From assembly GCA_016928995.1 (NCBI GenBank), contig JAFGJS010000042.1, positions 31,726 through 95,725 on the forward strand: a stretch of 64,000 nt of DNA. The letters are read 5' to 3'. Made by a program: the position numbers and the translations under genes. The stretch's first letter is position 1. Each line of letters begins with the position of its first letter. This document shows, one piece after another, positions 1-64,000 of the stretch. Below the pieces are notes generated by a model that was not told where the DNA came from, ran no database searches, and saw only the letters and a program-made list of their open reading frames with translations. This DNA comes from Candidatus Sumerlaeota bacterium. Its GTDB lineage: Bacteria; Sumerlaeota; Sumerlaeia; JAFGJS01.

Positions 1-2845
1 CGCGATCCGTGCGGCCGGCCCGTTCTTTGCGGCTGAAGACTTTGGTGTCCACCACGATGCCCTGAACGCCGGGCGGCACTTTGAGCGAGGCGTCGCGCAC
101 GTCGCCGGCTTTTTCGCCGAAGATCGCCCGCAGGAGTTTCTCCTCGCTGGTGAGCTCCGTCTCGCCTTTCGGGGAGACTTTGCCGACAAGAATATCGCCG
201 GGTTTGATTTCGGCGCCGATGTAAACGATGCCGTCCTCGTCGAGTTTGGCCAACGCCTCTTCGCTGACGTTGGGGATGTCCTGAGTGATTTCTTCCTTGC
301 CCAGTTTGGTGTCGCGAGCGTCGATTTCGAACTCCTCGATGTGGATCGAGGTGAAAACGTCGTGCTTCACAAGGTTTTCGCTGATGAGAATCGCGTCCTC
401 GTAGTTGTAACCGCCCCATGGCATGAAGGCGACCAGCACGTTGCGGCCGAGTGCGAGTTCGCCTTGTTCGCAGGCTGGTCCGTCAGCGAGCACTTGTCCT
501 TTTCTCACTTTTTCACCAAGGGTCACCAGCGGCTTTTGATTGATGCACGTGTTCTGATTGGAGCGTTTGAACTTGAGGAGTTTGAACACGTCGGCTTGAT
601 CCGAACGGCTGCGTTTCACGCGGATCTCGTTTGATGTGGAATACTCGACTGTGCCGTCGGCCGGGGCGATAACGCATACGCCGCTGTCCTGCGCCGCCTT
701 GAATTCCATGCCCGTGCCGACATAAGGCGCGTTGGTGAAAATCAGCGGCACGGCCTGACGCTGCATGTTCGAACCCATCAGCGCGCGGTTCGCGTCGTCA
801 TGCTCCAAAAATGGAATCAACGCCGCCGAGACAGACACAAGCTGTTTGGGCGAGATGTCCATGTATTGCGGAATTTTGCGGTCGATCTGCTGGAAATCGC
901 CCGCTTTACGGACGAACACCAGCGGATTGCGGAATTTCTTATTCTCCACCGGGGCGTTGGCCTGGGCGATGGTGTATTCGTCCTCCACATCCGCCGTCAG
1001 ATACTCGATATCCCCGGTCACGGTCGCGTTGTCGCACCGCACATACGGCGTTTCGATGAAGCCGTATTCATTGATGCGCGCAAATGTGGAGAGCGATGAA
1101 ATCAGGCCGATGTTCGGGCCTTCCGGCGTTTCAATCGGGCAGATGCGGCCGTAGTGCGAGTGATGCACGTCGCGCACCTCGAAGCCCGCGCGATCGCGGC
1201 TCAAGCCGCCGGGTCCAAGCGCCGAAAGACGCCGTTTGTGCGTCAGTTCGGAAAGCGGGTTGGTCTGATCCATGAACTGGCTCAGCTGGCTGCGGCCGAA
1301 GAAATCCTTGATCGCCGTGGCCACGGGCTTGGCGTTGATCAGATTGTGCGGCAGCAGGTTCTCCAGGTCCACGATGGCCATGCGGTCGCGCGCGGTCTTT
1401 TCCATCTCCGCCAGTCCCATGCGGATCTGGTTTTGCAGCAGCTCGCCCACGGAACGCACGCGGCGATTGCCCAGATGGTCGATGTCGTCCACGTCCACCT
1501 GCTCCTTGGCGAGACGGATGAGGTGGCCGACGACGTCTACGATATCCTGCAAATAGAGAATGCGGTCCGGGGTTTCGTCTGGTTCGCGTTTGAAACGGCG
1601 ATTGATTTTATAGCGGCCGACATTGCCTAAATCGTAACGTTTCTCGCTGAAGAACATCTCCTCCAGCAGCCGCTTGCCACTCTGGACGGAAACCGGGTTG
1701 CCGGGACGCAGGCGCTTGAAGATTTCGACCAGCGCCTCTTCGTAGGTCTTCACCTTGTCCTTGGAGAGCGTGCTGAGAATGATGTCGGTCTCTTCCTCGT
1801 CCACCTCAAGCGCGACGATCTCCTTGATGCCGGCGTCCACGGCCATGCGCAGGAAATCGGTGGTGATGCGATCCCAGCATTCGCCCAGAACTTCGCCCGT
1901 TTCCCAATCGATCACGTCCGCGCCGAGAATGCGGCCAAGCATGCTGCTGTAGCTTTCGGAGGCGCTGAGCAGGGCGTCTTTGATCTTGTTGTTCTTGAGC
2001 AGTTCGATGACTTTCTTCGTGACTTTCGCGCCTTTTTCCACCAGCCGCTTTTGGCCTTTGGCGTCGAAGATGTCCTCCATGAACTCTTCACCGAGGTACT
2101 TCTCCAGATCGCCGATTTTCGTCTCGCCCCGGCCGATATTCTTCAGGGTAATCGATTCGCGATTGAAGAAGGCGGCGGCGATTTCCTCGTCCAATTCGAA
2201 GCCGAAGGCGCGCAGGAAGGTGGTGACCGGAATCTTGCGCTTGCGGTCGATCATGACCGAGCAGACGTTGTAAATGTCGATCTCAAACTCAACCCAGGCG
2301 CCGCGGTACGGGATGATGCGCGCGCTGTAGGTCGGCTTGCCGTTCGGATGGATCGCCGAGGCGAAGGAGACGCCGGGGCTGCGGTGCAGTTGGCTGACGA
2401 CGACGCGCTCGGCGCCGTTGATGATGAAGGTGCCGTTGTCGGTCATGAGCGGAATTTCGCCCATGTAGCACTCTTGCTCCTTGATGTCCTTGATCTCCGT
2501 CTCGCCGGTTTCCTCGTCGGTCTCGCGCACGATGAGCTGAAGCTTGACTTTCAGCGGAGCGGCGAAGGTCATGCCGCGTTCGATGCATTCCTTGACGCTG
2601 TATTTCGGCAGACCGAAGCTGTAGTCGACAAACTCCAGCGTCGAGGGATTCCCGTGCGTGCTGATGGGGAAAATGCTCTTGAACGCTTCCTGCAGGCCGA
2701 TGTCCTCGCGTTCATCCGCGGGAGTCTCGTCCTGAAGAAAGATCCGGTAAGATTCCTTCTGCGTTTCAAGCAGATAGGGCATCTCCATCGCGTCGGTGAT
2801 TCGAGCGAAGGTATGGCGGCTATGCGCTCCGTTGTTCTGGGGCAT
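1..2845 (-). CDS. rpoB: DNA-directed RNA polymerase subunit beta, N-terminal ~948 aa (C-terminus lies beyond the left edge)
   Basis: Absent from the ORF track because it is open at the window edge. Minus-strand translation from the ATG (complement of 2843-2845, AGGAGG 9 nt upstream) reads [33 protein letters not shown]... It continues through ...[18 protein letters not shown]... and ...[39 protein letters not shown]..., ending at the edge with ...[26 protein letters not shown]. It lies directly downstream of rplL, as in most bacteria. Confidence 0.95.
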
Positions 2846-3196
2846 GGAGAGGAACCTCCTGGTGGTTTGGCGTGCGTTAAACAAAAGGGAGCAGGCTCTT
2901 TCAGCCGGCGGCGCATCCTGCCATGGCCCTGCCGCCTTTTGTTGAACGCATAGCGATCATAAGCACAAAAAGCCCCAATTCAGTTGACTCGCTGTTCCTC
3001 TCAATTCCAAGGATACGAGCGGCAACTGATGGGGGTCTAAGGACCATTCACTATGCCGTCTTTTTTGCACTTGCGCCGAATCGAAACAAATTCTTGTCCG
3101 ATTTTTCTCCGCACGCCTATTCGTCGTTTTTCCGCATGCGGGAAGTTACTATTTGATCAAAACGCCCTGCGAAATGCAAGGGCGAAATCCCTGACC

Positions 3197-3221
3197 GAAG
3201 CCGTCAAAACGCGACGGCTTC
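3197..3221 (-). terminator. Perfect 9-bp hairpin in the rplL-rpoB spacer (possible attenuator or partial terminator)
   Basis: gaagccgtc/aaaacgc/gacggcttc, about 30 nt downstream of the rplL stop. There is no clear U-run. A partial terminator in this spacer is known in E. coli, so the assignment here is by analogy only. Confidence 0.3.
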
Positions 3222-3251
3222 GATCAGGATAAACAACTGACTTGAAAGTAC

Positions 3252-3647
3252 TTACTTAACTTCAACCTCTGCGCCGGCGTCCTTCAGCTGCTTGGCCACT
3301 TTCTCGGCCTCTTCTTTCGGGACGTCTTTCATCACGTCGCACGGAGCGCTTTCCACCAGGTCCTTGGCTTCTTTCAAGCCCTGGCCGGTGATGGCGCGGA
3401 TTTCCTTGATGACCTTGATCTTCTCAGGGCCGAAGGATTTCATGTGCACCGTGAATTCGGTTTGCTCGGCGGCGGCTTCCGCAGGAGCTGCGGCGGCGGC
3501 GCCGGGCATGGCGGCCATCATCATGCCGCCGGCGGGCGCGGAGGCTTCCACGTCGAATTTTTCGCAGAACGCGTCCACGAATTCTTTTACCTGGACCAGG
3601 TTCCATTCGGACACTGCGTCCAAAACTTCAGTCGGGGTCAAAGCCAT
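3252..3647 (-). CDS. rplL: 50S ribosomal protein L7/L12
   Basis: 131-aa ORF with an Ala-rich hinge ([17 protein letters not shown]) and the conserved C-terminal domain [24 protein letters not shown]...[11 protein letters not shown]. Confidence 0.95.
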
Positions 3648-3727
3648 TTTTCTATCTCCTTAGGATTGTGTTTTGTTTTGAATTTTTTAAGTCGTTCGTT
3701 GACGCCGCTCAGCGGCGACCGCCGTTT

Positions 3728-4324
3728 TTACGCTTCTTCCAGCTTGGCGGCGTAGTTCTGGAATGCGTTGAGCATTTTGCGGCGCGAATTCTCCAGCATG
3801 CAGGCGACTTCGCGTTGCGGAGCGGTCATCATATACGCGACCTGCCGCAAGGGCTGCAACATCGAGCCGGCCAGCTGACCGCGCAATTCGCGCAGCCCGG
3901 GCATTTTCGACAGGGCTTTCACACCGTCGGCTTCAAGGACTTCCGAACCCAGGATCGCGCCCTTCAGTTCGAACTTCTTGTTGTCATCGGCGTATTTCAG
4001 CACCGTCTTGGCCAGCGCGACAGGATCTTCGAATCCGAACGCCACGCCTGTCGGGCCTTTGATCTTCAGACCCAGATTATTCGCCGCTGGATTATCGCCC
4101 AGGGCGATCTTCATCAGGCGGTTCTTGACGACGTGGAACTCGGCGTTTTCCTGACGCAGCCGTTTGCGCAGATCATCCATATCGGCCACGGTCATGCCGC
4201 GATAATCGGCCAGCACCATCACCTGAGAACCATCGACCATTTCGGTCAGTTCTTTGACGACTTGCGCTTTCTTAGGATTGGGCACCCGCTTCACCCCCCT
4301 TCTCAAAATAGCCGCCCGAGCCAT
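3728..4324 (-). CDS. rplJ: 50S ribosomal protein L10
   Basis: ...PNPKKAQVVKELTEMVDGSQVMVLADYRGMTVADMDDLRKRLRQENAEFHVVKNRL... It sits between rplA and rplL. The start is placed at the internal ATG (MARAAIL...). The track ORF extends to 4390, and that extension looks non-coding. A GTG at 4294 is an alternative start. Confidence 0.85.
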   Translation of the reverse strand: MARAAILRRGVKRVPNPKKAQVVKELTEMVDGSQVMVLADYRGMTVADMDDLRKRLRQENAEFHVVKNRLMKIALGDNPAANNLGLKIKGPTGVAFGFEDPVALAKTVLKYADDNKKFELKGAILGSEVLEADGVKALSKMPGLRELRGQLAGSMLQPLRQVAYMMTAPQREVACMLENSRRKMLNAFQNYAAKLEEA

Positions 4325-4618
4325 GTTCAACGGCGCCGCATGCTTCTGACGGCGTCCAGTGGATCGCCGCCGTTCAAAACAAAACGACAACCTCGGAACT
4401 CAAGACCCTCGGCAGGCGCTCCGCTTACGCGGGCTTTGACGGCGAAAGGCCGGACCTGCTGTCTTCAGACTCAAGCGAGTTGTGGCGTTTATTTTAGATT
4501 TCAGAGTTTAGAGTTCAGTGTTCAGCATCGCCGGACCGGTCAGACTCGTCCGACATGTCCGGCAATCATTTTTTCTGAACCATAGCCCCGAATTAAAATC
4601 CAATCTCGAACTTAAAAC
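4325..4618 (-). promoter_or_regulatory. Long untranslated rplA-rplJ spacer; candidate L10(L12)4 autoregulatory leader
   Basis: About 290 nt with no credible ORF, directly upstream of rplJ. This position matches the ribosomal protein L10 leader (Rfam RF00557). I did not verify the structure by hand. Confidence 0.3.
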
Positions 4619-5305
4619 TTATTCCGCCGCGATCCGGAAGCCCGGTCCCATGGTCGAGCTGATCGCGATGCTTTTCACATAGCCGCCCTTCACGCTCGAC
4701 GGACGCTTGCGCATCAATTCGTCAATCAGCGCCTTGGCGTTTTCCGCGATTTGCTCGGCGGTGAACTCCACCTTGCCGATGGCACATTGCACGATGCCCT
4801 TGCGCTCGACGCGGAACTGAATCTGGCCGGATTTCAGGTTCTGCACCGCTTCAGCGACGTTCGGCGTCACGGTGCCGGTCTTGGGGTTCGGCATCAGGCC
4901 GCGCGGACCGAGCACCTTGCCCAGACGGCCGACGACGCGCATCATGTCCGGCGTGGCTACGCAAGCGTCGAATTCCAGCCAACCCTCTTTCTGAATCTTG
5001 TCCGCCAATTCGTCGTCGCCCACGAAGTCCGCGCCGGCCTGCTCCGCCTCTTTGGCGGCTTCGCCCTTGGCGAAAACCAGCACGCGCACATCTTTTCCCG
5101 TGCCATGCGGCAGGGCGACGGTGCCGCGGATCTGCTGATCCGCATGGCGCGGATCGACATTCAGACGAACGGCGAGGTCGATGCTTTCGTTGAATTTTGC
5201 GTAGCGGATTTCTTTGATCTTCGTCGCCGCGTCAAGCAAGGAGTAAGTGGCGTTTCGATCAACGGCTTCCGCGGCTTTGCGGTAATTCTTGCCATGATGA
5301 CCCAT
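4619..5305 (-). CDS. rplA: 50S ribosomal protein L1
   Basis: 228 aa, ...[25 protein letters not shown]...[31 protein letters not shown]... Confidence 0.95.
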
Positions 5306-5446
5306 TTTTTGCCTCCACGTGGTTCATGCGGCCGGGTATCCGAGCCTCCCACGGTTTTAAAGAGTTTAGAGTTTAGAGATCAGAATCAGAAAGCAACGTT
5401 CAGTTTTTCTGACGTTTCTAGCTCTGAATCATAAATTCCGGTTTGC

Positions 5447-5872
5447 TTAGTCCTTCACAGTGACGCCCATGCTGCGCGCCGTGCCGGCCAGCATGCTGAT
5501 CTGCGACTCCAGCTTGTGGGCATTCAGATCAGGCAGCTTCATCTTGGCGATCTCCGCCAGTTGGCTTTTGCTGATTGTGCCGACCTTTTGCTTGTTCGAC
5601 TGCGGAGAGCCTTTGTCCAGCTTGATCGCGCGTTTGATCAGCACGGAGGCCGGAGGGCTTTTGAGTTCGAACGTGAACGAGCGGTCGCTGTAAATCGTCA
5701 CGATCGCGGGGATGATCAGACCCGGCTTGTCCTGCGTCTTGGAGTTGAACGCCTTGCAGAACTCCATGATGTTGATGCCGTGCGCGCCGAGCGCCGGACC
5801 GACCGGAGGGGCCGGATTAGCCTGTCCCCCCGGGCATTGCAGTTTGACTTTGGCCACTTCTTTTTTCGCCAT
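5447..5872 (-). CDS. rplK: 50S ribosomal protein L11
   Basis: 141 aa, [43 protein letters not shown]... Confidence 0.95.
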
Positions 5873-5925
5873 GATTCGTAGTTCCTGCGGTTATTTTTAG
5901 GATTCTTTATTTTCTTTCTTCGAAA

Positions 5926-6459
5926 TCAAACGCCTTCGACTTGCAAGACATCAAGCTCCACGGCCGTGCTGCGGCCCAGGATGTTCACCATCACTTTCAA
6001 CCGCTGCTTTTCCGCATCCACTTCCTGCACGGTGCCGGTGAAGTTGACGAATGGCCCGTCGACGACCTTGACCTGCTCGCCGACGTTGTAGCTGATTTCA
6101 GCCTTCGGCTTCTCCTCTTCGGCTTGCTGCCGGTTGAGGATCTGATCCACCTCCGCCTGATTCAGCGGGATTGGAATCGTGCCGTCTCCGACAAAACCGG
6201 CGACGCCGGGCACCTTGGTGATCAGGTTGAACAGATCGTCATCGGGCTCCATATGCACCAGCACGTAACCGGGCATCATGATTTTCTGCCGGATTTCTTT
6301 CTTCCCTTTTTTGATCTCGACCACGTTTTCCATCGGGATGAAAAGCTGGTCGAACCGGTCGCGGTAGCCTTCCACCGTGACAAGGTGATCCACTGTGGTT
6401 TGAACTTTATTTTCAAACCCAGAGTACGTATGTAATGCAAACCACTGCATGTTATCCAT
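5926..6459 (-). CDS. nusG: Transcription termination/antitermination factor NusG
   Basis: 177 aa. NGN domain (WFALHTYSGFENKV...) and C-terminal KOW (VGEQVKVVDGPFVNFTGTVQEVD). It lies between secE and rplK. Confidence 0.93.
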   Translation of the reverse strand: MDNMQWFALHTYSGFENKVQTTVDHLVTVEGYRDRFDQLFIPMENVVEIKKGKKEIRQKIMMPGYVLVHMEPDDDLFNLITKVPGVAGFVGDGTIPIPLNQAEVDQILNRQQAEEEKPKAEISYNVGEQVKVVDGPFVNFTGTVQEVDAEKQRLKVMVNILGRSTAVELDVLQVEGV

Positions 6460-6481
6460 GAATCCGTTCGTCCCGGCAGGT

Positions 6482-6694
6482 TTACTTGATGCCCAGCACC
6501 ATTTCGATCAAGGTTTTATTCAGGCCGATGTCAACCAGCCAGATGAACATGGAGACTAAGATCGTGGCAATCAGCACCGCATATGTGTCGGACACGATCT
6601 GGTTCTTGTTGGGCCAGGAAACCTTCTCCATCTCTACCCGCACTTCTTTGAAGAAGCGCACTGTGCTTTCCGTCCATCTTCGAAACATAATCAT
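6482..6694 (-). CDS. secE: Preprotein translocase subunit SecE
   Basis: 70 aa. FFKEVRVEMEKVSWPNKNQIV followed by one TM helix. Canonical position between tRNA-Trp and nusG. Confidence 0.85.
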   Translation of the reverse strand: MIMFRRWTESTVRFFKEVRVEMEKVSWPNKNQIVSDTYAVLIATILVSMFIWLVDIGLNKTLIEMVLGIK

Positions 6695-6749
6695 TGCCGC
6701 CTGAATGAGATTCCGCTTGCTTTACGAGAAAACGAAGCGGATTGAAAGC

Positions 6750-6825
6750 TGGCAGGTCAGGAGGGAATCGAACCCCCAACCCCCGGTTTTGGAGACCGGT
6801 GCTCTGCCAATTGAGCTACTGACCT
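6750..6825 (-). tRNA. trnW: tRNA-Trp (anticodon CCA), 76 nt with encoded CCA end
   Basis: Minus-strand sequence, folded by hand: AGGTCAG-TA-GCTC-AATTGGC-AGAGC-A-CCGGT-CTCCAAA-ACCGG-GGGTT-GGGGG-TTCGATT-CCCTC-CTGACCT-G-CCA. This is a clean cloverleaf with CCA in the anticodon loop. Classic location upstream of secE. Confidence 0.9.
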
Positions 6826-7018
6826 GCATACGGCGGTTTGAGACGCCTGAGACAGTGTGAAATGAACCAATTGCAAATCACCGGTCTCATTCTCAGGATT
6901 CCCCCGCACACACCAACGCCTGCAAAGCGCATTCATGCCTAGCGCTTTGCAAGCAAATCGCTGAAAATAAAAAACTTAGGTCGCTTGCCACTTGCTTTTC
7001 CAGTGAACAAGAAGGCGA

Positions 7019-7047
7019 ATTTCAACAGTGTGCATGCACTATGTCAA
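7019..7047 (-). promoter_or_regulatory. Sigma70-like promoter candidate, TTGACA-17 nt-TGAAAT
   Basis: Minus strand reads ...ctgcTTGACAtagtgcatgcacactgtTGAAATtcgcc. It points toward tRNA-Trp/secE, about 185 nt upstream of the tRNA 5' end. This is a motif match only. Confidence 0.3.
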
Positions 7048-7424
7048 GCAGAATTTAGCGGCTTATGCACAATTTTCCACATGAAAAACGGCACACAGCC
7101 GGCAGCGTCAGCTATGATGCGAAACAATTCGGATTTCTCAACTTATACTGATGCGCTGGAAGATTCTCATTTTGGCTTTCGCGATCGAACATGCAAGCTC
7201 GATATTCAGTATAGAGTCTGTAAAGATTGTATCGGATTAAAGATGAAGGTTGCTTCAACATCAGGATGTCTCCCTGGAAATTAGAACGGCGCTTGAGGGA
7301 ATATTTGCTTGACCAGAAGCCGCTTTCGTATGCAGTTTTGAGATGTTGGACCAATTGAGGTTGAGGTTCTGTTTTTTTCCGCTTTCGCGGCAGTGAATTC
7401 CATTGACGAAACATTCGCACGCTT

Positions 7425-9593
7425 ATGACTGACGCATCATCCGGACAGGAATTCATCAACGAAGACGCAGCGCAGAAGACGCCGCGCCGAGAGGCGATCG
7501 GCAAGCCCTGCCGCAGCTGCGGGCATTTGAACGAGCTTCCCTTTGTGTTCTGCGAGGAGTGCGGCTCGCCGCGCGCGAAGCTGGGCCGCTTTCGCGTCAC
7601 GAGCTATGTGATGTTCGTGCTTGTCTGTTTCCTCGGCGCGTTCCTGCTGAACGGCAACGAAATCCTGCGGGAAGACTACATGCCGTGGCCATGGCCGCTG
7701 TATATCTTATACGCCGTTTTCTTCACGCATTTCACCAGCATCGTATCCCAGGGGCGCTTCTTCCAATGGTCGCGCATCGTGATCTGGTGCCTGTTGTTTT
7801 TCGGCGGATTTCTCGCCTTCTTCCACTTTCTGCATCTGGATACCTTCGGCAAGGATTTTTATTTCAGCGCCGTGACGGAACTGCGTGTGATCGCGCAGGA
7901 GCAGCCGCTGGCCGTGCTGCCCGTTGTGGCCGGAGTTCTGCTCGCCATCTGCGTGCCGCTGTATTTGCGCTGGACGCGGCTCTATGGCTGGGTGAACGCC
8001 TATCGCGTGACGCTGTTGACGGTGTTGATCTTCACCGTGCTTCTAATCGGCACCCTGCAACTGCTCGATTTTTGCTATCAGAAACAGTTGCTCCCCGCCA
8101 TTCAGGAAAACCTGGGGTCCATCATCGCCGAAGACAAGCCTGCGTACACGCGTTGGCTCACGCTTGTGGCCGTGCGGTTGTTCCAATTTTTCCTGTTCGA
8201 GGTTTTCGTCTTTTCCGCGGTCAAGGGCTACGCCAACACGCGGCGCTATAAATCGCCGCGGGACGCGGAGGAACTCAAACGCGCCAGCGGACTGACCAAG
8301 TCGGCGCTGCAACTGGTGGTGATGATCAAGCGCTTCGTGGCGGCGGTGGAAAGCATGGCGCGCTACATGGCCGCCACGCTGGTGGAACTGGTCAAAGACA
8401 TCATCACGGTCTGCCAGGCCACGGCGCGCGAAATGGTCACGCCGGTCATCGTGTTGACCTTGTCGGCGTATCTGATCCACCGCAACGCGTATTCCACCAT
8501 CGCTTACATCGATCCGGCGGATCCGGCCAACACGCCATTCATTAATTATCCGGCGATCATCGACCTGACTGTTTGCGTGACGCTGCTGCTGGCGGGCGCG
8601 ATGATCTTCATCGCCTGCAAGACGCAAATGCGCTGGCGCCGCATCATGGGATTTTACGGCGCGCTGATCAGCTGGCTGCTGCCGAATCTGCTGGTTTTCT
8701 TCCTGCTCATGTCCCTGACGCTTGCGCTCTCCAGCAAATCGTTGGAGTGGCTGGAACTGGACGAGGATTTTAGCCTGCCGTTTCGCGCGGGAGCGCTGAC
8801 GATCGGCGTGGGCGCGGCGCTGGCGATCCTCACGCTGGCGATCTTTATCCGGCGGCGCTTTCATCAAGATGCGGAGCAAGAATTAGCGGAGCAATCGACG
8901 GCAGCGCAGCCTGAGCCGGTCATTGAAACACCCCCGCCGCCGGAGACGGAAAAGAAGAAATCGCTCAAGGAACGCCTGCTCCCCTTCCAAGCCGGCGAAG
9001 AAAAACCGAACCTGGCCGGCGCGGCTAAAGGAACATTGCGCAAGCTCGGACTCGAAGCCAGCGCGCAGAGATTGATGGATTCCGCGCGGGAGATCAACGA
9101 GCGGCTGCAGGGAAAGCCGAAGATCATCGACGAACTGCTCGAAGTCAAAGAGCAGCTGCGCAAAAAAGAGCAGCAGATCGAGGCGCTGGAACGAACGCGT
9201 GAGAAAATCTCCGACGAGGTGTATGAGAACCTGCGACGCAAATACGACGGGGAACTGGCCGACCTCGTGTTTCATCGCAACAAGCTGCAGGCGCAGCTGG
9301 ACAAGGAATACGCCAAGTCGCTGGTGGACAAGGCCGCCGCTGAATTGCGCGTGACGGAGCTCGATGCGCGCAAGCAGGAGTACGCCGCGCTGCTGGAGGC
9401 CGGAGCGATCGAAAAGGCGCAGCATGACAAGGAAATCGCGGCCGTGGAACGCAAACTGGACCCCGCCCACGAAGAACTTTCCGCCATGACTCGTCTGGTC
9501 AGCTTTTACGCACAGCAAGCCTCTCGCGAAGCGATGCAGCAAGACCGGCAAGAACGCGAAGGACATGAGGCGCCTGAGTCCAGCGACGAATAA
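7425..9593 (+). CDS. Polytopic membrane protein with an N-terminal zinc ribbon and a C-terminal coiled coil (function unknown)
   Basis: 722-aa ORF. CRSCGHLNELPFVFCEECGSP (CxxC...CxxC). More than 10 hydrophobic segments. A proline/acidic linker (QPEPVIETPPPPETEKKK), then ~200 aa of heptad-like charged sequence (ELLEVKEQLRKKEQQIEALERTREK...). Confidence 0.75.
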   Translation: MTDASSGQEFINEDAAQKTPRREAIGKPCRSCGHLNELPFVFCEECGSPRAKLGRFRVTSYVMFVLVCFLGAFLLNGNEILREDYMPWPWPLYILYAVFFTHFTSIVSQGRFFQWSRIVIWCLLFFGGFLAFFHFLHLDTFGKDFYFSAVTELRVIAQEQPLAVLPVVAGVLLAICVPLYLRWTRLYGWVNAYRVTLLTVLIFTVLLIGTLQLLDFCYQKQLLPAIQENLGSIIAEDKPAYTRWLTLVAVRLFQFFLFEVFVFSAVKGYANTRRYKSPRDAEELKRASGLTKSALQLVVMIKRFVAAVESMARYMAATLVELVKDIITVCQATAREMVTPVIVLTLSAYLIHRNAYSTIAYIDPADPANTPFINYPAIIDLTVCVTLLLAGAMIFIACKTQMRWRRIMGFYGALISWLLPNLLVFFLLMSLTLALSSKSLEWLELDEDFSLPFRAGALTIGVGAALAILTLAIFIRRRFHQDAEQELAEQSTAAQPEPVIETPPPPETEKKKSLKERLLPFQAGEEKPNLAGAAKGTLRKLGLEASAQRLMDSAREINERLQGKPKIIDELLEVKEQLRKKEQQIEALERTREKISDEVYENLRRKYDGELADLVFHRNKLQAQLDKEYAKSLVDKAAAELRVTELDARKQEYAALLEAGAIEKAQHDKEIAAVERKLDPAHEELSAMTRLVSFYAQQASREAMQQDRQEREGHEAPESSDE

Positions 9594-9621
9594 TCCTTTT
9601 AGCACTGGAGATCATGAAGAG

Positions 9622-9804
9622 ATGATGGGGACGTTATGTCTAGTGACATATTGGCTGCTTTTTATCATCGCTCCTATAGTCTTGGCGGTATTGATTGTAC
9701 CGCAAGGATGGCGGCTGGCTATCGCGATTCCTCTCTTTGTCATCTTGATTTTCACAGGAGAGCTTGGATTCAGGGAATGGAAGAGACTTTGGCGTGTGCA
9801 ATGA
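9622..9804 (+). CDS. Small two-TM membrane protein (hypothetical)
   Basis: MMGTLCLVTYWLLFIIAPIVLAVLIVPQGWRLAIAIPLFVILIFTGELGFREWKRLWRVQ. GGAGA lies ~10 nt upstream of the ATG. It directly follows the 722-aa gene. Confidence 0.4.
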   Translation: MMGTLCLVTYWLLFIIAPIVLAVLIVPQGWRLAIAIPLFVILIFTGELGFREWKRLWRVQ

Positions 9805-9888
9805 AGACGAATCAAAAATTGTAAAAATTGGGACGCCAAACTTAATTCTTGGTAGTCGCCCAAGGCAATGTAAGCTTATACGTTATTT

Positions 9889-10010
9889 TTCGCGCAGAGA
9901 CGCAGGGACGCGGAGGAACGCACGAATATCAAATCTCTGCGCCTCCGCGCCTCTGCGTGAAATAAAGTTCCAACAAGAAAACTGCTGTGGATAAACAGCA
10001 GAATTTCAAG
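9889..10010 (+). repeat. Structured intergenic repeat, copy A (octamer-arm hairpin plus a second small hairpin)
   Basis: ttcgCGCAGAGACGCAGGGACGCGGAGGaacgcacgaatatcaaaTCTCTGCGCCTCCGCGCCTCTGCGtgaaa...ctgctgtggataaacagcagaatttcaag. It is ~85-90% identical by eye to copy C at 13657-13778. Confidence 0.8.
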
Positions 10011-10171
10011 CGTGAGTCAATAGACATTAGACAGCACTGCAACGCTATAATCCGAGGCCAAGCGAGAAGAATCCGAAGAACCTAAAATAACTTATAAAGC
10101 CACAAGTGTGATGATTCGTTGCGCTTGTCGCGTGAATGATAGAAACTCAAAATGAATTGGATTGAGTGCCA

Positions 10172-11662
10172 ATGAAATATGATATTGTGCTGGTTCAATG
10201 CCCGATGATGGTTCATTTCTGGCCGTCGACCGGACTGGGCTACTTATGTGAGTATCTTCGCTTGCATGACTATCAGGTTAAAATGCTGGATCAGAATATT
10301 GATTTCTTTCATTTATGCGACAATCGCGAGATCTACCGGCTGGATAATGACAACACATGGTATAGCGAGGAATTGTTTGCGCCGTTGCGGGAAAAATATC
10401 GCGGCTTGATGGACCAGCAGGCGCAAGCCATTGCCGATCTCGATGCGCCCATTGTCGGTTATACTGTTTCCAGCACCAATGTAAAATGGACATTGGAAGT
10501 TGCTCGCCGGGTGCGTCGATTGGATCCGCAACGGCTGACGGTTTTTGGCGGCAGCGAGTTCATCCTTCCTGAGTCAGCGGAGCGTTATCGTGACGAGGCG
10601 GATGTGTTTGTGATTGGCGAAGGCGAAGAAACACTATTGGAGCTGATTGAGCATCATCATCAAAATATGCCGCTGACGGGAATCGATGGGCTGATTTGCA
10701 AAAATGAACGGAATGAATTGTCTGCCTTCACTCCTCGACAGATGCCTGAAGATTTGGACCGGTTTCCTTTCCCCACGTTCCAGGAAGCCGATTTGTCACG
10801 TTACCTGTTTCCCAATGTCTGCATCAGCGCATCCCGCGGCTGCATTCGCCGCTGCACGTTTTGCTCGGATCATGCTCAATGGTGCACTTTTCGCACTCGC
10901 AGCGCGGATCACGTTATTCAAGAGATGGAATATCACGCTAAGAAGAGGCTGTCCGAAACGTTTTATATCACGTCCTCTCTGCTGAACTTCAATCCGGTCT
11001 GGTTTGAAGAGTTTTGCGACAAACTCATTGAAAAGCGGATGAACTGGGAAATCGTGACAGAGATGATTATCGACCGGCGAATGACGCCTGAACTGTTGCG
11101 CAAAGCTCGTCAGGCAGGCATTACACATGTCGAGTACGGATTGGAGTGCGGTTCAGATAAAATTTTAAGACTGATGAAAAAAGGTTTTACCACACAAATG
11201 GCTCGGGAAAACATCCGGAACACTCACAACGCCGGCATCGTATGCGAAGTCAATCTGATCACGGGATTTCCGGGTGAAATGGAAGAGGATCACAGAGCCA
11301 CGAAACAATTTCTATCGGAAAACGCCGCATATATTGATGTTATCAAGGTGATCCACGCCTGCGCGGTGTTGCCCAATTCGCCTTTGCGCAGACGCTACAA
11401 GGAATTCGGCATTGAAGATCCGGATCAAGTTTTAACCTGGCGGATTGGCGCAGAAAACACCTATGAACTCCGTCAGCAGCGCATGAACGATCTGATCGAT
11501 CATGCACGCAAACTAGGCATCGCTTTGGCCTTTGAACATCAACCGACGGGTCTGAAAAGTTACCTGAAACCAAAATATTTCAAGCAAATCATGAAACAAC
11601 CGTGGCGCAGCTATCGGAAGATTCGACGGATTATGCATTGGAAAAAACACAATAGGGATTAA
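10172..11662 (+). CDS. B12-binding-domain radical SAM protein (class B)
   Basis: N-terminal cobalamin-binding-like Rossmann segment (KYDIVLVQCP...VFGGSEFILPE...VFVIGEGEETL). Radical SAM cluster motif SASRGCIRRCTFCSD (CxxxCxxC). Starting at ATG 10172, not the GTG at 10166, is equally possible. Confidence 0.8.
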   Translation: MKYDIVLVQCPMMVHFWPSTGLGYLCEYLRLHDYQVKMLDQNIDFFHLCDNREIYRLDNDNTWYSEELFAPLREKYRGLMDQQAQAIADLDAPIVGYTVSSTNVKWTLEVARRVRRLDPQRLTVFGGSEFILPESAERYRDEADVFVIGEGEETLLELIEHHHQNMPLTGIDGLICKNERNELSAFTPRQMPEDLDRFPFPTFQEADLSRYLFPNVCISASRGCIRRCTFCSDHAQWCTFRTRSADHVIQEMEYHAKKRLSETFYITSSLLNFNPVWFEEFCDKLIEKRMNWEIVTEMIIDRRMTPELLRKARQAGITHVEYGLECGSDKILRLMKKGFTTQMARENIRNTHNAGIVCEVNLITGFPGEMEEDHRATKQFLSENAAYIDVIKVIHACAVLPNSPLRRRYKEFGIEDPDQVLTWRIGAENTYELRQQRMNDLIDHARKLGIALAFEHQPTGLKSYLKPKYFKQIMKQPWRSYRKIRRIMHWKKHNRD

Positions 11663-11670
11663 CATCAGAC

Positions 11671-11748
11671 CAAAATCTCTCCGCTCCGCACCTCTGTGAG
11701 AGATAAGTTCAACCAAAAAACCGCTACAAATGAACAGCAGAATTTCAG
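11671..11748 (+). repeat. Structured intergenic repeat, copy B (right half only)
   Basis: caaaatctctccgctccgcacctctgtgagagataagttcaaccaaaaaaccgctacaaatgaacagcagaatttcaga aligns with the right half of copies A and C. It starts 9 nt after the radical SAM stop codon. Confidence 0.65.
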
Positions 11749-11784
11749 ACTTTATCATTTCAATTCAATCGGAGAGTTTGAACG

Positions 11785-12096
11785 ATGTCACAATTCAACG
11801 ATGTGTCAGTCACCCGAGAAGCAAACATCTACTTTGACGGAAAGGTCACAAGCCGATCGATACACTTCCCCGATGGCACGAAGAAGACCCTCGGCATCAT
11901 GTTGCCTGGCGATTATGAGTTCAACACTGAAGCAAAGGAACTGATGGAGATCCTCTCTGGCGATCTTGAAATACAGTTGATTGGAGAAGATTGGAGAAAG
12001 ATAGCACCGGGTGAGTCATTTGAAGCGCCGGCTAATTCCAGCTTCAAATTGAAGATCATTAAAGTCACCGATTACTGTTGCAGCTATTTAGCCTGA
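11785..12096 (+). CDS. ppnP: Pyrimidine/purine nucleoside phosphorylase PpnP (DUF1255 cupin)
   Basis: 103 aa, ...NIYFDGKVTSRSIHFPDGTKKTLGIMLPGDYEFNTEAKELMEILSGDLEIQL...VTDYCCSYLA. Length and motifs match the YaiE/PpnP family as I recall it. Confidence 0.8.
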   Translation: MSQFNDVSVTREANIYFDGKVTSRSIHFPDGTKKTLGIMLPGDYEFNTEAKELMEILSGDLEIQLIGEDWRKIAPGESFEAPANSSFKLKIIKVTDYCCSYLA

Positions 12097-13644
12097 GTGA
12101 CTGGATTTGAGTCTCATTCAATCATGTTGAAATACCGTAACTTTTGTCTTGCGTGCGGCGGTTTGATTCAGATCAGCATTGCGATATATTTTCTGCTGCT
12201 GCCCGGCTGCACGGTTTCCTGGCGATTGATGGATGTATCGATTCGCTCGGGAAAAACACCGCGCTGGGCGGTCAGGCTTCATCGATCATTGACGCCTCAA
12301 TATGACGCCTGGGCGCGTCAACGCATTAAATCCGGCGCCGCGGCGGATTTATCGATTTTGGATATTTCCGGGACGGAATGGCCGTTGTTCGGATCGGTGT
12401 TTTATCTCTGGGCGACGCAAGCGCTGCAAGAGCAATACACACAGGGACAACTGGATGTTGATCCTTCCCGCTATGCCGGCGAAGCCGTTGAATCCGCGTA
12501 TGAACTGGTGATGGACCCCAACCATGCCGGATGGGTCCGGCAGCATTGGGGCGACGACTATCTGATCGAAGAAAACGCCTTTTACAGGATGTTGCGTATT
12601 TCAGCCCTCGTGTCGCATTATCATTTGACGCAAAGCAAGGACGACCTGCCCACGATGCAAACGGAGGTGGATGAACTGGTCAAAGATATTGACGCATCGC
12701 CTCATGGATTGCTGGAAGATTATCCCTATGAATGCTATCCGGCTGACGTGTTGACCGCCATCGCCGCCATCCGGCGCGCGAACCGTATTCTGGGAAAAGA
12801 CGACAAAGAGTTTATCCAGAGATCCATTCGGGGATTTCAAGGCGATCGGTTGGATGATTACGGCATGGTTCCCTACGCCGCCGATGTTAACAGCGGCTTC
12901 CCTTATGGCCCCTCGCGCGGCTGCGGCAATTCGTATGTCTGTCTTTCCGCGCCGGAACTCTGGCCGGAGCAGGCGAAAAAGTGGTATGATCTTTATGAGC
13001 AACATTTCTGGCAAAGCAAATGGGGAGCGGTCGGATTTCGTGAATTTGCCAAAGCGGAAAAAACCGGCGACTGGTACTTCGATGTTGACGCAGGCCCCGT
13101 AATCGCCGGACACGGCTTCGCCGCCGACGCCTTTGGCGTTGGCGCTGCGCTGATCAATGGCCGGTTCGATCATTCTTTTCCGCTGATCTGTGAGGTGATC
13201 GCCTTCAGCTGGCCGTTGCCTGATGGCACTCTGGCCATTCCGCGCTTTCTCTCCAATTCAGTCGAAGCTCCGTATCTTGGCGAAGCGGCGATTCTTTACA
13301 ATCTGACTCGTTCGCCGGCTCCGGGGCTTTCATCAAAAACCGGCGGTCATATCCCCCCGATTTGCTATGCGATGCTGGCTGTTTATTTCCTGCCCGGACT
13401 GTTGTTGCTGGCGTCGGCTGTGCGAAAGTTCCGATCAATATCCTCAAAGAGCGCGTTGACGTATCCATTGGAAAAGTTGCAGCTCGTGCTATGGGTTGTT
13501 GTTGTGACATCGTCGATCATTTCCGCAATCGTTATACCGCTTCGTGTTACGCTGGTATTGCTTCTTTTTGCTTCAATGCTGCCGCTTGGATTTCGCAGAA
13601 AAAAGAAGCGTGAAGATGAGCCAGATGCGCAGAGCGCATCCTGA
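12097..13644 (+). CDS. Hypothetical membrane-anchored protein (515 aa)
   Basis: The GTG start abuts the ppnP TGA (tgaGTG); an alternative ATG lies at 12124. One N-terminal TM and C-terminal TM segments, with a Trp/Tyr-rich soluble core. I recognise no family. Confidence 0.65.
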   Translation: MTGFESHSIMLKYRNFCLACGGLIQISIAIYFLLLPGCTVSWRLMDVSIRSGKTPRWAVRLHRSLTPQYDAWARQRIKSGAAADLSILDISGTEWPLFGSVFYLWATQALQEQYTQGQLDVDPSRYAGEAVESAYELVMDPNHAGWVRQHWGDDYLIEENAFYRMLRISALVSHYHLTQSKDDLPTMQTEVDELVKDIDASPHGLLEDYPYECYPADVLTAIAAIRRANRILGKDDKEFIQRSIRGFQGDRLDDYGMVPYAADVNSGFPYGPSRGCGNSYVCLSAPELWPEQAKKWYDLYEQHFWQSKWGAVGFREFAKAEKTGDWYFDVDAGPVIAGHGFAADAFGVGAALINGRFDHSFPLICEVIAFSWPLPDGTLAIPRFLSNSVEAPYLGEAAILYNLTRSPAPGLSSKTGGHIPPICYAMLAVYFLPGLLLLASAVRKFRSISSKSALTYPLEKLQLVLWVVVVTSSIISAIVIPLRVTLVLLLFASMLPLGFRRKKKREDEPDAQSAS

Positions 13645-13656
13645 TCAAAAATATCT

Positions 13657-13778
13657 TTCGCGCAGAGACGCAGGGGCGCGGAGGAACACATGAATATCAA
13701 ATCTCTGCGTCTCCGCGCCTCTGCGTGAAAGAAAAATTCCAACATGAAAACTCCTACGGATGAAACGCAGAGCCCAAG
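13657..13778 (+). repeat. Structured intergenic repeat, copy C
   Basis: ttcgCGCAGAGACGCAGGGGCGCGGAGGaacacatgaatatcaaaTCTCTGCGTCTCCGCGCCTCTGCGtgaaag... It starts 13 nt after the stop of the 515-aa gene. Confidence 0.8.
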
Positions 13779-13871
13779 ACGTAACTCTTCATTCTCACCC
13801 ATCAAAAAGCGAATAAAAAATCCCCGAAAATTCTGCTATCCATTTCTGATTTGGGCCGGTATTATCGCCTT

Positions 13872-15173
13872 ATGTTTGATGTTCAAAAAGATTCGATGAT
13901 TGTCGAGCGGGCGTATTTGCTCGGTGTGCGCTTGAACGGCGAATCGGCCGCGGATGCGGAAGATCACCTCGCGGAGCTGAGCGAGCTGGTGAGCACGATG
14001 GGCGTGCCTGTCGTGGGCTGCGAGATCGCGTCCCTGCAATCGCCGCATCCACGCTATCTGATCGGCGCGGGCAAAGTAGACTGGATCCAGGCGGAGCTCG
14101 AGCGGCTCGACGCAGACTGCCTGATCTTCGACGAACCGCTCTCCCCATCCCAGCAACGCAACTGGGAGAAGAAACTGGAAGATGTCTGCGTGATCGACCG
14201 GCAAGAGGTGATTCTGGACATCTTCGCTCAGCGCGCGCAGACACGCGAGGCGCGTCTGCAAATTCAACTGGCGAAGCTGGAATATTCACTGCCGCGCCTG
14301 AAACGGGCCTGGACGCACCTGGAGCGCCAGCGCAACGCGGCCGGCGGACGCGGCGGCATGGGCGAGATGCAGATCGAGATCGACCGGCGGCTCGTGCGCG
14401 AGCGCATCGGCCGGATCAAGCGCGAACTGCGCGACGTGCGCGGCAACCGCGAGACGCAGCGCAAGAAACGCAATGAGCGGCCTACGCCAGTGGCGGCAAT
14501 CGTGGGCTACACCAACGCGGGCAAGTCCTCGCTGCTCAACCGGCTCACACGCGCCGGAGTGCTGGTGGAGGACAAACTTTTCGCCACGCTCGATCCGACG
14601 ACGCGGCGTGTGACGTTGCCGGACAACCAGGAAATCCTGCTCAGCGACACGGTCGGTTTCATCCGCAAGCTGCCGCATGACCTGGTGGAGTCGTTCAAGG
14701 CGACGCTGGAAGAGGCGACGCAGGCGGATATCCTGGTGCATGTAGTGGACGCATCGCATCCGAACGCGGAGGCGCAGATCGCGGCGACGCTGAATGTGCT
14801 GGATGAGCTGGGCGCCAAAGGCAAGCCTACAATTCTGGCGCTGAATAAAATCGACCGGATGGAAGACATGCACGCGACGATATCGCTCGCGGCCGGCGCG
14901 GAGCACGCCGTAAGCATCTCGGCGATGACCGGCGAAGGACTGGACAGGCTGCTGGAGCTGCTGGCGAAGCTCAATCCGGACAAAACGCGGCGGATGATCC
15001 TGCGGATTCCCGCGTCACGCTGGGACCTGGTGTCGCTGGCGCATCGCGAGGGGCAAATCTTCGAAGAGCGGCACGGCGCGGAGGATGTATGGCTTGATGT
15101 GATCCTGCCGGAACGCCTGCGGCACAAGCTGGAATCCTTCCGCCGCGAAGCCATGCCGGCGATGCATGAATGA
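13872..15173 (+). CDS. hflX: GTPase HflX
   Basis: N-terminal HflX domain (ERAYLLGV...). G motifs GYTNAGKSSLLNRLT, DTVGF and NKID. Start taken at ATG 13872 (MFDVQKD...). Confidence 0.92.
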   Translation: MFDVQKDSMIVERAYLLGVRLNGESAADAEDHLAELSELVSTMGVPVVGCEIASLQSPHPRYLIGAGKVDWIQAELERLDADCLIFDEPLSPSQQRNWEKKLEDVCVIDRQEVILDIFAQRAQTREARLQIQLAKLEYSLPRLKRAWTHLERQRNAAGGRGGMGEMQIEIDRRLVRERIGRIKRELRDVRGNRETQRKKRNERPTPVAAIVGYTNAGKSSLLNRLTRAGVLVEDKLFATLDPTTRRVTLPDNQEILLSDTVGFIRKLPHDLVESFKATLEEATQADILVHVVDASHPNAEAQIAATLNVLDELGAKGKPTILALNKIDRMEDMHATISLAAGAEHAVSISAMTGEGLDRLLELLAKLNPDKTRRMILRIPASRWDLVSLAHREGQIFEERHGAEDVWLDVILPERLRHKLESFRREAMPAMHE

Positions 15174-15276
15174 TTTTGCTTGCTTTTGTTGTGACTTTGC
15201 CTCTTGTTCTACAGTAATTTGAGGCAAGGCTGCCTTTCGATTCCGGGCAAGATTAAGAGCAAGAGCAAGAGTGGAT

Positions 15277-16116
15277 ATGGAAATTATCCGTGACATCCAA
15301 TCGATGCGCGCATGGCGCGAGGCGGCCCGGCCGGAGCATGTCGGCTTGGTCCCGACGATGGGCGCGTTGCATGAAGGGCATCTGAGCCTGATCCGCATCG
15401 CGCGGGAGCGCGCCCCTAAAGTCGTCGTGTCGATCTACGTCAATCCGACCCAATTCGCGGCCCACGAAGATCTGGACCACTACCCGCGCACATTCGAAGA
15501 AGACCGGCGCCGCTGCGAGGAACTGGGTGTGGACGCCATTTTCTGCCCGGACGATGCGATGATGTATCCACCGGGATGCTTGACCTGGGTGCATGTGTCA
15601 CAGTTGGACAGCGCGCTGGAAGGCCAAAGCCGCCCGACACATTTCCGCGGCGTAGCCACCATCGTCACGAAACTATTTGCCATTGTGCAGCCGGACTGCG
15701 CGGTGTTCGGCTGGAAGGACGCGCAACAATTCCTCCTGCTGCGGCGCATGGTGAACGATCTGAATTTGCCGGTAGAGATGATCGGCGCGGAAATCGTGCG
15801 CGAGCCGGACGGGTTGGCGATGAGCTCGCGCAACGTGTATCTCTCCGAAGACGAACGCCGCGAGGCGCCCGCGCTGCAGCGCGCGCTGCTGCTCGCCGAA
15901 CAAATCGTGAAAGACCAGCCCGGCATACTCGCCACGGCGCTCAAACGACGCATGGAGCAAAGCATCCTCTCCGAAAGCCGCTTCCGCATCGACTACATCG
16001 CGATCGTCAATCTCGAAACGCTCCAGCCGCTCGCCCATGTTGAGCCAGGCGCCACGCTGATCGCGCTCGCCGCCTGGATGGGCCAAACCCGCTTGATCGA
16101 CAACATCCGTGTTTGA
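15277..16116 (+). CDS. panC: Pantoate--beta-alanine ligase
   Basis: VPTMGALHEGHLSLI (HxGH-type motif)...NPTQF...SSRNVYLS. Start is ATG 15277 or GTG 15271. Confidence 0.92.
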   Translation: MEIIRDIQSMRAWREAARPEHVGLVPTMGALHEGHLSLIRIARERAPKVVVSIYVNPTQFAAHEDLDHYPRTFEEDRRRCEELGVDAIFCPDDAMMYPPGCLTWVHVSQLDSALEGQSRPTHFRGVATIVTKLFAIVQPDCAVFGWKDAQQFLLLRRMVNDLNLPVEMIGAEIVREPDGLAMSSRNVYLSEDERREAPALQRALLLAEQIVKDQPGILATALKRRMEQSILSESRFRIDYIAIVNLETLQPLAHVEPGATLIALAAWMGQTRLIDNIRV

Positions 16117-16235
16117 TTTTCCATGAAACGCGATCCTCGCCGGATTCCACGCTTGACCGCGCCTTGAAATTCGCGCATAGTTAAGGAGTGCAATAAAATC
16201 GAGCTGCGAGGCATTTGATCAAAGAAAGCGGAACA

Positions 16236-16742
16236 ATGGAACTTTACATTTTCCGTCATGCGCAAGCCGTTGAGCGCGACGAAGCCGGCGGATTGCGCGA
16301 TTTCGACCGCGAACTGACCGATGTGGGGCGCAAGCAGGCCCGGCTGGCGGGAGCAGCGCTAAACCGCCTCGGCGTCAAATTTGACACGATCCTGAGCAGT
16401 CCGGCGCCGCGCGCGCTGCAAACGGCGAAAATCGCCGCAAAGGAGATGAACCTCGAAGATCGCGTGCGCGAATGTCCCGCGTTGTGGGAAGGCGACTTCG
16501 AAGACATTTTCGAGGCATGCCGCGGGATGGAAAACAAGATTGTCTGCCTGGTGGGACATGAACCCACCCTTGGCGATCTGACGGGATTCCTGACTTCAGG
16601 AAGCCGTGAGGTGTGTGTGCCGCTGAAAAAAGCCGGGATTGCGCGGATCGACATTGACGGATTGCCGCCAGAGCATCCTCGCGGTCTGCTGCGCTGGGTG
16701 ATGACGGGCAAACAGCTCAGCCTGATCAGCCAGAAAAAATGA
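16236..16742 (+). CDS. sixA: Histidine phosphatase superfamily protein, SixA-like
   Basis: MELYIFRHAQA (RHG-type motif)...LSSPAPRALQTA...LVGHEPTLG. The ~168-aa length is typical of SixA. Confidence 0.75.
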   Translation: MELYIFRHAQAVERDEAGGLRDFDRELTDVGRKQARLAGAALNRLGVKFDTILSSPAPRALQTAKIAAKEMNLEDRVRECPALWEGDFEDIFEACRGMENKIVCLVGHEPTLGDLTGFLTSGSREVCVPLKKAGIARIDIDGLPPEHPRGLLRWVMTGKQLSLISQKK

Positions 16743-16915
16743 ACTGCCGGGTTCCGGGTTCCGGGTTCCGTAATCGATGATATCAATGGATTTTTTGTAT
16801 TTTTAATTTTGAATGTGTTTCGGATTTCGGATTTAGAATTTCATAAAAGAGATACCGACAACATGACAATCCGGCATCCGAATTCTGAACTTCAGCAAAA
16901 ACACAGAAGAACTTG

Positions 16916-18688
16916 ATGATGAAACGGCTGACCACACAAATTTTGTTTGCACTGACGCTGGCCGCCATCGCGCTGGGCGCCGAGGAACTGGACTGGTCGC
17001 AGAAGTATTTCCTTCACTTGGTGAAATCCGGCGAAAACCTGTCTCAGATTTCCAAGGATTACTACGGCACGCCCGTGCATTCGGACATCATCCAGAAGGT
17101 GAACGGCATCGCGAACGTGACTCAGCTGCCGGTGGAACGCACGCTGCTGACGCCGACGAATAATTACTTTCTGGACAAAGCCGGCGTGAAGGATGCGTCG
17201 AGCACGGACCGCGGTTTTTATCGCAAGGAGACCAGCGACGGCCGGCTGTATATCGGCATTCATACGCCGCGCCAGGACATCGCGCATCCCGACAGCCGCC
17301 GCTTCATCATCATCGACATCACCGGATTGGATTATAAGGCGGTGTTCGATTCGGAAAAACTGCTGGATGCGCATCCCGACATGCCGGACCTGTCGAATTT
17401 GACGGGGTATAGTTTCATCGACCTGGACGGCGACGAGGGGCTGGATGTGCTGGGACGCGACGCAGGCACGACGACCGTGACGCATTACGTGTTTCATCAA
17501 CAGACGGACGGCGTCTATGAACCATACCTTATCGTGAAGAATACCTCAGTCGCCTTCGAAAACCACTATCGCGATCCAAACGACAACAGCCTTGTGTTCG
17601 TCTATGAGCCGCCCGAAGTGAACGGCAAACGCCTCGCAGCCAAGGTTGCGGCTTGGAAAAATCTGTTTTACCTCAAGCATCCTGAGGCGAAACCGGAAAC
17701 GCCGCCGATGGCGGAACAAGAAGCTCAGCCGCCGGTGGAAGAAAAGCCCCAAACGCCTGAAGCATCGGAAACCCAAGTCCAAGCGGAATTGGAATCCGAA
17801 GCGTCAGTGGATCAAGAAACCATCGCTGCGGCAAAACCGGAGAAGCAAATTGCGATGGAAGATAAGACTCCAATCCTTCCAGAGCAAAAGCAAACTCCTG
17901 CCCGCGAAGCAGAGGCTCAGCCCATCGTGGAAGTGGAAATCAAAGCGCCGCTCGAAATGGAACGCGCCGCTGAACCGGAGCCAGAAAGCGCGCCGGAACC
18001 GGAAACGAAGCCAGACGGCGTTACAGTATTGCCGCCCGGTGAGAAACCGGAACCGAAAACAACAGCCTTGGTTCCGCTGCCGCCAAAAACCGCCGAAAAG
18101 CCAGCTGAAACAAAGTCCGATGCGCTCGTGGATCGAGGGGATTATGCGCTCTACACCGTGCAGCACGGCGACACCTTGGGCGGCATCGCGGAACGGCAGT
18201 TGCGATCGTTCCTCAATTATACGTTGCTCTTGACGATCAACGACATGGCTCATCCGAACGAGTTGCGCGTCGGGCAACAGATCATCATTCCGCAAACCAA
18301 CACCTATTTCCTGCAAGGCGCCGAGCTGAATCTCAGCGACGGCCGGCTGGAGTTTCAAAAGTTCGTGAATAAAAAGAAATCGACGGCGGTTGTGGGCATC
18401 GCGTTGCCGCAAAAACCCGGCGATGACGGACGCCGCTTCCTCGTGATCGACCCGCGCACCAAGCCGTTTCAGATTGAGTTCGATTCCCAGAACCTGAAAC
18501 TATCCCCAAAATCCGATGAGTATCAGGCGCTTCAGCATCTGGATGAATGGTTCCTGGGTGACAGCAATGAAGACGGCGACATGGATATCGTCGGCATGGG
18601 CATGCAAAACAAAGACGGCCATCCTGCGCCGGTGCAGATGATCTTCGAAAAGCGCTGGGGCCGCTTCCGCGCCAAATTCAAACCCTAA
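16916..18688 (+). CDS. Secreted LysM-domain protein with an internally duplicated module and a Pro/Glu-rich linker
   Basis: Signal peptide MMKRLTTQILFALTLAAIALGA. Two LysM-like segments (HLVKSGENLSQISKDYYG...; YTVQHGDTLGGIAERQL...GQQIIIP). Each is followed by a homologous ~170-aa module ending in an acidic FG-GAP/VCBS-like loop (FIDLDGDEGLDVLG / LGDSNEDGDMDIVG). Confidence 0.8.
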   Translation: MMKRLTTQILFALTLAAIALGAEELDWSQKYFLHLVKSGENLSQISKDYYGTPVHSDIIQKVNGIANVTQLPVERTLLTPTNNYFLDKAGVKDASSTDRGFYRKETSDGRLYIGIHTPRQDIAHPDSRRFIIIDITGLDYKAVFDSEKLLDAHPDMPDLSNLTGYSFIDLDGDEGLDVLGRDAGTTTVTHYVFHQQTDGVYEPYLIVKNTSVAFENHYRDPNDNSLVFVYEPPEVNGKRLAAKVAAWKNLFYLKHPEAKPETPPMAEQEAQPPVEEKPQTPEASETQVQAELESEASVDQETIAAAKPEKQIAMEDKTPILPEQKQTPAREAEAQPIVEVEIKAPLEMERAAEPEPESAPEPETKPDGVTVLPPGEKPEPKTTALVPLPPKTAEKPAETKSDALVDRGDYALYTVQHGDTLGGIAERQLRSFLNYTLLLTINDMAHPNELRVGQQIIIPQTNTYFLQGAELNLSDGRLEFQKFVNKKKSTAVVGIALPQKPGDDGRRFLVIDPRTKPFQIEFDSQNLKLSPKSDEYQALQHLDEWFLGDSNEDGDMDIVGMGMQNKDGHPAPVQMIFEKRWGRFRAKFKP

Positions 18689-18741
18689 GCTAATCTCAGT
18701 TCATTCGACGCAAAGGTTTAATCGCTCCGCTCAAAGCATCG

Positions 18742-18912
18742 CTATTGAAGCTCACGGTCAGCGGCGAAAAGGATATCTTCCGCGTCGGCCAATGGTTCAT
18801 GGCGATCCTTCGAAGCCTCGGCGTCATCATTGGATTTTTCGGCCGAGGCGCGGCCGAGGCGGATTTCCGTCTTGGTCTGCGAACGGGACTTTTTTTCGTC
18901 CTGCGGTTTCAT
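18742..18912 (-). CDS. Small highly charged hypothetical protein (56 aa, below the track cutoff)
   Basis: Hand translation: MKPQDEKKSRSQTKTEIRLGRASAEKSNDDAEASKDRHEPLADAEDILFAADRELQ*. A strong SD (AAGGAGG) lies 8 nt upstream of the ATG. It is ~140 nt downstream of the ExeA-like gene on the same strand. Confidence 0.45.
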   Translation of the reverse strand: MKPQDEKKSRSQTKTEIRLGRASAEKSNDDAEASKDRHEPLADAEDILFAADRELQ

Positions 18913-19054
18913 GGATCAACCTCCTTATCCGCGTGAAAAAAAAGCTCCGGCTGACTCCAACAGCCGGAGCGCCATGCGGTTAATGGGTTGTAAAATTGCG
19001 CCCTGCGGCGCCATTGCGATGTCACTCGCAATTAAACTCGTCGAACAAATCTCC

Positions 19055-19960
19055 TTAGCGCCCTCGCGCCGCGCGCAAAATGCATTGCGCCGTGACGTAA
19101 CGCTGCCCGGCTTGCGCGGCAAGCACCAGCGCGTTATGGCAAAGGCGGTTGATCTCGCGCGGAATCCCGTTCGTCACGTTGTGCGCCGCGTCAAGCGCAT
19201 CCGTGTCGAACAAGTCGGACTGTGCGCCGGCCATCAGCAGGCGGAACTTGATGTATTGCTCCGTTTCCTTTTCGTGCAACGGCCGCAGATGCGTGCGGAC
19301 GAACATGCGGCTGAACAACGCACGATAGCCAGGGAGCGCCATGCGATTGAGGAACGTCTCCTCGCCGAACAGCAGGATCGTGATCAGCTTTCGCGTCGGC
19401 GTTTCGATGTTGCTCAGCGTGCGCAGCGTGTGCAGCGCCTCGGCTTTGAGGAAATGCACCTCGTCGATGATCAGCACGATCTTCACGCCCCGCTCGTGCT
19501 GGCGCATGATCTCTTCCTGAATCGCGGACACCAGATCATCGACGCGGCCGCGCTTCGGCATACCTTCGAGCTTGAGTTCGCGGGCGATGTCCTTCAGCAG
19601 CGCCGTGGGCGAAATCGAAGGATACACCAGCGCCACCACGGGAAGATAGCGCTCCGGCTGCTCCTGCAATTCATTGAGCAGAATCTGCGTCAGGAGCGTC
19701 TTGCCCGTGCCGCTGATCGCGGTGGTCAGGCCGATCGAGATGTGATCCTCGATGCACTGCTTCATCTTCAGGTAGGCCTCTTCGTGCGCCTCCGTGCGAA
19801 AGAAAAAGTCCGGATTGACGTTGTCGAGGAAGGGATGCGTCTCCAACTTGTAATATTGCACCGGCAGGGCGGAGTTGACGACTTCGATCTTCGCTCCCTC
19901 TTCATGCGATTCATCGACCAAATCAACGATCGAGAATTCCGGTTCGGCGTTATGATTCAT
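19055..19960 (-). CDS. ExeA/GspA-like (MshM-like) AAA ATPase
   Basis: 301 aa. Walker A ISGTGKTLL, Walker B VLIIDEVHFL. ...LRTLSNIET...LLFGEETFL...GIPREINRLC is typical of the general secretion pathway protein A family (COG3267). Confidence 0.8.
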   Translation of the reverse strand: MNHNAEPEFSIVDLVDESHEEGAKIEVVNSALPVQYYKLETHPFLDNVNPDFFFRTEAHEEAYLKMKQCIEDHISIGLTTAISGTGKTLLTQILLNELQEQPERYLPVVALVYPSISPTALLKDIARELKLEGMPKRGRVDDLVSAIQEEIMRQHERGVKIVLIIDEVHFLKAEALHTLRTLSNIETPTRKLITILLFGEETFLNRMALPGYRALFSRMFVRTHLRPLHEKETEQYIKFRLLMAGAQSDLFDTDALDAAHNVTNGIPREINRLCHNALVLAAQAGQRYVTAQCILRAARGR

Positions 19961-20028
19961 TGTATTCCTCCGTTATGGAACTCGTGCTCTGAATTCACCG
20001 ATTTCTCAGGCAAAACGCCTGTGCTGCA

Positions 20029-21135
20029 TCACGCCGCGCCGGCCATGGAGCGTTTGATCGCGCCAATCAGATCGCCGAAGGCCGAATCCTTCTTGTCATT
20101 TTGGAAAATGCGCTTGTTTAGAATCGTGTCCACCACGAGCTCCAGGTTTTTCGTCGCTTCGCAATTCGGGAAGGCCAGCGCGAAGGGCTTGCGATGCTGA
20201 TTCGCCACCTGGATGTGCTCGTCTTCCATGACGTATCCCAGATAACCCAACGTGTAATGCATGCAATTTTCCGTGGCGGTGTTGATGCGGTTATACACAT
20301 TCTTGGCGTGATACATGCTCGGCGCCATGTTGGCCAGCAGGCCGATCTTCGCGTTGGGATCCATCTGCAGCAGAATTTTAATGATGGAAAAGGCGTCGGA
20401 GGCCGAGGCGATGTTGGGCGTAGCGACGCAGATCACCTCGTCGGCGAACGCGGCGAAGCGCAGCACGTTGTCGCTGATGCCGGCGCCGGTGTCCACGAGC
20501 AGCACGTCCACCTCGCGCTCCAGTTTGTCCATCTGGCGCAGGATGAAGCGGCGCTGATCGTCGGTCAGGTTGGCCATTTCGCGCAGGCCCTGCCCGCCGG
20601 AGATGATCTTCACGCCCAGCGGACCTTCGACGATGGCGTCTTCGAAATCGAAGCCGTCCTCCACCACATGGCTCAGGTTGTAGCGCGGTTTGACGCCGGC
20701 GAGAATGTGGACGTTCGACAGGCCGAGGTCGGCGTCGAAAATCGCCACCTTGCGCTGACGCTTGGCCAGCAGCATCGCCAGGCTGACGGTGAGATTGGTC
20801 TTGCCTACGCCGCCCTTGCCGCTGGTGACGGCGATGACGCGAGCGAATTCGCCCGCCTTGGCAGGCATGACGAAGCCCTTCTCCATCGTATCGTTGGTAT
20901 GATGGGTCAGGCTGCGCAGGTGTTTCTTGACTTCAATGACGGAAAATCCGCGTTTATTGATTAGTTCCTTGATGCGCTGAAGCAGCGCGATATGGTCGGA
21001 CGTGAACTCCCTTTTGCCGTGCGCCAGTTCGGTGAACGACAGGAATTCCTTGAAGGCTGTTTCGTAAAAACGGATGTCGCTTTCTTCCAGCCCGGTCTTT
21101 TCACATACTTGTCGGATTGAATAGAGTTGTTCCAC
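20029..21135 (-). CDS. MerR-type HTH fused to a MinD/ParA-family ATPase
   Basis: N-terminus YSIRQVCEKTGLEESDIRFYETAF (MerR-like HTH). Then the deviant Walker A VTSGKGGVGKTNLT and ...LVDTGAG..., a MinD/FlhG/ParA-like P-loop. Confidence 0.75.
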   Translation of the reverse strand: MEQLYSIRQVCEKTGLEESDIRFYETAFKEFLSFTELAHGKREFTSDHIALLQRIKELINKRGFSVIEVKKHLRSLTHHTNDTMEKGFVMPAKAGEFARVIAVTSGKGGVGKTNLTVSLAMLLAKRQRKVAIFDADLGLSNVHILAGVKPRYNLSHVVEDGFDFEDAIVEGPLGVKIISGGQGLREMANLTDDQRRFILRQMDKLEREVDVLLVDTGAGISDNVLRFAAFADEVICVATPNIASASDAFSIIKILLQMDPNAKIGLLANMAPSMYHAKNVYNRINTATENCMHYTLGYLGYVMEDEHIQVANQHRKPFALAFPNCEATKNLELVVDTILNKRIFQNDKKDSAFGDLIGAIKRSMAGAA

Positions 21136-21497
21136 GGTAATTTCTCCTTTGCAGCGGGAATATCAGCAGGGAAAGCGAACGAATAAGATAAGATATTGCT
21201 TTCCACATGAAGGTTCGTTAGAGCATGAGCGATAATGCGAGTCGGTGTTTGCCTGGAATAAAAAAAGACCTTTGCGGCGCAAGCCAGCCGCCGGCATAAA
21301 ACGCTTGCCGGACCGGAAAAAAAGCGCAGACGCGGATTTCAAAGATCGAATTTAAGAGAACAACAGCTATCTTAACATCGGGTTAGCAAATTTTGTCAAG
21401 ATAAATTGCTTGCCCCGCGCAACGGGTTCAAGGCAGCATGAAGCCTGAATGCAACGGTTGAGCGGCCGTGAATTTCCCAAATGCGGAGAGGGTGTCC

Positions 21498-21866
21498 ATG
21501 AACGAATCGATTTTTGACCGGCTGATTCAGCGGGGAAATTTTCAATGGCTTGTGCTGGCCGCCGGCGCGCTATGGCTGACGGCTTGCGTCGCATGGGCGC
21601 AATGGAGGGCAAGCGACGATCAACGGCGATTCGTTCTAACATTGAGCGCAGCTGGGCCGCTGTTTATCGCGCTCTGGTTCATATATAACGCAATCATGGA
21701 TCACTTCGGCTTGTCGAGCGTGGCAGGCATGGCGCTCAACCTGGCGCTGATGATCCCGGCCGGTCTGACGATGGGCTATCTGTTGCGAGGGCGCCAGCCG
21801 CATGAAACCGATCCGAAGAAGGATCAATCTCCCGCTGAAGACAACGCCGATCATTCTGCGAGATGA
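21498..21866 (+). CDS. Hypothetical membrane protein (~122 aa, three TM segments)
   Basis: MNESIFDRLIQRGNFQWLVLAAGALWLTACVAW...PLFIALWFIYNAIM...MALNLALMIPAGLTMGYLL. No family recognised. Coding status is moderately supported by hydrophobic periodicity only. Confidence 0.45.
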   Translation: MNESIFDRLIQRGNFQWLVLAAGALWLTACVAWAQWRASDDQRRFVLTLSAAGPLFIALWFIYNAIMDHFGLSSVAGMALNLALMIPAGLTMGYLLRGRQPHETDPKKDQSPAEDNADHSAR

Positions 21867-21984
21867 CGAGTGGCATGGTATATCCATCGAACTGATTATC
21901 CCAAAACACAAAAGCAGCGGGAACATTTCGCTCCCGCTGCTTGATGATTTTAGCCACATGGATCATTCAGTTTATCATGAGCGC

Positions 21985-22641
21985 TTATTGCGAGACTGCT
22001 TTCGCCCATGTTTGATGCGCCTCTGAAAAACCGGGAATGCTGCCGCCAAAACGCATGATGTCTCCGCCGCTGACAGTGCCATTAGTTGGATCATATATGA
22101 TATTGATTACAGCATCCCTGTCCGAATTGGTCAGATACTCCCAAGGATATAAACCGGTTCGGAGATTAGGCGTGCCGGGAGCGGTGTTATCATCCTTGTC
22201 CGGACCGACGGAAGAGACAATCCAAGTGTCCGCGGAAAATCGGAACGTCGTTCCGCTCGGAAGATTATCGATGCTTGTGTATTCGCCAGCTTTGCCCATG
22301 CCGACTTCCAGGTATCCTTCACGATAATCACCCATATATTTATGGGAACCAAACGGATCAATGTCGGGCACCGAAGACATATAGGCGACTGGGGTCGTGA
22401 GAGGTCTGAGCCAGAAGGCCCAATACGTCACGCGCGGATCAAGTTCCGCGTAATATGTGTCATTATCGCCGTAATAGGCTTCAAGCGCCGTGGCGATGGC
22501 GCGTAAATCAGCCTTGACGCGGGATATTTTGGCCCGTGTCTGAAACTCAAGAAAATTCGGCACTGCAATCGCCGCCAGAATCGCGATAATCAACACTACA
22601 ATCAGCAACTCGATCAAAGTAAATGCCTGTCTCCTCTTCAT
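21985..22641 (-). CDS. Prepilin-type (GspG-like) pseudopilin, solo copy
   Basis: MKRRQA|FTLIELLIVVLIIAILAAIAVPNF (class III signal, Glu+5). C-terminal SVGPDKDD...YDPTNGTVSGGDIMRFGG. Confidence 0.85.
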   Translation of the reverse strand: MKRRQAFTLIELLIVVLIIAILAAIAVPNFLEFQTRAKISRVKADLRAIATALEAYYGDNDTYYAELDPRVTYWAFWLRPLTTPVAYMSSVPDIDPFGSHKYMGDYREGYLEVGMGKAGEYTSIDNLPSGTTFRFSADTWIVSSVGPDKDDNTAPGTPNLRTGLYPWEYLTNSDRDAVINIIYDPTNGTVSGGDIMRFGGSIPGFSEAHQTWAKAVSQ

Positions 22642-22875
22642 TTCCCGTTCCTTTCATTGCATCGGCGCGACGCATCGTTCAAAAATGGATCATTCCGCTC
22701 GCCTTATTTATGAGCCGCTGCGATAATAACAAATGAAATTTCTCATTTCAATAATCTATTGATGACATCCGCCTCTTTATTTTATGTATAAATTAAATCA
22801 GCATCGCTTTTTCGTAACCGGACAAATGACTGAATACCGGGCAGCAACATGATGCGCCCAGCATAGAGATTCACC

Positions 22876-24618
22876 ATGAAACCGCATATGACTCCATCGG
22901 CCACAAACGGCATTATTCAATCCCAGGCCACTGTCGACGATGCGCTCAGCGCGACGGAACAGCCGTCGGCGTCCCGCCTGGAATGGCTCATGGCATGGGG
23001 GCTGTTGCCGCTGGTCCTTCTGGCGTATGCTCCGGCATTGAACGCTGGATTCATCTGGGATGACAATATATCGCTGACCAAGTGTCCGCAGATTCGATCG
23101 CTGAGCGGACTTTGGGAATTATGGACGAATCCAGCGATGAATCCAATGGGGCATTACTATCCGCTGACCTATACGTCTTTCTGGCTGGAATACCGGCTAT
23201 GGGGTCTGAACGCCTGGGGATACCATTTCGTCAATGTGCTGTTGCATGGCTTGAATGCGGTCGTGCTTTGGCGCGTGCTGCGAAACCTGCGCATCCCTGG
23301 CGCCTTGTTCTGCGCGGCGCTCTTTGCGCTGCATCCGCTCAAGGTGGAATCCGCGGCGTGGATCACGGAGCGCAAGGATCTGCTCTCGGGATTCTTCTAC
23401 CTGCTGGCGGCGCTGCTTTTTCTGCGCTGCGCTGAAACCCGGAACCGCCGGGACTACTATGCCTCGCTGGCGTTGAGCGCCTGCGCCATGCTGAGCAAGT
23501 CGATCACGCTCACGCTGCCAATCGCGCTCGGATTGGCGCTGTGGTGGCGGAATGGCCGTTTCACACGCCAGGACGCGTTGCGGCTGCTGCCATTTGTCAC
23601 CATCGCCGCCGGGATCGCCATCATCGGACTCAGCGCCACCTATGGTTTTTACGAATACCCCTATGAACTTTCCTTCATCGACCGCTGCCTGATCGCATCG
23701 CGCGCCTTATGGTTTTACCTCGGCAAACTGCTCTGGCCGCATCCTTTGATGCCGATTTATCCGCGCTGGGCAATCGACGCCGCTGATCCACTGCAATGGT
23801 TGCCGCTGATTGGAATTCTCATCACACTGACCGCATTTTATACCATGCGCAAACGCATCGGACGCGGACCGCTTATCGCTGCGCTATATTTTGGCGTCAC
23901 ACTGGGGATGCTGCTGGGATTCATCGATTATCCCCTGATGGCGTATTCCTTCGTCGCCGACCGTTTCCAATACCTGGCCGGCATCGGACCAATGGCGCTG
24001 TTGAGCGGCGCATGTGCAGTTGGCGCGGCGAAAATCCCAACGCCGCAACGGCGTATGCTCTGGATCCCGGCGCTGGGCTTGCTGCTGGCGCTGGGGGCGA
24101 AGACGTTCGTCCAGACGTCGTATTTTACTGATAATGAGACGCTCTTCCGGCATAACCTGCGTTATAATCAAACCAACACGTATCTCTATGACAAACTAGG
24201 AATCGGATTGCTGGAAAATGAGAATTACGCGGAAGCGGCCTCGGCGTTTCGGCGATCGCTTGAGTTGAGTCCGGGAGATGCGAATGTGGAAGCGCTGCTC
24301 GCCTTTACTTTGCTGCAAACGAAGGAATATGACACGGCTGTCGAATTGATGCTGAAGTTGGCGCCGTTGAATCCGGCCATGCTCGCCAGAGAGGCGGAAA
24401 TGGCGCGGAGATTGCTGAAATTCGGCTGCTATCGGGAAGCCATCCGGCTCCTGGAAGATTATAACCGACAAAATCCAGATCAACCACCGGCGCTTTATAA
24501 GTTGGGGCTTTGTCACGAGCGGCTTGGCGAGACAGAGAAAGCCGAAGTCTTCTTCGAACGCGTGCGTGAATTGAACCCCAGCTGGTATGAATATTGGAGC
24601 AAGCAGCCATGGGATTAA
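22876..24618 (+). CDS. TMTC/PMT-like polytopic membrane glycosyltransferase-like protein with C-terminal TPR repeats
   Basis: 580 aa. N-terminal loop motif GFIWDDN after the first TM, ~10 TM segments, then TPR-like repeats (YAEAASAFRRSLELSPGDANV..., ...EKAEVFFERVRELNP). Confidence 0.7.
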   Translation: MKPHMTPSATNGIIQSQATVDDALSATEQPSASRLEWLMAWGLLPLVLLAYAPALNAGFIWDDNISLTKCPQIRSLSGLWELWTNPAMNPMGHYYPLTYTSFWLEYRLWGLNAWGYHFVNVLLHGLNAVVLWRVLRNLRIPGALFCAALFALHPLKVESAAWITERKDLLSGFFYLLAALLFLRCAETRNRRDYYASLALSACAMLSKSITLTLPIALGLALWWRNGRFTRQDALRLLPFVTIAAGIAIIGLSATYGFYEYPYELSFIDRCLIASRALWFYLGKLLWPHPLMPIYPRWAIDAADPLQWLPLIGILITLTAFYTMRKRIGRGPLIAALYFGVTLGMLLGFIDYPLMAYSFVADRFQYLAGIGPMALLSGACAVGAAKIPTPQRRMLWIPALGLLLALGAKTFVQTSYFTDNETLFRHNLRYNQTNTYLYDKLGIGLLENENYAEAASAFRRSLELSPGDANVEALLAFTLLQTKEYDTAVELMLKLAPLNPAMLAREAEMARRLLKFGCYREAIRLLEDYNRQNPDQPPALYKLGLCHERLGETEKAEVFFERVRELNPSWYEYWSKQPWD

Positions 24619-24744
24619 TCCCTCGCACAGCCCCAAATTGATGGTTGATTGTTCAATGCGGATCTGGAGGATGTCGCGATCAGATGCGGATGTCCGCGAT
24701 TCGCCTGAAATGGATTGATCCCAACCTTTGCCGAAAGGCTGTCG

Positions 24745-27444
24745 ATGGCGGCGAAGAAAACAGAATTGACGCCGATGGTGCGGCAGTACCTCACGATCCG
24801 GGCGCAACACCCGGAGCATTTGCTGCTGTTCCGCATGGGCGATTTCTACGAGACGTTCAACGAAGACGCCAAAACGGCCTCGGAAATCCTGGGGATCACG
24901 CTGACCAAACGTCCCGTGAGCGGCGCGCACGGCGGCGGCGAGCAGGAGGCCTGGCCGCTGGCCGGCATTCCGTATCACGCGCTGGACAACTATCTGCGCA
25001 AACTGATTAAGGCAGGCAAGAAAGTCGCCATTTGCGAACAGGTGGAAGATCCCAAGCTGGCCAAGGGGATCGTCAAGCGCGAAGTGACGCGCATCATCTC
25101 CCCCGGCACCGTGGTCGAAGACTCGATCCTCGAAGACAAGCAAAACAACTTCATGATTGCGCTTTGTGTGTTGAAAGATGTGTACGGCCTGGCCGCCACC
25201 GACCTCTCCACCGGGCGCTTCGAAATCACTGAGTTCCCGCGCAGCCACGCGGAGGAGGCGATCCGCTCGGAAATATGGCGGCTGCATCCCAGCGAAATCC
25301 TCTTCGCCGACGGACAGGAGCTTGAACTGCGGCCATTGATCGATCCGGAACTCTCCCCGCATATCACCATCCGGCCCGATTCGCACTTCCGCGTGTCCGT
25401 CGCGCGCGGCGTGGTCTGCGAGCAGCTCGGCGTGAACAACCTGAGCGGCTTCGGCGCGGAGGACTGCACAGCCTCGATCAGCGCGGCCGGCGCTGTGCTG
25501 GAGTATCTGCGCGAAACGCAAAAGACGCTGCTGCGGCACGTCAACGCGCTCCGTGTCTACAGCGTGCGCGATTACATGGTGCTCGACTCCACCACGCAGC
25601 GCAGCCTGGAACTCGTGGAAGGCATCCACGGCGGCAAGGAGGGCACCCTGCTGCGCATCCTCGATCATACGCTGACTTCGATGGGCGGGCGGCAATTGCG
25701 ACAGTGGATACTGCAACCGCTGAAGGAATTAAGCGCCATCCGCGAACGGCAGGACGCGGTCGAGGAACTGCATCAAAATTTCACATTGCGCGACAGCCTG
25801 CGCGAAAGTTTGCGCGAAATCCACGACATCGAACGCATCCTCAGCCGCGTCGGACTCGGCAGCGCCAACGCGCGCGATCTGGTGTCGCTACGGCAATCGA
25901 TGGATCAACTGCCGAAGCTTAAGGAGCGTCTGTCACAGGCGGCATGCGCCACGCTCCGACGGCATGCGGCGCGCATCGATCCCAAGCCGGAGCTACGCGA
26001 CCTGCTGCATCGCGCGCTGGCCGACGATCCTCCGATCACCGTGCGCGAAGGCGGGATGATCCGCGACGGTTACGACGCCAAGGCCGACGAACTGCGCAAT
26101 ATCTCGCGCGACAGCAAATCGTGGATCGCGAAAATGCGGAAGCAGGAGGTTGAGGCGACCGGCATTCAAACGCTGAAAATCAAATACAACAAAGTCTTCG
26201 GCTACTTCATCGAGGTCAGCCGCGGACAGGCCGCGAACGTGCCGGAGCACTACATCCGCAAACAGACGCTCGTGAACGCTGAACGCTACATCACGCCGGA
26301 ATTAAAGGAAAAGGAAGAGATCATCCTCAACGCCGAGGACAAGCTCAACAGCCTTGAGTATGATTTATTCGAACAGGTTCGCAACGAAGTGCGCGCCTGC
26401 ACGCAGCCGTTGCAGAACGTGGCGCAGTGCCTGGCTGAAATCGACTGCCTCTACTCACTCGCCGAGGCCGCCGTCGCCGGAAACTACTGCCGCCCGAATG
26501 TCGTGGCATCGGCATCCTGCCGATGTGAATCTCCTCAATCCGATTCGACCGCGCCTGACGGCCCGATCATCGAAATCCAGGACGGACGCCATCCCGTGCT
26601 CGAAGCCGTGCAGGCCGATCCGCCGTTCGTGCCGAACCACACGTATCTTTCCGCGGCGGATCATCAGATCATGCTGATCACCGGGCCGAACATGGCCGGC
26701 AAATCAACCTACATCCGGCAGGTTGCGTTAATCACGCTGATGGCGCATATGGGCGGCTTCGTGCCCGCGCGTCAGGCCCGCATCGGGCTGGTGGACCGCA
26801 TCTTCACGCGCGTCGGCGCGATGGACCGCATCGCCAAGGGACAAAGCACGTTCCTCGTGGAGATGAGCGAGACCGCGAACATCCTGAACAACGCCACGAG
26901 CGACAGCCTCGTGATCCTCGACGAAATCGGCCGCGGCACCAGCACCTACGACGGACTCAGCATCGCGTGGAGCGTGATCGAATACCTGCACAACCACGCG
27001 AAATGCCGGCCGCTCACGCTCTTCGCCACGCATTACCACGAGCTGATCCAGCTCGAGGAATTCATGCCGCGACTGAAAAATTATAATGTCGCTGTGCTGG
27101 AAGAAAAAGACCGGGTGATTTTCCTCTACAAGATCGAGCGCGGCGCCACGGACCGCTCGTACGGCATTTACGCCGCGCAGCTTGCCGGAGTGCCGCCGCA
27201 GGTGGTCGAACGCGCGAACGATATATTGCAGGAGCTCCAATCCGGCAACGCCGTCGAAGTCCAAGCCAACGGCGAAACAGCAAACACATCCTCCCCCGCC
27301 CCGGCTCACGACTACCAACTCACCTTCTTCGACGCAGTCGATCATCCCGTCGTCGAAAAACTAAAACGACTCGATGTGCAACAATTGACGCCGCTGCAAG
27401 CCCTTAATTTATTGGCCGATTTGCATAACGAAGCAAACCGTTGA
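24745..27444 (+). CDS. mutS: DNA mismatch repair protein MutS
   Basis: [42 protein letters not shown]... Walker [30 protein letters not shown]. Start at ATG 24745. Confidence 0.95.
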
Positions 27445-27454
27445 ATTGCTGCAA

Positions 27455-28318
27455 CTAAAAAAAGAGATTTTCTTCGATTCCGGCATTCTTTTTCTCTTGT
27501 TCAATTTTGAGGAGTTCTGGACCAATATAAATACGCCTTAACCAGTCGCCATCTAAACCATATCTCTCATCGTATGGACCCGACGGAAATTCAGCAGGCA
27601 AGTTTATTGAAGCGTCAACATTATCGCAAATAAGCAAACGTAGTATGCATTGCACGGGAAATTTATTATGCGAATTGACGCTTAATTTATATAAGACATC
27701 AAAGTCATCTTTATCTAATGACGATAATTCTCTGCCTATTTCCTTCTCATGCGCCAGCGTATCACTACGAAACTTTATATTGCGTCGATGTTTATTAGGA
27801 TCAATCGATTTTATTACTGCAATGGCGCTAATCGTAGTATTCCAAGCCCGACTCTGGCCATCCCACATCTTTCCGCCTTTTAAAAAGTCTTCTTCCGGCT
27901 CACCACAAGCACCTGTTTTAATATTAACAGGTACTCTCCAACCAAAATCCCCACGCATAGCCGCATATATGATCGCTGGACCTAGAAGGATGGGTTGAGA
28001 GCCATAATGACATAACACCAATATACACGGTTCATTTCTCTTTTTATATTGTTGAAACTTTTCGCGTGCTCCATCAATTTTATCTCGTATAGGACTGTAA
28101 GGATCAAAACCACTAAACCCTGGTTGTGGGTTTTGTGGCTCCCATTCTTTCACCTCAAAACGTGCTGTCTTTCCACCTATTTCAAAACTGTAGTCGACAG
28201 GCTTTGTAATACCTATGTGGCTTAGATCTTCTTCGTATTTGTATTTGGTAATACCGCGATCTGCAAGATACACCTCAAATGCCCGCTCAGATATTGTCTT
28301 CTGATTCATTTTTTTCAT
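27455..28318 (-). CDS. Hypothetical protein with an N-terminal PD-(D/E)XK-like motif arrangement (287 aa)
   Basis: ERAFEVYLADRGI...KPVDYSFEIGGKTARFEVKEW fits the E...D...(E)xK layout of restriction-endonuclease-fold proteins. The remaining ~200 aa are unrecognised. AT-rich gene whose start lies 8 nt after the MNT stop. Confidence 0.6.
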   Translation of the reverse strand: MKKMNQKTISERAFEVYLADRGITKYKYEEDLSHIGITKPVDYSFEIGGKTARFEVKEWEPQNPQPGFSGFDPYSPIRDKIDGAREKFQQYKKRNEPCILVLCHYGSQPILLGPAIIYAAMRGDFGWRVPVNIKTGACGEPEEDFLKGGKMWDGQSRAWNTTISAIAVIKSIDPNKHRRNIKFRSDTLAHEKEIGRELSSLDKDDFDVLYKLSVNSHNKFPVQCILRLLICDNVDASINLPAEFPSGPYDERYGLDGDWLRRIYIGPELLKIEQEKKNAGIEENLFF

Positions 28319-28326
28319 CCATTCTT

Positions 28327-28629
28327 TCAGACATAGACAATACTTTTCAGGATGCTTTGGGCGATGCGCTTGTTGCGGATGTTCTGAATGCCTGCAGGGG
28401 TAAGGACATCGACATTGGCGCCAAGCAGACGCTCCAGATACTCGGCAAACTCGACAAAACGCAGCCCGATAGGCCGGTTAAATTCCACGACGAGATCAAC
28501 ATCGCTTTCCTTGGTGGGTGTGCCGTTGGCGTATGACCCGAACAGGCCGATTCTTGCCACGCCATACGTGGAAGACAGATAAGCGCGATCTTTTTGCAAA
28601 GCCTTCGTGATTGTTTCTTGCGTCAGCAT
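28327..28629 (-). CDS. Nucleotidyltransferase-domain protein (MNT-type, as in HepT/MNT toxin-antitoxin pairs)
   Basis: 100 aa, ...RIGLFGSYANGTPTKESDVDLVVEF... (GS...[DE]xD nucleotidyltransferase signature). Confidence 0.8.
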   Translation of the reverse strand: MLTQETITKALQKDRAYLSSTYGVARIGLFGSYANGTPTKESDVDLVVEFNRPIGLRFVEFAEYLERLLGANVDVLTPAGIQNIRNKRIAQSILKSIVYV

Positions 28630-28762
28630 GGTTTGAACCGCTTTCGATTATTCCTATGTAAGTTTAATCTGGCTTCCCTTTACGAAATCAAGGGATTTTT
28701 TTATGAGGATGTATCCTGACAAACTTCGCATATTGAATGTATGTAAAATGATCGCTCCTGCC

Positions 28763-28821
28763 CTTGCTCCTGCTCTTTGGGATGGACAACACGCTGTTTT
28801 TCGAGCAAGAGCAGGAGCAAG
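28763..28821. repeat. 15-bp perfect hairpin with arms built from (agagca)n-type hexamers
   Basis: cttgctcctgctctt (28763-28777) pairs with aagagcaggagcaag (28807-28821) across a 29-nt loop. It lies ~65 nt downstream of the stop of the 1678-aa gene, so it may act as its terminator. Confidence 0.6.
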
Positions 28822-28887
28822 AGCAAGAAAACTCGGATTGAAGCATTCGACGAATGCAATTTCACTCGCCGTGGTGATCAATCAACG

Positions 28888-31800
28888 CTAGGGCAATCGT
28901 GTCAGTTGAATCCGCTGACTGTACATCTGTGTCATCGCCTCTTGCCCTGAAATGGCGGTGCGCACGCCGGTCCACGTTTCGAATCCATCCGCCTGAATCT
29001 CAACGTTATAATCCCCCGCCGGAATGTTGCGGAAAATGGCGAATGTGCCCTGGCCTTGCATACTGATCGCGGCGCTTTGCGTGGATTGGTAAATCATGCT
29101 GAAAAATGCGGCCGACTCCGTCGTCACCACTTCGGGAACAAGCGATAGATCCTGGCCCTGACCGGTCATACGGATCTGCCTTACGGGCATCGTGGAAGTT
29201 GTCGCGGCGTCATTCATGATCATCACGGTCAACAAAACCTCAGGCTCAATCGAGACCTGAAGCTCCAGTGTTTCGTTTTCCACAACCGAGATGGAGAGCT
29301 CCATCGGAGTGATGCGGAATCCAGGAGAAAAGAAGCGCAAGATATAATCTCCAACCATGACGCCGGAAATCGCGCCTGAATTGCCGTTGATCATAAGTTG
29401 CTGCTGACTTCCTACCTCATCGAGTTTATTCGGATCCCCCAGCATGACCATGATGTATTGCGGAGCATGATCCGGATCATAGTTATTGAATGTCACTTTG
29501 ATGTTGCCCAGACCTTCCAGCTTGATCTCGCCCAAATCCTGATCGCCGTAGCGATTGTCGATGTCAATCAGGTTGGGGAATTGCAGGTTTCCACTATTGC
29601 CATACAATTGGATGCGGTAAGAGCCCAGAAAAAGGCCATAGTACTCGATCCGGCCCTGCGCAAAGGGCTGGATCGACGCGCTGTTCGTGAGGGCGTAGGA
29701 GCTGTCATTGATGTTGACTCCTTCATCCGGTTTCAGATTGAGCGTGAGGCTGCGATACGATTGAAAGACCGAGGGATCTTTGGCCGAGAGGTTGAAGGAT
29801 ATTTTATAAATCGGCGGAACCTGCACCTCGCCGCCGTCGATGCTATCATCGGGATTGGCCATGTAAATCCGTTGCGGCAAGCGTAAACTTAGATAGGTTC
29901 CGCTCAGTTGAATCCGGTAATCGCCCTGCATTCTGCCTTGAAAGACGACTTCTCCATCCGCGTTCATGGCGCCGGAGACGGAATATTCGATGCCGCTCTC
30001 CTGAGCCGCCTGGTTGTAGGCCGTGCCAACCAGTTGCACGCTTGAAACGCGCGCCCGGTCTTCGCCGCGCGCGAAGGTCAACCGCAATTTCACCTCGCCG
30101 GATGAGGGCAGCTCAATGTCGCCCAGATCCTGATCCTGCTCCAGATTGTCCAACTCATATACGCCGGGCATTGTTTTGGTTTGAGACATGTTGGTCGCTG
30201 TGCGGTAACTGAGCATAAGCCGGTATTTCCCTTTGAAGCGCCCTTTGATTTCAAGCTGGCCGGCGTCCAGCGTCCCATTATGCGCATAACTATCGATGTT
30301 GTTCCCACTGGGCTGCGCGCCGGAATTGTGATCCCACTGGAGCTGCGGGGAGTGATATTTGTTCCGCGTCTCCTCGGACATGTCCGACGGGAAAATTAAA
30401 CGCGCGCGAATGCTATGCACCGGTTCGAATTGAAAATCCAACTGCTCATTGCCGCTCAGGGAGATCTCTTTCTCATCGTTGTAATGTTTCCGGATGCTCT
30501 GATCATAATAGGAGCATCTCGCCGTATATTCACCCGGCGGCAGGTCTTCGATGCGATACTCGCTGCGGCTGTTCGTTCTTCCCTGGAAAGTGAAATTCGA
30601 ATCGTCCTTGCGCGTCAGGCTGATCCCTACATCGCTTCCTATCCGGCGATCACCGAGCCAGACATTGCCCGTGAGCGCAAGGTAACCGAACTTCGGCTCA
30701 AGATCGATATATTGATCCTCACCCTCTCCCAATTCGGTGGATATGGTGTAGCCGTTATAATAGCCGTCAATCAGCGTGCGGGAAAAATTGATTGAATATC
30801 TGCCCGCATCAAGACCGGTGAAGATAAACTCGCCCTGGCTGTCGCTGCGCGTGGAGCCCATGCTCTGGCCATATCCTTGCGGTGGAGAAAGACGCAGGCT
30901 GAAATCAATATTCGGCTGCGGGACGACGCTGAGAGCGAAACGTCCGGCGATGCTCCCGCCGCGCTGAAGCATGATGCGCAATTCTCCGTCGTCCTGCTTG
31001 TATTGAGCCTGCCGGGCCGAGTCCAGATACAGCCGGACATAATCGGGAACACAGATAAAAATGGTTTTCCCATGCTCAAACTCAAAGCGTCCTTCCGCAT
31101 CCGTCATGTGGCGCTTGTAATCCTCGAAGTAATAAAAATCCAGATTCTTAATCCGATCCCAGTCAAGATTGATGCCGTTGACATTGTTAAAATGTTGCTG
31201 ATAGTCGCTGCGCATACGGGCGGAGACGACCGCGGCTCCGGCGATGGGCGTCGCAGCCGCTGCATCCAGCAACTGGACGCTGATCTGAGAGGTTTTCTTC
31301 AGGCGGAAAACGACTTCCTCCGCATTCTCTTCACGCTGAGGCGTCAAAGCGGCATTCGAGAGGGGGGCGTAGCCTTCGGCGCGGATGATGACGGTCTCCT
31401 GGTTGCTCAATTTCAACGACGTCAGCTTGAAGCGCCCATCGGCGTCGATGATCATTTGTTCATTGTTCGAAGAATACGAGGTTTTGACATAGAACTTCTC
31501 CACGGGCTTTTCGGTTTCATCGTCAATCACGCGGCCAAGCAGGACTCCAGTGGGATTCAGTTTGATCGTGATCGATTGATCAACAGAATAAGTTTCCGTT
31601 TGGTCGCTGCGGTATGTGCCGGGACTTTGTTGAATCAAGACGGAGACGCGCACCGTAGGTCCGGGCAGATCGTCCACGTAAAGCATGCCCGAAGCGTCGG
31701 TGACCAGGCTCTTCTCGGTAGAGATGTCAACTCCGCTTATATGGCCATAAGGCGACGTAGCCGGTTGCATGATTGACAAACGGCAATCGGCGACTGGCTG

Positions 31801-33924
31801 CTCTTCCTCATCGACGACTTTTATTTCCAGCCAGTGGGAGTCTTCCAATTGAAAATCGACGATGGCCGGATCTTCCTCAACGCCTGGACGAACCTGGCTC
31901 TTGAGCACACGGCCCTTGCCCTCGGCGATGCAAACCAGATAGCGATATATATCTCGCGTATCGCATTGTAATTCATAATGTCCCTGCTCGTCGGTCTGGG
32001 TTTTATCGACATTGTTATCCAAACGTTGAATTTGATATTCGCGGCCCCAGGCGACGGTTGCATTAGCAATGGGGCCGCCGCTGGCTTTGTCGGTCACCGT
32101 GCCGGTGAACCATCCAAGTTTCTGCTCCTTGTTGTCATCCGCCGTCGAGTCTGAAGGCAAGAGAACGAGAGTGACGGACGTGGACATCTCCTCCTCGCCA
32201 AACTGCGCCAACACGCGTTCCGATTGCTTGTAGCCGCTTTTTTGGGCCAGAATCAGCGGGGGATTTTTGCGGCTGACATTCTTCACAACGGCCGTTCCAT
32301 CCGGACCGGTTGTTTCGTTCGTGCTGTGCCACGACTGGGATCTGCCCTGTTGAATGATGTATTGAATGTGCGCCCCCTCGACCGGAGTTTGGTTTTCGTC
32401 GATCACGCAAGCCGCAACTGAGCCGCCCGGCTCCAATTCGATGTTGACCTGGCTGCGCTTGTTCAGGGCGGTGTTGAGCGTCAACTCCTGCGATACATAT
32501 CCGTCTTTCGACACATCCAGCCTTAAGTCCGAGCCGATCAAACCGGCGATGTAATAATGCCCGTCCGCGTCAGACGCCGCGTCGATGCGCCGGATGGAAT
32601 CCCTGCCGTTAATTTTCGCGTCCGGAATGCCCGCTTGAGTGGATTCATCGAGAATCAAGCCTTCGATCAACGATCCGTCTTTCAGCGTCAGGCGGATCGG
32701 ACCGTTGTCCTCATGCGGAACGATGACAATGTTCTCGATGTCCTTTTCATCCGTGAATGAAGAGTGAACGCCCAGAATGGCGATCAGCTGGACTTCTTTT
32801 TGATCCTTAAGCCCAATGCGGAAGCTCCCCTCATCGTCCGCCGTGGTTTCCAGATCGCCTTTCAGCGAACGCACCTGCGCCCCGGCGCCGTTGCGTTGCG
32901 GATCGTCAGCGTAGGTCACCGTGCCATAAATGGCGCCGCGTCGTATAAGGGAGATCGTCGCCGGAAAATCACCGGGCGTCAGGCTCAGTTCAACGGGCTT
33001 TTCAGCGTCCTCATGATCCGCCAAGAGTTGAATCGAAGCCGCTTGCCTGGGAATCATGATCTCAGCTGCGCCGTCCGCGCCGGTGAGCATTGTGCTGCTC
33101 CATCGTCCGTCATCCAGCATGCCGCTGAGCGTGATCGTCGTTCCGGCGGCTCCAGCGCGAGAATGCTCCCATTGCGCTTTCGCCGTCACGGATTCCGCGT
33201 CCTTTTCCCATCCCTTGCTGACGCGCACAATACGGAATTTGTCAAAATCCATCCGGTCGGATTCGAAAACGAGCTTGAAGGTATGCGTTCCGCTGCTGAG
33301 CTCGAAACTGCTGAGAGTCAGCGTGGAAGGCTCATCCCATGCGCCGGTGTTGGCGACCTTCCCCCTGGCGACGGTTTTCCCGCCGGCTTCAAGGTGAAAC
33401 CGGCGATCATCCAGCGGCGTGCTGATCTTGACGTCCGCCTGATAGAAGCCCGTTTCCGGCACGCGCAAGGTGTACGCCAGCCACTCGCCTGTTCGGATGT
33501 AGCCGACGCAAAACAGCCCCGGCTTGTGATTGACAATATCCACGGCGTCGTTGCGATCGCCTTTGCCGCCTTCATTGTTCGCGGTCATATCGTGGAAGCC
33601 GAAGCCTTCGCCTCCCGGATCATAGGACTCGGCTTCGATCCAGCCATCCAGGATGGAGCGGATCTCCAAGGCTGTTGATGTCGGTTTTTCCGAAGCTTCC
33701 ACACCTGGCTGCTGCTCTTGCGTCGCCGGCTCGATAACACTTTGCTCTTCTGATGAAATGTTGTTTGAAACTGTGCCGGTGGAAGCTGCGTCATCGACGG
33801 CAACGGTGTTTTCAACAGCGGACTTTACCTGCGTCAGCGGCGCCGCCTCTTTGCCGGAATCGCACGCGGCGAAGGTCAGCGCAATGACAACAAACAAGCA
33901 AACCGTAAAGTGAAGCGTTCTCAT
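28888..33924 (-). CDS. Giant secreted lipoprotein: CBM6/35-like carbohydrate-binding module followed by many CarboxypepD_reg-like beta-sandwich repeats
   Basis: 1678 aa. Lipobox LTFAAC|DSG. CBM-like segment IEAESYDPGGEGFGFHD...GEWLAYTLRVPETGFYQADVKIS...HTFKLVF. Then reiterated ~80-100-aa units with G.V.D....P(V/I).GA.V-type starts (GTVTDKASGGPIANATV, GRVIDDETEKPVEKFYV, ACVIDENQTPVEGAHI...). Confidence 0.8.
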   Translation of the reverse strand: MRTLHFTVCLFVVIALTFAACDSGKEAAPLTQVKSAVENTVAVDDAASTGTVSNNISSEEQSVIEPATQEQQPGVEASEKPTSTALEIRSILDGWIEAESYDPGGEGFGFHDMTANNEGGKGDRNDAVDIVNHKPGLFCVGYIRTGEWLAYTLRVPETGFYQADVKISTPLDDRRFHLEAGGKTVARGKVANTGAWDEPSTLTLSSFELSSGTHTFKLVFESDRMDFDKFRIVRVSKGWEKDAESVTAKAQWEHSRAGAAGTTITLSGMLDDGRWSSTMLTGADGAAEIMIPRQAASIQLLADHEDAEKPVELSLTPGDFPATISLIRRGAIYGTVTYADDPQRNGAGAQVRSLKGDLETTADDEGSFRIGLKDQKEVQLIAILGVHSSFTDEKDIENIVIVPHEDNGPIRLTLKDGSLIEGLILDESTQAGIPDAKINGRDSIRRIDAASDADGHYYIAGLIGSDLRLDVSKDGYVSQELTLNTALNKRSQVNIELEPGGSVAACVIDENQTPVEGAHIQYIIQQGRSQSWHSTNETTGPDGTAVVKNVSRKNPPLILAQKSGYKQSERVLAQFGEEEMSTSVTLVLLPSDSTADDNKEQKLGWFTGTVTDKASGGPIANATVAWGREYQIQRLDNNVDKTQTDEQGHYELQCDTRDIYRYLVCIAEGKGRVLKSQVRPGVEEDPAIVDFQLEDSHWLEIKVVDEEEQPVADCRLSIMQPATSPYGHISGVDISTEKSLVTDASGMLYVDDLPGPTVRVSVLIQQSPGTYRSDQTETYSVDQSITIKLNPTGVLLGRVIDDETEKPVEKFYVKTSYSSNNEQMIIDADGRFKLTSLKLSNQETVIIRAEGYAPLSNAALTPQREENAEEVVFRLKKTSQISVQLLDAAAATPIAGAAVVSARMRSDYQQHFNNVNGINLDWDRIKNLDFYYFEDYKRHMTDAEGRFEFEHGKTIFICVPDYVRLYLDSARQAQYKQDDGELRIMLQRGGSIAGRFALSVVPQPNIDFSLRLSPPQGYGQSMGSTRSDSQGEFIFTGLDAGRYSINFSRTLIDGYYNGYTISTELGEGEDQYIDLEPKFGYLALTGNVWLGDRRIGSDVGISLTRKDDSNFTFQGRTNSRSEYRIEDLPPGEYTARCSYYDQSIRKHYNDEKEISLSGNEQLDFQFEPVHSIRARLIFPSDMSEETRNKYHSPQLQWDHNSGAQPSGNNIDSYAHNGTLDAGQLEIKGRFKGKYRLMLSYRTATNMSQTKTMPGVYELDNLEQDQDLGDIELPSSGEVKLRLTFARGEDRARVSSVQLVGTAYNQAAQESGIEYSVSGAMNADGEVVFQGRMQGDYRIQLSGTYLSLRLPQRIYMANPDDSIDGGEVQVPPIYKISFNLSAKDPSVFQSYRSLTLNLKPDEGVNINDSSYALTNSASIQPFAQGRIEYYGLFLGSYRIQLYGNSGNLQFPNLIDIDNRYGDQDLGEIKLEGLGNIKVTFNNYDPDHAPQYIMVMLGDPNKLDEVGSQQQLMINGNSGAISGVMVGDYILRFFSPGFRITPMELSISVVENETLELQVSIEPEVLLTVMIMNDAATTSTMPVRQIRMTGQGQDLSLVPEVVTTESAAFFSMIYQSTQSAAISMQGQGTFAIFRNIPAGDYNVEIQADGFETWTGVRTAISGQEAMTQMYSQRIQLTRLP

Positions 33925-34244
33925 CGATGCCCCCTCATGTATATTGAGAATAAAGACATATCATTCAACAAGCATCCTGCGAATCAATGTTTAGACGCTG
34001 AAACAATCAATATGTTGCAAAAAAATTCAACTCTTCCGTCAGTCATTGTAATCAAAAAGAACGACGGCGCAAAGAAAATCACATCGCCGATATACTCATA
34101 TCGTCGTCGCGTGTTTTCCATATAGACCACGAGATCACATGATATTGCCCCGAAGACAACCCTTTATTTTCGAGTCTTTTTGATCTCAAAAGGCATGCAA
34201 TTTCCGAAATCGTTCACAAAGCGGGGATTTAGGTTGAAAGGGGC

Positions 34245-34273
34245 TTGACAGTGAAAAGGCAACTCTCGATAGT
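34245..34273 (+). promoter_or_regulatory. Sigma70-like promoter candidate for acs, TTGACA-17 nt-GATAGT
   Basis: ggggcTTGACAgtgaaaaggcaactctcGATAGTgac, ~120 nt upstream of the acs ATG in an AT-rich divergent intergenic region. Motif match only. Confidence 0.3.
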
Positions 34274-34396
34274 GACTTTCGGGAGAAAAGTGTCCCGAAG
34301 TATCGTGATCTTTTTTGATTTTCGTTTTTACGGATCAAAGAAAAATCAAGCACGTTTTTCGTTATCAAAATCATAAGCAAGAAAGGAAAGGCCGTT

Positions 34397-36346
34397 ATGA
34401 CGGAAAAAGCGGAATTCGCTAATCTGTTGCAGGAATCCCGAATGTTCGAACCCTCCGAGGCGTTCAAGGCGCAGGCGAACGTAAACGACAACTCGCTTTA
34501 CGAACGCGCCGATGAAGACTTTGAAGGGTATTGGGAGGATCGTGCTCGTGAGTTGGAATGGTTCCAACCGTGGAACACGGTGTTAACCTGGGAGCCGCCG
34601 CATTGCAAATGGTTTGAGGGCGGCAAATTGAATATCTGCCACAACGCTCTGGACCGGCACCTGGATGGACCACGCCGGAATAAAGCAGCGATAATCTGGG
34701 AGGGCGAAAACTACGACACGCGCACGCTGACCTACTTGCAGCTGCACCGTGAAGTCTGTCAGTTTGCCAATGTCTTGAAGGGATTGGGAGTCAAGAAGGG
34801 CGACCGCGTCGCGATCTATCTGCCGATGGTCGTCGAAGCGGCCGTGGCCATGCTGGCCTGCGCGCGCATCGGCGCGATTCACAGCGTCGTCTTCGGCGGC
34901 TTTGCGCCGGAATCCCTGCGCGACCGCATCAACGACTGCGAGGCCAAGGTGCTCGTGACCGAAGACGGCAGCACCCGCCGCGGCAAAGCGTTGCTGCTCA
35001 AAGATACCGCCGACAAGGCTCTGGAAGAGACGCCATGCATAAAAAAAGTCGTCGTCGTCAAACGCCCGTACGGCGATCCGTATCAATGCACCATGAAAGA
35101 AGGCCGCGACCTGTGGTATCATGATCTGATGGCCAAAGCCGATACGGACTGCCCCTGCGAGGAAATGGACGCCGAAGATCCACTGTTCATCCTTTACACC
35201 TCCGGCACCACCGGCAAGCCCAAGGGCGTCGTTCACACGACAGGCGGCTATGCCGTCGGCGCGCACTCGACGTGCAAATACGTTTTCGACATGAAAGACA
35301 CGGATATTTTCTGGTGCACGGCGGACGTCGGTTGGGTCACCGGGCATACATATATTGCTTATGGCCCTCTGATGAACGGCGTGACACAGATCATGTTCGA
35401 GGGCGTGCCGAACCATCCGCACAACGGACGTTTCTGGGAAGTCATCGAAAAATATCGTGTGACGATTTTCTATACGGCGCCCACGGCGATCCGCGCCTTC
35501 ATGAAATGGGGCGAAGAAATTCCGCAAAAATTCGACCTTTCCAGTCTGCGCTTGTTGGGATCGGTGGGAGAGCCGATCAATCCCGAAGCGTGGATCTGGT
35601 ATCATACCTATATCGGCCGCGAGGGCTGCCCGATCGTGGACACGTGGTGGCAGACTGAAACCGGCTCGATCTTGATGTCCAACCTGCCCGGCGTCAATGG
35701 CATGAAACCGGGCAAAGCGGGGCTTGCGCTGCCCGGCGTCTGCATCGAGATTGTGGACGATCAGTGCAATCCGCTCGCGACTGGCAGCGGCCTGCTGGTC
35801 ATCAAGAAACCATGGCCGTCCATGCTGCGGACGATCTGGGGCGATGATCAGCGTCTCATCGACACGTACTTCAGCAAATGGGACATTCAAACCTATTTCG
35901 CGGGCGACGGAGCCACGCGCGACGAAGACGGCTACATCATGGTGCTGGGCCGCGTGGACGACGTGCTGAACGTATCGGGCCACCGCATCGGCACGATGGA
36001 AATCGAGTCCGTGCTCGTTGAGCATCCCAAAGTGGCCGAGGCCGCGGTTGTCGGCAAACAACACGAGATCAAGGGACAGGCCATCGTGGCTTACGTGTCG
36101 TACAAGGGCGACGTGAGCCATGTTTCCGAAGCCGACATCGCCGAACTGAAAAAGTTCGTCGCGGACAAGATCGGCGCTATCGCGCGTCCGGATGAGATTT
36201 ACGTGTCGCACGATCTGCCCAAGACGCGTTCGGGCAAGATCATGCGCCGCTTGCTGCGCGACATCGCCGAGGGACGCGAACTCGGCGACACCACGACGCT
36301 GGCCGACCCGAGCGTCGTGGAGGAAATCCGCAAGCAACTCGCCTGA
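34397..36346 (+). CDS. acs: Acetyl-coenzyme A synthetase
   Basis: 649 aa. AMP-binding motif [12 protein letters not shown], ...WWQTETG..., C-terminal [11 protein letters not shown]. Confidence 0.95.
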
Positions 36347-36374
36347 TCGCATTCAAAGCGGTTGAAAATCCAAA

Positions 36375-36410
36375 CCGGGCTTCCGTGTTTTTCCGGAAGC
36401 CCGGTTTTTT
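36375..36410 (+). terminator. Rho-independent terminator after acs, shared with the convergent gene
   Basis: ccgggcttccg-tgtttttc-cggaagcccgg followed by tttttt. 11-bp GC-rich stem, ~30 nt after the acs stop. Confidence 0.8.
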
Positions 36411-36458
36411 AGTATCGGCGTTTAATCGGCCGCAGCTTATCCTGCCGTCAAACGATCA

Positions 36459-37073
36459 TCACTGCTGCCTGCCTTCGATGGCGCAAAGCAGGATTGCGGC
36501 GGCGATGCCGAGACGGCGGTCCAGCAGCCCTTCCGTATCCATGGAAAAATCGAGATTGATCTTCATCACGAATGGATTGAAGTTCTGTCTGAACTCGCAA
36601 ATCTGCCGTCCTTCGATCTCCCCGCTGAAAGACTGTGGAATCAGGTTGGTCAGAAAACGGCGAACCAAAGCCAGCGCGGTGCTGTCCTCTTTGATCAATC
36701 CGATCTCACGATCCTCTGGATCCAGAATGATCCATTCATCCTTCAAGATCGACTTCATTCCCTTGCGCTTCAGCGCTCCCACCTTGGTATTGTAGAGGGG
36801 ATCGACGACGTCATACGCAGCAGAAAAATCGATGATGTTTCGAGCCTGGATCGTTAGAACCTCCGTCCGCATGTCCTCGCTGGTGTATACCCGGATGTCC
36901 TCTTTTAATTTGAACGCCTTCAGCTTGGAGTAAAACGCCACTTCGCCATTGGGATCATAAATGTGGAACGCCGCGCCGAAAATCTTGAAGATTTTCCTGC
37001 GCACCAGATAACTGTCATGCAGAAAAACGCCCTGAAGCCCGGACTGCCCGCCGGAAAAATCACCGTATGCCAT
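36459..37073 (-). CDS. Scramblase/LURP-one-related (tubby C-terminal-like) family protein
   Basis: 204 aa, ...LVRRKIFKIFGAAFHIYDPNGEVAFYSKLKAFKLKEDIRVY... This is the repeating beta-hairpin pattern typical of that family. Assigned from memory of family features. Confidence 0.5.
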   Translation of the reverse strand: MAYGDFSGGQSGLQGVFLHDSYLVRRKIFKIFGAAFHIYDPNGEVAFYSKLKAFKLKEDIRVYTSEDMRTEVLTIQARNIIDFSAAYDVVDPLYNTKVGALKRKGMKSILKDEWIILDPEDREIGLIKEDSTALALVRRFLTNLIPQSFSGEIEGRQICEFRQNFNPFVMKINLDFSMDTEGLLDRRLGIAAAILLCAIEGRQQ

Positions 37074-37305
37074 CGTTATTCTCCTTTTGCGTTCTTGTTT
37101 CCACGAGCGCGATTCAACTCCATCATAATCTCTGGCGGTTGAATCTAATCAATATGAGCAGCTCCAAGCAAGCGCTAAATATTGACCGGACTCCATCCAT
37201 GAAAGGCTGATTGTCATCCATGCCTTTCCCGATCGGTTTGAGCATAATTATTGATATTGCCCGGTCGTCGAATTATCATCCAGACAAAATCATACACCGA
37301 AAAGG

Positions 37306-38724
37306 ATGCCGATGTTACAACGGTTTGACTTTCCAATTTCGCGCTGGCTCGTTGTAGCAGTGCTTACAATGTCCAGTTTCATCGCCTTCGCTCAGACGCA
37401 GTCGCTTGAAATCACCATCAGTCCCGATGCGCGCGGACGGACTTATCTGGGTCTCGGCTCGGGATGCATCTTTTATCAAGGACACCTGGTGCGCGGCGTG
37501 CCCTCCGGATTGCGCGAGCAAACTTATGACCATCTGTTTTCCGACATCCCCATGGAATACTTGATGATCTGGTTTCGCCCGAACGAGGAGATGAATGACA
37601 ATGACGATCCGTCCGAACTGAACCTGGATGCGTTTACCCATCGCCGCACGAACGTCGATGAATATGTGGAAGTAATCAACCAGGCGCGGCAGCGACAGCC
37701 CGATATCAAGCTGATCGCCACGGTTTACTCTCCGCCCGCCTGGCTGAAAACGAATAAGTCTATCTACGGCGGCGGCTCGCTCGACACATCGGTGCAAAAC
37801 GCATATGATGAGTTCGGCGAATTCGTCTTTGCCTATATGCTGCTCTTCAAGGAGCAGGGCGTCGCGTTCGATGCGCTGATGCTGACGAATGAGCCGGACT
37901 TCGAGTTGACGCATGAAGACGCGAGTTACACGCCCGAGCAACTGCGCGAGCTGCACAAGCGCACAGTGCATCACCTTCGCGAGCTCATCGACGGCTCGCA
38001 AAACACCGCCGGCGTGACGATGCCGAAAATCATCGCGCCTTCCACAATCGACCTGAAAAAGACGAATGAGTACATCAATGCGTTAAAGGCTGACAGCGAA
38101 GCTTGGGACAACGTGGACTGGATCAGCACGCATCAATACACCAATTCCACGCTGGACCGCTTCAGGGAAATCGAACAAAACATCGAAGGCAAGCCATTCA
38201 TCATGAGCGAATGGCACAGCGCGAACAACGGCGACATCGATCTGCCGATCATTGAGGTGATGGAGCAGACCCACGCCATGATCACGGCGTTTAACGGCGG
38301 AGTGAATTCATACTGGTGGTTCGAACTGGGACATCCGGAAAACACCATTGCGGGCGTCATCCATACGCCCTGGGGATGGCCGCCGGAGTATGGCAAAACC
38401 TTTCACAGTTGGCGGCAATGGGCGAATCTGACGCCTGTCGGCTCCGTCAGAGTCGATGTCGCGCTCACCGGTCATACGCCAAGAGATTGGGATTGCGTCG
38501 CGTTTGAAAAGGACGGCGTCATCACTTTCCATCTGCGCAACGGCGGCTTGAAACAACCGGTCAGGATCAACGTCGCGGATCAAACCATCCGCTCAGTTGA
38601 ATATTGGCGCACGACCGCAGCATACGACTACATTCAATGTCCGCCTGTAGTTCCCGATGACAGCGCAATCACGCTGAATATCGAATCGCTCAGTTTTAAC
38701 ACGTTGATCATCCGCGCGGATTAA
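37306..38724 (+). CDS. Secreted glycoside hydrolase, GH30-like (TIM barrel plus C-terminal beta-sandwich)
   Basis: Signal peptide ...SSFIAFAQTQ. LTNEPDF (acid/base NEP) and IMSEWHS (nucleophile SE) motifs. C-terminal beta-rich ~90 aa. Confidence 0.55.
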   Translation: MPMLQRFDFPISRWLVVAVLTMSSFIAFAQTQSLEITISPDARGRTYLGLGSGCIFYQGHLVRGVPSGLREQTYDHLFSDIPMEYLMIWFRPNEEMNDNDDPSELNLDAFTHRRTNVDEYVEVINQARQRQPDIKLIATVYSPPAWLKTNKSIYGGGSLDTSVQNAYDEFGEFVFAYMLLFKEQGVAFDALMLTNEPDFELTHEDASYTPEQLRELHKRTVHHLRELIDGSQNTAGVTMPKIIAPSTIDLKKTNEYINALKADSEAWDNVDWISTHQYTNSTLDRFREIEQNIEGKPFIMSEWHSANNGDIDLPIIEVMEQTHAMITAFNGGVNSYWWFELGHPENTIAGVIHTPWGWPPEYGKTFHSWRQWANLTPVGSVRVDVALTGHTPRDWDCVAFEKDGVITFHLRNGGLKQPVRINVADQTIRSVEYWRTTAAYDYIQCPPVVPDDSAITLNIESLSFNTLIIRAD

Positions 38725-38757
38725 GGGGAAGCATGGCGCGGCGGAATTTTCGCTCGC

Positions 38758-40863
38758 TTATTTTCCTTCAAGTTCGCGCGCGCGCTCTCCAGCGCGGCCA
38801 ATGCGTGGAGAGAAATCGATGCCGCGCGAGCCGATGGAGCCTTGCAACTCAAACGGACGCCGGTCGTAATCCAACATACGGTCGAATCCTTCCATGCCGT
38901 CCTCGCGCATTTGATACAGCCGCATCGAGGCATAAATCCGCCGTCCCTTGCCATTTTCGATGACGTCTTCCACGTAACGGTCATTCCGCAGGTGGTACGT
39001 CACGCGATCCAGCTGATCCGCGCGCATCGTCACCGCCGGATCTTTCTGCAGCTCGCCGTTCGACTGCAATCCATCGATCCAATCCTCGGGGATATTCAGA
39101 CCAATCGCGCGCCAGTACCGAACCTCGCGTCGCACCAAAGCCCGGTTAATCCGCGCCGATTCGCCCGTATCCTCAGGCGGCAGTTTCACCAGCAGCGCCT
39201 TCGCCTTCAGCGCCTCGGATGAATGCGGATATTTTTCGAGCAGATATTCGCAAAGCGCGCGCCGCGCCTCAATATCGCGATGCTGACGCGCCTGACGCAG
39301 AATGCGCTTCGCCTCATTCGCTTCGACCTGGCGGAGTTTCTCTCGCAACTGAGCATCGTTCGGCGGCAGCCGCCGTTCCAGCGGTTCGATTTCGCCAGGC
39401 GTGGCGGCCATCCGCAACATGTTCCGCGTCAACTGATCCATCAGTTGCTCGTCGGTTTCAAACTGACCGGATTCCAGCACGCGAAAGCCCGCATCGCGCA
39501 TCGGGTCTGTGGATATCGGATTGTTCACCGAAACCTGAACGCCGCGAATCGCAGCGTCGATAAAAGCGAATATGCCCATGTTCGCCGCCGCGGTGCTTGG
39601 CACGACCGCCGTCTGGCTGAGGATATACAGCCGGTCGCGCGAGGAACGCCGTCCGAGTAAAACATACATCCAGGTGTCCCGGCGCCGTTGCGATTTTAAC
39701 TGTTCATACAGCATCGGCGTATTGTAGTCCGGCGAATGCGTCCAGGCCTTTGCCTTCGCGCCTAAATGCGTGCCGGCGCCGGCCAGCGCGCCTTCATTCA
39801 AACGCCGCAAGGCTCGCGGACGATCGCGTTCGATGTCCGCCGCAACGGCGCGCAAGTAGTCCGGCGTGGCGCGCAATTCTCCCGCCGCCAGCGGGCGTCG
39901 CAGTTTCCCGGCCGTCTCCCGCATCGCCGCAACGTCACCAAGCAGCATTGCACGCATCGCCGCTGTGTATTCTTCCACAACGCCAGCAGTCCATTGTTCT
40001 TCCTGATTCGCCTGCACAAAATTGCTCTCACGGATCCAACGCTTGTTTTGATCTTCCAGGCGCCAGGCCTTGCGTTTCAACGCGGCCGCCTTTTTAGAGG
40101 AGGGTTGAAGTTCCAGCGCCGCTTCGGCCATCATTCGCGCACGCTCATAGCGCCGTTCTTCCAGCAACGCCTGGGCCTGTTGCGTATAGATCCGCGTCTG
40201 CCTGGCGATGATTTTCGGCTCCAGCGCCGCATGCCGCCGCTCCAACTGAAACCGGGAACGGCGCGGCAAATCCGGCGAACTGAGCCAGGGCGAAATGACG
40301 CCATAGCGTTCTCCATCCTGACGGCTATATTGAAAAAAACCCGGAACATAAAACACAAGATCGACACCGAAACGCAACGCCGGTTCGAGTTTGCCTTGCA
40401 GCAATCCCGTGGCGGCGCGGAACAGCGAGTTGAGCGGAGTCACGGCGTGATCCAGCGCAGCCTGGCGCATCAATTGCGCTTCGCGCCAAAACGGGTTCTT
40501 GCGCAACGAATCACACGCCTGCGCACGGAGCATTGGATCGGCGCCCGAACGCAAAACTCCGCGCGCCGAGAATTCCGTCACACCCGGCTCGCCCCATTCC
40601 GGCAGCGCTTGCAGCCAAAGCAAATTGTCGCGCAAGCCCGATGGCGGCTCCTCCAGGTTGCGTTGACGCGCATCGTACAGTCTAATCTGCCGCTCCGCCT
40701 CGCGCAACTTGCCGTCGTCCCGCAACAACAAGGCGCGCGCCGCATCGCCAACGATCTCCTCAACCGGGTCATCAGAACTAAAGGATTGAACAGGGCAAAG
40801 CAACACCAGGCTTAACAGCACAATAACTGCCAGCAATGATGGAAATGAAAGTCGATTGAGCAT
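38758..40863 (-). CDS. Secreted hypothetical protein (701 aa, helical and Arg-rich)
   Basis: Signal peptide MLNRLSFPSLLAVIVLLSLVLLCPVQSFS. Long uninterrupted ORF. No family recognised. Confidence 0.65.
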   Translation of the reverse strand: MLNRLSFPSLLAVIVLLSLVLLCPVQSFSSDDPVEEIVGDAARALLLRDDGKLREAERQIRLYDARQRNLEEPPSGLRDNLLWLQALPEWGEPGVTEFSARGVLRSGADPMLRAQACDSLRKNPFWREAQLMRQAALDHAVTPLNSLFRAATGLLQGKLEPALRFGVDLVFYVPGFFQYSRQDGERYGVISPWLSSPDLPRRSRFQLERRHAALEPKIIARQTRIYTQQAQALLEERRYERARMMAEAALELQPSSKKAAALKRKAWRLEDQNKRWIRESNFVQANQEEQWTAGVVEEYTAAMRAMLLGDVAAMRETAGKLRRPLAAGELRATPDYLRAVAADIERDRPRALRRLNEGALAGAGTHLGAKAKAWTHSPDYNTPMLYEQLKSQRRRDTWMYVLLGRRSSRDRLYILSQTAVVPSTAAANMGIFAFIDAAIRGVQVSVNNPISTDPMRDAGFRVLESGQFETDEQLMDQLTRNMLRMAATPGEIEPLERRLPPNDAQLREKLRQVEANEAKRILRQARQHRDIEARRALCEYLLEKYPHSSEALKAKALLVKLPPEDTGESARINRALVRREVRYWRAIGLNIPEDWIDGLQSNGELQKDPAVTMRADQLDRVTYHLRNDRYVEDVIENGKGRRIYASMRLYQMREDGMEGFDRMLDYDRRPFELQGSIGSRGIDFSPRIGRAGERARELEGK

Positions 40864-40930
40864 GTAGAGCTACTTGCTAAATAACGTTGAAATCATCGTA
40901 TGCTTATAGAGGGCGACACTAACAATCGAT

Positions 40931-41320
40931 TCACGGACGCTGAGCGCCACGAATCAAATCTTTTTTGCTTTTAATCATTCTCTCCGATTTTTTTACAGAA
41001 ATCGGATCCCATTTCTCCCAAAATATTTCCGATCCATGCTCGATATTCTCATAAATTGGAATAATATCTTTGATGCCGAGAAATCGCCATTGAACAGTAT
41101 TTCCCGCAGCGGCTTTATATCGCGATGGACCATATTTCTCTTTGCCAATGCTGACTGCCTTCTCATACGCCTGCTCAGGCGACTTTGCCTTTACTAGCAC
41201 AGCGTTCACCCACACAGTACAACGTCTGTTTGGATTGCTCTTGTCAGAGCCAACATTCTCTGCACGTTCAACAATCTCTGCAATATACCAATTTTCGTTA
41301 TTTATAATTTTATCAATCAT
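40931..41320 (-). CDS. Small AT-rich hypothetical protein (DUF4288-like?)
   Basis: 129 aa. WYIAEIVERAE...RCTVWVNAVLVKAKSPEQAYEKAVSIGKE...VQWRFLGIKDI resembles what I recall of DUF4288. The gene is clearly AT-richer than its neighbours. Confidence 0.5.
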   Translation of the reverse strand: MIDKIINNENWYIAEIVERAENVGSDKSNPNRRCTVWVNAVLVKAKSPEQAYEKAVSIGKEKYGPSRYKAAAGNTVQWRFLGIKDIIPIYENIEHGSEIFWEKWDPISVKKSERMIKSKKDLIRGAQRP

Positions 41321-41389
41321 ATCGCTTGCCTGTTTCGGAACCTCGCATATGGCATCGATAGTAGAAAAGCATGGATGCGCCTTCCACCA

Positions 41390-42469
41390 TTAAATTGGCA
41401 ACGGCCGAACCCATCCCGAGCTGTCACGCTGGATGTCATCAGGAAAATATCCCGCGATCTGCTGGCCGCAGTATTGGCAACAACCGCCCTTCAACGCATA
41501 GGCGTCCAGCGCGTGCCAGTCGCGGCGGATCACGGCCTTGCCGCAGTTCGGGCACCACGTCGTCTGACCGTCGCTGTCATGCACGTTGCCCACGTACACA
41601 TAGTGCAAGCCCTCATCCAGCGCGATCTCACGCGCATGCGACAGCGTCTTCACCGGCGTGCGTGGCAAGTCCATCATCTTGAACGCCGGGTGGAACGCCG
41701 TGAAATGCAGCGGCACGTCCGGTCCCAGTTCGCCTGTGATCCATTTGCACAGCTCGCGCGTCTCGGCTTCGCTGTCATTCTTCGTGGGAATGATCAGGTT
41801 CGTCAATTCAAACCAGACCTTCGTCTCTTTGCGCAACCGTTGAATCGTCCACTTCACCGGCCCCAGATCGCTCAGCGTCAGCTTGCGGTAAAACTCCGGC
41901 GTGAACGCCTTGATGTCTACGTTCGCCGCATCCATGTGCGCGTAAAATTCGTCGAATGCCGCGTCGCCGATATAGCCCGACGTCACCGCCACGGTCTTCA
42001 GCCCCTCGCGATGCGCCTCCTGCGCGATGTCGATGGCGTACTCCGCCCAGATCGTCGGCTCGTTATACGTAAACGCCAGCGAATGGCAGCCTTCGGCCAG
42101 TGCCAGTTCCACGGCCTGCCGCGGAGAGAGTTCGCGCGAACGCCGTTCGTCCGCTCGGGCCTTGCTCAGGTCGTGATTCTGACAAAAACGGCAACCCAGG
42201 TTGCACCCCGGCGTCCCGATGCTCAGGATATTCGTCCCGGGCATGAAGTGGTTCAGCGGCTTCTTCTCGATCGGATCGACCTGCAACGCGCTTGGCCGGC
42301 CGTACGCGAGCAACCGCATCACTCCACCGGTGTTCTGCCGCACATAGCAGAATCCAGCCTGTCCCTCGCGTAACAAGCACTCACGCGGACAAAGCACGCA
42401 TCGAATCCGCCCCTCGTCCGCCGCCTCCCACCAGCGCCCCGAATAAGGATGTAGAGTTCCCATACTCAT
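41390..42469 (-). CDS. AmmeMemoRadiSam-system radical SAM enzyme (PFL-activase-like)
   Basis: 359 aa. N-terminal CVLCPRECLLREGQAGFCYVRQN. Radical SAM motif GCNLGCRFCQNHD. C-terminal zinc-ribbon-like WCPNCG...CCQYCG. Matches the TIGR04337-type architecture. Confidence 0.8.
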   Translation of the reverse strand: MSMGTLHPYSGRWWEAADEGRIRCVLCPRECLLREGQAGFCYVRQNTGGVMRLLAYGRPSALQVDPIEKKPLNHFMPGTNILSIGTPGCNLGCRFCQNHDLSKARADERRSRELSPRQAVELALAEGCHSLAFTYNEPTIWAEYAIDIAQEAHREGLKTVAVTSGYIGDAAFDEFYAHMDAANVDIKAFTPEFYRKLTLSDLGPVKWTIQRLRKETKVWFELTNLIIPTKNDSEAETRELCKWITGELGPDVPLHFTAFHPAFKMMDLPRTPVKTLSHAREIALDEGLHYVYVGNVHDSDGQTTWCPNCGKAVIRRDWHALDAYALKGGCCQYCGQQIAGYFPDDIQRDSSGWVRPLPI

Positions 42470-42672
42470 GATCCTTCCATGCTACGCCCGCGCGGCGATC
42501 ATTGCAAACCAAAAGCAAAATCATGCCTCATGGCGGGTGTGTCTCCCGGATCCGGGAGACGCACCCCAGGCGTTCTTCGCAAGCAGTAATGAATTGACAG
42601 AAAACCGGCCTTTATGCTGTTTTTCATTCAAATCACATCAATAAAAAATCAACGATGGAAGGATAACTCACG

Positions 42673-43767
42673 ATGAGCGCGATGCAAACATTGCGTGGTT
42701 GCCGATTCTTGCCGATCATGGCTCTGACGCTGGGCGCCATTGCTCTTATTGGTTGTGGAAAGAAACAGGAGCCGCCAGACACCGCGATCTCGCAAGGGAT
42801 AGCGTCGTTCATGCCAGCCTATATCAGTGTAAAATCCGTCGTGCCCGAAAAAATCAAGCAAGATGAGAACACATATCTCGTCAATTGGAAGGCGACCGTC
42901 ACTGCCAAAGAGGATCTATACGACACACGAGAAGATGCGCAGAGCGTTCCGATCAGCAAAATCACAGGCGATGCCAGCATCGAAGATGCCGCCGTGCTGC
43001 GCAGCAAACTGCCGGAAGCCATCATGCGAAGCCCATATGCCGTTGAGATCAACAAACTCCTTGCGGAATACGCGAACGAGCCGATGTTCAAGGAACTCAA
43101 TCTAGCCCAAAAACAAGGACAAGAATGCGTGCTTTATGGGCATGTCACCGCAAAGCACATGGTGGATACATGGAAGATGACCGAGCCTGTCATCGAATCG
43201 GGCTATGAAACCATTGGAAAACCGCGAGCTTCTTTTGCGCAGGATTTCCTGGTTCCAGACAGCGAGGATGCCCAAAAAGCCATGGCGCGATATGCCGAAC
43301 GTCAAACGACGATTCAGGCCAACCTGAAGAAGGTTGTCGATGCCTTTGAAGCCGAGAACGCGAAAAAGGAACAAATGGAAAAACAGGTTAACGAACTGCG
43401 GGAAGCGGAAAATATTGAGCAGCGCAAGGCTTTGGTTGAATTGCTGCTCTCCGGCGGAACATGGGAGGCCGAAAGCACAGGGCAGTATGGAAATCGCCTT
43501 ACGCAACTCGAAATCTCCAAACACAAAGAAGACCTGTTTCAAGTCCGCTTCGCCGTGGAAAGCCGGGATAAATACACGAATTGCCGCTTCATCCTGACTC
43601 TTGGAGCGGATGAAAATGGCGTTTATGCGCGCGGCCCTGGCAATATCACCAAAAACGGCAAAGATTGCCCCTCCACCTTTGAACTTCGGCCTTTAGACGG
43701 AAAAATAAAATATGATCTTCTCTTTGACAACCGGTGGAAATCAGACGGGATTCTTTTTCGGCAATAA
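42673..43767 (+). CDS. Lipoprotein, function unknown
   Basis: 364 aa. Lipobox LIGC|GKK. Charged coiled segment (KKEQMEKQVNELREAENIEQRK). Confidence 0.7.
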   Translation: MSAMQTLRGCRFLPIMALTLGAIALIGCGKKQEPPDTAISQGIASFMPAYISVKSVVPEKIKQDENTYLVNWKATVTAKEDLYDTREDAQSVPISKITGDASIEDAAVLRSKLPEAIMRSPYAVEINKLLAEYANEPMFKELNLAQKQGQECVLYGHVTAKHMVDTWKMTEPVIESGYETIGKPRASFAQDFLVPDSEDAQKAMARYAERQTTIQANLKKVVDAFEAENAKKEQMEKQVNELREAENIEQRKALVELLLSGGTWEAESTGQYGNRLTQLEISKHKEDLFQVRFAVESRDKYTNCRFILTLGADENGVYARGPGNITKNGKDCPSTFELRPLDGKIKYDLLFDNRWKSDGILFRQ

Positions 43768-43845
43768 CACACCGCCGAAAAGCCGCTATGGACCGCAAAC
43801 TTGCTCTATCCATAGATGCTCATGTGACATTTGAATTCAAAAGAT

Positions 43846-43882
43846 AGCGCCCGGAAAATCAATTCCGGGCGCTCGTCTTTTT
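43846..43882 (+). terminator. Rho-independent terminator between convergent genes
   Basis: agcgcccggaa-aatcaa-ttccgggcgct followed by cgtcttttt. Confidence 0.75.
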
Positions 43883-43903
43883 ATTGAATCGCCGCCTGCC
43901 TGC

Positions 43904-44728
43904 CTAAGCCTTAATTGCATCAAGTTTGAGAATTTCGAGCATCGCCGGATGGATTCTGCCGTTGCTCGCGCAGACCTCTTTACGGGCAAGCATGGCGTCT
44001 CCGCCGATGTAGTCGCTCACGCGGCCGCCGGCTTCGCGCACGATCAGTATGCCGGCCGCCCAGTCGTAATGGTGCAGACTCTCTTCATAATACCCGTCGA
44101 GCCGGCCGCTGGCGACCTGGCAGAGATCAAGCGCGGCGGAGCCAAGACGCAGCACACCGCGCGTACACATCATGAAAGCCTTGTACTGCCCGAGGTAATG
44201 ATCGGCGCGCTCGCGGCGGTCGTACGGAAAGCCGGTGACCAGCAGACTCGTTTCCAGCGTGGCGGAATCGGAGACGTGGATCGGCGCGCCGTTCAGCGTG
44301 GCGCCGCGTCCCGCGCGGCCGAGAAACAGATCCTCACGCACGGGATTATACACCGCGCCAAGCGCCGGTTCATCGCCCACGGACACGCCGATGGAGATGC
44401 TGAAGATCGGCAGGCCGTGCGCGAAATTCGTCGTGCCGTCCAGCGGATCGATGTACCACGTCGCGGGCGCATTCGGACGCTCGTGGCTGCCGGATTCCTC
44501 GGCCACGATGCTGTGATTCGGAAACGCCGCGCTCACACGATCAATGATCACGCGCTCCGATTCCTTGTCCGCTTCGGTGACCAGATCGAACGACGCGCCC
44601 TTGGCTTCGATGCCGCGTCCTTCGCGCTTCGCGGCGAAATATTTTCGCTGCACCTCGCCCGCCGCATCCAGGCACTCGTGCATGACTTTCTCAATCGCAT
44701 CCAACAATTTTTGGTCCATTCTATCCAT
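43904..44728 (-). CDS. suhB: Inositol monophosphatase family protein (SuhB-like)
   Basis: VAEESG...WYIDPLDGTTNFAHG...GSAALDLCQVASGRLDGYYE. Confidence 0.88.
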   Translation of the reverse strand: MDRMDQKLLDAIEKVMHECLDAAGEVQRKYFAAKREGRGIEAKGASFDLVTEADKESERVIIDRVSAAFPNHSIVAEESGSHERPNAPATWYIDPLDGTTNFAHGLPIFSISIGVSVGDEPALGAVYNPVREDLFLGRAGRGATLNGAPIHVSDSATLETSLLVTGFPYDRRERADHYLGQYKAFMMCTRGVLRLGSAALDLCQVASGRLDGYYEESLHHYDWAAGILIVREAGGRVSDYIGGDAMLARKEVCASNGRIHPAMLEILKLDAIKA

Positions 44729-44813
44729 CCGTCTTGTTTAAGTCTTAAACAACGCAAGCCAGGCTGATTTCAGCCGTTGCAATGCACAATTAACGATAGG
44801 CAACCTCGATATA

Positions 44814-44984
44814 TTCACCACAAAGACACGAAGACACAAAGAACCGATTTTATATACTATGAAAAATAATCATTTTAATCTCTGTGCACTCTGTGCGAGA
44901 ATCACAATTTATAAAGGCTCCTAATAATCGATTGTCAACCAGCCATCCAAATTGTTTCCCTCGTGTCTGTGTCTCCGTGGTGAA
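44814..44984. repeat. Variant of the octamer-arm structured repeat (A-rich version), three arms
   Basis: Three arms: ttCACCACAAAGACACGAAGACACAAAGAAc (44814-44844), aatCTCTGTGCACTCTGTGCGAGaa (44877-44901) and ccCTCGTGTCTGTGTCTCCGTGGTGaa (44958-44984). The third arm is the inverted complement of the first and begins 9 nt after the M24 peptidase stop codon. Confidence 0.7.
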
Positions 44985-44992
44985 ATGCGTAA

Positions 44993-46123
44993 TTATATTA
45001 AGATCATCTTTTTCAAATCTTTCGTGAGCGAGTTGAAGTTCTTCGAGCCGTCGCTGGTGATGTAAAGCATGTCCTCCAGCCGCACGCCGCCTTCACCGTT
45101 GAAATAAATCCCCGGTTCGATGGTCACAATCATGTTCTTTCTCAACCGAGCCTTGGAGCCGCGCGCCAGCCCCGGCGCTTCGTGGATGTCGAATCCCACG
45201 CCATGCCCCAGGCCGTGGCAGAATTCCTTGCCGTAGCCGGCCTTATCAATGAGGCCGCGCGCCGCCAAGTCCACGGCGCCGCTCGTCACGCCGGGTTTGA
45301 GTTTATCCGCCGCCGCTTCATTCGCGGCGCGCACGATTTCGTAAATCTTCGCCAGCCGCTCAGGCGCCCGGCGAATGAACATCGTGCGCGTCGTGTCGCT
45401 GCGGTAGCCCTCGTGCAGTTCGGCGCCCCAATCAATCAACAGCACGTCGCCTTCCTTGATCTTGCGTTGCGTGGGCACGTGATGGCAGCTCGCGCTGTTG
45501 GGTCCGGATGCCACGATCAGTCCGCCGGGAAAACCCTGCCGCAGCGCGCCATACTCGCGCATGCGCTGCTCCAGTTCCGCCGCGAGCTCCAATTCCGTGC
45601 GGCCGATCAAGCCGCTCGCGCCGCCCTTGATCAATCCGCGCATCGCCTTTTCCGCGATGATCGTCGCCTTTTGCAGCAGCCGGATCTCTTCGCCGCTTTT
45701 CACGATCCGCGCGTCGGTCACGATATTGTCCATCGGGATCAGGCGTACGCCCTTCAGCCCCTTGCTCATCCCTTCATGAAAAGCGAAAGTCACGTTTCCC
45801 TTTTGAAAGCCGACGCGCTTCACGCGGCGCCGCTTCAGCAAGTCGCGCATTTCGTCCCACAGGCCTTTTTCCATCACCCGATATTCGCATCCGGGGCACT
45901 CCACCGGCGGACGACCGCGATACATGCTGTGCGTAAAGATCATCTCCCAATCCTTGCCCAGCAGCAGCAACGGGCATCCTTCGACCATGCCGGTGAGATA
46001 ACGCACGTCCGTCGCGCTAGTCACGGCGAACGCGCCGATTTTTTCCTTCTTGCCCGCCAGGTTGAAAACGAGCCGCCGCCGCGCCGCGTAGCTTTTAGCC
46101 GCCAGATCTATTTTTGAAGCCAT
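44993..46123 (-). CDS. pepP: Xaa-Pro aminopeptidase/dipeptidase (peptidase M24B)
   Basis: HGLGHGVGFDIHE, EPGIY and LEDM metal-ligand motifs. Start placed at MASKIDL... (ATG 46123, with AAAGGAGAAG upstream). The track's longer ORF would overlap the upstream helicase gene. Confidence 0.88.
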   Translation of the reverse strand: MASKIDLAAKSYAARRRLVFNLAGKKEKIGAFAVTSATDVRYLTGMVEGCPLLLLGKDWEMIFTHSMYRGRPPVECPGCEYRVMEKGLWDEMRDLLKRRRVKRVGFQKGNVTFAFHEGMSKGLKGVRLIPMDNIVTDARIVKSGEEIRLLQKATIIAEKAMRGLIKGGASGLIGRTELELAAELEQRMREYGALRQGFPGGLIVASGPNSASCHHVPTQRKIKEGDVLLIDWGAELHEGYRSDTTRTMFIRRAPERLAKIYEIVRAANEAAADKLKPGVTSGAVDLAARGLIDKAGYGKEFCHGLGHGVGFDIHEAPGLARGSKARLRKNMIVTIEPGIYFNGEGGVRLEDMLYITSDGSKNFNSLTKDLKKMILI

Positions 46124-46158
46124 GCCGTCGCTTCTCCTTTTACATTCCGATGAATTGA

Positions 46159-49100
46159 TCAACTTTGATCCTCGCCTAATGCAACCGTCAACAAGATTGG
46201 CGGATCGTTTTGCAGCAGAAGCAACGCCGTTTCCTTGGGCGTTTCGCCGGCCGCTTGGCGGATCGCTTGAGCGTATGCCCGGCATTGCGGACGGTAGCGT
46301 TCCGCGAGCGGCGCCGGTCCGCCGGATGGAATCGCATCCGTCTTGTAATCGACCACGACCCACCCGTCATCTTCGCGGAAAAGGCAATCGATCTGTCCTT
46401 CGAGCAAGCCGCGCTCCGTGCGCACGCAAAAGGGAATCTCCCGATGCGTTTCTTTCGCGCGGGCGATGCGCTGAAACGCCTCGCTGAGCAGCGTACGACG
46501 TATGAGCTGCGCCAAGCGTTCGCGCTCCTCCGCGTCCAAATCGAATTCATCCTCCGCCGCGCTCAACACCGCTTCCCATTCACGGCATACCGGCAAATCG
46601 ATCCGCTCAAGCACACGATGCGCCGCGGCGCCAAAACGCATCGCCGCGGCGCGCAATAGCATCGAAGGCGGCTGCGTGATTTTTTCATCGCTCGCATCTG
46701 CGACAATCCGCCGGAAGTCGTCTTCATGCGCCAGCGATGAAGGCGTGCTGATTGCGCGGCAATGCAGCGATTCCAGCGCCAAGCGCTCGCGCTCGATCAG
46801 CCAGTTCTCACGCACATCGAGCGCCTGACGAGTCTTGGCGTTCAAGGCGCCCTCTGCGTTGACTAATTCCGAGAGCAAACGCATGTCCTCCGCCCGCGTC
46901 TGCGGTTGCTCCGGTTGCTGCCAGATGCGCGTTTCGGCGCCATTAATGCGCGCCACACATCCGCCGCCGGGAACCTGCAACGATTCTTCCCAATTTTGCG
47001 TGACGCTGTCGCTGAGTGGATTCAATCCCGCCGCCTCGATCAGGCGCGCTTTCTGCCGTCCGCCGCGCAGATTGCCGAACGCCTGCGGCGAAAAAATCCA
47101 CGGCACGACAAGACAGTCGCGCGCGCGCGTCGCCGCCACATAGAGCAATCGCGTCTCCTCCGCCTCGGCGCAGGCGATGTCATGCGACTTCGCTTCAGCA
47201 TACCCCATCGTCATCAGGGCGTCGTTCAACCGCAGATCAACTTGGCCGCGGGAGGCGTCAAACAACGCCGCATCCGTTCCGCCACGCACATCCGAAACCA
47301 AATCGGCCAGCACGACCACGGGAAATTCCAAGCCCTTGGCCGAATGGATCGTAAGCAATTTCACGGCGCCGCCGGTCTCGTCATCGGACGGCGACTCCTC
47401 CTCCCGCTGCTGCACGGAGCGGCATTGATCGAGATAGTCCGCCGCGCCGCGCAAGGTGGAGTAACCCGCCGCCTCGAGTTTCCGCGCGATCTCGCGCAGT
47501 TTCCGCAGATTCGCCAGATGCCGCTCGGGATTCCGGCGCAAGGTGAAAATCAATTCCAATTGCGCTTCGTCGATGATGCGCTCAATCATCGCGCCCGGAG
47601 GCTGCTCGCGCGCCGCGTTGCGCCAACGCTCAAGCAAATGCGCCGCTTCGATCACGGACCGCGATTCCTCGTCGGCCTCGTCCGGATCGAGTTTCAGCAG
47701 TTGCGGCTGCAGCAATCCGTGCCGCTCCTTGCAGAGAAAGATGCGCTCATCCTCGCAGGCGAACACCGGCGACCGCAAGGCGGCGACAAAATCCCATAGC
47801 GCGTGCGGCTGATCGACCGCGCGCACAAGATGCGTGAGCAACCGCACTTCTGGCGTGTTAAAAAATGTCCGTCCGGAAAGCACATGACAGGAGACGCCGA
47901 ATGAGCGCAAGACATCTTCGAACAGATCGGCGTTTGACATGCCGCGAAACAGCAGCGCCACATCGCCCGGTTCTACGAGACGCTGGGCGTTCGTTTCCCG
48001 ATCCAGCACAAGCAGACTCCGCGCATCCAGCGTCCGCCGCAGCCAATCGCCGATGATTTCCGCCTCCAGCGCACGGCACGCATCCGCGCTCTTCGCATTG
48101 AGCGTTTCGAGCGATTCGCGGCGCGGAAGCAGATAGAGCGTCCGGCTGTGTTCCCTGTCCGAGCGAAACGGATGCAACGGCGCATAGTCCGGTTGATAAT
48201 TCCCACCGTCCGCCGGTCTGTGGATCAGCTTGCTGAACGCTGCATTGATCCAGTCCGTCACGGGCGGCGCGCTGCGGAAATTCGTCGTGAGCTGCAAGCG
48301 CCGTTCCGGCGGAAAGAAACGCCGCGCCTGTTCGTAAATCTCGATGTCAGCGTTGCGGAAACGATAGATCGACTGTTTCGGATCGCCCACCACGAACAGC
48401 GCTCCATCGCGCGGCTGCATGGCGCGCCAGTCCGCCCCTTCGTCATCGCTCGCCAGGAGCCAGACGATCTCCGCCTGCAAGGGATCGGTGTCCTGAAACT
48501 CATCGACAAGCAGATAGCGATAACGCCGGCGCAGTTGATCGCGCGCATCAAGATCGTCCCGCGCCAGGTCGCGCGTGAGCCGTAAAAGGTCTTCAAAGTT
48601 CAATCGAGCCGTCCGCCGGCGCAGCTCGGCGCAAAACCGCGGATAGCTCGCCGCCCATTCATACAACCGCGCAATCTTTACGTGCCCCGCCGCAAGCGTT
48701 AACGGCCGGATCTCGCCGATCAGCTCGTGGACGCGGGCCTTAGCCTCATCTCCGTTCCAATGCGCTTTCGCGCCCAGGTTTCCGCGCGGTTTTTTCAACG
48801 CAGCGATACGCGCCAGCGCCTCTTCCGCGCTCTCGCCTTCGATGATTCTTTGCACCTCAGCGGCATACTGTTCGGCGATCACGCATAAGGTGTCAGCGCG
48901 ATTGGCGCATTGCTCCGCGATCAACGCGGCAAGTTCATCCGCCAGCCGTCTCGCTTCACGAAGCGCATCATCCAAGTGCAGTTCCTGTGAAGCCATCCGT
49001 TCCGCCAACTCCCAACGCCGGCCAAGCAACTCCGCCACATCGCGCACACGGCGCCAATCCGCTCCGGCGCGCAACGCATCGACCAACGGCCCGGCCGCGG

Positions 49101-49602
49101 ACTCCGGCTGCTTCTCGAGCCATTCGAGCCACAGGTTCTGTGCGCGCAGCGGTTCGTCCACGGCTTCTCCGCTGATTTCAAACTCAGGCGGCAGTCCAGC
49201 TTCAACGGGAAATTCGCGCAGGATGCTCGCGCAAAAACCGTGGATCGTGCTGAACGCCGCCGCGTCCAAACCTTCCAGCGCCTTCCGGCAATTTTCGCGT
49301 TGATCCTCCGCCTCGCCTGCGCGCGCCCGGCGCTCCAGTTCCATGCGCACGCGATCCTTGAGTTCCGCGGCCGCTTTTTCGGTGAATGTGATGGCGGCGA
49401 TTTGATCCACCGCCGCCAAGCCGGAACAAATCAGCCGCACGACGCGCCGCGTCAGCACGGTGGTCTTGCCCGCTCCGGCCGCCGCTTCCACGAAAAACGA
49501 TTGATCCAGGCGCGACTCGGCCCATTCGCGCGCTTGCGCATCGGGCAATTCATGCGGCTGTCGCGTTGCAGTGTTAAGCGGTTCCATCCCGTCCCGTTCC
49601 AT
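46159..49602 (-). CDS. UvrD-family helicase fused to a C-terminal PD-(D/E)XK nuclease (AddA/RecB-like)
   Basis: 1147 aa. Walker A AAAGAGKTTVL. LLVDEFQDTDPLQ. C-terminal GQIDCLFREDDGWVVVDYKTD nuclease motif. Confidence 0.88.
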   Translation of the reverse strand: MERDGMEPLNTATRQPHELPDAQAREWAESRLDQSFFVEAAAGAGKTTVLTRRVVRLICSGLAAVDQIAAITFTEKAAAELKDRVRMELERRARAGEAEDQRENCRKALEGLDAAAFSTIHGFCASILREFPVEAGLPPEFEISGEAVDEPLRAQNLWLEWLEKQPESAAGPLVDALRAGADWRRVRDVAELLGRRWELAERMASQELHLDDALREARRLADELAALIAEQCANRADTLCVIAEQYAAEVQRIIEGESAEEALARIAALKKPRGNLGAKAHWNGDEAKARVHELIGEIRPLTLAAGHVKIARLYEWAASYPRFCAELRRRTARLNFEDLLRLTRDLARDDLDARDQLRRRYRYLLVDEFQDTDPLQAEIVWLLASDDEGADWRAMQPRDGALFVVGDPKQSIYRFRNADIEIYEQARRFFPPERRLQLTTNFRSAPPVTDWINAAFSKLIHRPADGGNYQPDYAPLHPFRSDREHSRTLYLLPRRESLETLNAKSADACRALEAEIIGDWLRRTLDARSLLVLDRETNAQRLVEPGDVALLFRGMSNADLFEDVLRSFGVSCHVLSGRTFFNTPEVRLLTHLVRAVDQPHALWDFVAALRSPVFACEDERIFLCKERHGLLQPQLLKLDPDEADEESRSVIEAAHLLERWRNAAREQPPGAMIERIIDEAQLELIFTLRRNPERHLANLRKLREIARKLEAAGYSTLRGAADYLDQCRSVQQREEESPSDDETGGAVKLLTIHSAKGLEFPVVVLADLVSDVRGGTDAALFDASRGQVDLRLNDALMTMGYAEAKSHDIACAEAEETRLLYVAATRARDCLVVPWIFSPQAFGNLRGGRQKARLIEAAGLNPLSDSVTQNWEESLQVPGGGCVARINGAETRIWQQPEQPQTRAEDMRLLSELVNAEGALNAKTRQALDVRENWLIERERLALESLHCRAISTPSSLAHEDDFRRIVADASDEKITQPPSMLLRAAAMRFGAAAHRVLERIDLPVCREWEAVLSAAEDEFDLDAEERERLAQLIRRTLLSEAFQRIARAKETHREIPFCVRTERGLLEGQIDCLFREDDGWVVVDYKTDAIPSGGPAPLAERYRPQCRAYAQAIRQAAGETPKETALLLLQNDPPILLTVALGEDQS

Positions 49603-49703
49603 TGCGCTTGCACTCCAATAGGCACTTCATAGCGCAAAGCAAAACGGGCGGCAAGGCAATAAGCCCGCCGCCCGTCGTGATTTTATCGCACCGCTTGTTT
49701 CGC

Positions 49704-50438
49704 TTAGAATTCGAAGGTATCGACTCCTTCATAACCCCGGAGCGACTTCTTGGCGCCGTCGAAATTCGTGACATCGTCGTCGCCCAATCCGCGCACGGGC
49801 GCGGAAAGCATCACGCCGTCGGGACCGCCGCTGATCAGCTGATATGTCGAGGCGTTGAACCAGGTTTCCGAACTGGCCAGCGGATGTTCTCCTGGATATT
49901 CCGTCGCGCCCATCAATTCGTATTCGTAGGGATAATTAAACGGCGTTTCACTGATCCCTGACCGCACGTAATACACCGGATGATCCCATGGATCGAGAAT
50001 TTGAATTTCCGGCAGATCCGTATTGCTGGCATAACCCAACTGACCATCAAGCGTTCCGACTTTCGCCTCGCCGGCGTCGAAGTACGGCCCGGCCCATCGG
50101 CTGCCCAGCGGCGCATAGCGACTGCCATTCAAACTTTGCGTGAGCGAGATATACATGTAGCCGCATCCGACGAAAGGCCGCGTGGGATTCGGCGCGCTGG
50201 GCGCCAGGATGGTGCCCGAACTGCTCAGGGGGTATTCGCCGGTGTCGATGCGGTAGCGCTCAATGCCCATCGCGAGGTGGCCGAACAGGCTCTTGCACGC
50301 CGCAAAGCGCGCGCGCTCAGTCTGGTCGATGTAAATGTTCACCGCCATCGCCGTGAGGATGCTGATGATCAGCACCACAACCAGCAGTTCGAGCAGCGTC
50401 ACGCCGCGCCAGCCTGAGCTTTGTTTTAGTCTTTCCAT
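49704..50438 (-). CDS. Oversized GspG-like pseudopilin, paralogue 6 of 6
   Basis: GWRG|VTLLELLVVVLIISIL. RWAGPYFD. LDPWDHPVYY. SGGPDG...GLGDDDVTNFDG. Confidence 0.85.
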   Translation of the reverse strand: MERLKQSSGWRGVTLLELLVVVLIISILTAMAVNIYIDQTERARFAACKSLFGHLAMGIERYRIDTGEYPLSSSGTILAPSAPNPTRPFVGCGYMYISLTQSLNGSRYAPLGSRWAGPYFDAGEAKVGTLDGQLGYASNTDLPEIQILDPWDHPVYYVRSGISETPFNYPYEYELMGATEYPGEHPLASSETWFNASTYQLISGGPDGVMLSAPVRGLGDDDVTNFDGAKKSLRGYEGVDTFEF

Positions 50439-50486
50439 TTAGTCGCCAGTCTCATCAGGATATCAACGCCGCGATGCCGCGCGTAA

Positions 50487-51215
50487 TTATAAGATGTATG
50501 TCTCCTGCGTCACGGCACGACCTTCGAAATTGGTCACATCGTCGCTGTCCAGTCCTTGGAGGGAAGTCTCAAGCGTTATGCCATTTTCACCGCAGGAAAA
50601 GATTTGAAATGTCAGCGGATTGAAAAACGTCTCTAGGTCCGCATATGGATGTTCGACGGGATATTTCGTGCCGTAATAGACTTCGTAGTCATACGGAACG
50701 CCGCTGACGATCTCGCCTCCACGACAATAAGTATATGGCCCGCCCCAAGGATCCAATAGCATGACTTGAGTCGCGCTTGATATACCCATCGGATTTGTCG
50801 CAGTGACGGTGTATTCCTGCACACGGCGATCCGTCATGTTCAGATACGGCCCTTGCCAGCGCGGAGAGTACGGATTCAAAGGGTTATTGCTCATGCTGCG
50901 CTGCAACGCCATATACATAAAGCCGTTGCCCGCGTATCTGCGGATGTAGTACAGGCTGGCGCCGCCTCCGCCGGTTCCCGAACTCGACGGCGGGAATTCT
51001 CCCATGTCGATCTCATAGCGATAACATGCGACACAAAGCTCGCGGATTTCGCTGCGCGCCACGCTGTAACGCGCGCGCCGGATTTGTGATTCGTAAACGC
51101 CGGCCGCCATGATCGCCAGAATGCTGATGATCAGCACCACCACCAGCAATTCCAGCATCGTGACGCCGTGCCGGCGCCGGTTTTCGCCGCATTGATCTTC
51201 ATGCATCCAATTCAT
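50487..51215 (-). CDS. Oversized GspG-like pseudopilin, paralogue 5
   Basis: RRHG|VTMLELLVVVLIISIL. RWQGPYLN. LDPWGGPYTY. SCGENG...GLDSDDVTNFEG. Close duplicate of 49704-50438. Confidence 0.85.
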   Translation of the reverse strand: MNWMHEDQCGENRRRHGVTMLELLVVVLIISILAIMAAGVYESQIRRARYSVARSEIRELCVACYRYEIDMGEFPPSSSGTGGGGASLYYIRRYAGNGFMYMALQRSMSNNPLNPYSPRWQGPYLNMTDRRVQEYTVTATNPMGISSATQVMLLDPWGGPYTYCRGGEIVSGVPYDYEVYYGTKYPVEHPYADLETFFNPLTFQIFSCGENGITLETSLQGLDSDDVTNFEGRAVTQETYIL

Positions 51216-51233
51216 CCAAGGCGCCCTCTGCTA

Positions 51234-51989
51234 TTAGAATGTGTTCAGCGTCGTTTCCGTCATGACTCGTCCGAACATGTAAAAGATGTCATCGTCGCCG
51301 TCGTTATCGGCGTCGGATTCGTTGTTCCGGCCATAACTGACGATGGCATAACGGTCAAACCGGTCGTCGTTCGTTGTGATCCGGCCGTCGCTAAAGCTCG
51401 CCGTCAGCCAGGACGAAGCCTCCACGTTGTCTGCGGTCAGACCGATCAAACCGATCGGAGAATAAAAGCGATACGGCTGCCCCCAGGGATCCAGCGGATA
51501 ATCGCGTTGAATCAGGGTGCTGCTTTCCGCGATCAAATCGTCCGGATCGTCCGATTGCGCTCCGGCGATGAAAACACGCTTGGGATTCAGAAACGGACCT
51601 TGCCAGCCGTAATAAAGCCTGCCAACCCGCGGCGACTCATCCCGGTCGGACAAGTCCAGTTGGACTGTGTTTTGCAAATCCGCCACATTCGGATCGATCA
51701 GAAAGAACACGGCTTCGTTGTCCAATGAGTCGTCGCGCGATGTGCTGCCGATGGCATCGGGCGCAATATCGTCCAACACCTGAAGCGGCACGTAAAACGA
51801 ATGCACCGCCAGACAGGTCTGCAGCGACTGGGCGATGTCCTTGACTTCCGAGCGCGCCGCGGCCTCGCGGGCGGTTTCCATGCGGTTGATGTAAGCCGGC
51901 ACGGCGAGCGTGGCCAGTATTCCGACGATCGCCATCACCACCAGCAATTCTGTCAGCGTCACCGCCTGTGAATGATTGCTCTTGACCAT
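51234..51989 (-). CDS. Oversized GspG-like pseudopilin, paralogue 4
   Basis: HSQA|VTLTELLVVMAIVGIL. GWQGPFLN. LDPWGQPYRF. SYGRNNESDADNDGDDDIFYMFG. Confidence 0.85.
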   Translation of the reverse strand: MVKSNHSQAVTLTELLVVMAIVGILATLAVPAYINRMETAREAAARSEVKDIAQSLQTCLAVHSFYVPLQVLDDIAPDAIGSTSRDDSLDNEAVFFLIDPNVADLQNTVQLDLSDRDESPRVGRLYYGWQGPFLNPKRVFIAGAQSDDPDDLIAESSTLIQRDYPLDPWGQPYRFYSPIGLIGLTADNVEASSWLTASFSDGRITTNDDRFDRYAIVSYGRNNESDADNDGDDDIFYMFGRVMTETTLNTF

Positions 51990-52026
51990 CTCAATCTCCT
52001 GTTTTGGCGCTGCCCGCGCTATTGAA

Positions 52027-52749
52027 TCAGAACTGATACGTCAAATCGTCGCCCGTGCCCACTGCGGAGGCGCCGTTGTCTCCGGGAAGCCCATCGCGCC
52101 CCAGCGACACCAGCGTCGGCCTGTCGAATTTATTGCCCTCCGTGCCGCCCCACGAGGCGGTTGAAAGCTGGGCGAAAATCCCGGCGAAACTCGTGCCGTC
52201 TTCCATACGGCCCGCCGGCTCCACCATCATCCCCGCATCCGTGAAAAGCAGGTAGGGCGTACCCCACGGATCGGCGGGAAAAAGTTTCGTTTCGATATCG
52301 ACGACCTGCCAGTTGATGTACGGACCTTTCCATGAAAAGTTCGTCTCGTTGCTCGATAGCAGATCGAATTGCAGCGCCGCTTCGGGCGTAGAGAGCTGCG
52401 TGCCGTCCTCGGCGTCGATGAAAATCCGTAAAGGATTGCCCACCAGCGTTTGATACCGTTCCCGGAGAATTCCATCATGCAAGTCCGATGGGTCGTCCGG
52501 ATCATACGCCGTGGCATCGCCGCCGTTGCTGTCGTTGAGCACATGCAACCGGAAAAGGAAGCCGGTGTCGATGGACACGTGCTCCTGAGCGCGCGCCAGT
52601 TCCTTAAGGTCCGACATGGCGGCCTTCTGCCGGGCTTCCTCGGCGCGGTTCGCAATGCGCGAAATGGCCACCGAAGTGAGAATTCCGATGATGACCAACG
52701 CGATCAGCAGCTCGATGATCGAAAAGCCGCTTTGTGTTCTGAGTTTCAT
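52027..52749 (-). CDS. Oversized GspG-like pseudopilin, paralogue 3
   Basis: TQSG|FSIIELLIALVIIGIL. SWKGPYINW. ADPWGTPYLLF. SLGRDGLPGDNG...GTGDDLTYQF. Confidence 0.85.
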   Translation of the reverse strand: MKLRTQSGFSIIELLIALVIIGILTSVAISRIANRAEEARQKAAMSDLKELARAQEHVSIDTGFLFRLHVLNDSNGGDATAYDPDDPSDLHDGILRERYQTLVGNPLRIFIDAEDGTQLSTPEAALQFDLLSSNETNFSWKGPYINWQVVDIETKLFPADPWGTPYLLFTDAGMMVEPAGRMEDGTSFAGIFAQLSTASWGGTEGNKFDRPTLVSLGRDGLPGDNGASAVGTGDDLTYQF

Positions 52750-52839
52750 TCGCGCGTCTCCACTTTCTATATTAGCTTTCGTATTCCCTGGAGTCTTCGT
52801 TTAACGTCATAACGCGGCGCTCCTTATCATCCCCTGTGT

Positions 52840-53634
52840 TTATTCCACATGGCGGATAATATCGTCGCTGTCCGGTTCGCCCAGCAGTCCGCCGGTTCCG
52901 TCGATTTCCCACGGCCGCAAATTCGCTGCGTCGAACGCACCACCATCGCCAGGCAATCCGTCGGGGCCGCAGCTGAAGATCCGCGCCACCAGAAAACCGG
53001 TCTCCGAAGGGGAGTCATAGATGGTCGGGCCCGTGCCAAAGAAGATATACGGCGTGCCCCATGCGTCCACGGGATAACGGTCCAGATCATCGGACGGCCG
53101 CCAAATGCCGTGATATGGCACCGGTCCGCCCGAAGGATTGGATAATAATTCCCTAAACACCTCGCTATACCGGATATCATAGATCGCGATGGAGCGGCTT
53201 TGCTGGTAAGTCACATACGGACCTTTCCAGCGTAACGCGAGGATAGCGCGCTCCGAGCCGCCGTCGTTGAAAAACAGATCGTTCCAGTACGCGCTCGGCA
53301 CATACACATGGGCATATTCCGGATCTTCGAGGTTGTTGTCCGGCACGTTGTCGCCATTGGCGTCAACAAAGCCCGTTGTGTTGTCCAAATCCTGCAGACG
53401 CGGATATTCGCTGGTGTCCGCTTTAGCCATCACGAGCGCTGTGGAAAGTTCTTTCATCTCGTCGATGGTTGAGTTCAGCCGCGCTTCTTCCATTTTTTTC
53501 ATATAGACCGGCAGCGCGACCAACGCCAGGATGGCGATCACCGTCGCGACCATTGTCACTTCGATGGCCGAAAAGCCCAGCGCTTCATTCCGGCGGTTTC
53601 CGCCTCTTCCATTTGCGCCCTGATTCCGTTTCAT
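52840..53634 (-). CDS. Oversized GspG-like pseudopilin, paralogue 2
   Basis: EALG|FSAIEVTMVATVIAIL. RWKGPYVTY. VDAWGTPYIFF. SCGPDGLPGDGG...PDSDDIIRHVE. Confidence 0.85.
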   Translation of the reverse strand: MKRNQGANGRGGNRRNEALGFSAIEVTMVATVIAILALVALPVYMKKMEEARLNSTIDEMKELSTALVMAKADTSEYPRLQDLDNTTGFVDANGDNVPDNNLEDPEYAHVYVPSAYWNDLFFNDGGSERAILALRWKGPYVTYQQSRSIAIYDIRYSEVFRELLSNPSGGPVPYHGIWRPSDDLDRYPVDAWGTPYIFFGTGPTIYDSPSETGFLVARIFSCGPDGLPGDGGAFDAANLRPWEIDGTGGLLGEPDSDDIIRHVE

Positions 53635-53671
53635 CGGCTTTTATTCTCCCGCTTTATTCCTACTTATTGGT

Positions 53672-54565
53672 CTATTGCAATTTAATATGCAAATCATCCG
53701 AGCCTGCATCAATCGAGCCAATATATGCCGTGCTACCGAACTGCTGCTCGGAGTATCCCTGAACAAAGACCTCGTCATTAGGCGTCTGAAATTCGGTTTC
53801 AGTCGGCCAGTCAAATTCCCTGCCGCTTCCCACGGGCGCGACGGCGTACAGACGCTGGGCCTCTTTGCGCGTGGTCTCGGCGGTCGTCTTCGATAATGGA
53901 TTGATATAGCCGCCTGGTAAATTGTCCGGACCGTAACTGACGAAATCAACGGTATAATCGGCCACTTCGTATGCGGTTTGGATGAAAGCCGGACGGAAAA
54001 GATCCATATCCACTTTCATGGCATAAACAACATACGGCTGCCCCCAAAGATCAACCGGCCAGGATACTACCCGTGCATCGTCCGGATTGGCCGGCGTCAG
54101 CACCTGAGATTGAATCAACATGCGGGCGTATCCGCTTTTGCCGATCGCCGTGGCCCGGTTGGTGTTCAGCGGCCGGCCACCGGCGATGTAGGGTCCGCCC
54201 CATCGCGTCGCGATGATCTCGCGGCGCGCAAGACCAAGGTCGTAACCGTAAATATGGAAATCACTGGTCGCCGCGGGCGGGATGGAGCCGAAACCTGTAT
54301 TCGGATCGATAATGCCGATCATAGGTTGTTGTAAAAAGTTCAGTTTGGGGATGATACTCAAATCCTGCTGGGCGAAGGCGGCAGCTTCGCGGTAATTGTG
54401 CAACTCCGCGACGACCGCCTTCATCTGATTCTCCCGCCAGACTGTGGAGATGCTGATCGCCGCCAAACCGGCGAAGATCGACAACAACAACGCGACCACG
54501 AGGATTTCAATCAGCGAAAATCCTGCTTGGCGCCTGCGCGACATGACGTGTCCCATTCTCAGCAT
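53672..54565 (-). CDS. Oversized GspG-like pseudopilin, paralogue 1
   Basis: RRQAG|FSLIEILVVALLLSIF. RWGGPYIAG. VDLWGQPYVVY. SYGPDNLPGG...DAGSDDLHIKLQ. Start placed at ATG 54565 (AGGGA upstream); 54544 is possible. Confidence 0.8.
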   Translation of the reverse strand: MLRMGHVMSRRRQAGFSLIEILVVALLLSIFAGLAAISISTVWRENQMKAVVAELHNYREAAAFAQQDLSIIPKLNFLQQPMIGIIDPNTGFGSIPPAATSDFHIYGYDLGLARREIIATRWGGPYIAGGRPLNTNRATAIGKSGYARMLIQSQVLTPANPDDARVVSWPVDLWGQPYVVYAMKVDMDLFRPAFIQTAYEVADYTVDFVSYGPDNLPGGYINPLSKTTAETTRKEAQRLYAVAPVGSGREFDWPTETEFQTPNDEVFVQGYSEQQFGSTAYIGSIDAGSDDLHIKLQ

Positions 54566-54690
54566 CGTTTTATCCCTGTCAAATGTGTGTATATTCCACA
54601 AATTCAAATCTGTCAAGCACAGTTCGGCGATCAATGAGCAGAAACAAAATCTTAAAATACGCCCTGCCGACTCCTCGATTCACTGCCAAT

Positions 54691-57264
54691 TTAGTAAATC
54701 CTGCGTTGCTGGATCACACGTTGCGCCTTGCCATCCACTGCGATGAGGGCCTGCTGTCTCCATTGCAGACGCCGTCGCTGGGATGCGTTTTCGCTGGAAA
54801 CCTTGGGTCCGAATTCCAGAGAAAACACCTCGGAATGCACGGAGATGCATGGCATCCAACTTGCAAAGCGCTCAATTCGCGTCACTTCCGGCTCATCGGC
54901 GTCCCAGATGCCTTCCAGCCGCAACAAGTCCCCCAGTTGCTCGAAGGGGATCACTGTTTCATCGTAATTTCCCTGCGCCCAGAGTTTGGCGGATGCGTCA
55001 CGGCAATTCTGGCGATATTGCATGATACGCCGGGCATGACGCGGAGTCATGTCCGGCAGCGCCAGCAGTTGCGCTTCGCCGCAGGTGTTGATGTTGATCC
55101 GGCCGTGCGTTTGCGGATATTCACCGAGGCTTTCACGGATGTTCTCCACATCTTGCGGCGTAATTGCCAGGCGCGCCCATTCCGCTGCCGTTTCGACGGA
55201 CGCCCCCGCAGCTGTCACAGCTTGCAATTTGGGCAGTTCTTCCAGCGTGAAAATGTCGATAATGCGCGAATCGATGCGATTGGCGCTGTCATTCTCAATC
55301 GTTGGATAGCGCCATCCGAGCGGCAGATCTTCATCGCTGATATAGCCGCAATACACCAGCAGCGCGTCCGCAGGCGAGGTGAATGGGCGGTCGCGCAAGG
55401 GATTGACTTCAAAGGCGTCCTGGTTTTGAAAATCGTCGCTGTCCTGATCCACGTAATTCACCTCGAACGGCGTGATCGGCAGACGCGAGAGATATTGCAA
55501 ACGGGGATCGCCGCGTTGCAGGCTGCGGCTGGCGCCGTCGAAGGCGCCGTTGGAATACGGCGCGTAATCCAGCAAATGGCCTTCTGTATCGTAAAGCGCT
55601 ACGGCTCCGGTGTCGTTGGGGATCGTAAGCGCCTCGAATTCGATCAGTTGGCGTTCTATTCCGCTGCGCACCATGCCCGTGATGTCGTAAAAACTTCCCG
55701 CAGTCGGATCATCATCTTCCTCGGCGTCGTCCGATTCCTCGTAATTGTCCGTCACGATCAGGAAGCCTTGCGGCGGCAATGTGCCGCGCAGCGGATAGCG
55801 GCCGGAGCCAGTGTCCAGCCAGATGCCCGTCAAGTCGAGCGAAACGGCATATGGATTGTAGATTTCGACATATTCGCCCCGATCGCCGAGTTCATCGCTC
55901 GTTGTCGCATCGGAGTAGATTTCGTTGATCACGGGATTGATCTCCACCCCAAGGATCGGCTGCCCCGTATTATTCGGATTGGGCAGTTGAGTGGGAACAT
56001 GGTCGGGATCGCGCCAGTCGATTAAATTCGCGGTCCATTGAACCAGCAGGGCTTCATCCTTGTCCGGCTGCGCCCGGCGAATCGCCTCGAGGATTTCATC
56101 CGCGGTTGAGTAATTCAGCGACACCGGCGAGATTCGCTCCGGAGTTTGTCCGTCATAGGTTTTCGCGATCAGCCTGCCGGTGCTATGCACCGTGAAATGC
56201 TTCTCCAGCGCTTTATAGATTTCCGGCGTCACGCCTTCAATGTCGCGCAATTCCTCAATTGTGAGGAACAGACGATCGTCGCCGCGTGGCTGTGAGCGCG
56301 GATCGAAGGCCGCCTCATCCGCCTCATCCACGCTCTCGCCGTCTTCATCGACTTTGCCGTTGCAGTTATCGTCGATCCAGTTGCTTTCCAGGCTTTCATC
56401 CGCGTCATCGGCATTGCCGTCCATATTCTGATCCAGGCCGTCGTTGCGCATCGAAAACAGGATTTCTCCCGGGTTGTCTGCGCGGCCGTCAAGGTCGTCG
56501 CCGGCAGCATTAGCGATCAGGCTGGTTCCCTGGCTGGAGCCGTCGCCGTCGTCGTCCACTCCAGCCTTGCCAGGCTGCCCGTCCGGGCCGTAGCGGAACG
56601 CCAAGATGCGGCGCGCCAGCGCCTTGGCCAAAGCAGAGTTGTCAATCCCTTCGGCTTTAAGGGCTTGATCCAGAGCGTCCGTAAGGCGCACCCGAGGCTT
56701 CTGATACAAAATGCCATCCTGGCGGTTTTCGCTGAAATCGGACCACATGCCCAGCGTATTCAGGTCGAACTTGCCGCTTTCATCCTCCACTTCGTAAATC
56801 ACACAGGGCGCTTCGCGGAAGCTTTCCTCCATCAGCTGCGCCCGCGTCGGACTGGACGAAGGCATGCTGAATTGCGCGGAGCGAAGAGAATCGGTTTGCG
56901 TCGAAGCGCTGTAATCAAGCGCCGTCATACGGCTGGTTTTCGTGGCTGCGCTGGCGCTGCTGAGCTGCAGCGGAAGCGGCTTGAGCTGGCTCCAGAGCTG
57001 CGTGTCGGCCACGACATCCATGCGCGAAATCAAGGGCGCCGCCACGGCCGCGCCCGACACTGAAGCGGCTTGATCCTGCGTGGACTTGCCATATTCATCC
57101 GCCGCGATGAGATCAAGCTGGGATGTGTACGTGAGCACAGAGGCGACAAGGAACAATACGCTCAGGATCGCCAGCACGATGATAAACGTCGCGCCGCGCC
57201 GTCCTTGCCGCCGGTCATGTCTGCTTCGTGTCAACATTGCTCCCATCTTTTCTCGCGACTTCAA
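54691..57264 (-). CDS. Giant GspK-like minor pseudopilin with acidic Ca-binding-type repeats, a lamin-tail domain (LTD) and helix-hairpin-helix motifs
   Basis: 857 aa. N-terminus RRGATFIIVLAILSVLFLVASVL (pseudopilin helix lacking Glu+5, as in GspK). DDDGDG / DQNMDGNADDADE...DDNCNGKVDEDGESVDE. LTD-like VINEIYSD...GEYVEIYNPYAVSLDLTGIWLDTGSGRYPLRGTLPPQGFLIVTDN. HhH-like LTIEELRDIEGVTPEIYKAL and NTCGEAQLLALPDMTPRHARRIMQYR. Confidence 0.7.
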   Translation of the reverse strand: MKSREKMGAMLTRSRHDRRQGRRGATFIIVLAILSVLFLVASVLTYTSQLDLIAADEYGKSTQDQAASVSGAAVAAPLISRMDVVADTQLWSQLKPLPLQLSSASAATKTSRMTALDYSASTQTDSLRSAQFSMPSSSPTRAQLMEESFREAPCVIYEVEDESGKFDLNTLGMWSDFSENRQDGILYQKPRVRLTDALDQALKAEGIDNSALAKALARRILAFRYGPDGQPGKAGVDDDGDGSSQGTSLIANAAGDDLDGRADNPGEILFSMRNDGLDQNMDGNADDADESLESNWIDDNCNGKVDEDGESVDEADEAAFDPRSQPRGDDRLFLTIEELRDIEGVTPEIYKALEKHFTVHSTGRLIAKTYDGQTPERISPVSLNYSTADEILEAIRRAQPDKDEALLVQWTANLIDWRDPDHVPTQLPNPNNTGQPILGVEINPVINEIYSDATTSDELGDRGEYVEIYNPYAVSLDLTGIWLDTGSGRYPLRGTLPPQGFLIVTDNYEESDDAEEDDDPTAGSFYDITGMVRSGIERQLIEFEALTIPNDTGAVALYDTEGHLLDYAPYSNGAFDGASRSLQRGDPRLQYLSRLPITPFEVNYVDQDSDDFQNQDAFEVNPLRDRPFTSPADALLVYCGYISDEDLPLGWRYPTIENDSANRIDSRIIDIFTLEELPKLQAVTAAGASVETAAEWARLAITPQDVENIRESLGEYPQTHGRININTCGEAQLLALPDMTPRHARRIMQYRQNCRDASAKLWAQGNYDETVIPFEQLGDLLRLEGIWDADEPEVTRIERFASWMPCISVHSEVFSLEFGPKVSSENASQRRRLQWRQQALIAVDGKAQRVIQQRRIY

Positions 57265-57274
57265 AGCACCGGTC

Positions 57275-58216
57275 TTATGGATACATCGATCGAAGCTGAT
57301 CGTAACCGGTCGTATTGGTGATCTGTTCGATCGTCACCATGGTCGAAAGCCTCATTGTTTCAATCGGCGACGCCAGACTCAGGTCGATATCCTCCAGCGG
57401 TTTGACGCCGACGTAAATCTCCAGGTCGAACCGCACGGCGGCCGGCAGAGGAAAATGTGGATAATTGAGACTGGCATAGCCGTTGGAATCCCAATCCTCC
57501 ACCCAGTGCGGCGGCCAATTCGAAGCGGGACGACCGCCTCCTTCTTCCAGGACGTTCCCATCGAAAAACAGCATATTGAAGGAAAGCACATCGAAAGCCA
57601 TCGGCTCCGTAATGATCAGAGGCTGTGGATTCCGGCCGACATTGTAGTCGCTGGTCTTGAGCAGCACATGGTCCTGATCGTCAAAAGAACCGATGAAATA
57701 CGTGATCTCCCGGTCGAAATTATCATTGCCGGGATTAGCGTCGGACGAGGAGTAAAACCTCACGCGGTCTTCGCCAAACAAACAATCCTCATCCACTCTC
57801 TCGTCGCTCATATCCACCTGACCCAGAAACAGCTCGCGCTCGTATTCGAACCAGATCGCAATATGGCGGTCGATCCAGTCGCCGTCCTCATCCGCGCCGT
57901 TGCGCAGCTCCTCGTCGGCATGGCCGTCGCCGTCGTTATCCACGCCGTCGCCCCACGTCAAGGTCTGATTGACTGCGTAGAAGCTCTTGTCGACGTCCAG
58001 CAGGTTGATTTTCGCGGCGCGCATTTCAGCCGCCATGCTTTGCAGCGCCGCGCGGGCGTTATTGATTGCGCGAACCCGCCGTTCGGCGACGTCCGTGGCG
58101 CGGGTGATCTGGACGAAGGCGGCCGTCGTCGCCGAAAGAAACGTCAGCGACATCAGAATCGCCACCAGCAATTCCACCACTGTCATGCCCCGCCATGTTC
58201 CGCGCGTTCTCAGCAT
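57275..58216 (-). CDS. GspJ-like minor pseudopilin with an acidic DxDxDG insertion
   Basis: TWRG|MTVVELLVAILMSLTFL. 313 aa. Insertion GDGVDNDGDGHADEELRNGADEDGDWID. Position is immediately upstream of the K-like gene. Confidence 0.7.
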   Translation of the reverse strand: MLRTRGTWRGMTVVELLVAILMSLTFLSATTAAFVQITRATDVAERRVRAINNARAALQSMAAEMRAAKINLLDVDKSFYAVNQTLTWGDGVDNDGDGHADEELRNGADEDGDWIDRHIAIWFEYERELFLGQVDMSDERVDEDCLFGEDRVRFYSSSDANPGNDNFDREITYFIGSFDDQDHVLLKTSDYNVGRNPQPLIITEPMAFDVLSFNMLFFDGNVLEEGGGRPASNWPPHWVEDWDSNGYASLNYPHFPLPAAVRFDLEIYVGVKPLEDIDLSLASPIETMRLSTMVTIEQITNTTGYDQLRSMYP

Positions 58217-58274
58217 TGTCGCTCTGCATCCGCCGGATTGTTCCTCGACACCGGCATCTCCTCATCAATCTATG

Positions 58275-58763
58275 TCATTCGCCAAATCGCAACTCATATA
58301 AAACGTCCCGAGACGGACGAAAATCGGTCGAATATCGAACAATCACTCGCGCCACTCCGATGTCGTCGCGCGGATCGCCGGAATCATCAATGGGATCGAG
58401 CAGCGACACGCCGCTGAACTGATAAGACAGTTTCGGCTCATCGGGAAAGGGCAGCGGTCTTGTTGGCCTTGTCAATGCGCGAATTTCTTCGAGCTTGGTG
58501 TGACCGAGATCATCGTACAGCCGGATTTCCTCCGCTTTCAACTGCGCCAGCGCCACGGCCTTGGTGCGATACATCGCCTCGTATTTCTGTTCGACGGCGC
58601 GCGGGAAGTATATGGCGATCATCAGCACGCCCGCCAGCAGCGCCATCAAACTCACCAGCACCTCCAAAAGGGAGAATCCGGCTGTTCCGCGCCTCTGCAT
58701 CCATCGCAGGCGGTCCGCCGGGTTCTTTTTCCCCTGCTGAAATGTCTTGTTCATGCGCTGCAT
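58275..58763 (-). CDS. GspI-like minor pseudopilin
   Basis: RGTAG|FSLLEVLVSLMALLAGVLMIAI. Mature length ~130 aa. Start placed at MQRMNK... (58763) to avoid overlap with the upstream gene; the track ORF extends to 58814. Confidence 0.65.
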   Translation of the reverse strand: MQRMNKTFQQGKKNPADRLRWMQRRGTAGFSLLEVLVSLMALLAGVLMIAIYFPRAVEQKYEAMYRTKAVALAQLKAEEIRLYDDLGHTKLEEIRALTRPTRPLPFPDEPKLSYQFSGVSLLDPIDDSGDPRDDIGVARVIVRYSTDFRPSRDVLYELRFGE

Positions 58764-58788
58764 GGGTCGCGTCTGCGTTCCTTTCGCT

Positions 58789-59385
58789 CTAACGCCGTTC
58801 TTTTTCAAACACATGGGCGCGGGCGGTCGATGAATAGAGCTTCACGGTGTATATATTCGTGTCCGTCAACGGATCCTTTGTGTTTTGGATCAAATGCAAG
58901 ACTGCGTAATCGCTCGTGCCGCTTGGATTGAAAAAAATGTCGATCATCTCGTCCGAGTAAGGATAGGCGTAATCGGTGGTCCGGCCGTCGCCCAGGGTGG
59001 AATCAAAAAGCCGCTGGACGCTTGCATCCTCCACACGCACCAGGACAGGCAGTGTTTTTTCCGTCACGACGTGCGGTTTGTATAGCGCGAGCTGCGGCGT
59101 TCCGCTCGTTGTATCCAGCTGATATTCATCCAGCCAGAAGGTTCCTGTGGCAAGGTGTATCCGGACGGCGAAAAAATTACCCCGGCGCATCGCCAGCGTC
59201 CGCGCCAGATCCATCGATTGTTTCAGATTTTGCGCCCCTTCATGCAACCGCAATTGAATGCGCGTCTCCCGGTAAACCAGCACGCCCATGGTGGACATGA
59301 TCGAAATGATCAGCAACACCACGGCCACTTCCGTGAACGTCAAACCGTGTGAAGCTGTTTTTTTCGGGAGGCCCAATCCTTGCAC
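58789..59385 (-). CDS. GspH-like minor pseudopilin
   Basis: GTG start. KKTASHG|LTFTEVAVVLLIISIMSTMGVLV. 198 aa. First gene after the spacer that follows gspF. Confidence 0.65.
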   Translation of the reverse strand: MQGLGLPKKTASHGLTFTEVAVVLLIISIMSTMGVLVYRETRIQLRLHEGAQNLKQSMDLARTLAMRRGNFFAVRIHLATGTFWLDEYQLDTTSGTPQLALYKPHVVTEKTLPVLVRVEDASVQRLFDSTLGDGRTTDYAYPYSDEMIDIFFNPSGTSDYAVLHLIQNTKDPLTDTNIYTVKLYSSTARAHVFEKERR

Positions 59386-59550
59386 GGACAGTCACTCTCA
59401 GAATCAAAATGATGAATTCGCGCCAATAATTGCGAGCTGCGGTTGCGCATCGCAACTGCGATGGTACGATGCAAAACAGTCGCACGTGGCGCTTATCCGG
59501 CGCCCGCGTATTGGTCCAGCCGATGCGTAGCGCCATATTACTACATGATT

Positions 59551-59579
59551 TATATATACCCGTAGGAGGCCTGCGTCAA
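59551..59579 (-). promoter_or_regulatory. Sigma70-like promoter candidate for the pseudopilin operon, TTGACG-17 nt-TATATA
   Basis: Minus strand reads cgTTGACGcaggcctcctacgggtaTATATAaatc, ~165 nt upstream of the GTG of the gspH-like gene. Motif match only. Confidence 0.35.
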
Positions 59580-59817
59580 CGAAACAATCATGCAATCTCG
59601 CATATTTCCAAACCAATCAGACAACTCCAGATTTGAATCAATCCCGCCTCAAAAACGTCAACCGCCATTTTGCGCCGATCTGCAGAATATCATATTATCC
59701 AGCTTCAAATGAATCCTGATATATGGCTAAACGCACTTCAAAAATCCCGCTACGCCGGCCCTTGATCCGGAACGGCATCCCGCGTACAATCATATATTTT
59801 TCAATATTGCATGAAAG

Positions 59818-59850
59818 ACGCCGAAGGGACGCATCAAGCCCCTTCGGCGT
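59818..59850 (-). terminator. 11-bp perfect hairpin downstream of gspF
   Basis: Minus strand ACGCCGAAGGG-gcttgatgcgt-CCCTTCGGCGT-ctttcat, 50 nt after the gspF stop. The U-run is weak. Confidence 0.4.
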
Positions 59851-59899
59851 TGTAATGTTATTAAAACACTGTCATCACGCGACTTGGCGTCGTGTCTCG

Positions 59900-61135
59900 T
59901 CACGAACTGGGAATCAGCGACGGCAGCGTGAACAACGGCAGATACAGCGCGATGACGATGGCGCCGATGATCACGCCGAGGAACACCATCAGCAAGGGCT
60001 CCATGATCGACGTCAGGGCGTCCACGGTGTCGTCCACGTCGCGCTGATAGGCTTCCGCGACTTTCTGCAACATGTGATCGATGGCGCCGGTTTCTTCCCC
60101 AACGGCGACCATATGCACGACCAATGGCGGAAAGACGGTCACTTCCCGCATCGGCTCGTGGATCGATTCGCCTTCCTTCACGCTGCTATGAATCTTTTCC
60201 ATCGCGCGCGCGACCACTTCGTTGCCCGAGGTGTCGCGCACGATGTCAATCGCCTGCAGAATCGGCACGCCTGCCGTGATCAATGTGGACAGCGTGCTGG
60301 CAAAACGGGCGATGGAGGCTTTCAAGATCAGACTGCCAAACACCGGTAATTTGAGTTTGACCCGGTCAAACACGTACTTGCCCTCGCGTGTTTTGTTGAT
60401 TTGCCGGTAAATGATGTATAAAATGATAAGACCCGCAATCACCAGCGGAAATTGATGCTGCAGGATATTGCTCGCCGTTACGAGCTGCTGAGTCATCCAG
60501 GGCAGTTCCGCGCCCAAGCCGGAGAAAATATCATCGAATTTCGGAATAATCATGATCAGAATCACGCCGACGATGATCGTCGCCAAAACGAGCACGACCA
60601 TGGGATACATCAGCGCGGAGCGGACTTTGGAGACCAGGGCCTGACGTTTTTCCAGGTAGTCGGCGAGCTTATTCAACACGACTTCAAGCACACCGCCGAT
60701 CTCTCCCGCGCGGATCATGTTCACAAAGAGATTGTCGAAAACTTTGCGGTGCTTCGACATCGCGTCGGAGAGCGTGGAGCCTTCCTCGATGGATTTGGCC
60801 ATCAATCCGATTTTCTCTTTAAAAACGACCGACTCGACCTGCTCTTCGAGAATATGCAGGCTGCGCATGATCGGCAGACCGGCGTCGATCAGCGTGGCCA
60901 GCTGGCGCGTAAAAACGGTTAGATGTTTGATTTTCACGCGGTGAAAAATGTTGCGCAGGCCTGGCAGCGCGAGCAAGTCCACATCACCGACTTTCTTTTT
61001 CTCGCGCACCACCTTGAGCGGGTAGTAGCCCATGCCGCGCAGCTTCTCAATGATCATGTCCTCGCTGCCGGCGTCGATCTGGCCTCGCACGGTCCGGCCG
61101 CCGGTATCCAGCGCTTCATAATTGAATTTCGCCAT
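59900..61135 (-). CDS. gspF: Type II secretion / type IV pilus platform protein (GspF/PilC family)
   Basis: Two T2SSF repeats (FTRQLATLIDAGLPIMRSLHIL; FASTLSTLITAGVPILQAIDIV) and three TM segments. Start at MAKFNYEALD (ATG 61135, with GAGGATGAGGG upstream). Confidence 0.9.
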   Translation of the reverse strand: MAKFNYEALDTGGRTVRGQIDAGSEDMIIEKLRGMGYYPLKVVREKKKVGDVDLLALPGLRNIFHRVKIKHLTVFTRQLATLIDAGLPIMRSLHILEEQVESVVFKEKIGLMAKSIEEGSTLSDAMSKHRKVFDNLFVNMIRAGEIGGVLEVVLNKLADYLEKRQALVSKVRSALMYPMVVLVLATIIVGVILIMIIPKFDDIFSGLGAELPWMTQQLVTASNILQHQFPLVIAGLIILYIIYRQINKTREGKYVFDRVKLKLPVFGSLILKASIARFASTLSTLITAGVPILQAIDIVRDTSGNEVVARAMEKIHSSVKEGESIHEPMREVTVFPPLVVHMVAVGEETGAIDHMLQKVAEAYQRDVDDTVDALTSIMEPLLMVFLGVIIGAIVIALYLPLFTLPSLIPSS

Positions 61136-61281
61136 CGTACCCTCATCCTCTGCTTGCGGCAGCTGCGCAAGCGGCATCGTCGATGCTCACGCCAGAACCT
61201 GACGCGATTGAATTATTGTCTCTTATCGCCGCCGGGAATTCAATCTTTTTCTGCCTGCTCGTGCGAGCGGCCTCCCCGGCC

Positions 61282-64000
61282 TTATTTCAGTATGCTCCAA
61301 TCGCGCGACATCGTCACGGGGTGCTCTTTAAACGTCATGCCGGGAGTCTGGCTCACGATGCTCACATCGTCCACGTACCAGCCGTCGTCGCCAAAGCTCG
61401 AATCCGAGCCGAAACGCCAGCGTATCAGCACGCTTTCACCGGCGTATTCCTGCAAATCCACTGTCGCCTCCGTCAGCGTTCCCAGGTCGCCGTCAGTCCA
61501 GGCCTGGCGTCCACCCAGAGGATTATCATAATAGTCGCTCAGCACGCCGGTATAGCCGCCGCTCACGATCGCGTCGCCCAGATCCGTCCATGATGAGCCG
61601 CCATTCGTGGAAATCTCCAGCACGCCTCCGTCGTAATCCCCAAAGATATCCGACTCAAAGGAGTAGGTATGCCAAAACTTCAACATGGGGTGCGCGGATG
61701 GCACGACGATGGGAACTGATCGCAGGCTGAGATCATTGACGCTGTCGTAATCCTGACAATAGAAACTATGGCTCGCACTGTGCACATAGCCGGTGGAGGT
61801 CCAAACCCAGCCGCCCGTGCCCGACGTTTGTATCGTCGTAAATCCATCTGTGCCTGGTTCAAAATCGTATAGCGAGACGAGGGTTTCGACTCCCGTCACA
61901 AAGTGGTAGCAAGCGCCGCCGTTGTCATCCGTGAGAGGGTGCGAGAGCGAGTCTTCCACTTCCAGGTAAACATAATAATGCTCCTGTGGCTCCAAGCCGG
62001 TCAAATACGCTACATATGTCTGACCGGAGAATTGGGAGATGGCGAAGGAAAACGAAGGAGCGCCGCATACCGTCCCGGCTTCCGCCGTGCCGAAAACTTC
62101 TTCGTCGGCGCGGAAAAAGATCGACGCGCTGGAATTGTCAATCTCCAGAATGGTCACTTCTTCAATCACTGGCGGGAGGCAATCGAGCATCGCCGTCGCG
62201 CTGACATTGGCCGTGACAGGAGCACCGCCGGTGTTCGCGTCATAATATGTCGCGGTGAATAATTGCCCCGAGCTGCCTTCCAGCACGCCGTTGCCGGCAG
62301 AGACCGAGGAGGATAGAATCGGAATGGAGCCGGTGAAGCCGCTGGTCGCAGATCCGGTCAGCGTCACGGCCTCCGAATCTCCCGACAGCGTTGTCAACGT
62401 CGCGGAGACGGAACCGCCTGTAGCGTTGCCGTCCAGCACGGTTAACGTGACAAGAGAGGCGCAGTCATACCTCGAAGCATCCAGGGAGATCGATCCCTTC
62501 GAGGGATAGGCCAGTCCGCCAGTGGCGACGACAGCGTAACCTTGATTTCCGTACAGCGCATTCACTGTCGTGCCGTCCACGCGGACGACGTAATCTCCGA
62601 CGGACGGCGTATTAAGCAACACCATTTCCACATTGTTCAGCACATCCTGCGAGCCGCCGGTTGTGGATTGGCCGCCGGATAAAACGTTGCCGAGATAGAA
62701 CGTCGTCAAGTCCGGTTCAATCACAATTAAATTCAGATTGTTCACCACCGGCGCCGAGGAATTCAACGCGCCTGGAGGATCGTGCCAGACCAATGTGACC
62801 TTGAGCGGTTCCGAGGCGTTAATGACCGACACGGTGTAGGCGTCGCTCTCGCCTTGAGCGATGCCAACGCCATCCGCGCGGCGTTCATCATGCGCCCACA
62901 GCCTTCGCGTGTCGCCCGTGAAATACAGCGCATTGTCCAATTTCGGCAGCCCCCACCCCTCTTCATACGACGGATAGCCCGTCACTCCGGTCATATCCAC
63001 CGTGCTGTTCAGCAGCATCGCCTTCATCAGCGGTCCGGATGGAATCAGCGCGTCGCTCGCCTGGGCGTTTCCCGTGGGGTAAAAGCCTTCAACGAAATAC
63101 TGCCGGATCAACGCCGTGGAGCCGGCCAGCGCCGGAGTGGCCATACTCGTGCCGGTATATTCCACTGTGCCGCAAGACGAGCCATTCAGCGCGCTGAGCG
63201 TATCCGTGCCCGGCGCAAAAATCTCAGGCTTCCGGCGCCCGTCCGTCGTGGGGCCGAATCCGCATCCCCAAGGCGTCCGGTTCATGTGGTTTGGCGCATG
63301 ATCGGCATTACCCACGCCCAGGCAGTTCTTCGCGTTCTCGGGAACATGCGTGAGTTCATCCAGGTTCGTCGCGGCAAACAGCACGAGTCCATTTTCATTT
63401 GCCCAACTGTATTGATCGATGTCCACGCACCAATAATTGTACGCCCGGGAATCGTCGCTGCCCCAGGAGTTCGTATGAATATACGCGCCTTCCGACTGGG
63501 CGCGTGGCAACACGACAGCCAGATCGACACTCGACGAAGACGTGTGCGTGAGCTTTGCATTGTATGCATGGCCGGCGTTGTCGATGTCGCCGTTGACGTT
63601 CAATCCCGCCGCCGTGCCGGCGGTGTGCGTCCCGTGATCGCCCGGCAATTCGCTGGTATGATAAGCCACGACTTTGCGATGCGACGGCCTCGGCGTGTTA
63701 TTACTGTTATCCCGGAAGAAACAGCTGTCCAGATCGATCGCGTCGTCGATATGTCCGATCACCTGTCCCTCGCCGTGCAATCCGTAGCCCCAGATACTCC
63801 GCACCCCATCGACGCCCGATTGCAAAATGCCCGTGGCCGAATTATTGCGAAGTTCAACGGCAAGATAGGGCTCGATCCGCCGCACGCTGTCCAAACCTAG
63901 CGCGGCGCCGATCTCGCTCGCGTTCATTTTGCAGATGACACGCGGGTAGTATCCGGAACGAGGGATTTTCATTTCACTGGCGCCGGATTCCTCCAGCGCA
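61282..64000 (-). CDS. Subtilisin-like serine protease (S8) with C-terminal beta-sandwich domains and a MAM/LamG-like jelly-roll; N-terminus probably beyond the right edge
   Basis: Catalytic triad contexts VIGHIDDAID, GDHGTHTAGTAAG and GTSMATPALAGSTALI. The C-terminus reads ...WHTYSFESDIFGDYDGGVLEISTNGGSSWTDLG...VLIRWRFGSDSSFGDDGWYVDDVSI. The frame stays open upstream of the first ATG (63972) to the window edge, and no signal peptide follows that ATG. Confidence 0.85.
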   Translation of the reverse strand, partial: ALEESGASEMKIPRSGYYPRVICKMNASEIGAALGLDSVRRIEPYLAVELRNNSATGILQSGVDGVRSIWGYGLHGEGQVIGHIDDAIDLDSCFFRDNSNNTPRPSHRKVVAYHTSELPGDHGTHTAGTAAGLNVNGDIDNAGHAYNAKLTHTSSSSVDLAVVLPRAQSEGAYIHTNSWGSDDSRAYNYWCVDIDQYSWANENGLVLFAATNLDELTHVPENAKNCLGVGNADHAPNHMNRTPWGCGFGPTTDGRRKPEIFAPGTDTLSALNGSSCGTVEYTGTSMATPALAGSTALIRQYFVEGFYPTGNAQASDALIPSGPLMKAMLLNSTVDMTGVTGYPSYEEGWGLPKLDNALYFTGDTRRLWAHDERRADGVGIAQGESDAYTVSVINASEPLKVTLVWHDPPGALNSSAPVVNNLNLIVIEPDLTTFYLGNVLSGGQSTTGGSQDVLNNVEMVLLNTPSVGDYVVRVDGTTVNALYGNQGYAVVATGGLAYPSKGSISLDASRYDCASLVTLTVLDGNATGGSVSATLTTLSGDSEAVTLTGSATSGFTGSIPILSSSVSAGNGVLEGSSGQLFTATYYDANTGGAPVTANVSATAMLDCLPPVIEEVTILEIDNSSASIFFRADEEVFGTAEAGTVCGAPSFSFAISQFSGQTYVAYLTGLEPQEHYYVYLEVEDSLSHPLTDDNGGACYHFVTGVETLVSLYDFEPGTDGFTTIQTSGTGGWVWTSTGYVHSASHSFYCQDYDSVNDLSLRSVPIVVPSAHPMLKFWHTYSFESDIFGDYDGGVLEISTNGGSSWTDLGDAIVSGGYTGVLSDYYDNPLGGRQAWTDGDLGTLTEATVDLQEYAGESVLIRWRFGSDSSFGDDGWYVDDVSIVSQTPGMTFKEHPVTMSRDWSILK

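Follow-up and report, generated by a model that had tools for sequence, protein, structure and literature searches.

A conserved nine-gene prepilin cassette of Sumerlaeota as candidate pilin module of a type IV filament

Which machine is built from ten prepilin-type proteins that are encoded back-to-back? The window, that is the whole 64-kb stretch of Candidatus Sumerlaeota DNA analyzed here, carries on its minus strand ten such ORFs running from 59385 down to 49704, all of which open with a class III signal (Table 1; a slash marks the predicted cleavage site), with 10-90 nt between neighboring pilin genes. H and I overlap by 26 nt with the longest I ORF and are separated by an 88-nt gap if the Met just before the signal is the start. 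ORFs, coordinates, strand and all ten signals proved to be as listed in the first-pass annotation of this DNA. A regular-expression scan of the six frames of the 64 kb found class III signals in the ORFs of the array, in one lone prepilin (21985-22641) and in two obvious false matches, indicating that the clustering is not due to chance. The N-terminus of the lone prepilin is more major-pilin-like than those of the cassette pilins, and the protein scores 66.8 bits with the Myxococcus PilA model. The array belongs to a single co-directional operon that leads from gspF/pilC through the ten prepilin genes to a hairpin, which starts 28 nt past the G6 stop and is the strongest terminator-like site of the region. 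As had been claimed, the slot of gspG is empty, the interval from F to H being devoid of any gene, and the operon contains no L/M-like ORF.

Table 1. Operon features, listed in the direction of transcription.
Feature	Position	Strand	Signal	Details
Platform protein GspF/PilC	59900..61177	-		first gene of the unit in the window; PF00482 T2SSF 3e-65
H-position minor pilin	58789..59385	-	SHG/LTFTE	mature 184 aa
I-position minor pilin	58275..58814, probable start 58700	-	TAG/FSLLE	mature 133 aa
J-position minor pilin	57275..58216	-	WRG/MTVVE	mature 303 aa; acidic DxDxDG-type repeats
K-position tip pilin	54691..57264	-	RRG/ATFII	92 kDa; no Glu+5
G1, GspG-fold type 1	53672..54634, probable start 54544	-	QAG/FSLIE	mature 282 aa
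G2, GspG-fold type 2	52840..53634	-	ALG/FSAIE	mature 244 aa
G3, GspG-fold type 3	52027..52749	-	QSG/FSIIE	mature 232 aa
G4, GspG-fold type 4	51234..51989	-	SQA/VTLTE	mature 242 aa
G5, GspG-fold type 5 copy a	50487..51215	-	RHG/VTMLE	mature 225 aa
G6, second type-5 copy, lineage-specific	49704..50438	-	WRG/VTLLE	mature 232 aa
Intrinsic-terminator-like hairpin	49643..49676	-		13-bp stem, 9 G-C pairs, T-rich tail; closes operon

Is this array a quirk of one genome? Fifty-four related loci were found, about 47 of them in Sumerlaeota (BRC1) species genomes, where the gene order H-I-J-K-G1-G2-G3-G4-G5 is constant and 98.4% of cross-locus best matches, computed with the N-helix removed, fall on the same position. 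All five G-types are kept in every complete locus, apparent four-gene loci being contig edges or genes missed by the signal pattern, and a sixth gene occurs in two of 47 loci, both times as an extra type-5 copy of separate origin. Nine of the ten genes are thus an order-conserved cassette across Sumerlaeota, an uncultivated phylum, and no account of such a nine-pilin cassette was found in the literature. The same loci also address the earlier concern that gspL/M and a normal short gspG might adjoin the array, as gspC, gspL/M, the secretin gene gspD and a short gspG are found beside the cassette in none of the about 47 loci.

How are the last six proteins related to GspG and to each other? The kinship with GspG proposed in the first-pass annotation holds. 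G2, G3 and G5 score at or above the cut-off of PF08334 T2SSG (27.4, 22.9 and 25.7 bits; cut-off 21) and G4 (20.4 bits, slightly under) and G6 just below it, whereas with the GspG equivalog model TIGR01710 the G-types reach 22-56 bits (G2 51.9, G3 55.9) against a cut-off of 88.85; G1 matches PF07963 with 2.8e-7. The G3 profile aligns with PulG (5wda) in three collinear blocks, including DPWG.Y and SLGPDG, and a PDB search with the G5 family profile led to truncated GspG structures and Neisseria PilE. For the AF2 model of G3 (pLDDT 81.5) the top Foldseek matches are all GspG with TM(target) 0.46-0.58, albeit statistically weak (E 0.37 or weaker). Moreover, one globular domain is common to the six proteins, as hhalign with the N-helix removed gave 96-99.9% among G1-G5 (G1 with the G2 family 99.5%, G4 with G3 99.9%) and below 13% with H, I and J. 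The shared motif blocks are as quoted before, with W.GP[YF] in all six proteins and D.WG.PY in five (G6 has DPWDHPVY), and the C-terminal S.G.(D/N)G...DD block is wider than claimed, since besides G3-G6 it occurs in G1 and G2, where the spacer is longer (in G1 WGGPY, DLWGQPY and SYGPDN...GSDDL). With precursors of 240-290 aa and mature forms of 225-282 aa (25-31 kDa) the proteins are about 100 residues too long for GspG, with a second insertion besides an expanded alpha-beta loop; most of each protein consists of large insertions between N-helix and beta-sheet, and no binding-protein fold matched the insert.

Identity between the paralogous G-types is just 23-27%. All of them keep Glu5, with a median Cys count of 0-1, several conserve Gly14/Pro22, and positions 1, 14 and 22 form an N-terminal signature that differs from type to type and is conserved within each, as exemplified by F1/E5/A14/P22 across 46 orthologues of G2, V1/E5/P22 across 43 of G4 and V1/E5/G22 across 48 of G5. 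G1 is present in 43 loci, and the best Shine-Dalgarno sequence of the set precedes G4 (AGGAGA, 6 nt 5' of ATG). Judged by their sequences, the five G-types descend from a common ancestor and are pilins related to GspG, with enlarged loops, Glu5, the GspG C-terminal block and no conserved disulfide. The six paralogues of the first-pass annotation are indeed six genes and yet not six equivalents, since comparison across loci resolves them into five ancient paralogues of which one was duplicated in this lineage. G5 and G6 had been called obvious recent duplicates; they are duplicates, and with merely 41% identity over 230 aa the duplication is not recent.

For the four proteins encoded upstream, described before as a gspH/I/J/K-like set, a real family match was obtained for K only. 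K matches the GspK model NF037980 (8.5e-17, 61.6 bits; cut-off 130) and contains PF21687 T2SSK_1st (25.9 bits), PF00932 LTD (35.6 bits, above cut-off) and PF12836 HHH_3; PF03934 T2SSK is also found in its orthologues, and at position +5 the orthogroup has L, V or I throughout. By these features K is a homologue of GspK that lacks Glu5 and into which a lamin-tail domain is inserted. H, I and J owe their labels mainly to where they lie, how long they are and what their N-termini match; profile comparison gave no assignment to GspH/I/J or FimU/PilV/PilW. H has a weak N-terminal match to TIGR01708 GspH (28.7 bits; cut-off 80), its orthogroup profile hits the PDB with the N-helix only, and its orthologues occupy the same position in 21 loci. 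I, the most conserved protein of the cassette (mean pairwise identity 0.51), scores 30.6 bits with TIGR02523 PilV (cut-off 52.2). The globular part of J gave no match in family searches; Asp-rich columns are invariant in its orthogroup, and the gene has DNA repeats spaced 48 nt at 57875-57951.

Which motor could drive such a set of pilins? F scores 396.6 bits with TIGR02120 GspF (cut-off 424) and about 395 bits with PilC models, and shares 65-75% identity with PilC/GspF proteins of Sumerlaeota. No E or pilT gene can be seen in the 64-kb window. Several relatives have pilT, gspE/pilB and gspF/pilC immediately ahead of the cassette, as in two 12-gene clusters (L062, L063) that consist of a pilT-family gene, an ATPase gene (MshEN+T2SSE), F and the cassette, while PilT fragments lie upstream of E in two further loci (L006, L009) and the F orthologue of Ca. 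Sumerlaea chitinivorans stands alone. The ATPase of the relatives passes TIGR02533 GspE with 640 bits (cut-off 630) and stays below the PilB cut-off. Sumerlaeota MAGs, which represent polymer degraders, encode pilD, pilM, pilQ/gspD and many copies of pilB/C/T elsewhere in the genome, and genes for T4P-dependent twitching were reported (PMC8092238); genes annotated as gspG number 1-26 per Sumerlaeota genome.

Taken together, the cassette is probably, at roughly 60%, the pilin module of a Sumerlaeota-specific retractile T4aP-like filament with a four-pilin tip and five non-redundant, co-assembling GspG-fold subunits, and a heteropolymeric filament, as suggested in the first-pass annotation, is plausible. 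The single prepilin peptidase of Sumerlaeota genomes would cleave the ten proteins after Gly/Ala at -1. As in T2SS and T4aP, K, I and J with H beneath would then initiate assembly and make up the tip, with K capping the filament and its lamin-tail and acidic repeat domains displayed for ligand binding. Below this tip the five GspG-fold pilins would stack via their conserved N-terminal helices, each in a distinct, non-redundant place, be it in a mixed shaft or as graded adaptors leading to one predominant subunit. Extension could be powered by the GspE/PilB-type ATPase on the F platform and retraction by the linked PilT. If true, the product would be a surface T4aP-like pilus for adhesion or twitching and not a periplasmic T2SS piston, pointing to an undescribed multi-subunit type IV filament in an uncultivated phylum.

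It is rather unlikely that the ten proteins instead belong to a true T2SS, as a periplasmic pseudopilus that pushes folded hydrolases (such as the neighboring S8 protease or glycosidases, of which these polymer degraders have many) through a secretin encoded elsewhere. Such a system would fit the GspG-type pilins with their Ca-loop block and no disulfide, the GspK homologue, the ATPase scores of the relatives, the gspD annotated in Sumerlaeota MAGs and the S8 protease gene directly upstream of F in the window. However, that adjacency is not conserved in relatives and the protease is without evident Sec signal at its called start; none of the about 47 loci has gspC, D, L or M adjoining the cassette; a PilT-family retraction ATPase, which T2SSs do not have, heads the clusters of relatives; and a 92-kDa LTD tip pilin with subunits of 25-31 kDa is unlike a compact endopilus. 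Codon usage raises a different, likewise unlikely reading, namely that the whole set of nine or ten proteins consists of minor pilins, made in small amounts and joined in a priming and tip complex of enlarged size. Throughout the ten genes, codon adaptation (0.45-0.57) lies below that of housekeeping genes (0.60-0.66), none resembling an abundant major pilin, so that the actual major subunit might come from another locus, the lone prepilin with its major-pilin-like N-terminus being a candidate and many further gspG-annotated genes existing in Sumerlaeota MAGs; the minor-pilin operon of Pseudomonas aeruginosa likewise ends in a major-pilin-like minor pilin, PilE (PMC5131608). Yet in uncultivated bacteria that grow slowly codon bias is a poor guide to abundance, the lone prepilin has an even lower value (0.40), there would be no precedent for five additional conserved minor pilins of the G type and the 12-gene clusters contain no other pilin gene beside pilT-E-F.

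Could the six G-like genes provide alternative shaft pilins that replace one another, a single one being in use at any time, as a means of antigenic or functional variation? The paralogous genes belong to one family and lie in tandem, and the last position was duplicated independently in two lineages. Still, this switchable filament, the other suggestion of the first-pass annotation, is very improbable given the joint operon of closely spaced genes with its single terminator, the absence of inverted repeats of the invertible-promoter type or of recombination-grade repeats (the sole DNA repeats are diverged coding homology, at most 86% over 43 nt), the low identity and type-specific N-terminal signatures, and the fixed order of the five types in every complete locus, where redundant variants would be expected to come and go. 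The least probable reading dispenses with a filament altogether, the class III signal anchoring or exporting ligand-binding surface proteins in a bindosome-like manner as for Sulfolobus sugar-binding proteins. The size of the insertions and the polymer-degrading habit (PMC8092238) would suit it, but Glu5, the pilin-type hydrophobic N-helix and, in several types, Gly14/Pro22 are conserved as in polymerizing pilins, the tip set is complete including a Glu5-less GspK homologue, the genes are linked to F, E and PilT, and the insert matches no binding-protein fold.

How does the proposed T4aP-like filament compare with known systems? In P. aeruginosa, the four core minor pilins of the fimU-pilV-pilW-pilX-pilY1-pilE operon prime assembly and sit at the tip. 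This operon likewise encodes GspH/I/J/K equivalents, the last without Glu5, followed by a major-pilin-like pilin (PMC5131608). In contrast to the cassette, it has a single trailing PilE instead of five G-types, its adhesin PilY1 is a protein on its own and no pilin, and its pilins are disulfide-bonded T4a pilins, whereas the GspG types here have the Ca-loop block; moreover, H, I and J are not tied to FimU/PilV/PilW by profile. The textbook operon gspF-G-H-I-J-K-L-M, against which the array had been measured, is the wrong yardstick, since G-type pilins after four minor pilins are normal for T4aP minor-pilin clusters and the Thermus pilin cluster (PMC5131608) and a PilT-family gene heads the clusters of relatives; the earlier reading of the array as something other than a standard pseudopilus is fair. 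With proteobacterial T2SSs the cassette shares the GspG blocks (W.GPY, DPWG.Y, SLGPDG...DD), the missing disulfide, GspG as best fold match, the match of K to GspK models and, in relatives, an ATPase above the GspE cut-off. It differs by having no gspG before H, no gspC/D/L/M in the cluster, PilT in relatives and five conserved G paralogues that are about 100 residues larger and below the TIGR01710 cut-off.

A precedent for G after minor pilins, for T2SS-like pilins with PilT and for more than one G-type gene is provided by TTHA1217-1222 of Thermus thermophilus (PilA1, PilA2, PilA3, ComZ, PilA4 and a PilA4-like pilin), a T4aP/competence cluster (PMC5131608). This non-proteobacterial T4aP also has GspI/GspJ-like minor pilins and a large tip-associated protein, followed by two GspG-like pilins (PMC5131608). 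However, its two G-types are small (about 110-125 aa mature, versus five of 210-290 aa here), the large ComZ is no pilin whereas in the cassette it is the GspK-like pilin that has gained size, through the lamin-tail domain, and the sequence relationship is limited to the N-helix. A length above 200 residues does not prevent pilins from packing into a functional, retractile T4aP, as illustrated by Myxococcus xanthus with its major pilin PilA of 208 aa (PMC11046646), albeit as a single major pilin with another globular domain and a disulfide-type C-terminus, alike in the N-helix only. Finally, filaments with two major subunits were observed by cryo-EM for the Streptococcus sanguinis T4P (PilE1/PilE2) and the Methanocaldococcus villosus archaellum (PMC10628169, PMC8821640). 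There, two close subunits form a heteropolymer that was seen, whereas here the evidence is the genes of five distant paralogues (23-27%); the tandem paralogous subunit genes within one operon are common to these systems and the cassette, and provide a precedent for a mixed shaft.

Ten ORFs follow one another on the minus strand from 59385 down to 49704, each opening with a class III (prepilin) signal, and form a single co-directional unit closed by a terminator. In order of transcription they are called H, I, J, K and G1 to G6, and the GspF/PilC platform gene is called F (see table). Glutamate stands at position +5 in nine of the ten, the exception being the fourth, K (RRG/ATFII). The genes are separated by 10-90 nt, and an apparent overlap of 26 nt between H and I vanishes if I starts at the Met directly before its signal. 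The prepilin ORFs and signals listed in the first-pass annotation are real and non-random, since a six-frame pattern scan of the 64 kb finds elsewhere only a lone prepilin and two obvious false matches. F lies upstream of the pilin genes across a 514-nt gap, with an S8 subtilase further upstream, and an AddA/UvrD-type helicase-nuclease lies downstream of the closing hairpin. Counts of internal promoter and terminator sites in the locus are not above those in shuffled sequence, the only convincing hairpin being the one after G6, and an Rfam and tRNA scan returned tRNA-Trp alone, distant from the locus.

The gap between F and H is unusually long; in related genomes it measures about 70-520 nt (from locus L034 to locus L063) and mostly 100-250 nt. 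It holds no convincing ORF, no Rfam match and no pilin gene, and presumably acts as promoter or regulatory region for the pilin genes. The S8 subtilase, whose called start lacks an obvious Sec signal, fills the slot taken in relatives by pilT and the assembly ATPase, and it stands beside the H-to-G5 block (the cassette) in no other locus. Exact-protein look-ups of this protease and of F as called gave no record, and the 16-kb contig L001 lies within the window. On a second BRC1 contig (L057:80-586) a G-like C-terminal fragment (DPWGRPYLLF...) continues into an additional domain at its C-terminus, with a UvrD-type helicase next in line; this echoes the adjacency of G6 and AddA in the window, but the protein is a different one. 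As this adjacency is moreover not conserved, a functional tie to the AddA-like helicase was dropped.

Coordinates of the prepilin locus and of other features of the window
Feature	Position	Strand	Description
S8 subtilase	61282-63972	-	896 aa, MAM-like C-terminal domain; 104 nt upstream of F
F	59900-61177	-	GspF/PilC platform gene, PF00482 at 3e-65
F-H gap	59386-59899		514 nt
H	58789-59385	-	prepilin
I	58275-58814	-	prepilin
J	57275-58216	-	prepilin
Repeats in J	57875-57951		short direct DNA repeats, 48-nt spacing
K	54691-57264	-	prepilin
Repeats in K	56539-56562		short direct DNA repeats, 48-nt spacing
G1	53672-54634	-	GspG-like prepilin
G2	52840-53634	-	GspG-like prepilin
G3	52027-52749	-	GspG-like prepilin
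G4	51234-51989	-	GspG-like prepilin
G5	50487-51215	-	GspG-like prepilin
G6	49704-50438	-	GspG-like prepilin
Hairpin	49676-49643	-	terminator-like, 13-bp G+C-rich stem and T tail, downstream of G6
GH30-family glycosidase	37306-38724		near the CBM6/CBM35 protein
CBM6/CBM35 protein	28888-33924	-	1678 aa, CBM6/CBM35 modules, many CarboxypepD_reg/Ig-like repeats
PMT_2 + TPR protein	22876-24618	+	GT-C glycosyltransferase, divergent from lone prepilin
Lone prepilin	21985-22641	-	218 aa, N_methyl 2.4e-8
HTH-ATPase protein	20029-21135	-	368 aa, apparent fusion of MerR-type HTH and ParA/MinD-like P-loop ATPase
Conserved cluster	3252-6825	-	tRNA-Trp, secE, nusG, rplK, rplA, rplJ, rplL
ORFs over rpl cluster region	2051-2953, 3668-4585	+	shadow ORFs, no family matches

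The cassette is a property of the phylum. A scan with the G3 alignment, taking one genome per GTDB species, returned 54 loci, about 47 of them from Sumerlaeota, and the G3 homologues are annotated as Candidatus Sumerlaeota (BRC1). When ORFs are labelled by their best match to the window proteins, the string H-I-J-K-G1-G2-G3-G4-G5 is repeated locus after locus, and 98.4% of cross-locus best matches, calculated with the N-helix removed for the 36 loci with exactly five G-type genes called, fall on the same ordinal position. Nine loci with apparently four G genes represent contig edges or signal-pattern misses. Six G genes are found only in the window and in locus L013, the extra one being a second type-5 copy that arose by separate duplications; type 5, the shortest G-type, is alone in having duplicated. 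The types differ in their conserved N-terminal signatures (G1, F1/A14/no P22; G2, F1/A14/P22; G3, F1/G14/P22; G4, V1/P22; G5, V1/G22), with Glu5 and an N-helix of the polymerising kind kept in all. The six equivalent G-like genes of the first-pass annotation are instead five types and one old extra copy, and G5 and G6, described there as recent duplicates, are only 41% identical; other window pairs share 23-27% where aligned over most of their length. In hhalign comparisons with the first 28 mature residues removed, the five G orthogroups are linked to each other at 96-99.9%, over 144-176 columns in nine of the ten pairs and over only 30 for G3-G5, and show no link to the H, I and J orthogroups (under 13%). 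Used alone as query, the globular domain of G3 retrieves only 116 cluster representatives out of 1.84 billion at E up to 0.001, mainly of 220-290 aa, and owing to this rarity the genes carry only generic annotation ('prepilin-type N-terminal cleavage/methylation domain' or PulG/GspG). Other phyla have tandem prepilin arrays of their own, with five in a row in a Planctomycetota MAG (L059:2262-6611) and a 241-aa G3-like pilin beside two short pilins, F, a PilT-like gene and the assembly ATPase gene E in Elusimicrobia UBA4817 (L052:9953-19215); similarity of these pilins to the Sumerlaeota G-types is weak (23-28%).

To which family do G1-G6 belong? As pilins they are relatives of GspG without being its equivalogs, their alpha-beta loop being enlarged and a further insertion preceding the final strands. 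All six carry the GspG-type class III signal (Gly/Ala at -1, a hydrophobic residue at +1 and Glu at +5), which is conserved in 43-48 orthologues of each G-type. W.GP[YF] is present in all six, D.WG.PY in G1-G5 with DPWDHPVY in G6, and the S.G.(D/N)G...DD block in G1-G6. Two of the profiles that the first-pass annotation had named as a check on their GspG relationship give a divided answer. With PF08334 (T2SSG) the gathering score of 21 bits is passed by G2 (27.4), G5 (25.7) and G3 (22.9), G4 (20.4) and G6 (20.2) fall just short, and G1 has no match, being tied to the GspG-related set only through hhalign to G2 (99.5%). With TIGR01710 none of them (G1 21.9, G2 51.9, G3 55.9, G4 42.8, G5 41.9 and G6 45.9 bits) reaches the equivalog cut-off of 88.85 bits, and the best-aligned stretch is N-terminal in each. 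PDB searches with single sequences and profiles returned essentially the N-helix, besides weak GspG blocks for G3 and G5. Against Klebsiella PulG (5wda), a G3-family profile of 24 sequences gives three collinear stretches of alignment (N-helix, DPWG.Y and SLGPDG), with the SLGPDG...DD block falling on the PulG loop. The AF2 model of G3 (pLDDT 81.5) shows a 52-residue N-helix, an alpha/beta insert at residues ~63-140 and then a small sheet, while the GspG fold consists of an N-helix, a brief alpha-beta loop, a sheet of three strands and, in place of a disulfide, a Ca-binding loop at the C-terminus. GspG structures make up all ten of the best full-length Foldseek matches of the model in the PDB, at E values of 0.37 to 2.7. 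Nearly the whole target is covered (TM-target 0.46-0.58), and TM(query) is low, about 0.24-0.29, because of the two insertions. The proposed relationship to GspG is supported by PF08334 for three of the proteins and by the PulG alignment, with the statistically weak fold matches (E of 0.37 or weaker) pointing the same way. Mature G1-G6 measure 225-282 aa instead of the ~130-150 aa of GspG, and their genes come after K instead of between gspF and gspH. Like GspG, the G-types lack conserved cysteines; in GspG a Ca site stands in place of a disulfide (see also PMC13081927). Scores for the Verru_Chthon prepilin cassette (TIGR02596/TIGR02599) are at best 20.2 bits for G1 against cassette protein D and 13.7 bits for J against cassette protein C, with cut-offs of 70 and 256.5 bits.

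The pilins preceding the G-types are probably of the tip type. K has 857 aa (92 kDa when mature) and matches NCBIfam GspK (NF037980) at 8.5e-17, under the equivalog cut-off, and Pfam T2SSK_1st (PF21687) at 25.9 bits, with a cut-off of 26.2 bits; its orthologues also match PF03934 (T2SSK). In addition, K contains a lamin-tail domain (LTD; 35.6 bits, above cut-off) and matches HHH_3. Position +5 is I, L or V throughout its orthogroup, and K corresponds in this to the fourth, GspK/PilX-type pilin without Glu5 of the T4aP core minor pilins. The family matches, the inserted LTD and acidic DxDxDG-type repeats together identify K as an enlarged GspK/PilX-type capping pilin. HHH_3 as a sign of a DNA-binding competence pilus was set aside, since its position corresponds to that of the helical insert domains of GspK and orthologues match T2SSK in this region; we take the region to be the fold equivalent of these domains. 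An AF2 model of K from seven sequences (pLDDT 50.6) was too poor for a fold search, and a single-sequence scan of genome contigs with a K-like protein as query gave no match. H matches GspH (28.7 bits) and I matches PilV (30.6 bits), both weakly and N-terminally, and profiles of the H, I and J orthogroups (~20 orthologues each) find only N-helix matches in the PDB. It is thus by order, size and signal that they are labelled GspH/FimU, GspI/PilV and GspJ/PilW. The direct DNA repeats in J and K encode acidic DxDxDG-type motifs (e.g., DNDGDGHADEE, DDDGDG) whose Asp columns are invariant across orthologues and which, judged by sequence, look like Ca-binding repeats.

On the Myxococcus PilA model the N-terminus of the lone prepilin reaches 66.8 bits. 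A PMT_2 gene also follows the PilC orthologue of Ca. Sumerlaea chitinivorans (L060), and such positions of a lone prepilin or PilC beside PMT_2 may indicate a link to pilin glycosylation. The CBM6/CBM35 protein and the GH30-family glycosidase fit a polymer-degrading lifestyle.

Which machine would assemble these pilins? In L005-L009, L012, L034, L062 and L063 the cassette directly follows the assembly ATPase and F. The two clusters visible from end to end, those of L062 and L063, have 12 genes, in the order pilT-family gene (371-374 aa), MshEN+T2SSE ATPase (638 aa), F and nine pilins, with unrelated genes on both sides. Immediately before the assembly ATPase there is a PilT/PilU-family gene in L005/L062, L063, L006 and L009, in the last two as confirmed PilT-family fragments, and by similarity in L007 and L012; within the window itself no PilT-type gene is visible. 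Elsewhere the cassette stands alone (L002, L004). The complete Ca. Sumerlaea chitinivorans genome has an F orthologue that is linked neither to E nor to pilin genes. The L005 ATPase passes the GspE cut-off (640 versus 630) and just misses that of PilB (608 versus 676), and F of the window scores equally on GspF and PilC models. Of the T4aP machine parts, F is present in the window and PilT and the assembly ATPase in relatives. The supplement of PMC8092238 lists per Sumerlaeota MAG 1-26 'gspG', 1-8 pilB, 1-7 pilC, 1-12 pilT, 1-4 pilM, 0-2 pilQ, 0-7 gspD and usually one pilD (0-2); pilO is also reported (PMC8092238).

At a probability of roughly 60%, the best reading is a T4aP-like, PilT-retracted filament with a K-I-J-H tip and five co-assembling GspG-type pilins. 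The pilins would first be cleaved by prepilin peptidase; K-I-J with H would then form the priming and tip complex, exposing the lamin-tail domain of K at the tip, and the five G-types would stack beneath it in distinct, non-redundant positions. A GspE/PilB-type ATPase acting on F would extend the filament and PilT would retract it. Their universal retention, their fixed order and N-termini specific to each type speak for a joint need of all five G-types; the shaft that they build could be mixed, or they could serve as graded adaptors for a single predominant subunit. A stricter version, in which the five occur in fixed order or stoichiometry as a five-protein unit repeated along the shaft or as a stalk of finite, defined length under the LTD tip, is doubtful; if true, a filament would contain nine different pilins versus one major subunit, which has not yet been seen in T4P or T2SS.

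The GspG relationship of G1-G6 and the GspE score of the L005 ATPase would suit a genuine T2SS endopilus, which we nevertheless consider unlikely: a canonical T2SS cluster has no associated PilT-type retraction ATPase, and relatives do have PilT; neither the 64-kb window nor the regions flanking about 47 related loci, L062 and L063 among them, contain gspC, gspD, gspL or gspM. Nor do gspL/M and a short gspG sit beside the cassette, as the first-pass annotation had considered, since no short gspG, L/M-like or secretin gene adjoins it in the window or in any related locus. Its verdict of 'not a standard pseudopilus' is fair. That all these proteins are minor pilins, with the major pilin encoded elsewhere, seems rather improbable. 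By codon adaptation relative to rplK, rplA, rplJ and rplL of the window no pilin gene is codon-optimised or stands out as major pilin; G4 has the best Shine-Dalgarno site, which is weak evidence for a major pilin. The first-pass suggestion of a 'heteropolymeric or switchable' filament survives in its first half as a possibility. Switchable alternative pilins are very unlikely given the single operon, the strict retention of all five types and a search for signs of phase or antigenic variation (invertible elements, recombination-grade repeats) that yielded only diverged coding homology. Surface anchoring without a filament is scarcely credible, given the linkage to F, E and PilT in relatives.

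In the usual description, a type IV filament consists of one major pilin and a few minor ones. Here five distant GspG-type paralogues, all with different N-terminal signatures, have stayed in fixed order behind a lamin-tail-fused tip pilin over the whole existence of a phylum, a pattern which speaks for obligatory co-assembly. This provides a concrete, testable case for the ordering of multi-subunit pili and for T2SS-type pilins inside a PilT-containing, T4P-like machine, as well as a functional handle on the surface biology of a widespread, polymer-degrading, uncultivated lineage, whose pili have so far been mentioned only as gene counts and with the statement that all MAGs have genes for 'T4P-dependent twitching' (PMC8092238).

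Comparison with known systems places the cassette outside the GspG equivalogs, the canonical T2SS cluster and the Verru_Chthon cassette, each of which was tested. No account of the Sumerlaeota cassette or of LTD-bearing minor pilins was found in the literature, and we found no precedent for the combination of five distant, phylum-wide, ordered GspG-type paralogues, their size and a lamin-tail GspK-type pilin, nor did literature searches on the three features one by one yield anything relevant. Heteropolymeric type IV filaments occur in Streptococcus sanguinis and in the two-archaellin archaellum (PMC10628169, PMC8821640), and pilins of more than 200 residues in Myxococcus (PMC11046646). The gene order appeared surprising in the first-pass annotation because the proteobacterial gsp operon served as reference; the cassette is best read as T4aP-like and not as a truncated T2SS. 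In T4aP minor-pilin operons G-type pilins likewise come after four minor pilins, and in the Thermus thermophilus cluster (PilA1-3, ComZ, PilA4, PilA4-like pilin) they also follow the minor pilins, which structurally resemble GspI and GspJ (PMC5131608).
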